Below, piece by piece: positions 1-37,899 of a DNA stretch of 37,899 nt. The stretch is from Stramenopiles sp. TOSAG23-2 (lineage: Eukaryota), in NCBI GenBank assembly GCA_900128395.1, contig LT649322.1, positions 1-37,899 on the forward strand, given 5' to 3'. The first letter of the stretch is position 1. Each line of letters begins with the position of its first letter. The position numbers and the translations under genes are program-made. The notes under the pieces are model-generated. The model was given only the letters and a program-made list of their open reading frames with translations, did no database searches and had not been told where the DNA came from.

Positions 1-472
1 ACGCTGTTTCTGGAATTTATCAGATTTTTAATGCTCTATCTATGCTATTTAATGCTGTGTCCATCCTAAATTTCAGGTAGGTAAAGATTGATTAACTTTA
101 CTCACTATAGTCTTTTTTCCTATCAAAATGTTGTTAAGTAGGGTTTTCTGGATTTGAATTAAATCCATGACATAAATCGTCAGAAAATTGTTGAAAAAAA
201 TTGTTGAAAAAATAACGACGACGATTGTTAATATATCATCTATCTATGTATATCTTTCAAATTGTATTTTTCAAAAAATTTTAACCAAAAAGGAGATTAA
301 TGGTTTTGTAAGAAAAGGTATATATATATCCATCTCTATTACATTGTTCTATTAATTGGTTTCTTTGGTTTGTTTCATTTTTTTCGGTGGATAATTTTTT
401 AATTTTTTTTTAAATTTATATAATTATTATATTGCTAAAAAGATAAAACTACATAATATTCAAAAAAAAAAT

Positions 473-1507
473 ATGGCGAATGTTAGATTAATATGTCGTA
501 AAATTGGTATAACTTCTTCACGTGTCATTGAAAAGGCAAGTGAATTATACCGTATTAGCAAAATACGTAGGCCTGTGTTAGGTCGTGCAGAATTTGCAAG
601 GAGTGCACTGTGTGTTGATTGTGCATGCCGAGTATGTGATGAAACACCTCGAGATATAAACCATTTAATTAAATTAGGTGGTATTAATAAAACCATGTAT
701 AATAGTTTATTAGGACAATTTCAAACCTTATTAAATATACGAGTAAAAGCAGCGCATTCCACGCGTAGTTTGGCGATCCAATTTGGCGTGTCAAGCATGG
801 TGCCATTTATTGAAGCAACGTTAGCAACATTTAAAGAGCGTTTCATCAATTCATTAGCAGAGGAAAGGAAAGCGCATGTTAAATTTACTAGTCCAGCATT
901 TAAAGCTGCAGCATTTTTTCTATGTGCACAAAAACGTAAACGTGTATTGGATAAATATAAATTATTAAAATTAACAGCCGTTGATGCACATGAATTTAAA
1001 AGTACATGTAATGTTATGTTGTTACATTGTTTTGATACATTAGGTGTAGGAGAAAAAAAAGATTTAATTGCTATAACTGATCATCGTGAATTAATGGATA
1101 ATTGTAAAGTATCTAATATTAATCAAAGTAGTGAAGTTGAAAAAGAACGTGAATATCAAGAATGGAAAAAAAAAGTTTTAGAAAACCGTCGAGCAGGTAG
1201 TAGTAGTAGTAGTAGTAGCAGTACCAGTAACAAGAATATAATAAAGAAACGCAAGCAATTGTTAGATTCTAATAATAATAACGCAAATGATGAAAATGTT
1301 CCAAACAAAAAAAAAGTAAAACAAACAACATTATTACCTTTACCAGCAATGATGAAAGAAAAAGGAAATGATAAAATTGTTAATGAAAAAACGACGACGT
1401 CGAAGAAGAAAAAGGCAATAACAACAACAGATATTAATGTGAAAAGTAAAACCCAACAACCAACAATTGATGATTTTGTAAATGCTTTATTGCAGCATGG
1501 AAACTAA
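473..1507 (+). CDS. ORC6: Origin recognition complex subunit 6
   Basis: 344-aa ATG ORF. The N-terminal helical region is TFIIB/cyclin-like (KASELYRIS...ALCVDCAC...LAIQFG...F...AAAFFLCA), followed by the ORC6 C-terminal signature EYQEWKKKVL (cf. DYEEWKRKIL) and a low-complexity tail. Confidence 0.85.
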   Translation: MANVRLICRKIGITSSRVIEKASELYRISKIRRPVLGRAEFARSALCVDCACRVCDETPRDINHLIKLGGINKTMYNSLLGQFQTLLNIRVKAAHSTRSLAIQFGVSSMVPFIEATLATFKERFINSLAEERKAHVKFTSPAFKAAAFFLCAQKRKRVLDKYKLLKLTAVDAHEFKSTCNVMLLHCFDTLGVGEKKDLIAITDHRELMDNCKVSNINQSSEVEKEREYQEWKKKVLENRRAGSSSSSSSSTSNKNIIKKRKQLLDSNNNNANDENVPNKKKVKQTTLLPLPAMMKEKGNDKIVNEKTTTSKKKKAITTTDINVKSKTQQPTIDDFVNALLQHGN

Positions 1508-1644
1508 AAAAATAAAATATATATATAAAATGTGTATTTTAACATATCATATTAAATACGAGTATGTAATAACATCACATGTTATACATGTGTGATGTGT
1601 GGACTATTCCGCCTGTATCATTACCATATATTTTTATTTTTTTT

Positions 1645-3630
1645 TTACACACTACCACCTCTCCTAGCTTTTAAATAATAACGTAATGGTCTTGAATACC
1701 CTTCAATAGTTTGCATTTGATCCTCACTCAATGCTTCTTTTAAACTACGTACATTAGCCCATTCTGTACGTCTTTGTTCCTCTGTTGATAACGGTTCCGC
1801 GAAAAAAACTTTAATATTTATAAAGCCACTACGAGTTAACCAATGTTTCAATGTCGATATAGTTGGTAAAAAATATACACCTTTCATATTTGCATATTTC
1901 TTTTTTGGGAAAAGTGCAACATCTTCCTCACCTTCAATACCTTGACAATCAACAACAATTTCACCTTTTGATTTTAAACTAGAATTGATTTTACGCAACA
2001 TTCCAACTGGATCTGGTGTATGGTATAATACTCCAAGACAAAACACAACATCAAATGTTTGTGGAAATAGATCCATATGTTCACCTCGTAATAATTCAAA
2101 TTTCAAATTTTTTATTTTCGTAAAATGTTGAAAGACTTGATATTCAAGCCATGCATGTAAATTAGGATCAAGACCAATTAGAAATTCAGGTTTTTCATTT
2201 AACATCCTATATAAAAAATAACCATTGCCGCATCCAACATCACATATTACTTTTCCTTTTAACTTCGGCATGTGTTTTAATATTCGTTCCCATTTCCAAT
2301 CACTTCTCCATTCTGAATCAACGTTCACACCAAAAATATTCCAAGGTCCTTTTCTCCATGGCTTTAAATCTTCTAGCAAATCTTCAACTTGTGCTTTACT
2401 TTTCGTATCAATTGCATTTTCTAAACCAATTTCAATAATACTTTGATTTACAACTAAATGTTTTGTTGATGGTGCAACATTAATTTCCTTTAATTTTTTA
2501 GCAATATTATCATATCCATCCAACGTTTTCGGGTTTAATCTTCCTTTTTGATAAAATACAGTACGTCGAGCATTTATTATTTTCTCATAATTTCGATATG
2601 TACCATTTGATAATGTATTTAAATATCTAGCTTCAGAATCAAAGAATGAATTTAAATTTGGTGTCTTGGCAACACTTCTACTTTGTAATTTTCCACGTTT
2701 ACGTGCAATAATTGATAAGAAACAATTCCATTTAACACATGTTTGTACGAAATCAAATCCAGCTGAATATAAGGAATCAATAATTTGTTGTTCAGTATAT
2801 GGTATTAAAACATTTTCCAATGCATTTTTTTTATTTGCAATGTATTCTTTGGTGTAACCACGTCGATGTTTAAAATCTTCATATACATATACACATGTAT
2901 TTTGTATATCCTTATCCGGGCTACGTACTTTTTCACTAATAAATAATATACCATCTTCATTTAAGTTATCATAAATCTTATGCAATAATTCATCTCTATT
3001 TTCATATTTAACAAATTGCAAGGTATAATTTAATATGCATATGGATGCATTATTAATTGGAATGTTACAAATATCATCTTTGATAATTGTTATATTGTGA
3101 TCTGCTTTACCATATTCCAATTTCTTTTTACATTCATTTATCATAGCGTCTGATTCATCAATTCCAATTAAATTCAATACATGTTCTGAAGCTGGAATTG
3201 CTTGAATTATATAATCAAACGTCGTTCCAGTACTACATCCTAAATCATATATATTAGTATTTGGTTGGTAATATTTTGCTACCATGTATAATAAAAAATC
3301 AATTGTTTCTGAATATAATGGCACAGAACGAGAAACCATATCATCAAACACATCAACTACTTCTTTATTAAATCGAAATGGTTTTGGTCCTTGCTCTGGT
3401 TCATTATATAAATTATCAACTGCTCCAACTAAATTTAATGAATATCGTATATCAGCTGGTGGTGGACCAAGTTTCGCACCAATATCATTGTAATCATTTT
3501 TAACGTTTCTCGTATCATTTGAAAATTGTTTGGAAGAAAATTTTTGATATATATAATACGCTGATGTACTAACAGCTGCACCACATATGATACCCAAATA
3601 GAATGGTTGCGAAGATGAAGATGTATTCAT
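1645..3630 (-). CDS. cmoA-cmoB: Fused carboxy-S-adenosylmethionine synthase (CmoA) + tRNA 5-hydroxyuridine carboxymethyltransferase (CmoB), with N-terminal hydrophobic anchor
   Basis: First ATG at 3630 (MNTSSS, 661 aa; the track's 3705 start is non-ATG). CmoA motifs ~3400-2700: FRFNKEVVDVFDDMVSRSVPLY, YDLGCSTG, ILNYTLQF, LFISEK, FKHRRGY...ALENVL, AGF. CmoB motifs ~2690-1648: PWRKGPW, VDSEWRSDWKW, DVGCGNGY, FDVVFCLGVLYH, YANM, EEQRRTEW, TIEGY..P.R. Single uninterrupted frame. Confidence 0.92.
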   Translation of the reverse strand: MNTSSSSQPFYLGIICGAAVSTSAYYIYQKFSSKQFSNDTRNVKNDYNDIGAKLGPPPADIRYSLNLVGAVDNLYNEPEQGPKPFRFNKEVVDVFDDMVSRSVPLYSETIDFLLYMVAKYYQPNTNIYDLGCSTGTTFDYIIQAIPASEHVLNLIGIDESDAMINECKKKLEYGKADHNITIIKDDICNIPINNASICILNYTLQFVKYENRDELLHKIYDNLNEDGILFISEKVRSPDKDIQNTCVYVYEDFKHRRGYTKEYIANKKNALENVLIPYTEQQIIDSLYSAGFDFVQTCVKWNCFLSIIARKRGKLQSRSVAKTPNLNSFFDSEARYLNTLSNGTYRNYEKIINARRTVFYQKGRLNPKTLDGYDNIAKKLKEINVAPSTKHLVVNQSIIEIGLENAIDTKSKAQVEDLLEDLKPWRKGPWNIFGVNVDSEWRSDWKWERILKHMPKLKGKVICDVGCGNGYFLYRMLNEKPEFLIGLDPNLHAWLEYQVFQHFTKIKNLKFELLRGEHMDLFPQTFDVVFCLGVLYHTPDPVGMLRKINSSLKSKGEIVVDCQGIEGEEDVALFPKKKYANMKGVYFLPTISTLKHWLTRSGFINIKVFFAEPLSTEEQRRTEWANVRSLKEALSEDQMQTIEGYSRPLRYYLKARRGGSV

Positions 3631-4346
3631 TTTGTTTCTTTTAATATATATATATATTAAAATTATTAAAATGTAGAAAAAAAAAAAAAAAGAAGAGAAG
3701 ACCAAATTGAAAATAATTAAATAAAATTATTGTATCTTCCTTCTAATGCAGTAATCAATTGTTAAACGAACGATAGCTGATGGGAAAATCAACAGGATTG
3801 TGTGTTTTTAAATAGAATTTCTTATTGAACATGAAAACACATACAAGAAACGTGCAAACCGTATGCATATCTAATGTATAGAAATAATAAATAAATAAAT
3901 AATTTTTTTTGTGTTTTTTTTTTTTTTATGGTTTGTAATTTATTCTAATGCTGTGTACCCTGTATATAATATTTTAATAATTTTCTCTTTAATTACTACT
4001 ACTCATTCATTATTTTTGTTGTATCATCATATGTAGTTTATTTAGTGGCATTGCGCAAGTGTAAATACTCGTACGAACTTCGTAGTAGGGAAGAGACTTG
4101 GTCATAAGATATATATGACGTATATATAATGCGTAAATAAAATTATATAGATATATCATATATACTCTTGTATCTTTTTTTTTAACACATAAGAGAATTA
4201 TTTTTAATTTTTATATCTCTTTTCTCTGCTAGTGAAAAAAATCACAGAAAATACGTATGTTAAGGATTTCATATCTCTCTGACTATGATATATATCTGCA
4301 TATTATATATAAATTATATCTCATATCATACGCCGTGTATAAAAAT

Positions 4347-5399
4347 TTAAAATCTTCTTATACTATCAATTAATGCACGACTGCCATCACCAACAAGCAT
4401 TCGTTGATTCTTTCGTATCAATTTTTTTTTTCCCTTAGTAGTGCTATTATTATAAACATCTTGATCATCATTTAAATGATATAATAAATCTTCTGTATTT
4501 TTCACTAATAAATTGCTTAATGATGGCAATTCTTGTTCCACAGTTTCAGATAACATACCAACAAATCTTACGGAATATATTGTTGGACCTGGTCGTAATA
4601 CAGTTTTCATAAATTCAATTTTAACATATAAACATGGTACATGGCCTAGACGTATATTATTCATACGTCCTTTGGATAGAAATTTCACCGTTTTCGCTAA
4701 ACGTAATTTTTTTTTACTTTTTTCCTCTCCAACATAAATTTTTACACTATCGCAATCTTTATTATAAATATCAACAGTAGATAATAAAGATGGACCATCT
4801 GTAAATTTAAAAATTATATATTCAGTTGAAACACCAGTCGCTTGCCAAAATTTCTTTTTATTTAAAATTCTCAAATATTTCGCTTCTTTATTACATGCTT
4901 GGCTGGAATATTTAACAATAGAATATTTTAACTTTCCAAAACCTGTACGATCAGCATATGATCCTGGTGATGGGGGTGGTATTTCTTCAGACGACGATGG
5001 TGGTGGTATTAAAGATGATGATGATTTTTGATTTTTTTTCTGCTTAATATTATTATTATTATTATTATTATTATTATCCTTATTATTTGAAATGATTAAC
5101 CCTTGATAGGATATATCATGAAAGGTTTGATTTTCAACTTCATCAACATGTGTTGAAATACTAAATACTTGTTGATTTTGTGTTCGCAAGGTTCTGTCAA
5201 ATTTACGATTGACTGCATATGGATCATATTCCGATATTCGTGATGCATTATATGCCAACACTTGAGGGTCCAAAGGTTCATTTAAGACTCCTAATTTCGA
5301 AGATGGGTTCGTTTTTAAGTATGCCAACAATGGATCATGTCGTTGTTGTTGCGACGTTGATATTCCACGATATTGCGACGTCAATGCAAACGAACTCAT
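4347..5399 (-). CDS. Hypothetical protein with C-terminal galactose-binding-like beta-sandwich (XRCC1 N-terminal/IFT25/muskelin-N-like)
   Basis: 350-aa ATG ORF. The segment IVKYSSQ...EAKYL...FWQATG..EYIIFKF....LSTVDIYN....VKIYVG...YVKIEF...IYSVRFVG matches the pattern of discoidin/galactose-binding-like domains. N-terminal half is low complexity. Confidence 0.55.
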   Translation of the reverse strand: MSSFALTSQYRGISTSQQQRHDPLLAYLKTNPSSKLGVLNEPLDPQVLAYNASRISEYDPYAVNRKFDRTLRTQNQQVFSISTHVDEVENQTFHDISYQGLIISNNKDNNNNNNNNNIKQKKNQKSSSSLIPPPSSSEEIPPPSPGSYADRTGFGKLKYSIVKYSSQACNKEAKYLRILNKKKFWQATGVSTEYIIFKFTDGPSLLSTVDIYNKDCDSVKIYVGEEKSKKKLRLAKTVKFLSKGRMNNIRLGHVPCLYVKIEFMKTVLRPGPTIYSVRFVGMLSETVEQELPSLSNLLVKNTEDLLYHLNDDQDVYNNSTTKGKKKLIRKNQRMLVGDGSRALIDSIRRF

Positions 5400-5976
5400 T
5401 CTTTGGCGTCAAAAATATACATACATGTACTATATGGTATATCCTACAATTTATATCATGTTTTCCATCTCTTCTCCTGCAATTGTTTTTCATAATATTA
5501 TTTGTTTTTTTTTGTTATTTTTTAACGTTCTTCATCTTCTGGGGGGGGTAAAAATGATAATTAAGGTATAAAACAACAGGGGAAAATACCTTAGATATTT
5601 GTTGAAAATAAATTTGCATTTTAACATTACACAATGATAAAATAAGAAAGAGGAAACGTTCATTGTATTTCGGAAATTTCATACGTAAAAAATTAGTAAA
5701 AAGGGGTGACATATGGAAAATATGGAAACAGCATGCAGCCTTTTTTTTTTTTAAATTTTGAATCGTCGCTCCTAATTAGGATAATAATTATATTATACAA
5801 ACATAATACTTTATATTTATTAATAACTGTAGTAGTATAGATACATACATACATACATACATACATAGATCTGTAATTGTAAATATATTACTACGTATAT
5901 TGTATTTACAAAATAACTTTCTATATATTATTATTTGTTCGTGACATCAACTTATATTTTTAAAATAAAAAAAAAC

Positions 5977-8799
5977 ATGGAATTAGCGTTAAAAAGACAG
6001 GATTATTTTCAAGTCAATTCATGTTCCCACCGAGATACAATGGTGATATTGCCAAAGTCAAAAAAAGGCAGGCAGTATATAACAATTGGGGACGATTCTG
6101 GAGAAATAAATACATTCGATATGAAACGTGGTGAGAAAAAGCAGAAATGGAGAAGTATTGTTAACAACGCACCAAAAGAAGAAGGTGGAAGAAAAATTCA
6201 TGGTAATATCAAAAATCAAAATGCAGCAAGTGTTGAGAGTACAGAAATAACAGCTTTGTCCTTATCAGGTGTGGAGGAAGTTAAAATATATGTATCAACC
6301 GAGAATGATGTATATGGAATATCTACAAGCAAAGGCAAAGAGGCCGGTACTAGACATTTTGAATCGAATATGACTGAAGTAATAGAAAATTTAAACGTGC
6401 AACTGGACCAATATTGGACGTCTGGAGAATACGTATTTAGTATGCATGAATATGATAATGATGGTACTAATGAACAACCGTTTAAAGAACGTGTTTTCTA
6501 TTCATGCCAAGATAGAATTAATGATTTTGATATAAAAAAAATAACAGCAAAACCAAATAGTTTAAAGACTGGTATTTTAGGATGTGATGATGGCACCATT
6601 CGTACTGTTGATGGGAAAACAGGAGAATTAGCAGCTGAGGTTAATGTGAAAAAATCAGTCACTAGAATTTATATACCAAAAATGGTATCCAATGGGGTTG
6701 GTATAACTGAAGAAAACTATGTATCTTCCAATGATGTTATCTTCGGAACACGTCGAGGTAATATGGGTGCTATATCTTTCAATGCAGACAATGAAGCAAA
6801 AAAATTATGGGATGTAAAAGGAAAAAGGAAAAGTAATTCTATCAATAGCTCGCCTAAAGGTATACGACAAGCAGCTATTACATGCATTAAAGAGTATGAT
6901 ATGACAGAAGATGGTAGAAACGATTATATTGTAGGTAGGGAAGATGGATCGATCCAAGTTTATGTAAAACGTGATGAAGATTCAAAACCATTTGAAAACT
7001 TTCGTTCATCCGTACAAGAAACGATACAAACACTCGCTGCTGGGTTTATATCAAGCCCGGAAAATAAAGAAATAATTATAAATACGTTTTCCGGTCGTGT
7101 CATGTCCTTTAAAAATGAAAGAGATTTAATGGAAAAGGTTGTGAATAAAAAAGGCTACACTTCGACGGTTGGTGCTAAGGCAAAAGAAGAAACTTTACAG
7201 GGTTTAGATACAGAGTTGAAAGAATTGAGAAAAGAAGTACAAAAAGAGACGAAAAATTTAAGAAAACAAATGGGGACGGAGAAAAACAAAGATAGTAACG
7301 CATATAGTATTATAAGGTCATTAGATATGAAATTTAAAGTCAAAGTAGTATTCGATTTGTTACAAGATGATGCAGCATATAAATTAGGCATTGAATGTTC
7401 AACTCCGATTGAACAAATTATATTAAAAAGTGATATACCAGTTGACATTATGGATATGGACGACACGGAAACAATAGTATCCATAACAAATACAAATTCA
7501 CAACAGCGTGGTCCGCAACCCATACTAGCGACTTTTAGAAATGATCAGATGGAAGAAACTGGATTTATCAATGGCATGGGCCAAGATAACAATGGCGAGA
7601 CGGAAAGTAAAACTAAAAAAAGTAAATCGAAATCAAAAAAATCTGAAGAAATCACATATCTTAGGAAAAAAAATCCAATTACCTCAAAGCGAATGGAATT
7701 AAAAGTACGTACAGTGGAGGGACAAGCTGGCGCAATTACGTTATATGTAATACCAGCAAATAACGAAAATTTCCAAGACGAAGGGGATGAAATTAAATTT
7801 GGCCAAACTGCGCATAGTGTCACTATTGGTGTGATGCCTTTATCACTTCATTGTAGAACGGAACGGCCAAAAATACCAATAGAAAAAATGCCATTAAATA
7901 TTTTAGAACTGCAAGGGTACAGTTCAATAAACCAAGTGCATGAGTGGTTACGTAACATACTGCCAAATTTTCCGCGTCGAGCTATGGATCAGCAAAATCA
8001 GGCTTATTTCTATGAAAATAGTCTTGTGGGATCATTGCTTGCTATAGAATATCTGGATAACAAAGTTTTATTGTCATCCGATTCAATATCGACAATATCG
8101 ATATTGAAAGAGACCATTAATAGACTTGCAATGCGTGTAAATGTTCGGATTAGCTTATCTATCCGTATCAATGAAATGTCAGTTGTCCGCTTCTTAGCTT
8201 TGGTTGAGCCAAAGCTACAAGCTCAGTTAGGCTTGGCAACAAAAATAAAATGGTTAGATGGCTTAGCAGAGGTTACAGGTGGTGGAAACCCGTCATATTT
8301 ATCAACTGAATTACGTAATACATTAAACAATGCAAAACAAATTAAATATGACTTTAAAAGAAGTGCAAAATTTATACAATTTTGGTATGGTGTAATTACC
8401 GATTTGTACATCGATTTAAATCGTTGCCGTGGTGTAAATGCTTCTCATAACATCCCAAATTTGATGAATGCTTTGGAAAATTTTAACATGGACAATATCT
8501 TAAACTTTTTTGGAGTTAAACGTGGAGATATAGATAAACATTTCGAACAGGCTGAAAAAGATAAAATGGAAATGAAATTAATGGAGAAAAAGCGCCGAAA
8601 GGAGCGCAAGAAGAAGAAGAAGAAAGAGAAAGAGAAAAAGTTACAGAATCGAAATAATAATGATGAAAAAAGTATGAGTGGTGGAGGTGACCAACAATTC
8701 GGTGAAAAGGGAAATAATGATAAAGGTGTTGAAGAAGAAGAAGATATTTCAAAAAGAAATGAAGATACTAATAATACAAATGGTAAAAAGAAGAAGTGA
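5977..8799 (+). CDS. BBS7: Bardet-Biedl syndrome 7 protein (BBSome subunit)
   Basis: ATG at 5977 gives MELALKRQDYFQV, which resembles the BBS7 N-terminus MDLxLxRxDYxQV. Beta-propeller motifs (DMTEDGRNDYIVGREDGSIQVY, IINTFSGRV), a coiled coil, then RMELKVRTVEGQAG, PLSLH.R, HEWL...LP, SDSISTISILKE and YGVITDLYID. Extra K/E-rich tail. Confidence 0.93.
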   Translation: MELALKRQDYFQVNSCSHRDTMVILPKSKKGRQYITIGDDSGEINTFDMKRGEKKQKWRSIVNNAPKEEGGRKIHGNIKNQNAASVESTEITALSLSGVEEVKIYVSTENDVYGISTSKGKEAGTRHFESNMTEVIENLNVQLDQYWTSGEYVFSMHEYDNDGTNEQPFKERVFYSCQDRINDFDIKKITAKPNSLKTGILGCDDGTIRTVDGKTGELAAEVNVKKSVTRIYIPKMVSNGVGITEENYVSSNDVIFGTRRGNMGAISFNADNEAKKLWDVKGKRKSNSINSSPKGIRQAAITCIKEYDMTEDGRNDYIVGREDGSIQVYVKRDEDSKPFENFRSSVQETIQTLAAGFISSPENKEIIINTFSGRVMSFKNERDLMEKVVNKKGYTSTVGAKAKEETLQGLDTELKELRKEVQKETKNLRKQMGTEKNKDSNAYSIIRSLDMKFKVKVVFDLLQDDAAYKLGIECSTPIEQIILKSDIPVDIMDMDDTETIVSITNTNSQQRGPQPILATFRNDQMEETGFINGMGQDNNGETESKTKKSKSKSKKSEEITYLRKKNPITSKRMELKVRTVEGQAGAITLYVIPANNENFQDEGDEIKFGQTAHSVTIGVMPLSLHCRTERPKIPIEKMPLNILELQGYSSINQVHEWLRNILPNFPRRAMDQQNQAYFYENSLVGSLLAIEYLDNKVLLSSDSISTISILKETINRLAMRVNVRISLSIRINEMSVVRFLALVEPKLQAQLGLATKIKWLDGLAEVTGGGNPSYLSTELRNTLNNAKQIKYDFKRSAKFIQFWYGVITDLYIDLNRCRGVNASHNIPNLMNALENFNMDNILNFFGVKRGDIDKHFEQAEKDKMEMKLMEKKRRKERKKKKKKEKEKKLQNRNNNDEKSMSGGGDQQFGEKGNNDKGVEEEEDISKRNEDTNNTNGKKKK

Positions 8800-8967
8800 G
8801 TTGTGCTTGTTTGACAACACTCTTATACAAGAAATAAATCAGACGCAACAGTCATGTGTGCATGTAGATAATACGAGTATCATATGATACGAATTGTACA
8901 CTAATATCGACATATATATTTAATAAAATCTCATATCATATGATATGATACACGCGTTTTTATTTTT

Positions 8968-11900
8968 TTAACGATTGGTCTTATTATGTTTTAACAACTT
9001 CGTACATTCCTCCAAAGCCAATTTCAATGCTTTTTGAGATCTCTCAAACGATACTCTCAGTTTACGTTTATGATGCTCAGATGTTTCTAACTTTAATTCC
9101 ATTGAATTTAGATCATCAAATAAATTTTGTGATTTCTTCTTCTCGTTTATCAAATTTTTATTCAAGCTTCCAATCTCTTCTTTTAAACGAGCAATTTCTA
9201 AGGATTGTCTTTCTAGCTTTAATTTCTTTTTCATCTCTTCTAACTCCTCGTCGTCCTCATCGTTTTCGTCTAAAGCCAAATTGCTAATATTGTTTAATGA
9301 TACATTTGCTTTTGATTGTTGCTTCAAGCGTTTTTTTCGTTTATTAGTCTTAGATGAATTTCCACTAGCACCCACAGATATTGTAGATACATTTAAATTG
9401 TTCATAGTTTCCATCGCACCAGCAATTTTATTACGAACTAAATCCTCATCTTCTTGTATAGAGCTTAATCGCTTCTTTAAATGCGTTACTTCATTCCTCG
9501 AATTACGCAATTCTCGCTTGAAATTTTCCATTTCAATGGACAATGCCTCCTTCTGCTCAATTAACCTCATATTCATTTCCATGTGTTCGTTTATTGTATT
9601 TGTTGCATTATCCAACAATTTCTTATTTGTGCTCATAGCACCGTCCATTTTACTTTTCAGCAACTCCATTTGATCAAATAAATGTCTTTTATCACTCTCC
9701 ATATTTTGCATTTCAGAATCTTTTTCAATGATTTTCTTCTCCAATTGCAATATACGATCGTCTTTCTCCTTCATATTATTTTCAAACATATGGCCTTTCG
9801 TTTGTATTTGTTCATGATAGGTTTTTGACGCAAAATCACTTTGTTCCCTGGCATTTTTCTCCCGTTTTAATGCAGCGTCAATATTAACAACTTTTGCATT
9901 CAATTCTTCCTGCATTTGATGTGCATTAGCAAGTCGTCGCATGAGGCTTTCCCGTTCCGTATGAAGCTCCGTGATTTCATTGCTATGATTAACTTTCAAT
10001 GTCGAAATATCTTCAATCAACGTGCTTTTTTCCTCTGTAAACTTTGCATTTGTTGTTGCCATTTTTTTCTGCAGATCTTCAACACTATCAACAAGATTTC
10101 TATTGTGTTCTTGTGTGGAACTTAATTCATCGGAAATAATCTGCATTTTCTTTCGTGCTTGAATTAAATTGTTTGACAATTCGTTTGTTTTAGATTGTAA
10201 CCTACTAATTTCTGCTGCGTGTGAAGCTTGTAAATGATTCATCGAGTCCGACATCATTTGTCTCATTTGCGATGATCCAATTTCATTTGATTTCATTTTT
10301 GTTTCTAATGATAAACTTCGCTCCGATGCTAAGCGTAGACCATCTCTTGCCTTTGCAAGTGCAATCCTTAGCTTTTCCAATTCACCATCTTTCATAGATA
10401 TCAAGCTTGAATCGCGTTGATGTTTCATATTCAAACTTTCTTCCATATCTTTATACGCAGCAATACTTGCTTGGGCAGCCTTACGCTCATTTGCTAATAA
10501 TTCTTTTTCATTTTTTAATGCAAATTGTAACTTTTCATTTTTCTCATCGCTTATATTTTTCTCGTTACCGACATGCTGCAGTTTTTCTTTCATATTTTCC
10601 ATTTCTACTGTAATGACCTTATTGTTAATTTTGAATTCATCAGCTTCACTAATTTGTTTTTGTAAATCATTAGACAATTGCTCTATATTTAACTCCATTT
10701 TAGCAATTTTGCTTTCATATGTTTCAACGACTGATTGATTCAACATAGTTACATCACCACTTGTATTATTCTGATTATTCAATTGCGCACTAAGTTGTAT
10801 AATCTGTTCGTCTTTTACTCTAGACTCATGTTCTAGCGTTGCTCTTAAACGTTCCATTTGCAGTGTATGGTTATTTAGATGTTGTACTTGGCTCCGTAAC
10901 GTAGCATTTTCAGCCCACAAGCGCCTTGACGTATCATCTAATTCGCGATATTTTTCCATCACCATCTCAATTCTAGTAGTATATTCTGTAATTGTGTTTT
11001 GCAGTACTATGTTTTGTCTTGACATTTCCGCTTTTGTTTGGCGGTATTTATATTTTAGCTCGTCAATATTCAATACATTAAGATTAATTTCATCCTCGCC
11101 ATCAATATTATTCCCCATGGTGGTAGTAATGTTTGTTTGACGCAACACATTTTTATGGTAATGTGACATGATTGGCTGGCGTTGTGGTATACGAACAACG
11201 TTAAATGATTTGCTATTGTACTTTTGTGGTGTTGATGAAGATGGGGGTATAGAGGCAGCGGTTTCCCGCATTTGTTGTGATATTTCTTTTTCACGTGATG
11301 GAGAGGATTGTTTTTTAACGCTTTTCTTACTATTTGTTTGTCCATTTGCACGTATTGTTGTTGATGATTTTGTAAAGCCAAGTTTCAAACCCATTATCTG
11401 TGCATTTAATTTTTCAGCCAGCTTCAAGCCTTCATCATCTTGAACATCCATAGTCGTATTATTGTTATTATTCACTTGTTGTTGTTTTTCTTCTTCTCGT
11501 CTATTTTCATCATTTTCCTCATCTATGTTGTTTTTACTGCTTAAAATTGTGTTACCTTTATTGCCATTTGGGACGACAACGACACAAGTTGTATCCTCTG
11601 TAATTAATTCTTTTTCTCCTTCAACCTGGGTATTGGCAATTATTATTGAAGTAGTATTTTTATCAATATCACTACCATTGTTCTTTTCATCCGCTGTTGG
11701 ACTTGGTAATGATCCTATAGAATCTTCCAAATTGTCCATTATACCCCCGCCTGTAATAATTTTACTTAATTGCATTGGGGTGTTTAATTTGATCTTACCT
11801 TCTAAACCATCCAGCTGCAGTATCGGTTTCATCAATGTAACAGGTTTCACATCGTTTTTAGTATTCGTGCTAATATTACCAGGAAATTCGATACTATCGT

Positions 11901-13341
11901 CATTACCTAAATTTCTAACGACTAAATTATCGTTGTTGTTGTTAATGCTATTGTTGTTTTTGTTGCTGTTGTCATTCGTTGTTGTCGGTGAATCAATTGA
12001 AATATCCATTAAATCGGCAGCAGTATCAACATTTGTAGTATCGTTTTTACTATTTACGACAGGGCTCCATAATAAATTTCGATCGTTTTTCTCACCATTA
12101 CCTATGAGACTTATTCTTTCCATACCATTCGGGGTACTTTGTAACACTCTAGATGAAAATTTTAATGTTGGTAATACTTGCTCTGAGCTATGTTTCGAAC
12201 GTTGACTAACTTGTCCAATGAATATATTGGTATGCTTCTCTGTAAAAGAGGATTTCAACACGTATGTAAGTTTCGTATCACGACATGCTAGTAGACTGTC
12301 ATTTTTCTCTTGTAAATCTTTTGTACATCTTAAAAAGCTTGATAATGTTAATTGTACATTTTCTGCACCTGGATCATTATTAGTTGCTGCTGAAGATGAT
12401 AAATCTGCAAAATTGATGAAGCGAATGTATGATGTGGAACATTTCCAATTTTTATTAGATGATAATGATTTAGCTGGAGTTGTTCCCCCAAGTGCATTTA
12501 ACTTTGGTGTTTTTGATTTACTGTTTGCCATGATACCAGGTGACGTAGGATCTATACGAGTCCATTTTTCTAATTTAACTTTTACAATCATATGTTGCTC
12601 ATTTGTTGTATTATTATTTTTATTTTTCTTACCATGTTTTTTTTTATGTTTCTTTCGATGATGTATAACTCGTTTTATAACTTTGATAGCTTGATCAACA
12701 TCATCGACATATTTTTCACATAAATCAGGTATTAAAATATCATCATTTCCATCACTTTCCTCTGTTCGTAAATTTTTATTGCTTGTATGTATTAAATCGT
12801 TGATTTTATCTTTTATTATACCACATATTGATATTGATATTTTATATTTTACAAGTGGGCTTTTCTTTTTCATTCGTATTTTTCCGAAATAACTTGTAAT
12901 TGTGCGTGGTATGATACCTAGACCAACTTGCAATTCATCCCCGTGTGTTTTTCCCAGTAATGTATGCTTCCGGCCACTACCTTTTGCACCTAATATATAA
13001 ATGGAAACGTTTTCAGATTGATGAAATGTTTTATTAATATATTCATCTAAGTAAGAATATAAATCAATTTGATTTGTACCAGGGCCAAAGACAGTATCAT
13101 ATGAAAATTTATATTGCTCATCTAAAGTTTCTACATATTTAACAACACCAGCATTGTCATAATTTGTAAAGCTAAGTTGTTGTTTCACTTGGTCATCAGC
13201 TTTGTCATTATTATTATTATTATTATTGTTGTTCTTCCTCTTTGTCTTTTTCTTTTTAACAGGACTATTATTTAAATTATTGGAAGGAACCATACGAACC
13301 AATACACGCCATTCATTATTATTTGTTGTGTTTTTGTCCAT
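8968..13341 (-). CDS. Kinesin-like protein (divergent motor domain + long coiled coil), probable pseudo-ATPase
   Basis: First ATG at 13341. Kinesin fold landmarks: VLVRMVP, FSYDTVF, Q.DLY, SIYILG..GSG..HTL, GIIPR, INDLI, FADL, RDTKLTYVLKSS, TLKFSSR. C-terminal ~650 aa is heptad-rich coiled coil. Confidence 0.8.
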   Translation of the reverse strand: MDKNTTNNNEWRVLVRMVPSNNLNNSPVKKKKTKRKNNNNNNNNNDKADDQVKQQLSFTNYDNAGVVKYVETLDEQYKFSYDTVFGPGTNQIDLYSYLDEYINKTFHQSENVSIYILGAKGSGRKHTLLGKTHGDELQVGLGIIPRTITSYFGKIRMKKKSPLVKYKISISICGIIKDKINDLIHTSNKNLRTEESDGNDDILIPDLCEKYVDDVDQAIKVIKRVIHHRKKHKKKHGKKNKNNNTTNEQHMIVKVKLEKWTRIDPTSPGIMANSKSKTPKLNALGGTTPAKSLSSNKNWKCSTSYIRFINFADLSSSAATNNDPGAENVQLTLSSFLRCTKDLQEKNDSLLACRDTKLTYVLKSSFTEKHTNIFIGQVSQRSKHSSEQVLPTLKFSSRVLQSTPNGMERISLIGNGEKNDRNLLWSPVVNSKNDTTNVDTAADLMDISIDSPTTTNDNSNKNNNSINNNNDNLVVRNLGNDDSIEFPGNISTNTKNDVKPVTLMKPILQLDGLEGKIKLNTPMQLSKIITGGGIMDNLEDSIGSLPSPTADEKNNGSDIDKNTTSIIIANTQVEGEKELITEDTTCVVVVPNGNKGNTILSSKNNIDEENDENRREEEKQQQVNNNNNTTMDVQDDEGLKLAEKLNAQIMGLKLGFTKSSTTIRANGQTNSKKSVKKQSSPSREKEISQQMRETAASIPPSSSTPQKYNSKSFNVVRIPQRQPIMSHYHKNVLRQTNITTTMGNNIDGEDEINLNVLNIDELKYKYRQTKAEMSRQNIVLQNTITEYTTRIEMVMEKYRELDDTSRRLWAENATLRSQVQHLNNHTLQMERLRATLEHESRVKDEQIIQLSAQLNNQNNTSGDVTMLNQSVVETYESKIAKMELNIEQLSNDLQKQISEADEFKINNKVITVEMENMKEKLQHVGNEKNISDEKNEKLQFALKNEKELLANERKAAQASIAAYKDMEESLNMKHQRDSSLISMKDGELEKLRIALAKARDGLRLASERSLSLETKMKSNEIGSSQMRQMMSDSMNHLQASHAAEISRLQSKTNELSNNLIQARKKMQIISDELSSTQEHNRNLVDSVEDLQKKMATTNAKFTEEKSTLIEDISTLKVNHSNEITELHTERESLMRRLANAHQMQEELNAKVVNIDAALKREKNAREQSDFASKTYHEQIQTKGHMFENNMKEKDDRILQLEKKIIEKDSEMQNMESDKRHLFDQMELLKSKMDGAMSTNKKLLDNATNTINEHMEMNMRLIEQKEALSIEMENFKRELRNSRNEVTHLKKRLSSIQEDEDLVRNKIAGAMETMNNLNVSTISVGASGNSSKTNKRKKRLKQQSKANVSLNNISNLALDENDEDDEELEEMKKKLKLERQSLEIARLKEEIGSLNKNLINEKKKSQNLFDDLNSMELKLETSEHHKRKLRVSFERSQKALKLALEECTKLLKHNKTNR

Positions 13342-14150
13342 TTTTTTTTTTTTTAATATATGTAATTCACCAAACAAACAAACAAACAAAATTCCAGTGT
13401 CTTTTATTCAATATATAATATGATATTATCTCACACGCAATACTTCTATACTTTCTTTTTCGGTTTACCTTAGCACATGTATATATATGAATAGATTATG
13501 TATATATATACGTCTACTTTGTATGCTTTTTTCCATTGAATCACACGTACTCTCTTCAGCAATAAATAATATTTCTATAGTTGCTTTTGGAAATCCAGGA
13601 AAATATATAAGTTTATGTTAACGGCCGGATTGCCAGGATTGATTGTCGAATTATTACCTTAAATTGGGAACTTTTTTAACCGAACACGAACAAATGCTAA
13701 ATTATTATATTTCGTATTTTAATTGTATATTAATTAGTAAGTAAAGTGATGATGGATGGACTAATTTTGGTCATTTTTGGTGAAGATGAAAGTTGGATGA
13801 AAATTTAGGTCGGCGCACATGTCAGAGTTAACCCTCCCGAATAACCTTAATGCGAATCCAAACATCAACTCTCACTTAAACTGTTATTTTTATTATTACA
13901 TTTGGAATGGTGGATTGTGCAATTTAAATTTCAAATAATTATTATTATTTATTTCGAAAAAATTATTATCAATAAATAAAATAGAATTATACGAGGTAAA
14001 TAGCATTGTAAATCAGTGGTAAATTTTCATTCTTCCAAAATTTTAATTATTTAATTTTAATTTAAAAAAAACTACTCCAAGTGTTGATGAAAACCAATGG
14101 GAACAGCAGATACGAATGGCAAGAGAAAGATCATAACAGAAAACTTTATT

Positions 14151-14302
14151 TTTTGCTTCATTTCATATATATTGTAATAGACGATATTTAAACGTTATAT
14201 ATATATAGAGAGAGAGAGAGAGAAATTTTGCTTCATTTCATATATATTGTAATAGACGATATTTAAACGTTATATATATATATAGAGAGAGAGAGAGAGA
14301 AA
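14151..14302. repeat. Near-exact tandem duplication (75 bp + 77 bp)
   Basis: ttttgcttcatttcatatatattgtaatagacgatatttaaacgt(ta)n(ag)8aaa occurs at 14151-14225 and 14226-14302. The copies differ by one TA unit. Confidence 0.95.
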
Positions 14303-14387
14303 GAAAGAAAAGTGACGTGATAGAAGTTAGAAATAGAAGAGTGAGGGGGAAAAAAATATCATAATTATTATCAAAATTAGGTAAAAC

Positions 14388-17300
14388 ATGGCAGATAAAG
14401 TTGTTGTACCAAGAAGACCGCCAAATCCTATTGTAACAGGAAAACGTAGTATTCATATGACACGTGCACCACTTATATATACAAAAGGCACTGGTAGTCA
14501 ACGTGTGCCTGTGTTTGCAAGAGTTATTCCATCCATGCCAAAAGCACCGTCCGTGGAGACAAAAATACCGTTACCGCCATCCTCCACTACGGATCAACAA
14601 CAACAACCTATGACACCAACAAAGCGACAAAATATATCGCCAAATACCAATAACGATGGTGATGATACATATAACAATGATACCTTTAACAGAACACCGC
14701 CTGAATCACCAATAGATCCTAAAGTTGTAGGCTTAATGATAGAACAACGCAGAAAAGATTATGCGGAACGACTAAGGGAAAGACATAAACGTATATACGT
14801 CAAACCACAACATAATATATTGAAAATAGATTCAACAAATACTAGTAGGAAAAAAAATAATAATAATAATAGGAAACGTACACAAAAAGTTAAAGTAGTG
14901 AGGGATAAATGGGAAGGTCGACCAGAAGAAAAAGCTGCTATATTAACAAACAATGCAATTAAACGTAGCGAAGATGCTATGAGAAAGTTGAAAGAAGACC
15001 GTTTAATGGAACAAAGAAAAAAAGAAAGTGCAACTGCAAGGCGGTTACGTGTGAACGAAATGGGACGTTTAATACGGCAACAAAATAAAATAAGAATGCA
15101 AGAAGAGATGATGCGAGCAGCAACAGCAGCAGATGATGATGATAGGTTTGATTATGAAAATGAAAATTTTGATAATATATCTAATATGGGACAGGCAAAT
15201 ATAGATAAACAAAATGCGGTACACATTTTACGGAATGACAAAACTGGGGAACAGGAAATTTTAAAAACAGTTATAAGCGATAATATTCTTGGAACGAATA
15301 TGGAAGAAAATCAATTTAATAACATGGTAAAACGGAGTACGATACATCGTCCGCCTCAAACAAAAAGCAGAAAGTTAGTGATGAAAAATGCAGTGCCTCC
15401 ACGACCTAGGAAACCACGAGTACCGCGTTTAAGTGGTAATAGAAGTGTTGGAAATAATGCGAAAAAGAATAAACGAAATAGAGGATACGAGAGTCAAGTT
15501 AAAAAGAAGCGTAAACCACCTGTACCACGATTAAGTGGTAAAAGTAAAAGTAATACTCGAAATAACAATGGTGGTAATAATCACAATAACAACAACAATC
15601 GCAATAGTAATAAAACAAAAACAAGTAAAAATGGATTTAAAATAGCATCTTCCTCAAAAGTTAATTCTGCCACGAATCCGGTTAATAAGGATAACGATGA
15701 TGATGTAAATATAACTAAAGAGAATGAAAAAAATAGAATTCAAGAATTTATAAAAGAAAAAAGAAAACGTCGACGTCAGGAGAAAAAAAATGAAACTTTA
15801 AAAGAAGCAAAGGAGGATCTATTGAGAAGAAAACGTTTGAGACAATTAGATGAAAAATTTAAAAAACGTCGTGAAACCATTAAAAGACGAATAGCGGAGG
15901 AAGCAAGAGAAAAAAGCAAACGGAAAAAGGCAAGGAGAAAAATGATGAAGAGATTAAGAAAGGAAAAAAAACGGTCAAAAAAAACTACTATTGACGATTT
16001 ACCAAACCGTGCCAATTTAATTAGTGGTGATATATACAGCAATGCTGAATATGTCAATGACAATTTAGTGGACCAATTTGAATGGCAAGCAGTTGAAACG
16101 AATGGTGATGAGTATTACAATGATACCGATGATATGGGGTATGATAGACAATTAAGTCCAAGTCCAGTAAGCATGATGAATGATATTACGCCATCTAATA
16201 GCAGGCCTACAAGTAGTCTTGCACAGCCTTACTCTCAAAATAATATGAATATGGATCAAGGTGGTGAATATGGGAATGGAGAGGACGATGCTGATTTTCT
16301 AAATCGAGAAGCGTTGCTCAATGGAGTAGGTATAGTTTCAGATAGCAATGCCGTGAAACAACAGCAAGCGCCATCTTCGTTGCAAAAACAAAGTGATTCA
16401 GGAGATTTAAATATAAACTCAGATTATAGAAAATTAGTCGAGCAAAGTGCCGGTGGCCAACATGTTACTGATGAGCAGCAACAGGTTGATAATAGCAGTA
16501 GCGATCCACAAGAACGAGAAATTATTCTGAATCGAATGAATGCATTAAAAAGAGCAACTGAGCAATTATCTGCACGTATATCTGTATTATCGTCTCAAAA
16601 AGGAACGTCGGGGGATACGGGGGATATGGATGCAACGATCGTAAAACAAATGGCCATCCCAGCGGATTTGCAGGCGGAAGAGGCAATCGAAAGGGACAAC
16701 ATGCGAAGGGCTAAAGATACGTTAAAAAGTAACCAGCGGGTCGAAACTGAATCGGCGCGACACATTCATCGTTTAGTGAAAGAAGTTGCAAATGCTGAAC
16801 TGCCAGAGTATTTGGATGATGAAGATGCCAATAAATCGAAGGGTAATGTTAAAAAAAATGTTGAAAGAAATAATAAAAAAGTCCAAGTTGTTGAGGAATT
16901 CAATATCCAAAAGGATGATCTCAAGAAAAATAATAATAAGTATGAGGAAGAGGAAGATGATGAAGATTATGAGGATGAATTTGATTCAGATGGCTACGAT
17001 GATGACGAGGATGATGGAGAGAAACCTGGTGTAACATCATTATCGACCTCAGTCAGGCTAAATAATGATACATCTGTTAATGTACAGAACGATATTAGTA
17101 ATCGAGCAAAGAGTGTTGGAAAAGCAACAGGTTCTTCCCCAACGATAAAAGAAGTGCAGACATTGCAACAACAAGATTCACAATTTAACAATGTCTTAAA
17201 AGATGCTCATGACTTATTTCAGAAGCATTCGAAACTTGTCGATGAGAGTTATCCTGAGCAGAAATTGAAAATATCGTCTACTTATGATGCAGATGATATT

Positions 17301-20300
17301 AATACTATTCCAACCACAACTAACCCAACAGTTAACCTCAAGTTAGCTGCTGAAGCTGCTGCTGCTGTTGCTGCTGCTACGCGTGCCTCAAGAGAAGCTC
17401 TTGATAGAGCACGGGAACTAGAAGCCGATTCCAAAATTGGTATATTGTCTGTTAAAATTAATGGTACTAGGCGTGAGAATAATTTCGGTGGAAGCAATAA
17501 TGATGTCGTTCAAAACCCAGTTATCATAGAAAATGATTTCAAAATGTCACCAAGGGCGTATGATATAGTCGACTCATATAGTATATTAGACATATATGCA
17601 CAAGATGCAGTCCAACACGAACATTATCAAAAAGCTATGGTAATACGAGATGAAAAATTGAAGAAACAAGAGGAGGAAAAGGCGACAGAAATGGAAGAAG
17701 AGCAGAAGCAAGCGACGGTAGCGATCCAAACAGGTACATATTGGGACACGATGCTAATGAAGGATAGTTCACACAATGTGACTGAAGAGCGAGGTGTTGG
17801 TGGAAAAGGAGTTGTAGAAATCGATCCTAAAAATGAGCAACAAATACGAGAAAATTTACCATCTCCACATTTTCTAAATAATGATACTACAGATACAAAT
17901 AACGATATTAGTGTGGAAGATGTGCCGATGGTTCCTTACTCGCCCCCTCGAAGTTTACCAATGGAAACCGAGAAAATTAAACGTTTATCCCCCGGGTCAT
18001 TATCTCGAAAATTGCTTGCTGAGGTAGATCTATTACAAGAACTAACGGAGTCGGAAAAGCAATTAGATGCCATTGTACATGCAAACGAGTTACAAATGGC
18101 ACAAAAAGAAACAATTGAACTAGCTAATCAATGGAATGCGCAACAAGAAGAAGCAGCACAATTAGCAGAACGAGTTGCCGCAGAGCAGGCTCATGCTGCG
18201 GAAATGCAAATGCAGGCAAGTCAAATTACGTTGACCCTACAAGCTGCACACGAGGAGCAACTCCTTTCAATGAATGCGCACTTAGAAATGATACGCAAGG
18301 AAAACGAGGCTGCAAAGATTAGGGAAACTGGGGCTCAAACTACTCAAGTTGTTACTTTAAACCAAGGTACCGATCCAGAGCAAAGAAGTGCAAATAATCA
18401 AAGCATAGCGCTTAGCACTGGAGGTTTGATTTTTGATGCACGGTCGCCAAATGCTGATAGGACCGTAGATGATTTAATTGAAAACACGCAAGAATATTCT
18501 GCTGACTTTGAAATTGGAGACGATAGTACATTGCAAAGTTCGAAAAAGTCTATAAGAAAAAAAAGGAGCAGTAATGATGATAGCGAAATCCCTGATGAAA
18601 TTGATGAAAGCTTGTCTGCGCAACAGGAAACACAAAATCAAACGCAAATGGAAAGCATTGCGGAGGAGGATTTTGTGAACCATGAGGCATCCATGCAAAG
18701 TATCGTGGAAGATTATGTAGAAGATTTTGAATCTGTAAAATCTGAAGAAATATTAATTGATGACAGTATTAAAGAAGAAAATAGTGCTATTGGCCGGCTT
18801 GACGGTAGCAATAGAAGTATAGTAGAAGAGACAGATTTGGAAAGAAGTACCAAGCGTTTGATTAAGAAAATTCAAAAAGATATGGAAACTCGTCATAGAC
18901 ATGAGAACGAACTTTTAGATGTTCGCGAAGCAGCAATCAAAGAACGCACGAAAGAACGAATGAATTTATTAGAAGAAGGACAGCAAGTTCATTTGCAACA
19001 ATTATCAGTAGAGGAGATTGCTAATGAACGAGATAGAATAACATATACCTTTAAAAAGAATATCGCGGAGGTGCAACGACAACGAGCCTCGTTGCAAGTG
19101 CGCCATTATCGGGAGATTTTGAAGTTGCGATCTCGCCAAAAGATTTTGGATAAATTGTCATCAACGGAGAATGATGAGTACTCAAGTGACATGGAGTCTG
19201 ATATTGTTACAACAGATGATGATGGCGGCGGACGATCTAAATCACCGCAATCAATCGCTGAGGATAAAGATTTAATCATAGAAGAGCCTCAATCCGTTAT
19301 TGGAAAGGATAAAAACTTTTCCCGTGCTGAATCTTTTGTATTAGAAGTAAGGGAAGTTGATCATGTGGAAGATGAAGTGGTGGAAGTAGCGGACGAATTT
19401 GAACTGAATGTTCAGGAAGAAAGTGTCCAAGAAGACTTGAAATTCACTGATAACGAATCCTCTCGCGCATTAAAACGTAGTTTATCTCGTACATCGGAAG
19501 CTTCAGTCGATTACGTTGATGATTTTGAAGACGACTTTGAGGATGATGGTTTAGTAGATGATTCAATTCGAATGCAAGCAATTTCACAAGAATTAAAATC
19601 TTTGCAACGAAGGGTATCCTCAGGCGAGACACAGGAGTCCTCTACTGATTCGGAGGAGGCTCAAAGCCTAAAAAAGCGCGAGGCAGAATTGAAAAAGAGA
19701 CGAGAAAAGGCTGAAAAATTATTAAGAGAAAAACAGAAAATCGTTGAACGTGCTCGAAGACGCGAAGTATTGGAAGCGGAGGAGAAAAAAGTAAACGATT
19801 TATTGGAACGAGCATTAAAGTATGACGTGGAAGAGGAAATTAAAAAATTAAAGTCAGCAGATGAGCAAAATAAGACACAGATGCACCGTACTAGTAAATT
19901 GTCACCGGTGCAACAGCAATTATTGCAGAATCAAAAAATGCAGCGGGAGTTGAAGGAAGAACAAAATAATGACAAATCAGTCATATCAAATATTCCTTCG
20001 GAGGATGAAGATGTTGTGGATGAAGTAATAACCGTGCATGAAACAAGCACGTCTAGAATGGAAGATTCTTATGGCGATGATACTTTTGAAGATTCCAATC
20101 GTAGCATTACGAAGAAAATAATGTCATCCCCAACACCAGTAAAGAAGAAAGAAAATGAGGAGATCAGCGAAAGTCCCACTAATAATAAAAAGGCTAATAC
20201 TAAAACAACATTTACAATTGAAGATGACGAGGAGGAATCTATTTCAATCGAAAGCGACATTGTTATTGAAGATGATGATGTTGAAGATAATGTTGATATT

Positions 20301-22184
20301 GGCGAAAGTTGGAAAAATTCTATGACGTCGTTTGACCAAAATGACGATTACGATAGCAATGCTAGTAGTAGTTTCATGGGTAGTGCTGTAAAGGCACCGC
20401 TTTCTGCTCGAACTGATAGTGGAGATTCGAAGAGTAGGTCATTTAGCCAATCGCCAAAAAACTCTCCAAAACCAACAGTAGTCACGGAATTAGAACTTGA
20501 TGATGAAGTGAATGAATCTTCAAATTTAGAATCTTTTGACATGGTCGATGAAGCACGCACCCCTCGAAAACTTTCTCCAAGAAAAAATGTCAACAATAAA
20601 TCGATAAGTTCTACAAAGAAGAAACCTAGTCCTTTAAAAGTCCAGTCATTAGAACAGTCGCAACAAGAACAACAATCAATGCTAGACTCATTTGATATGG
20701 TAGATGATGCCAAATCACCTAAACGTATTTTATCTGCCAAAAAATCTCCAAAGAAAGGTAAAGATAAAAGTAAAACTCCATCTCCTAAATCTGAAAGCAA
20801 GAAAAGTGGAAGTAGAAAAAAGAAATCTCCTCGATCTTCTGGTAAGAAAGATAAGAAGAAATCTAATAAAAAGAGTAATTCCCCAAAAAATAAAGATGCT
20901 AAAGATGATAAATTTGGTGTAACAACTACGAAACAATCACCTAAAAAATCAGTTGTTGAAAAATTGGGTAAAGACAAAGCAGCGGAGGTGCTCACTGATA
21001 TGATTTTAAAAGACCTAGCAATAGATGCATCAAAATCTATTAAAGAAGCGACGGCTATAAAAAATGAAAAAGCCAAATCTGCACCAACCTTACAAGATCA
21101 ACAATTACAAGAAATCAAGGATACAAACAAGAATGCTTCTGCGGACGACGTAGAAGGTTATACGGATGATGGTGGTTCAGATTTTGTTGAGGAAAGTTTA
21201 GATATGGAGGATGATGTTGTAGGTGGCTTGGGCAACACACTGGATGGAGGCGGCGCTGTAGTTTTGAATAGCACTAATGAGGATTTACAAGAGGGAGAAT
21301 CGTCATTAAACGATACGGATAACAATCTTATCGTCGATGGTAACAACGAAGCGGAGGAAATAGATGAAGAAAAAGAGGATATGTATGAATTTGATGAAGA
21401 AGATTATTTAATTGATGATTCAAATAACAATGCTGAGGATAATATTGAAGATGGAACAAGCGAATCTGATACACTTTTACAAATGCAGAAGCTAGATGAA
21501 GAGCTTCGAAAATCATCACAGGCATGGAATGCAAAATCGAAAATTTACATTGACAATTTACTAAAATATGTGGGCTTGCATCCATCCAGCACAGGTTCAG
21601 AAGCTCGTATGAAAATGTTGATATTGGAACTGAAAGTTGATGAAAAAGATCAGTTTTTTGAAATGTTTGAAGATGGTATAATTAGATCAGATGTTTACAT
21701 GGATATAGAGCGAGAAGCAGAAAATGATGATGATGAAGGTATTTACAATAAATTAATCTTCGACGCTATTAATGAATGCATTGAAACTTTTAGGCAGAAA
21801 TATGACACGTCAGGAGATAAGCCATGGATACGAAAACATGGCCCACCGAACATAAGTTTAAATCATCAAAAAATGACAATATCGTTTTTGAAAATCATTG
21901 ATGAGATCATTCACAAATATGATGATTTCGATGCGGATCCAAAACGCGCACGTCGTTTTGCTGATCTAGATGTTGATACAGCAAGTGCATTATCGACAGC
22001 CCCTTTGACGTCTGATGAACGGCTAGAAGTTGTTTTGACAGCTGCTGCAATTGAAGTAGATAAATCTTGGAACGAAGATTATGAGAAAGTAGAAGCTCAA
22101 GTGAAAATACAAGTTGCTGATATGATTTTAGAAGAATTGTTGTATGATACCACATACAATGTGCATTTAGTGAAAGGCGATTGA
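14388..22184 (+). CDS. CEP350: CEP350-like centrosomal/basal-body protein (C-terminal DUF4378/TRM-M2-type domain)
   Basis: 2598-aa ORF. The central motif RLSPGSLSRKLLAEVDLLQELTESEKQL...AQKETIELA resembles the conserved CEP350 block. The C-terminal YNKLIFDAINE...KPW...W.EDYEKVEAQVKIQVADMILEELLYDT is the CEP350/TRM C-terminal domain. Multiple Y.DDFE acidic motifs. Confidence 0.75.
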   Translation: MADKVVVPRRPPNPIVTGKRSIHMTRAPLIYTKGTGSQRVPVFARVIPSMPKAPSVETKIPLPPSSTTDQQQQPMTPTKRQNISPNTNNDGDDTYNNDTFNRTPPESPIDPKVVGLMIEQRRKDYAERLRERHKRIYVKPQHNILKIDSTNTSRKKNNNNNRKRTQKVKVVRDKWEGRPEEKAAILTNNAIKRSEDAMRKLKEDRLMEQRKKESATARRLRVNEMGRLIRQQNKIRMQEEMMRAATAADDDDRFDYENENFDNISNMGQANIDKQNAVHILRNDKTGEQEILKTVISDNILGTNMEENQFNNMVKRSTIHRPPQTKSRKLVMKNAVPPRPRKPRVPRLSGNRSVGNNAKKNKRNRGYESQVKKKRKPPVPRLSGKSKSNTRNNNGGNNHNNNNNRNSNKTKTSKNGFKIASSSKVNSATNPVNKDNDDDVNITKENEKNRIQEFIKEKRKRRRQEKKNETLKEAKEDLLRRKRLRQLDEKFKKRRETIKRRIAEEAREKSKRKKARRKMMKRLRKEKKRSKKTTIDDLPNRANLISGDIYSNAEYVNDNLVDQFEWQAVETNGDEYYNDTDDMGYDRQLSPSPVSMMNDITPSNSRPTSSLAQPYSQNNMNMDQGGEYGNGEDDADFLNREALLNGVGIVSDSNAVKQQQAPSSLQKQSDSGDLNINSDYRKLVEQSAGGQHVTDEQQQVDNSSSDPQEREIILNRMNALKRATEQLSARISVLSSQKGTSGDTGDMDATIVKQMAIPADLQAEEAIERDNMRRAKDTLKSNQRVETESARHIHRLVKEVANAELPEYLDDEDANKSKGNVKKNVERNNKKVQVVEEFNIQKDDLKKNNNKYEEEEDDEDYEDEFDSDGYDDDEDDGEKPGVTSLSTSVRLNNDTSVNVQNDISNRAKSVGKATGSSPTIKEVQTLQQQDSQFNNVLKDAHDLFQKHSKLVDESYPEQKLKISSTYDADDINTIPTTTNPTVNLKLAAEAAAAVAAATRASREALDRARELEADSKIGILSVKINGTRRENNFGGSNNDVVQNPVIIENDFKMSPRAYDIVDSYSILDIYAQDAVQHEHYQKAMVIRDEKLKKQEEEKATEMEEEQKQATVAIQTGTYWDTMLMKDSSHNVTEERGVGGKGVVEIDPKNEQQIRENLPSPHFLNNDTTDTNNDISVEDVPMVPYSPPRSLPMETEKIKRLSPGSLSRKLLAEVDLLQELTESEKQLDAIVHANELQMAQKETIELANQWNAQQEEAAQLAERVAAEQAHAAEMQMQASQITLTLQAAHEEQLLSMNAHLEMIRKENEAAKIRETGAQTTQVVTLNQGTDPEQRSANNQSIALSTGGLIFDARSPNADRTVDDLIENTQEYSADFEIGDDSTLQSSKKSIRKKRSSNDDSEIPDEIDESLSAQQETQNQTQMESIAEEDFVNHEASMQSIVEDYVEDFESVKSEEILIDDSIKEENSAIGRLDGSNRSIVEETDLERSTKRLIKKIQKDMETRHRHENELLDVREAAIKERTKERMNLLEEGQQVHLQQLSVEEIANERDRITYTFKKNIAEVQRQRASLQVRHYREILKLRSRQKILDKLSSTENDEYSSDMESDIVTTDDDGGGRSKSPQSIAEDKDLIIEEPQSVIGKDKNFSRAESFVLEVREVDHVEDEVVEVADEFELNVQEESVQEDLKFTDNESSRALKRSLSRTSEASVDYVDDFEDDFEDDGLVDDSIRMQAISQELKSLQRRVSSGETQESSTDSEEAQSLKKREAELKKRREKAEKLLREKQKIVERARRREVLEAEEKKVNDLLERALKYDVEEEIKKLKSADEQNKTQMHRTSKLSPVQQQLLQNQKMQRELKEEQNNDKSVISNIPSEDEDVVDEVITVHETSTSRMEDSYGDDTFEDSNRSITKKIMSSPTPVKKKENEEISESPTNNKKANTKTTFTIEDDEEESISIESDIVIEDDDVEDNVDIGESWKNSMTSFDQNDDYDSNASSSFMGSAVKAPLSARTDSGDSKSRSFSQSPKNSPKPTVVTELELDDEVNESSNLESFDMVDEARTPRKLSPRKNVNNKSISSTKKKPSPLKVQSLEQSQQEQQSMLDSFDMVDDAKSPKRILSAKKSPKKGKDKSKTPSPKSESKKSGSRKKKSPRSSGKKDKKKSNKKSNSPKNKDAKDDKFGVTTTKQSPKKSVVEKLGKDKAAEVLTDMILKDLAIDASKSIKEATAIKNEKAKSAPTLQDQQLQEIKDTNKNASADDVEGYTDDGGSDFVEESLDMEDDVVGGLGNTLDGGGAVVLNSTNEDLQEGESSLNDTDNNLIVDGNNEAEEIDEEKEDMYEFDEEDYLIDDSNNNAEDNIEDGTSESDTLLQMQKLDEELRKSSQAWNAKSKIYIDNLLKYVGLHPSSTGSEARMKMLILELKVDEKDQFFEMFEDGIIRSDVYMDIEREAENDDDEGIYNKLIFDAINECIETFRQKYDTSGDKPWIRKHGPPNISLNHQKMTISFLKIIDEIIHKYDDFDADPKRARRFADLDVDTASALSTAPLTSDERLEVVLTAAAIEVDKSWNEDYEKVEAQVKIQVADMILEELLYDTTYNVHLVKGD

Positions 22185-22531
22185 AAATGAGAGAGTGTTG
22201 TGTGTGTGATGGTTAAAATCTAAGTTTTTACTTTTTAAATAATTTTATACTTTTCCTGTGGTAAATAATACGAATACGCGTATGCTCAATACTCAATCTC
22301 AGGAATAATATGGAAATATACATGAGATAATGAATACAGTCTTGAAATGATATAAAAACTTTTTTTAATACGAACGTATTTTTTAAAAATACACAAACTA
22401 ACACAACCGTACTCTGGACCCCAGAGATTTTCCTTGCCAGTACTCTGACAAGGAAAATACGACAACCGGTATAATACATCTCTAATTTCTCACACAACAC
22501 ATAATAACACACGAGATTAACATGGACTTGT

Positions 22532-22620
22532 TAATATATATATATATATATATTATAATGTATTAAATATTATACACATTATATATATACATACACACAC
22601 ACACACATATATATATATAT
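22532..22620. repeat. Compound (TA)n/(CA)n microsatellite region
   Basis: Read directly. Similar tracts occur elsewhere, e.g. (TACA)n near 5840-5866, (AG)n near 25425-25451 and (AAT)n near 26968-27000. Confidence 0.9.
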
Positions 22621-22635
22621 GGACGAACAATTTAT

Positions 22636-23274
22636 TCATTTTCTTCTTAATAATGGTTTTTCAATACGAAGGTTTGGCTTTGGTTCTTTGGTTGGACCAG
22701 TTGTAACTTTTTCAACCTCACGGCAATCTGGTTGAAGATAGGTTATCGATTCACCAGTTTTCTTCGTTTTTGTGAAGTATTCTCTGAAGAATGGTTCTTG
22801 TCCCTCTGGGCATATGCAACGATCGAAGAAGTTACCAGAACATGCTTTATGTGCTGGATCTTCCTTTGGTAAGCCAAGGAAACCACATACTTTAACGTTT
22901 TTTGCGTCAATTAAAGCTGGCTGTGCTTTACAGAACATATGTCCTTTTTTGCACATTTTTTCAGCATTACTTTTTAACTCTTTACAAGACGTACCTTTTT
23001 TGATGCAGCATACGTGCATTTTGTTGCTTCCAATCGCACAATATGATTTAATTTCCGTCTCTGCATCGCATGAACAATACCCAGCATCTGGAATTTTTGC
23101 TGCATTCGACGCCCCCCAATGATGTATTGCTACAAAGGCAAGTTCCCTACTATATGCAGTATAACCACATTTGCAATTTTGACCTGTCTTTTCATTACAC
23201 TCCGCACCGTTTGAAAACGATGGTGCAACAAGGCTAAGGCCAATTAAACAAAGCAAAGCAATGACTTTATTCAT
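22636..23274 (-). CDS. Secreted cysteine-rich protein, unknown function
   Basis: 212 aa. Classic signal peptide MNKVIALLCLIGLSLVAPSFS, then 16 Cys in the mature part (CxC and CC motifs). Confidence 0.8.
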   Translation of the reverse strand: MNKVIALLCLIGLSLVAPSFSNGAECNEKTGQNCKCGYTAYSRELAFVAIHHWGASNAAKIPDAGYCSCDAETEIKSYCAIGSNKMHVCCIKKGTSCKELKSNAEKMCKKGHMFCKAQPALIDAKNVKVCGFLGLPKEDPAHKACSGNFFDRCICPEGQEPFFREYFTKTKKTGESITYLQPDCREVEKVTTGPTKEPKPNLRIEKPLLRRK

Positions 23275-23726
23275 TTTTATTCTTTATATTTCCAAATGTT
23301 TGTATATTTATTTTACTGTTTATTCTTATATAACATTTTTTAATCTTACAGTAGTCTACTGTATATTTATATTTTATATTTTATATATATTTTTTTTTAA
23401 GCAATCCTTTGGCATAATAATATTAGCAAACAACAACAACTGGCAAAATCCCCCCCTTCTTTTTTTTAGTTGTTTTTCAATCTAAATCAGCTCAGCATCA
23501 ATGGTTTTATTTTTTTACCTTCAATGAAAAATTATACTTGAAGAAGAGTATAATAAATTACACTACTGACTACTGTATTAATTTTAATATTTTAATAGGA
23601 AACAATACAAATACAATGCTAATGTGCTAATGGTGGATGGCTGCTAAAAATCCTAATTTTTTAGAAAAAAATTTAGCAGCGTTTAGACGATACAAGTGGT
23701 ACATGTGTACTGTGTACATAACGTTT

Positions 23727-24872
23727 TTATAAATCTTCCTCTTCTATAATTTCCTTGACTAAAAATGCAAATTTGGATGACTCTTCCAAACTCAATATAT
23801 TCCCATTCAATGCTATCATAGACGATTTTGTTTTCATTTTCTTACTATTATTATCATTACTACTACTATTATTATTTTCGTTAGGCTTACTTTTCACTAC
23901 TTTCCATTTACCAAGTTCTGGTAAATATTTATTTAATAAATGAACAGATTCAATAATATCCTTTGTATCTGATGCAGACAATGTTTCGGAAAGTGCTTGT
24001 AAATTGACACCTTTACCTTTCGTCATATTATCCTTATTCAATGCCAATTTCAATTTTCTTCTTTTTTCTTTTAATTTTTCCTTCTTTTTTAGTTTTAAAT
24101 TTTTAGATTTTTTTTTTTTTCTAATATTTTTTTGCGATTTGTCATCATGTATCTTAAAAATTCTGTTGCGATGATATTTAATTGGGGAAGATGATGTTAT
24201 ATCTGGAAATCCAAACATATTTAATAATGCATACCCAATGCAAATAACAGTCAGAAAAAACGATATAAAAAAATAAATAAACATTTTGGATGGTTCAACG
24301 ATTGCAACATCAGCAACATTGTTGTCGTTGTTGTTGTTATTGTTTTTGTTGGAAGGAGCAGGAGCAGGATTCTTGGCATTGTTTTCAATTCTTAGTTTGT
24401 TATTATTTTGATCCTTATTTTTTTGTATCGATTCATAGGGAAGGTTCTTTCTTTTATCTTCCTGGTTATTTTTATTTTTGAGATATAACATACCAGACGG
24501 GATCATGCAATCTCTACGTTTTATATTTATAATTATATGTTGATATTTACCCTTTTGTATATGATCGATTCGATGATTTATAATAATCGCACATCCCCAA
24601 TTAAACGTAGGTAATTTCTTGACTATTTTTGACTCTATCCTGTTATAATTAATTGTTCTGCTTTCTATTAAGTTATTTAAATACAATGATGATGATGATA
24701 TTAAAAATACTAATTTATGATTTTCAAAGGATGATATATTCATAAAATCATCAAATTGTAATGTTACTTTGATAGTTTTTGTTGCGGAAGAAATAATTTG
24801 ACATTGGCAGATGAACATGAATGTAATTGTAATTATTACTATGAATAACAACAATACATATTTACAAACCAT
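23727..24872 (-). CDS. Hypothetical membrane protein (N-terminal signal/anchor, one internal TM helix, Lys-rich tail)
   Basis: 381-aa ATG ORF. Hydrophobic N-terminus (VLLLFIVIITITFMFIC) and second hydrophobic segment MFIYFFISFFLTVICIGYALLNMFG, followed by a basic stretch. No family recognised. Confidence 0.6.
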   Translation of the reverse strand: MVCKYVLLLFIVIITITFMFICQCQIISSATKTIKVTLQFDDFMNISSFENHKLVFLISSSSLYLNNLIESRTINYNRIESKIVKKLPTFNWGCAIIINHRIDHIQKGKYQHIIINIKRRDCMIPSGMLYLKNKNNQEDKRKNLPYESIQKNKDQNNNKLRIENNAKNPAPAPSNKNNNNNNDNNVADVAIVEPSKMFIYFFISFFLTVICIGYALLNMFGFPDITSSSPIKYHRNRIFKIHDDKSQKNIRKKKKSKNLKLKKKEKLKEKRRKLKLALNKDNMTKGKGVNLQALSETLSASDTKDIIESVHLLNKYLPELGKWKVVKSKPNENNNSSSNDNNSKKMKTKSSMIALNGNILSLEESSKFAFLVKEIIEEEDL

Positions 24873-25419
24873 ATTATCAGAAATAATTTTATTTAAAACC
24901 GAAAATAAATGTTAAAACTCAAAATACTCAAAACGCCCAAATATACAAGAAAATGCCTTTAAATATTTCTATTATAACGATTAATTGATGTTTCAAAGGA
25001 GACAGTATTATACAGTATAATTTGTATCTCTGAACTTTCTAATAATATATACCATTCATTTTGTAATGTGTTACTAATTATTATCTAGACGACTATGGCC
25101 ATATTTATTTTTTTCAAACTTATGTATACATAACGTTTATCAATTGCAATGTGAACATTTTTTTATAACCCTATCAAATTTAACATATATTAGTATGATA
25201 TATAATAGTCTAAGTCGTTTGATCCAAAATCCAATAATGCCTAAATTGAAAATAACACCCCCTTGTGTCTATGCTATTGGTTTTAGGCGTAGTACTATGC
25301 TAGAATAATATTTACCATGGACACAGCATTGTCTACGATCCCATTTCGCGGGTGAGGAAACGTGATTTAATGACGACCAACAAAGTACATTTACAACAAG
25401 GCCAACAAAGATATTAGAG

Positions 25420-25455
<36 letters not shown>

Positions 25456-25575
25456 ATAACTTTGTATCACACCCTGTCTATATACTTTACTGTCCTGTAC
25501 TGTCCTGTAGTAGTAGTCGTCTTCTCTCAAATAAATGTAGACACACGTATAATACCTTCTTTTGATGAAAGTATA

Positions 25576-26967
25576 ATGTCTGACGAAACAATCATTACAG
25601 CAAAAGAGATTGAGGTTGTTGAAAAAGTACAGGAAAAGAAGGAGGAAGTTGTTGCAAATGTACAGGAAAAGAATGAGGAAGTTGTTGCAAATGTACAGGA
25701 AGAGAATGAGGAAGTTGTTGAAAAAGTAGACGAAAAGAATGAGGAAGTTGTTGAAAAAGTAGAGGAAAAGAATGAGGAAGTTGTTGAAAAAATAGAGGAA
25801 AAGAATGAGGAAGTTGTTGCAAATGTACAGGAAGAAGATATAAATACCAATGTTGGCAGTACAAATGAAGATATTATTACAAGTGACAAAGACAAAAAGA
25901 CACCTGCTCTTAAAAGTAAAAAGAAAAGAAACCGTGCAAAAAGGGCAACATCGAGTTTAAGCGAAATTCTATATACAATAAAACAAAATATATCGTATAG
26001 AAAAAATGTTGCATGTAAAGGTACTTTTATATTATGTTTGAACTTATTTATTATAGGATTGTACGTCTATGGTTTTGTAGTGTATAGTGGATTTTCATGC
26101 GGAATGACCAACTGTCCTGGCACCATATTTTTCTTCATTTTTGGTCTATTAAATACATTATCATTTCTATATTTAATCCTACGATGGAAAGCAAAAGTTA
26201 AACGTAGAATAAAAATAATGTCTACTCCAAATTTTCAATCAAAGAATCCATTTCAACGAATATTAAAAATGTACTATACTAGATTTGGTTTACATGGAAA
26301 ATATTATTTATATAAATTATATGGATCGGAAATGTTAGAAAAAATTTCACAAACATATAATTATATATATATATATACATGTATTTTACCATATGAATTC
26401 ATCATGATGTTTTGTATATTGTACATAATTGATTCAGGTATATTAGTTAAAACAATGTATAAAAGTTTATTTGGTAAAAGGACAATTATATCAGCAACTG
26501 AACGTAATTTACAGTTAGCAAGAGATGTTGTATTTGATTTGATTTGTTTAACGCCTTTATTGATAGCGTATTTAATGTATAACATTCCAATAAATATTAA
26601 CGAAGCAATTTTAATATTCTTAATACCATCCATATCATTATATGGTAAAATACGTTGTCTTTTTAATGAAGCATTGGTTTATAATTTAGATATGTTAGTG
26701 ATAAAACGACAAAATAAAGAATCAGCTGCTATCAAACGACATCGTAAATCGATATATCATCAAGCTATATCTGAAAAACAAGAAAAAATACAAAGTAAAT
26801 ATTTTATAAAACCAGTACGACAAATATTATTATTTATTGGTATCGTACATGTATTGTTTTTTACAAGTATTTTTATTGTACAATTATCACATGGTATTAA
26901 TTTGAACAAACATGATGAAATATGTAGTAAACAATATCAAAATGATAATGATATTATTATGAATATC

Positions 26968-27002
<35 letters not shown>

Positions 27003-28169
27003 AACATCAAAATCTGATCATATAAATATTTGGAGTAACAATGGTTGTAAACTAAAAACACCATTTTGTTATAGTGTATTTGCACCAACATGTAATTGTG
27101 CATATTTATCTTTAGAAAGTGTCGATGTTAAAACTTTACCTTAAAAACACCATTTTGTTATAGTGTATTTGCACCAACATGTAATTGTGCATATTTATCT
27201 TTAGAAAGTGTCGATGTTAAAACTTTACCTGATAATATTGTATATGATATGAATTCATTGAAAAAATTGGAAGTTATTAATTGTAATTTAACAACACTGC
27301 CAAAGAATATGGAACATTTGAAATTAATGGCTTATGTTGATTTATCGTATAATAAATTAACAGAATTTAATGTTGATGTGAAGGAATGGGTATATTTGAG
27401 TCGATTATATTTCGGATTTAACAATATTAGTACATATAATATGGAATCTATTTGGCAACATTCCGCTTTGAAGTATTTGTATGCAAATGATAATCCAAAT
27501 TTTGTAATTTCAAATAAGGTTGAGATTCATATGCCAATGTTATTAGGGCTTGATCTTCGGAACAATAGCATGCAATTGCCAAATAAATTTGGAAAGGGTC
27601 AATTTCCAGCACTTTTGTATCTTTATTTATCTGGCAATAATTTAAATACATTTCCTGATAATTTTGATACATTGAATAATAATCTTTTGGGGATGTTAAT
27701 TGCTCGATGTCAGATATATACATTGCCATCCTATTTATCAACATGCAATAATTTAAATACATTTCCTGATAATTTTGATACATTGAATAATAATCTTTTG
27801 GGGATGTTAATTGCTCGATGTCAGATATATACATTGCCATCCTATTTATCAACATTTAAACGTTTGTTAGAATTTGATGCACGTGATAATAATATAAGTA
27901 TTGTTGATTCGACATTTCAATCCATATTTTATAATGATGAAAATGACAAGTCAAAGCGTGATACCAATCGTCGTGCATTATTTTCTGGAAATCCAGTATG
28001 CCATACAGATATAAATTTGAAAAATAGTTTTAGTTGTGAAAAAATGTGTTCAAAATATTGTTGGTATAAAAAAGAAGAAGTTGATCAAGGTGATGGTTAT
28101 TGTGATCCTGAGTGTAACTCTGAAGAATGTAATTACGATCAAGGAGATTGTAAAGGGAATTTAATTTGA
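25576..28169 (+). CDS. Multi-pass membrane protein with extracellular Cys-capped LRR domain and C-terminal LNR (Notch/Lin-12) repeat; frame broken by an 89-bp duplication
   Basis: ATG at 25576. Several TM helices in 25576-27144. Removing one 89-bp copy joins ...VDVKTLP to DNIVYDMNSLKKL... in frame with ORF 27249-28169, which has LRRs (LxxLxLSxNxL) and ends in GDGYCDPECNSEECNYDQGDC (LNR). Confidence 0.8.
25612..25839 (+). repeat. Coding 33-bp minisatellite (7 x 11-aa EEVV[AN/EK]VxEKN)
   Basis: Direct repeats of the unit gaggaagttgttg(ca/aa)aa(t/a)gta(c/g)aggaaaagaat, read directly. Confidence 0.95.
27053..27230 (+). repeat. Exact 89-bp tandem duplication (frameshifting)
   Basis: 27053-27141 is identical to 27142-27230 (taaaaacaccattttg...aaaactttacct). 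The second copy begins with TAA in the reading frame. Confidence 0.97.
27634..27855 (+). repeat. Exact 111-bp in-frame tandem duplication within LRR region
   Basis: 27634-27744 is identical to 27745-27855 and duplicates NNLNTFPDNFDTLNNNLLGMLIARCQIYTLPSYLST. Confidence 0.97.
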
Positions 28170-28826
28170 TCAGGTTGTAAAAGTTATAACTACAAATACC
28201 TGTACCTGTAAAAAGAGATTTAATAAAAAAGGAAGTGTGCATAAAAGGTTTTGTCACTGTACAGAGTAAAAAATTACGAGTAGTAAAAGTTGAACAAAAA
28301 AGTAATTTTACGTATTAAATAAGTATATTAATATTATCCGCGTTATTAAAAAAACTTTTACTCTCTCCGTTCCTCTCCTACATTCTTTGATAACTTGTAT
28401 AATGACGTATTTAATTCAAAAATAATAATATTTACTCCATTTTGTTCTTTATTATTTTCTTCCTCCTTATTTTTAAAACAATAGAAAATAATTTCTATAC
28501 CTTTAACTATAGATACAGGTAGATAGATTAAGATAGGATAGACTAAGACTATTGCAAACTAAAAAAACCCTTAATTTAATTAAAATCATCGCCCGGCGGC
28601 GGAGGAAAAAAAAAAGATCGAAGAATAATTTTATTACAAAAAAAAAATATATATAAAGTTGAAATATGATAAAGTGTGTAGATGGACAATGTAGCAAAAA
28701 AGAAAAGAAAGAAATTAACTGTAAACATCTAATTGTTCAAAAGACTGATATATATATATATATATATATAAGATTATTTGAAAAAGTTACTATTTATACA
28801 CACACATACACGGGTAAAAAAGCAAC

Positions 28827-29159
28827 ATGCCATCGCAAATTACAACACATATATTAGATACTGCATTAGGCAAACCAGCGGAAGGTGTGAAAATATCTTT
28901 ACAAAAAGCAGATGGGACGGAAATTGCATCTGGTAATACAAATGCTGATGGTAGAATATCTAATTTACTTGGTGATGACGATGCACTTGAACCTGGTGTA
29001 TATAAAATGGTATTTCAAACTGGAGAATATTATAAAGGGTTAGAAACAAAAACGTTTTATCCTGAAGTAACTGTAATGTTTGAAACATTTGATAAAACAC
29101 ATTATCATGTACCATTATTATTAAATCCATTTGGATATTCTACTTATCGTGGTAGTTAA
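28827..29159 (+). CDS. uraH: 5-hydroxyisourate hydrolase (transthyretin-like protein)
   Basis: 110 aa. ITTHILDTALGKPA, TNADGR, FYPEV, HYHVPLLLNPFGYSTYRGS, including the diagnostic C-terminal YRGS. Confidence 0.97.
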   Translation: MPSQITTHILDTALGKPAEGVKISLQKADGTEIASGNTNADGRISNLLGDDDALEPGVYKMVFQTGEYYKGLETKTFYPEVTVMFETFDKTHYHVPLLLNPFGYSTYRGS

Positions 29160-29449
29160 GCTTAATCTCGGTACGTACGAGTAAACAGAAATTATGAAAA
29201 TGTTATACAGTGTATACAGAGTGTGGTGTTGTAATTCATTTTGTCAAGTTGCATATATTTTTATTATTTACGTAAATATTACTATAAATCAAAAAATATA
29301 TTTTTTAAAACGTATTTTAACGCACACACTCTATTTGTCACACTCTTTCTCTCTCTCAGCAGTCACATATATACGCTTGTGTAATGCATTTATTATAAAT
29401 AATAAATTACAGCTCAATAAACTGGTACATATGCCGTTCTTCTTCTGTA

Positions 29450-30718
29450 TTATTTTGATAAAAATGCTATTGCATCTGGTTGATCATATTCGGTTGCAAC
29501 ATCTTTTGATGTTTGTCCTTTTTTGTTTTTAATAGAAGCATCTGATCCACCTTCAACTAATAATTTAATCACATTGACGTGTCCAAATTTACATGCATCA
29601 TGCAAAGCAGTATCACCATCAACATCTTGATCATTTATTGAAACTTTTAAATCATTTAATAAATATTTCACAACATGATCGTGGCCCCAAAATGCAGCTT
29701 TCATCAATCCAGTACGTCCACTGTTGACTTCCAATGCTAATGGATCTGCACCAGCTTTTAATGCTGTAATTGCGTGTTCTAAACTACCATGCATGCAATG
29801 TTCACGGAAAGTGGCACTTGGGGTAGGCTCTTTATTGCCTTCATCAGCATCATTCTCCTCTGGTGGAATACATTGCTCCGGGCATCCATTGGATAATAAT
29901 TTTGCATATGCTTTTGCAAAATGATTAAAAAATAATTTTTCATCATTTGCATATTTTTCAACCCATGGTTTAAATTTGTCATCTTGCATCAATGCATAAT
30001 CAGTTGGCAACATCATGTATTTTCCAGATTCATCTGCATATTGCACTGGACCATCCCATTCCCTTGGTTTCCATTTCATGTAAAATAAATTTTTAAAATA
30101 TGAATTATCAAATTTTAATGGATCTTGTGTCCATGGTCCATCGAAACCACTACGTGTTTTATGGCACCTTCCCATGGTATGAGCACCACTTAAAGCAACT
30201 ATTTCTTGGTCATTAAAACCTTGGCGATAAAATACGTCGCGTAAATGTTGTGCACCTTGCGCTGCGTCTGGTAAGCGGCCATCTGGTGGGCAATACGTCC
30301 CATTTGGCTTATCAACACGACCCATACGAACATCGATTTCTGGCCCACCGGAAAATTCCACACTAAACTTTCCACCTAAAGCCCATATATCTGCATGACT
30401 AACTTCAGGATGTTTTGCTTTTACTGCTTTTAATAAATCACGTGAAATATTTAAACCTGCATTTGCATCATGATTTTTCTCTGGTTCAAATCGCATCGTA
30501 GCACCATTTGATCCACCAGTACCATCGCTTTTATCAAATGTACCAGCTGCATGCCATGCCGTGCGTATTGCCATTGGACAAGCATTTGCTTTCCCATTAA
30601 TAATAGCTTGTCGTACATCACTTTTTAACGAGTTGACGTAAAACGTACTTGAAAAATCTACTGGGCATGTACGTTGTTTTTTTGCTGGTGGTTGTTCATT
30701 ATTTGTTACAGAGCTCAT
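29450..30718 (-). CDS. Class I heme peroxidase (ascorbate/cytochrome c peroxidase-like) fused to C-terminal ankyrin repeats
   Basis: Distal motif IRTAWHAAGTFD, GGSNGATMRF, proximal LSGAHTMGRCH, SGFDGPWT, FDNSYF, MMLPTD. Then ~3-4 ankyrin repeats (GRTGLMKAAFWGH, GDTALHDACKFGH, GQTSKDVA). Confidence 0.93.
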   Translation of the reverse strand: MSSVTNNEQPPAKKQRTCPVDFSSTFYVNSLKSDVRQAIINGKANACPMAIRTAWHAAGTFDKSDGTGGSNGATMRFEPEKNHDANAGLNISRDLLKAVKAKHPEVSHADIWALGGKFSVEFSGGPEIDVRMGRVDKPNGTYCPPDGRLPDAAQGAQHLRDVFYRQGFNDQEIVALSGAHTMGRCHKTRSGFDGPWTQDPLKFDNSYFKNLFYMKWKPREWDGPVQYADESGKYMMLPTDYALMQDDKFKPWVEKYANDEKLFFNHFAKAYAKLLSNGCPEQCIPPEENDADEGNKEPTPSATFREHCMHGSLEHAITALKAGADPLALEVNSGRTGLMKAAFWGHDHVVKYLLNDLKVSINDQDVDGDTALHDACKFGHVNVIKLLVEGGSDASIKNKKGQTSKDVATEYDQPDAIAFLSK

Positions 30719-30724
30719 GGTTAC

Positions 30725-30991
30725 CTGTTTTTAAAATTTAAAAAAAAAAAATGTTGTTGTTTTTTGTGTTTTTTATTATATGAATCTTTTAAATAATAAA
30801 TATTTCAATTCTCTCTTCCTTTTTCTCTATTTGGTATATCGATGCATATATATTTATATATGCATGCATATAAAAATCTAGAATTATTAATTTTTTTGCC
30901 TCCTCATCATTCGTTTGGAAACTGGACCCCCCCCTCTATTATATTACTATTATGTATAAAAAATTAGAAAATCTTAATTTTTTACACTCAC
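30725..30991 (-). other. Candidate 5'-UTR intron of the peroxidase gene
   Basis: On the minus strand, a consensus donor caa|GTGAGT at 30991 and an acceptor ...ttttaaaaaCAG|gtaaccATG ending at 30725, six nt before the start codon. No transcript evidence. Confidence 0.35.
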
Positions 30992-31246
30992 TTGACTTGC
31001 AACAGTTTCCTTTTTTCAAAGGAAGTCGTTTACACGTGTGCTCACTTTCTACTTAATATATAATTTCAAATATTTATATTTATAAGTAATTCACTCTTTG
31101 CTTCTTTAACTCTTTCTTTAGTTCACTTTACGCTTTATACAAATAATATTTATTCATGTAATGTATATCTGTTTCCGCGGGATATTCAAAACATAACTAA
31201 TCCCCACATGCTGAATTGTAGTATAGTGAACCTGGCTCATGTTCTA

Positions 31247-31878
31247 CGGACAATAATAAAAATAAAAACAAAAAAAGGAGGAAAGCGTAATAAAAAGGCG
31301 GACAATAATAAAAATAAAAACAAAAAAAGAAGGAAAGCTAAAGCGTAAAAAGGTGGTGTGGTAGTTAAGGCACGAACGAACCTTCAACTTCCAATATGAT
31401 CTTTAAGGTTATTATCATGGATACAGCATATGCAAAATTACGAGAAAAAGAGTCTGACGTCTGACTCTGACGACTGACCACGCAGACTAATTATAAATAT
31501 GATCTTTAAGGTTATTATCATGGATACAAAATTACGAGAAAGAGTCTGACGACGCAGACGACTAATTATAATCAAAGAGAATTAATTCAATTAAGGATGA
31601 TAATGCAAAATGGACAATGAACAAAAGCATGTATATATTTGATAGGTTTGATATAGTATTTAGTATACAGTAAGTACGAACCAGGCCAAATTGTGAATTA
31701 TTATCATGGATATAGCATGCATGTATATATTTGATAGCTTTACTATAGTATTTAGATCAGTACAATTATTATGATGGATATAGCAGCAAAATGGACAATG
31801 AACAAAGGCTTGTAGCTTGTATATATTTGATAGGTATAATATTGTATTTAGTATATAATAAGTACGAACCAGGCCAAA
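31247..31878. repeat. Mosaic of imperfect direct repeats in divergent intergenic region
   Basis: Pair A 31247-31298/31299-31353, pair B 31393-31495/31496-31571, pair C 31605-31690/31786-31878. The motif ttattat(c/g)atggata occurs at 31409, 31512, 31698 and 31766. Confidence 0.85.
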
Positions 31879-32212
31879 AAATTATAATATGTCTTTGTTA
31901 AAAACCGAGGAGCATGATTATTTAAGGAAGATGAATATAGATGAAATTCGACCGTAGAAAGGTGGGAATGGCTCATTAAATTAATATGGTATACAACGTA
32001 AAATTGAATTTTTTTTTTAATTTTGCCAAGTGTTGTTTATCGGTACAGCAATTCCCTTAATAGTCACGACGTCCAACACAAAAATGGTATATATATATTC
32101 GGATAGAACAACAACAACAACAAATGTTGTTTGAGGCAGCATGCATGTACGTAATGATGTAAAAAAAGAATATTATTATTTATATATATAAGACGTGCAG
32201 ATACTCGTGATG

Positions 32213-32243
<31 letters not shown>

Positions 32244-32320
32244 ATGTATAATAAATAACGAAATACATAGTTTATGAAAGATATAAATATATTTTGTTCT
32301 GCGGCAATAAATCAATTATT

Positions 32321-32341
32321 ATGACATCATTTACCACAGAT

Positions 32342-32373
<32 letters not shown>

Positions 32374-33898
32374 AATTTCCCAAATAAATATAGAAGAAGA
32401 TGATGACGATGAAGAAATGCAACTTGATGAAATGGAAGCATTAAATTCTATTTTTGGTCATAATTTTAAAATATTAAAACATACTGTACCTAGAATGATA
32501 GAAATTGATAATATAGAGAATCATATAAAATTAATTGCTTCAATGCCATCTACTTATCCATCAATACAACCACCCAAATGTACGCTATCAATTATTTCAA
32601 ATGATATAATAAATACAAAAAAAACATTAAAACAATTTATATCTTCATTTATGTTTCCACCTTTTACGAAAGGTGGTATGGGTTGTATTTTTGATTACGT
32701 ACAACATGTTGTTGATAATTTTCCTACTTCAGTTTTACATCATGCTGTAGGAAAATGCCCACATGAAGATAAACAATTAATATCAGATAATCGATATCAT
32801 CATCATCATCATCATGATCAGGTGGTTGATGAAAATCAAGATGAAAAAGTTGTTTTATTTATTGAACATATGAATGATTCAATTTCCTATCGGAAAATAT
32901 TAAAACGATGGTCTTCAAACTATACTTTGTTTTTAGAAATATGGTATCGACTTCCAAAAAAAGTAATATCCGCTAATATCAATAATAATAAAAAGAAAAA
33001 GAATAATATATTTATTAAAAATAAAAAAATGAGAGTTGAAGATGTTTATGTATTGCTTGAAGGGGAAAAGTCTAATATTACTAAGTTTCTACAAAAGTTA
33101 AAAATTGAATATATTGATGTAAATAAACAAGGTGTCAAATGTAAAGAACGTAAATCTACAGTATTAATGCGAATACCGGTTAACAGCAACAAAAAATGTA
33201 TGACATCTTCAACAAAAATTGTTGAAATAGAATATGTAAACAAGAATGTAAATAAATTAAATGAACGATTAGCTGATTTTGGATACTCCTTGGATAATAA
33301 TAAAAATACTGATGTAGTTGTGTCTTCGTCATTATCATCAAAAATTGAAACTGTTGATATGAAAAATGATGAAAAAAATACAAAAAATAATACGATGATA
33401 AATCGTGTAATATTAATCAAATTTGATCATATTAAATCAAAGAAGGTTCGTAAAGGTATCAAATCAATTGCATTAAGTCTTAATTTAGGTGGCATCATGC
33501 GTCCAGGAAAACCAGGGTTAGTATGTATAGAAGGTAATAACAATGTAGTCTCGATTTTTGAAAAACAAATTCGTTCACAATTTTCTACTTGTACACGTTA
33601 ACGTAATGGTGGATGTTGGGGTCCAGCAAATCATCATTTCCAATCAATTAGTGTTATAGGAGAAAAAGATGTAGACGATTTTTCACGATGCCATTTTAAT
33701 ACGATTTTTGAAGAATTTGAAACGGAAACTATAATGCATGCAGCTCACTTATTTGCAAATGTAGGATTGAAAGATTTCTTTTTTTCATCATCTGGATTAA
33801 ATATAGAATGGGAAATTCCACAAACAGTTGGAAACCCTGATCCATATTTAAAACCTCGAGGTGGAACACGACGAAAATGTTCAAACAAAAGGATCTAA
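32321..33898 (+). CDS. RWD-domain protein with RWDD3-like and RWDD2/DUF1115-like C-terminal domains; one internal in-frame TAA at 33599-33601
   Basis: ATG at 32321. RWD motifs QLDEMEALNSIF and MPSTYPSIQPP; RWDD3-like IEHMND...LLEG...IDVNKQGVKCKERK; RWDD2-like FDHIKSKK.RK.I...LNLGG..RPGKPGLVCIEG. The same frame stays open for 98 codons after the TAA. Confidence 0.75.
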
Positions 33899-34236
33899 AA
33901 GAGAAAAAAATGTTACACACTACGACGGGTCGTATGATGTAAAAAAATACTTCGTAGTGTCACAGAGGAGATAAAAGCGAGAGAGTGTTTTAACAAAAAT
34001 GCGCATGTGCGTGGCGCGTTAAAAAAATATTTTTACGAACATCGTGTCGTATATTTTTTATATAAAATATTTGTACGATCGTAAATAAAAACCAAGAGGC
34101 TTTTTTTAAAAATAAAACAAGAGAGAAAAATATTTAAAATCTCTCTCTCTGATATCATTACGGAGCTTCGTTTTTATATAAAAAAAAATTTGCGAGACAA
34201 GCTGTTTATAAAAAAAAAAGAGGACGCACATAAGCA

Positions 34237-37200
34237 TCATCCCGTCTCATATAAAAATCTTAATTGATCCTCCACTTGCAATTTTTTTAACCTACGTTTA
34301 TGAGCTTGTCCAGCTGTCACTAATTGAGAACAGTCTCCAACATTTGCTACTGTCTCAATAAAAATCTCCTTCGTACTTCTCATTGCTAATGCATCAGTCT
34401 GCATTACAAAATGTGCACCTGCTTCATATAATTGAATAGCTTCAATATTATTATGAGTACAAGCAATAAAAATAGTGTGACTTTCGTGTTTTTGTAACCA
34501 TTTCATAATTGCTTTTTCAGCGTGTCTTGCCCCTTTCATAGTGCACACTATCATAAATGCTTCATCCATTTCTAATTCCTCCCAACATTCAGGGTCATGA
34601 ATGTCAGCATATTCACAATGAACACCACGTTTTAATGTCTGATCTTCAGCAGTAATTGAATTTTCATCATCATTATTATTATTATTTTCAACCGTTTCCT
34701 CACTGTTTATTGAAGTATTTGATGATGATTTGTTTTTCAAGTTCACCTTTCCCTTTGAAGATCTTTTTTCTGCATGATCTTGCGTACGTTTTTCTTCATT
34801 ATACATTTTTTTCACTGCATTAATTTTCATCGGATCGTACTCAACCACAACAACATCTTTATTAGTTGCATCTGCTAAAGCGAGAACTGCAGGAAACATT
34901 TCATTGTAGCCAATACAAATAATTTCATTACGATGATCGTGTCCAGCCATACGAATTTCAACTGAATTTGATCTTTGCAATCTTGACCTTATTAAAGTAC
35001 CATCTGTTGAAGTAGATGATTTACTACGATCATGAATTGCTTCTCGGATGAGTGCCCGATGATATGCAATTGGATTTAATTTTGTTGTAGCAACAGTCAA
35101 TGCATCTTGCCAATCCGAATAGTCATGTGAGGAATGATCTTCAAGGCCATGAATTGCAAGTTTCATTGTATCTTTTTCAAATGAACTAGTATGACTGTGA
35201 CGATGCATATGACTTAATACAATTGTCCATTCCCATGGATGTACTTCTTCTTCTTCATCAGAATCCGAATCTGAAAAATGTGTGGTTTCAACTTTTTTCA
35301 AATTTAAGTTTTCCAATTGCTGTGATAGATCACTTTGTTCACCACTAAATCGTCGAGATTTTTTAATGAACATTTTGTTTCGTACTAACTTTGATGTGTT
35401 TTTTGAACGGCTATCAATTTCTGTTTCAACACTTAATATTTGCATCCCAGAAATATCCCAAACACTTGTTGGTGGAATGTGCCCAACATCATGTTGATCT
35501 TCCCAAAACAACATACGTCCACTACGTAATGTACAAAATAATAAATGATGATCAACAATTACAAAACCTTCAATCATTCCATGTATAATATCAGATGCAT
35601 GGGAGGTTTCCAATGCATGATGTAGACGTTTCTCATCTGCTGTTGCTGCCATCGTTGATCTTACTTTCTCAAGATTTTTATCAACATTAATAAGATCTTT
35701 TCGTAATTGTTCTATACTGCGAATTTTCAATTGATCTGGAATTGGTAAATCCCAATCAATTTCCTCCGCGTCATGTTTTTTTTCTATTTCTATTTCCTCG
35801 CTGATTGGCACTGCAGCTGCAGGTGTCATCGGATTTTTAACTTTAGTCATTTCCATTTCTTTCGTTTCCATATGACTTTGCTTACGCTTTACTTGATGTT
35901 TGCGATGATGATCTTCCACACATCGTAAGCACCGCCAACGATTTATTTTCTCATAAATATTATCAATAAAAATATGACCTATGCTACTGATAACAATTGA
36001 TACGACAGCAGCAATTGTCATCACGGTAAGTACTATTGGCTGCAATACACCCGCACGGACACACAAAGTGCAAAGAATCAAACTAAATTCTGAAATTTGA
36101 TTCATCAATAAACCTAACATAAATACATTATGTGCTTTCAATTTCGCCAATGTACCTAATAAAATAAACAACGGAAGCGTTGCAAAAATAGTAAATACAG
36201 CCAATGCAAACCCAATAGGAAGCATTTCTACCATCTTTTGGTTGACTTCTAATTTCAAACCAAGGGTAATGAAAAATATAGCAACACCTAGAGATTTAAT
36301 AGGTTCCATTTTTGTTTCAATATGCATTTTGTATGGTAATTGAGCAATTGAAACACCGGCTAAAAATGCAGTAATTTCGCCAGAAAACCCTGTCATCACT
36401 GCAATACTTGCCAAGCCAGTAGCATAACCTAATGAACCTAGATATAACAGTTCAAACGAACGTGCAAATTCTCCAAATAATTTCTTTAAAACATATCGTT
36501 CTAACAAGAAACAGATAATACAGGCAGCGATTAATTTTAAAAATAACATGACAATGCTAAGCAACACACCACCACCCTCTGGTTCTTGAAATACACACAT
36601 GGAGCCAAGTGAATTACACATCAGAATTCCACCATCGCCATCTGTATTTGTTGATAGATCAACAGTGTCACAAACATTTGTACAACTAAATGAAGATGTT
36701 GTATTGCCAATTGTAATGTTTCTCATACTGCATCCATTTCCAAGTGCATTGCATGCATTTGCACTTGTAGCACCATTACAATCTGCCACATTTACTTGAA
36801 CACAAGTTCCAACTCCACTGCCTAAACCACTTAAAACAGCAATACCAAGTACAGATGCTGCATCTTGTAATACCAATGTTCCTAAGCATAGCTGCCCATA
36901 TACGGTGCCCATTGTACCTGAATTTTTTAAATAGCCTAATACTAAAATAGTTGACGAAAAGCACATGCAAAGTCCAAAATATACTGCCGCCTTCATAGTT
37001 ACAGTTGTACCTATAGCGGGTAAAACTAATAATGATGAAATAGCAAAAAAAGTTGTAGTAACTACAATTTGTCCAACACCTATAATGGTAACCGTTTTCC
37101 ATTTTTCTATAAATGCTTCAAGCTCTACCTCTAATCCAGCCATGAAAAGCAAAATTAATATCCCAACTTCAGAAAAATGCCCAAGCGTTGTCGTTTCCAA

Positions 37201-37356
37201 TTTTGTGACACCAACTGAATTAACCATAACACCAACAAGAATAAAAGATATAATAGTTGATTGCTTGGCATAACTTAACAATAATGCAACAATTGCAGTC
37301 AAACCTAATAATAATCCTAATGGTTCGATAAAACTATCTTCTCCACCACCAGCCAT
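34237..37356 (-). CDS. CPA2-family (KefB/KefC/KEA-like) cation/H+ antiporter with Cys-rich loop, PH-like domain and C-terminal RCK/KTN domain
   Basis: 1039 aa. Transporter motifs GILILLFMAGLE, FSSTILV, GTLVLQD, AFLAG, IFFITLG, QISEFSLIL. RCK-like IICIGYN...VVVVEYDP...EYADIHD...LYEAGAHFV. Confidence 0.9.
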   Translation of the reverse strand: MAGGGEDSFIEPLGLLLGLTAIVALLLSYAKQSTIISFILVGVMVNSVGVTKLETTTLGHFSEVGILILLFMAGLEVELEAFIEKWKTVTIIGVGQIVVTTTFFAISSLLVLPAIGTTVTMKAAVYFGLCMCFSSTILVLGYLKNSGTMGTVYGQLCLGTLVLQDAASVLGIAVLSGLGSGVGTCVQVNVADCNGATSANACNALGNGCSMRNITIGNTTSSFSCTNVCDTVDLSTNTDGDGGILMCNSLGSMCVFQEPEGGGVLLSIVMLFLKLIAACIICFLLERYVLKKLFGEFARSFELLYLGSLGYATGLASIAVMTGFSGEITAFLAGVSIAQLPYKMHIETKMEPIKSLGVAIFFITLGLKLEVNQKMVEMLPIGFALAVFTIFATLPLFILLGTLAKLKAHNVFMLGLLMNQISEFSLILCTLCVRAGVLQPIVLTVMTIAAVVSIVISSIGHIFIDNIYEKINRWRCLRCVEDHHRKHQVKRKQSHMETKEMEMTKVKNPMTPAAAVPISEEIEIEKKHDAEEIDWDLPIPDQLKIRSIEQLRKDLINVDKNLEKVRSTMAATADEKRLHHALETSHASDIIHGMIEGFVIVDHHLLFCTLRSGRMLFWEDQHDVGHIPPTSVWDISGMQILSVETEIDSRSKNTSKLVRNKMFIKKSRRFSGEQSDLSQQLENLNLKKVETTHFSDSDSDEEEEVHPWEWTIVLSHMHRHSHTSSFEKDTMKLAIHGLEDHSSHDYSDWQDALTVATTKLNPIAYHRALIREAIHDRSKSSTSTDGTLIRSRLQRSNSVEIRMAGHDHRNEIICIGYNEMFPAVLALADATNKDVVVVEYDPMKINAVKKMYNEEKRTQDHAEKRSSKGKVNLKNKSSSNTSINSEETVENNNNNDDENSITAEDQTLKRGVHCEYADIHDPECWEELEMDEAFMIVCTMKGARHAEKAIMKWLQKHESHTIFIACTHNNIEAIQLYEAGAHFVMQTDALAMRSTKEIFIETVANVGDCSQLVTAGQAHKRRLKKLQVEDQLRFLYETG

Positions 37357-37899
37357 TGTAGCTATTTAAATCAAATAAATTTGTTATATATATTATTTTA
37401 CATAAATATATACGTGATTATCGTAGATCGTAATTGTATATATATATTATATTTAATATATGTGTGCTTATCTATTCTTCTATATTGTGTTACTGTTGTG
37501 TATGACATAGAGAGTTATAGAAGAAGATATAAAAAATAATAATAATTGAATAATTGGTGTTATTTTGGCCAATTGTACTTGGCTTTTGTATAAAAAATGA
37601 TAGGGAAAAAAATTACATCAATTCTAGTGACAGTGTAATGCCCACTCCATTATATATATAATCTAAGTGCCTAAATATTCTAAATACATATTATGATGAT
37701 AAATATATTCTTTGATATATTACGAGAAATATATATATATAAAAATAATTAGACAAACGGATTGATATTTTATTCACAAAAAAATTGTTACAAATAGATA
37801 ACAAGAATTATTTATTCAAACCTACATATCAAGAAAAAAATTTCCATCTCCTTTTTTTATAAAAGCTGTTATTCGTATGCTAGCCAGCTGGCCCAGCAC

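Follow-up and report, generated by a model that had tools for sequence, protein, structure and literature searches.

A CmoA-CmoB fusion protein with a predicted membrane anchor in a stramenopile belongs to an old eukaryotic family of probable bacterial descent

A stretch of 37,899 nucleotides from Stramenopiles sp. TOSAG23-2 (contig LT649322.1; the whole stretch is referred to here as the window) carries, on the minus strand at 1645..3630, an intron-free gene for a single protein (P0001) in which a CmoA domain is followed by a CmoB domain. The best explanation, to which we give a probability of roughly 0.6, is that P0001 is a nuclear-encoded, N-terminally membrane-anchored bifunctional enzyme that synthesizes carboxy-SAM (Cx-SAM) and carboxymethylates ho5U34 of tRNA, and that it represents an old eukaryotic family whose ancestor was a bacterial cmoA-cmoB pair of non-gammaproteobacterial type. 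The CmoA domain would convert SAM and prephenate into Cx-SAM, and the CmoB domain of the same chain would pass the carboxymethyl group on to the 5-hydroxyuridine in position 34 of tRNA, giving cmo5U, which would widen wobble reading in four-codon boxes; a TrhO-type hydroxylase from a different genomic locus would supply the ho5U. We infer both activities, the tRNA acceptor, the membrane topology and the compartment. The explanation rests on equivalog cut-offs that are passed, matches to CmoA and CmoB structures by sequence and by fold, invariant cofactor residues, eukaryotic flanking genes, the grouping of the eukaryotic fusions in both trees and contigs from RNA libraries. It is weakened by a Lys at the position of CmoA Arg199, by a second CmoA model that stays below its cut-off, by an anchor that is unusual for a tRNA enzyme, by reports that cmo5U or xo5U is absent in eukaryotes and by CmoA/CmoB homologue pairs that act on acceptors other than tRNA.

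The minus-strand reading frame extends over 1645..3705; from the ATG at 3630 it encodes 661 residues followed by a stop codon (1645-1647), and the protein is collinear with full-length homologues (alignment A1). The CmoA (carboxy-SAM synthase) domain spans aa 72-311 (2698..3417, minus strand), where the NCBIfam model TIGR00740 scored 208.0 bits against a cut-off of 193.3 and matched profile positions 2-239 of 239; PRK15451, the second NCBIfam CmoA model, scored 156.4, below its cut-off of 285. The CmoB (tRNA U34 carboxymethyltransferase) domain spans aa 367-657 (1660..2532, minus strand) and was identified by NF011650 (327.7; cut-off 209), TIGR00452 (320.9; cut-off 275) and the Pfam model PF08003 (E = 2.4e-88; 296.6 against a cut-off of 23.8). 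No other carboxymethyltransferase family scored better among the best 25 of 34 NCBIfam rows. Since the CmoB profile was matched over positions 36-323 of 324, the unmatched part is limited to about the first 35 positions, which are absent or taken over by the linker, and the ~100-residue CmoB-specific N-terminal domain that precedes the Rossmann fold is mostly kept. The inter-domain linker, taken as the gap between the NCBIfam envelopes, covers aa 312-366 (2533..2697, minus strand) and extends into the beginning of the N-terminal region that is specific to CmoB.

Structural comparisons gave the same assignment for each half. By sequence, the CmoA half matched PDB 4gek with E values of about 4.1e-41 to 2.2e-40 and the CmoB half matched 4qnu at 3.8e-61. 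The AlphaFold2 model of P0001 has a mean pLDDT of 83.7, which falls to 63 at aa 311-320; in Foldseek comparisons it reached a target-normalised TM-score of 0.92 against 4gek and a TM-score of 0.88 against 4qnx, with values of 0.83-0.88 against whole CmoB chains over 332-337 columns. An ESM Atlas search returned just bacterial CmoB clusters (score 0.91) and was uninformative on the fusion. The claim of an earlier note on this DNA, that one frame at 1645-3630 holds a complete CmoA and a complete CmoB in a single chain, is thus borne out by TIGR00740, NF011650 and TIGR00452, and the three CmoB motifs that it had quoted are present as well. Their key residues, K427 (codon 2350..2352), Y536 (2023..2025) and R650 (1681..1683; all minus strand), align through 4qnu with E. 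coli CmoB Lys91, Tyr200 and Arg315 and are invariant in 81/81 aligned rows; according to part of the text of PMC10491745, these E. coli residues coordinate the carboxymethyl group of Cx-SAM.

For CmoA, the contacts to SAM and Cx-SAM listed in part of PMC3663124 are Tyr39, Asp62, Gly64, Ser66, Asp89, Asn132, Phe137 and Glu164. In the 4gek alignment these correspond to Y106, D129, G131, S133, D158, N201, F206 and E233 of P0001, and seven of the eight are invariant in 89/89 rows, the eighth, N201, being Asn in 88/89. Arg199 of CmoA forms the hallmark salt bridge to the Cx-SAM carboxylate, and its position, mapped by hand from the 4gek alignment, is occupied in P0001 by K268 (codon 2827..2829, minus strand), which keeps the positive charge. 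This substitution, together with a Glu at the position of CmoA Asn90 in the P0001 subclade (5/28 eukaryote-type rows), could be read as a sign that one or both domains are inactive relics that now serve a structural or regulatory role. We consider this improbable, as Lys is the rule at the Arg199 position in the non-gamma clade (all 28 eukaryote-type rows, all 10 cyanobacterial rows and the majority of the other non-gamma rows), including CmoA proteins so named by NCBI from genomes that also encode CmoB; Arg is found in 13/13 rows from gamma-type loci and in 2/2 bacterial fused rows. Moreover, the remaining mapped CmoA contacts and the three CmoB carboxylate contacts are invariant or nearly so across 81-89 rows, and the ORF is intact and found in RNA libraries.

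Upstream of the CmoA domain, P0001 contains a hydrophobic segment at aa 10-28 (3547..3603, minus strand) followed by K/R residues, which is predicted to act as a membrane anchor; its best 19-residue Kyte-Doolittle window scored 1.26 at aa 10, and AlphaFold2 predicted a helix at aa 7-40. An N-terminal extension of 30 aa or more is present in 50 fused homologues, and an anchor-like segment was found in 48 of these at a Kyte-Doolittle value of at least 1.0 and in 37 at a value of at least 1.6. The eukaryotic forms are therefore predicted to have a conserved N-terminal membrane anchor, which is unusual for a tRNA-modifying enzyme. Between this segment and the CmoA domain lies an LGPPxxDxRY motif (aa 54-63; 3442..3471, minus strand; alignment A1) that is conserved in, and specific to, the eukaryote-type fusions and is missing from two fused bacterial proteins, P0055 and P0060. 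No obvious bipartite plastid signal was seen in diatom N-termini on inspection by eye alone.

The predicted anchor, along with this eukaryote-specific motif, to which no function is assigned, bears on a different reading of the enzyme, namely that Cx-SAM is made but is used on a non-tRNA acceptor near the anchoring membrane, such as a small molecule, lipid, peptide or protein, as in TglE/TglF and MccS. CmoA/CmoB homologue pairs with non-tRNA substrates do exist (PMC10491745, in part), and reports of cmo5U from eukaryotes are lacking in the parts of two sources that deal with its distribution: cmo5U is reported absent from plants, yeast and calf liver (PMC2956550) and xo5U is reported not to have been found in Chlamydomonas (PMC8877259). 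Against this reading stand the two equivalog-level CmoB models, which are passed by a wide margin, the largely retained CmoB N-terminal region with its fold-level match to whole CmoB chains, and the lack of a better-scoring carboxymethyltransferase model among the NCBIfam rows considered. A non-tRNA acceptor is therefore a serious but unlikely alternative. A related and rather doubtful proposal is that diverse eukaryotes make Cx-SAM through an ancient membrane-tethered fusion whose acceptor is a membrane-proximal or organelle-associated target instead of ordinary cytosolic tRNA; this acceptor may be a lipid, a protein, a small molecule or an organellar RNA at the membrane surface. That the fusion channels Cx-SAM, as the earlier note had suggested, is pure speculation.

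The genes around the fusion gene are of eukaryotic types. The convergent neighbour, ORC6 (473..1507, plus strand; PF21913, 3.2e-20; PF05460, 4.7e-10), ends 137 bp from the stop of the fusion gene; on the other side lie an XRCC1_N-like ORF (4347-5399, minus strand), detected in a Pfam-type scan of the window ORFs, and BBS7, which encodes a ciliary BBSome subunit (5935..8799, plus strand; four BBS7 Pfam domains, best 7.9e-49). A kinesin gene is a further eukaryotic type in the surroundings. The GC content of the fusion gene is 0.299 and its GC3 is 0.154, with the neighbours ranging from 0.154 to 0.277 in GC3; its relative synonymous codon usage (RSCU) correlates with that of the pooled neighbours at r = 0.98, and composition along the stretch shows no break at the gene. 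The eukaryotic setting and host-like codon usage described previously for this locus are thus confirmed. The tRNA scan and the Rfam scan found neither tRNA genes nor Rfam matches in the window, and neither a TrhO/TrhP-type hydroxylase nor a chorismate mutase was among the families of the window ORFs scanned.

As both domain families are described in the literature as bacterial, bacterial contamination or a chimeric assembly within a eukaryotic contig needs to be considered. The eukaryotic flanks and the neighbour-like GC, GC3 and codon usage argue against it, as do the N-terminal extension, which is found only in eukaryotic forms and is missing in the bacterial fused forms, and homologues on large contigs, the largest being a 2.45-Mb Chaetoceros scaffold. 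Moreover, an independent seawater DNA run yielded a contig over 1664-3630, and the fusion-gene stretch is present in runs of 13 studies. Contamination is thus extremely improbable, and the chimeric bacterial insert that the earlier note had weighed is spoken against by codon use, composition and the independent seawater contig. Among marine metatranscriptomes, one 1942-nt RNA-library contig spans 1631-3566 collinearly and without a joint, and poly(A)- and oligo-dT-selected libraries contain parts of both domains; these data are assembled contigs, in which carried-over DNA is possible. No contig was found over 1508-1611 or bridging 3796-4200, where the sequence is of low complexity, so that this result speaks neither for nor against linkage to ORC6.

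Mapping of the fused architecture found both domains in 62 of 80 database matches. The named carriers are the diatoms Chaetoceros tenuissimus (GFH58728.1, P0013) and C. curvisetus (EP00553, P0026) and the ichthyosporean Pirum gemmata (EP00122, P0025), and thus span stramenopiles and opisthokonts. Database names of the deposited fusions are automatic, GFH58728.1 being named "tRNA (mo5U34)-methyltransferase", and in the literature we found no published description of the deposited Chaetoceros and Pirum proteins. The same architecture was already deposited for these three species, and the fusion is not private to this genome. Quick trees with SH-aLRT values were built separately for each half, as the earlier note had proposed, and the eukaryote-type rows group in both: in the CmoB tree 27 of them form one clade (SH-aLRT 100), and in the CmoA tree 28 group together with moderate values (SH-aLRT 86-90). 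P0001 falls inside this group in both trees, in a subclade with P0003-P0006 (marine sources) that is separate from the named carriers, and it has the fused ORF, the basic-flanked hydrophobic segment and the LGPP motif. Identity among eukaryote-type fusions goes down to 38-50%, a sign of age. Judged from these sequences and trees, P0001 is an ordinary representative of an old family of fusions found in diatoms and other protists, not a unique invention.

These data also bear on the proposal that an operon was acquired horizontally and fused in the TOSAG23-2 protist itself. Its bacterial origin is upheld, but an event private to this protist is contradicted by the grouping of the eukaryote-type fusions in both trees. 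A recent, lineage-specific acquisition would fit with closest non-fused relatives that are bacterial and with bacterial loci in which a single in-frame stop separates the two genes; however, the clade of 27 CmoB rows and the group of 28 CmoA rows, the anchor and motif common to eukaryote-type fusions, the low identities among them, the fully host-like codon usage and the carriage by both a stramenopile and an opisthokont make it highly improbable. The parallel drawn with the E. coli operon is a loose one: the families are the same, but each half falls in another bacterial subgroup. The spread of the fusion, the subgroup other than that of E. coli, the N-terminal anchor and the change from Arg199 to Lys in CmoA go beyond the earlier note.

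With regard to bacterial forms, the tree positions indicate that the two rare bacterial fusions arose separately from the eukaryotic ones. P0055 has a Thiothrix locus as its sister (SH-aLRT 99 for CmoB and 93 for CmoA), and an AU test rejected a single clade of all fusions (p = 1.9e-6, for a group defined after the tree was seen). A search of 185,579 species genomes found one ORF across both genes in a matching frame in 0 of the best 80 loci; one locus (L050) had a long ORF in another frame and one (L075) contained the CmoB part alone. These 80 loci, mostly gammaproteobacterial, were picked by likeness to the fused P0055 and are therefore uninformative on the donor. In 46 of 79 loci, again mostly gammaproteobacterial and a count biased by the fused query, cmoA and cmoB share a reading frame that is interrupted between them by just one stop codon, so that a fusion would be one mutation away. 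We rejected every named donor, a plastid (cyanobacterial) source among them, because the relevant forks among the eukaryote clade, the cyanobacteria and Chloroflexota and some other rows are open in the quick trees. A purely plastid story is argued against by the carriage of the fusion in Pirum.

To our knowledge, bacteria are the only organisms in which the metabolite Cx-SAM has been described to date, and we know of literature on cmo5U that likewise treats it as bacterial. In part of its text, PMC3663124 states that CmoA homologues occur solely in bacteria. In part of theirs, Sakai et al. 2019 (PMC6599085) describe TrhO homologues as widespread among eukaryotes, for which they predict modifications of the xo5U type; an intact, conserved fusion found in RNA libraries makes this prediction directly testable. 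The fusion is carried by diatoms, by an ichthyosporean and by uncultured marine protists that are abundant; some of the carriers can be grown in culture. A cmo5U product would amount to a new decoding layer in eukaryotes or their organelles, and if the anchor means another acceptor, the result would be new Cx-SAM chemistry, a carboxymethylation system previously unknown in eukaryotic cells.

Compared to known systems, P0001 shares its families with E. coli CmoA (PDB 4GEK/4IWN) and CmoB (4QNU/4QNV), and its CmoA-then-CmoB order is that of the adjacent bacterial genes. It differs from the E. coli pair in being one polypeptide instead of two, with a ~60-aa N-terminal extension that includes the hydrophobic anchor, in having Lys for CmoA Arg199, in falling in another bacterial subgroup in the trees and in being encoded by a eukaryotic nuclear gene; identity to the E. 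coli structures in structural alignments is ~36% for CmoA and 31-34% for CmoB. The nearest non-fused relatives are CmoA and CmoB of the cyanobacterial, Chloroflexota and Bdellovibrionota type (for example from Trichodesmium, Hydrocoleum, Microcoleaceae and Oligoflexus, as named by NCBI), at 49-50% identity for CmoB and 44-47% for CmoA. These enzymes group with P0001 (SH-aLRT 98 for CmoB and 96 for CmoA) and have the same Lys at the Arg199 position, but they are separate proteins without an N-terminal anchor; by this placement, both halves of P0001 are of the non-gammaproteobacterial and not of the E. coli type. The bacterial fusions P0055 (579 aa) and P0060 (563 aa) likewise hold both domains in a single chain but, unlike P0001, are without the N-terminal extension, have Arg at the 199 position and are nested in the gamma-type clade. 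TglE/TglF (3-thiaglutamate) and MccS (microcin C), likened to P0001 by their description in part of PMC10491745, are CmoA/CmoB homologues that use the same Cx-SAM chemistry on non-tRNA acceptors; they are found in bacterial natural-product clusters, a setting that is not present at P0001. The TrhO(YceA)-TrmR fusions of Phytophthora and Phaeodactylum, described in part of PMC6599085, provide a precedent for fused nuclear bacterial-type xo5U enzymes in stramenopiles, although they represent another enzyme pair, a hydroxylase and a methyltransferase that give mo5U, which is not found in the window. Finally, the Chaetoceros and Pirum fusions have the same architecture as P0001, fall in the same clade and, if their N-terminus is present, carry the anchor and the LGPP motif; they are 47-49% identical to P0001.

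The minus-strand open reading frame at 1645..3705 has its first ATG at 3630, from which it encodes 661 residues followed by a stop codon (P0001, the product of the fusion gene at 1645-3630). Since the 25 in-frame codons upstream of this ATG begin with TTG and encode a phenylalanine-rich stretch, ATG 3630 was taken as the start; the database protein P0002 (662 aa, 99% identical to P0001) fits a start at or near this position. Among the NCBIfam models, TIGR00740 (CmoA) matched aa 72-311 with 208.0 bits (cut-off 193.3; profile positions 2-239 of 239), NF011650 (CmoB) matched aa 367-657 with 327.7 bits (cut-off 209) and TIGR00452 (CmoB) scored 320.9 bits (cut-off 275), while another CmoA model, PRK15451, stayed under its cut-off (156.4 vs. 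285). The Pfam family PF08003 was matched at 2.4e-88, and sequence comparison with solved structures retrieved CmoB 4qnu (3.8e-61) and CmoA 4gek (2.2e-40). Moreover, an AlphaFold2 model of P0001, built with 19 homologues as input (mean pLDDT 83.7, pTM 0.71), gave TM-scores, normalised to the target, of 0.83-0.88 against whole CmoB chains and 0.91-0.92 against CmoA chains. Because the NCBIfam, Pfam, solved-structure and AlphaFold2 fold matches are strong, the single frame carrying CmoA and CmoB that the earlier note had described at 1645-3630 is confirmed, with the same coordinates and with both domains over NCBIfam cut-offs.

The fusion gene is a resident eukaryotic gene, and the eukaryotic context and host-like codon usage first noticed by eye also held in the analysis. 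Its neighbours are ORC6 (473-1507, plus strand) and an adjoining 350-aa ORF (4347-5399, minus strand) with a long poly-Asn run and only a weak XRCC1_N match (7e-5), followed by BBS7 with four BBS7 domains (5935-8799, plus strand) and a kinesin identified in the ORF scan of the window (8968-13389, minus strand); a peroxidase-ankyrin ORF, an RWD protein and a Na/H exchanger are further flanking eukaryotic genes in the window. The GC content of the fusion gene is 0.299, its GC3 of 0.154 falls within the range of its neighbours (0.154-0.277), its RSCU correlates at 0.98 with that of the pooled neighbours, and no composition break was found around it in the window. Elsewhere in the window, a 306-aa ORF (27249-28169, plus strand) combines leucine-rich repeats with a C-terminal Notch LNR domain (PF00066, 7.1e-5), and the peroxidase-ankyrin ORF of 422 aa (29450-30718, minus strand) pairs a haem peroxidase domain (PF00141, 2.5e-49, aa 32-259) with C-terminal ankyrin repeats, an uncommon domain combination. 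The largest gene of the window, an unbroken ORF of 2598 aa at 14388-22184 (plus strand), matches no Pfam family at E <= 1e-5.

Positions 1300-4400 are present in public sequencing runs of 13 studies, mainly marine metagenomes but with six RNA libraries among them. Contigs of four runs were aligned onto this stretch; being assembled, they speak to presence and collinearity, not to strand or expression level, and may include carried-over DNA. A metatranscriptome contig of 1942 nt, which spans both domains, aligns collinearly to 1631-3566, from which it differs in 8 letters, without gaps or a joint. Contigs from a poly(A)-selected metatranscriptome cover 1826-2487, 2489-2912 and 3148-3370, one from an oligo-dT library covers 1754-2661, and an independent seawater DNA contig covers 1664-3630. 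No contig from the four runs aligned crosses the low-complexity intergenic stretches, and linkage to ORC6 therefore comes from the window itself.

The fusion is not private to the source protist: a word-indexed search with P0001 returned 80 matches, 62 of which carry both domains as called with HMMs built from non-fused bacterial proteins. Named carriers are Chaetoceros tenuissimus (GFH58728.1, P0013), whose 672-aa protein is encoded on a 2.45-Mb scaffold and automatically named 'tRNA (mo5U34)-methyltransferase', Chaetoceros curvisetus (P0026) and Pirum gemmata (P0025), which as an ichthyosporean belongs to the opisthokonts. Both domains are also found in P0007 and P0021, MMETSP transcripts marked 'complete'; the Pteridomonas danica protein P0200 is a fragment with the CmoB part only. 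Searched exhaustively, 1.84 billion representatives clustered at 50% identity yielded 850 proteins with E <= 1e-30; among the best 150 of these, 10 are at least 500 aa and fusion-sized by length, the others being CmoB- or CmoA-sized, so the fusion family is real but small. The gene in the window is an ordinary member of this family, and fused proteins are already public in databases under automatic names. Four diatom-like proteins from metagenome or NCBI contigs (P0033, P0037, P0042 and P0053) all depart from the protein alignment of fused homologues at about columns 850-860, after a conserved Ser and continuing with Val-Ser; at the protein level, this break would fit a shared intron starting GTAAGT that was read through by a prokaryotic gene caller.

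In the same alignment, the fused proteins termed eukaryote-type begin with a Gly/Ala/Ser-rich hydrophobic stretch, followed by basic residues, an LGPPxxDxRY motif and the CmoA domain. Among the 50 fused homologues in which the CmoA start is complete and the extension measures at least 30 aa, the mean of a 19-residue Kyte-Doolittle window is at least 1.0 in 48 and at least 1.6 in 37; this window lies mostly near residue 10, and the next ten residues are mostly net positive. In P0001 the hydrophobic segment is at aa 10-28 (1.26), and AlphaFold2 places a helix at aa 7-40 and a low-confidence linker at aa 36-66. The bacterial fused proteins P0055 and P0060 are without an N-terminal extension. The segment is a predicted membrane anchor. 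Under the positive-inside rule, the catalytic part would lie on the cytosolic side of the ER or of an organelle's outer membrane; a Bcs1-type anchor in the inner membrane could instead place the enzyme in the mitochondrial matrix.

The earlier note had proposed that a bacterial operon was acquired horizontally and then fused, and separate trees bear out the bacterial affinity of both halves; the nearest non-fused relatives are bacterial. Among the 120 matches listed, the closest named non-fused CmoB proteins are from Chloroflexota MAGs and filamentous cyanobacteria (Trichodesmium, Hydrocoleum, Microcoleaceae, Aerosakkonemataceae) at 47-50% identity, and, likewise among 120 listed, the closest named CmoA proteins are from Oligoflexales/Oligoflexus, Planctomycetota, cyanobacteria and Myxococcales at 43-45%. 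One tree per half was inferred with IQ-TREE in quick mode (LG+C20 PMSF), with SH-aLRT as the only support measure and no bootstraps. The CmoB tree had 81 rows (27 eukaryote-type ones whose domain is complete, 2 bacterial fused forms, 12 named and 27 unnamed proteins from the 120 listed, and 13 of 80 bacterial loci), leaving out fragments and most unnamed rows; the CmoA tree had 89 (28 eukaryote-type rows, 2 bacterial fused forms, 19 named and 27 unnamed proteins from the 120 listed, and 13 loci). The eukaryote-type label is assigned by architecture, P0013 and P0025 being the only named eukaryotic species among the tree rows and P0007, P0021 and P0044 coming from eukaryote-only collections.

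In the CmoB tree, the 27 eukaryote-type rows come together as one clade (100) within a group (98) that includes the cyanobacteria/Chloroflexota type, with the E. coli-like gammaproteobacterial (gamma-type) and Campylobacterota rows across its branch. In the CmoA tree, the eukaryote-type rows cluster with three fragments of 332-362 aa (86-90), and their sister (94) consists of P0272, P0274 and P0277, three CmoA proteins (non-fused, 250-261 aa, encoded on short contigs) which could mark the donor lineage or represent an unfused eukaryotic form. Both lie within a group (96) that also contains cyanobacteria, Bdellovibrionota, Planctomycetota and Myxococcales, and the gamma-type rows stand apart (100). 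Both trees leave the relevant forks open, so no donor lineage is named. The Chloroflexota locus L072 (Candidatus Leptofilum sp.) has its cmoA and cmoB in the gamma-type clade in both trees, and the Chloroflexota-labelled P0155, P0161 and P0343 fall with the cyanobacterial type, a split that points to transfer or mis-binning.

The bacterial fusions arose independently of the eukaryote-type fusions. Both trees pair P0055 with a Thiothrix locus as its sister (99 for CmoB, 93 for CmoA), P0060 has a long branch inside the gamma-type clade, and an AU test on the CmoB data rejected the union of all 29 fused rows in one clade, a group named after the tree was seen (lnL difference 188.9, p = 1.9e-6). 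Fusion is easy to imagine, as read-through or a point mutation would easily join cmoA and cmoB: cmoA is upstream of cmoB in the 79 loci with both genes, in the same frame in 68, and exactly one in-frame stop codon separates the reading frames in 46 of the 79, mostly gammaproteobacterial, proportions that are biased since the loci were chosen with the fused query P0055.

In E. coli CmoB, Tyr200, Lys91 and Arg315 coordinate the carboxymethyl group of carboxy-SAM (Cx-SAM), and K91A abolishes cmo5U formation (PMC10491745). By sequence alignment to 4qnu, Lys91, Tyr200 and Arg315 correspond to K427, Y536 and R650 in P0001, invariant in 81/81 aligned CmoB rows, and the conservation of these residues proposed earlier is thus upheld. 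The CmoA cofactor contacts listed by Byrne et al. 2013 (PMC3663124) were mapped by hand on the 4gek alignment, assuming a 14-residue tag offset for this chain, which puts a Tyr at residue 39 in agreement with that paper. The contacts so mapped in P0001 (Y106, D129, G131, S133, D158, N201, F206 and E233) are invariant in 89/89 rows save N201, which is Gln in one row. At the position of the hallmark CmoA Arg199, described as salt-bridging the Cx-SAM carboxylate (PMC3663124), hand mapping places Lys268 in P0001. Lys is found here in 28/28 eukaryote-type and 10/10 cyanobacterial rows and in named Oligoflexus, Oligoflexales, Bdellovibrionota, Myxococcales, Planctomycetota and Chloroflexota rows, the sole Bdellovibrio row, with Arg, being the exception among named non-gamma rows; Arg is found in 13/13 gamma-type locus rows and both bacterial fused forms. 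Lys268 is thus no peculiarity of this gene, and it retains the positive charge.

The simplest reading of function, and the most likely, is the bacterial pathway on one chain, in which the CmoA domain would convert SAM and prephenate to Cx-SAM and the CmoB domain would transfer its carboxymethyl group to ho5U34 of tRNA, as in the reaction scheme summarised in PMC10491745; channelling of Cx-SAM between the fused domains is a speculative possibility. For tRNA ho5U34 as the acceptor, we estimate a probability of about 0.6. Sakai et al. 2019 (PMC6599085) report that TrhO homologues are widespread in eukaryotes, which they took to suggest xo5U-type modification there, and that Phytophthora and Phaeodactylum carry yceA (trhO) as a fusion with trmR. 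A eukaryotic enzyme supplying the hydroxylation step is thus plausible. A different acceptor is unlikely, and loss of activity is highly improbable. Weighing against the tRNA reading or leaving it open, tRNA enzymes seldom have a membrane anchor, and CmoA/CmoB homologues also act in non-tRNA chemistry (TglE/TglF, MccS; PMC10491745). To the same effect, tables and passages of three papers mark cmo5U as missing in Arabidopsis, poplar, yeast and calf liver (PMC2956550), report xo5U derivatives as not found in Chlamydomonas (PMC8877259) and describe mitochondria as using unmodified U34 (PMC8879553). In the literature covered, with few subscription journals and some sources in part, only bacterial work and reviews were found and no description of CmoA or CmoB in a eukaryote; Byrne et al. 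2013 (PMC3663124) state that CmoA homologues occur in bacteria alone. What is new here is a eukaryotic version of a known two-enzyme pathway, on a single chain and with a predicted membrane anchor.
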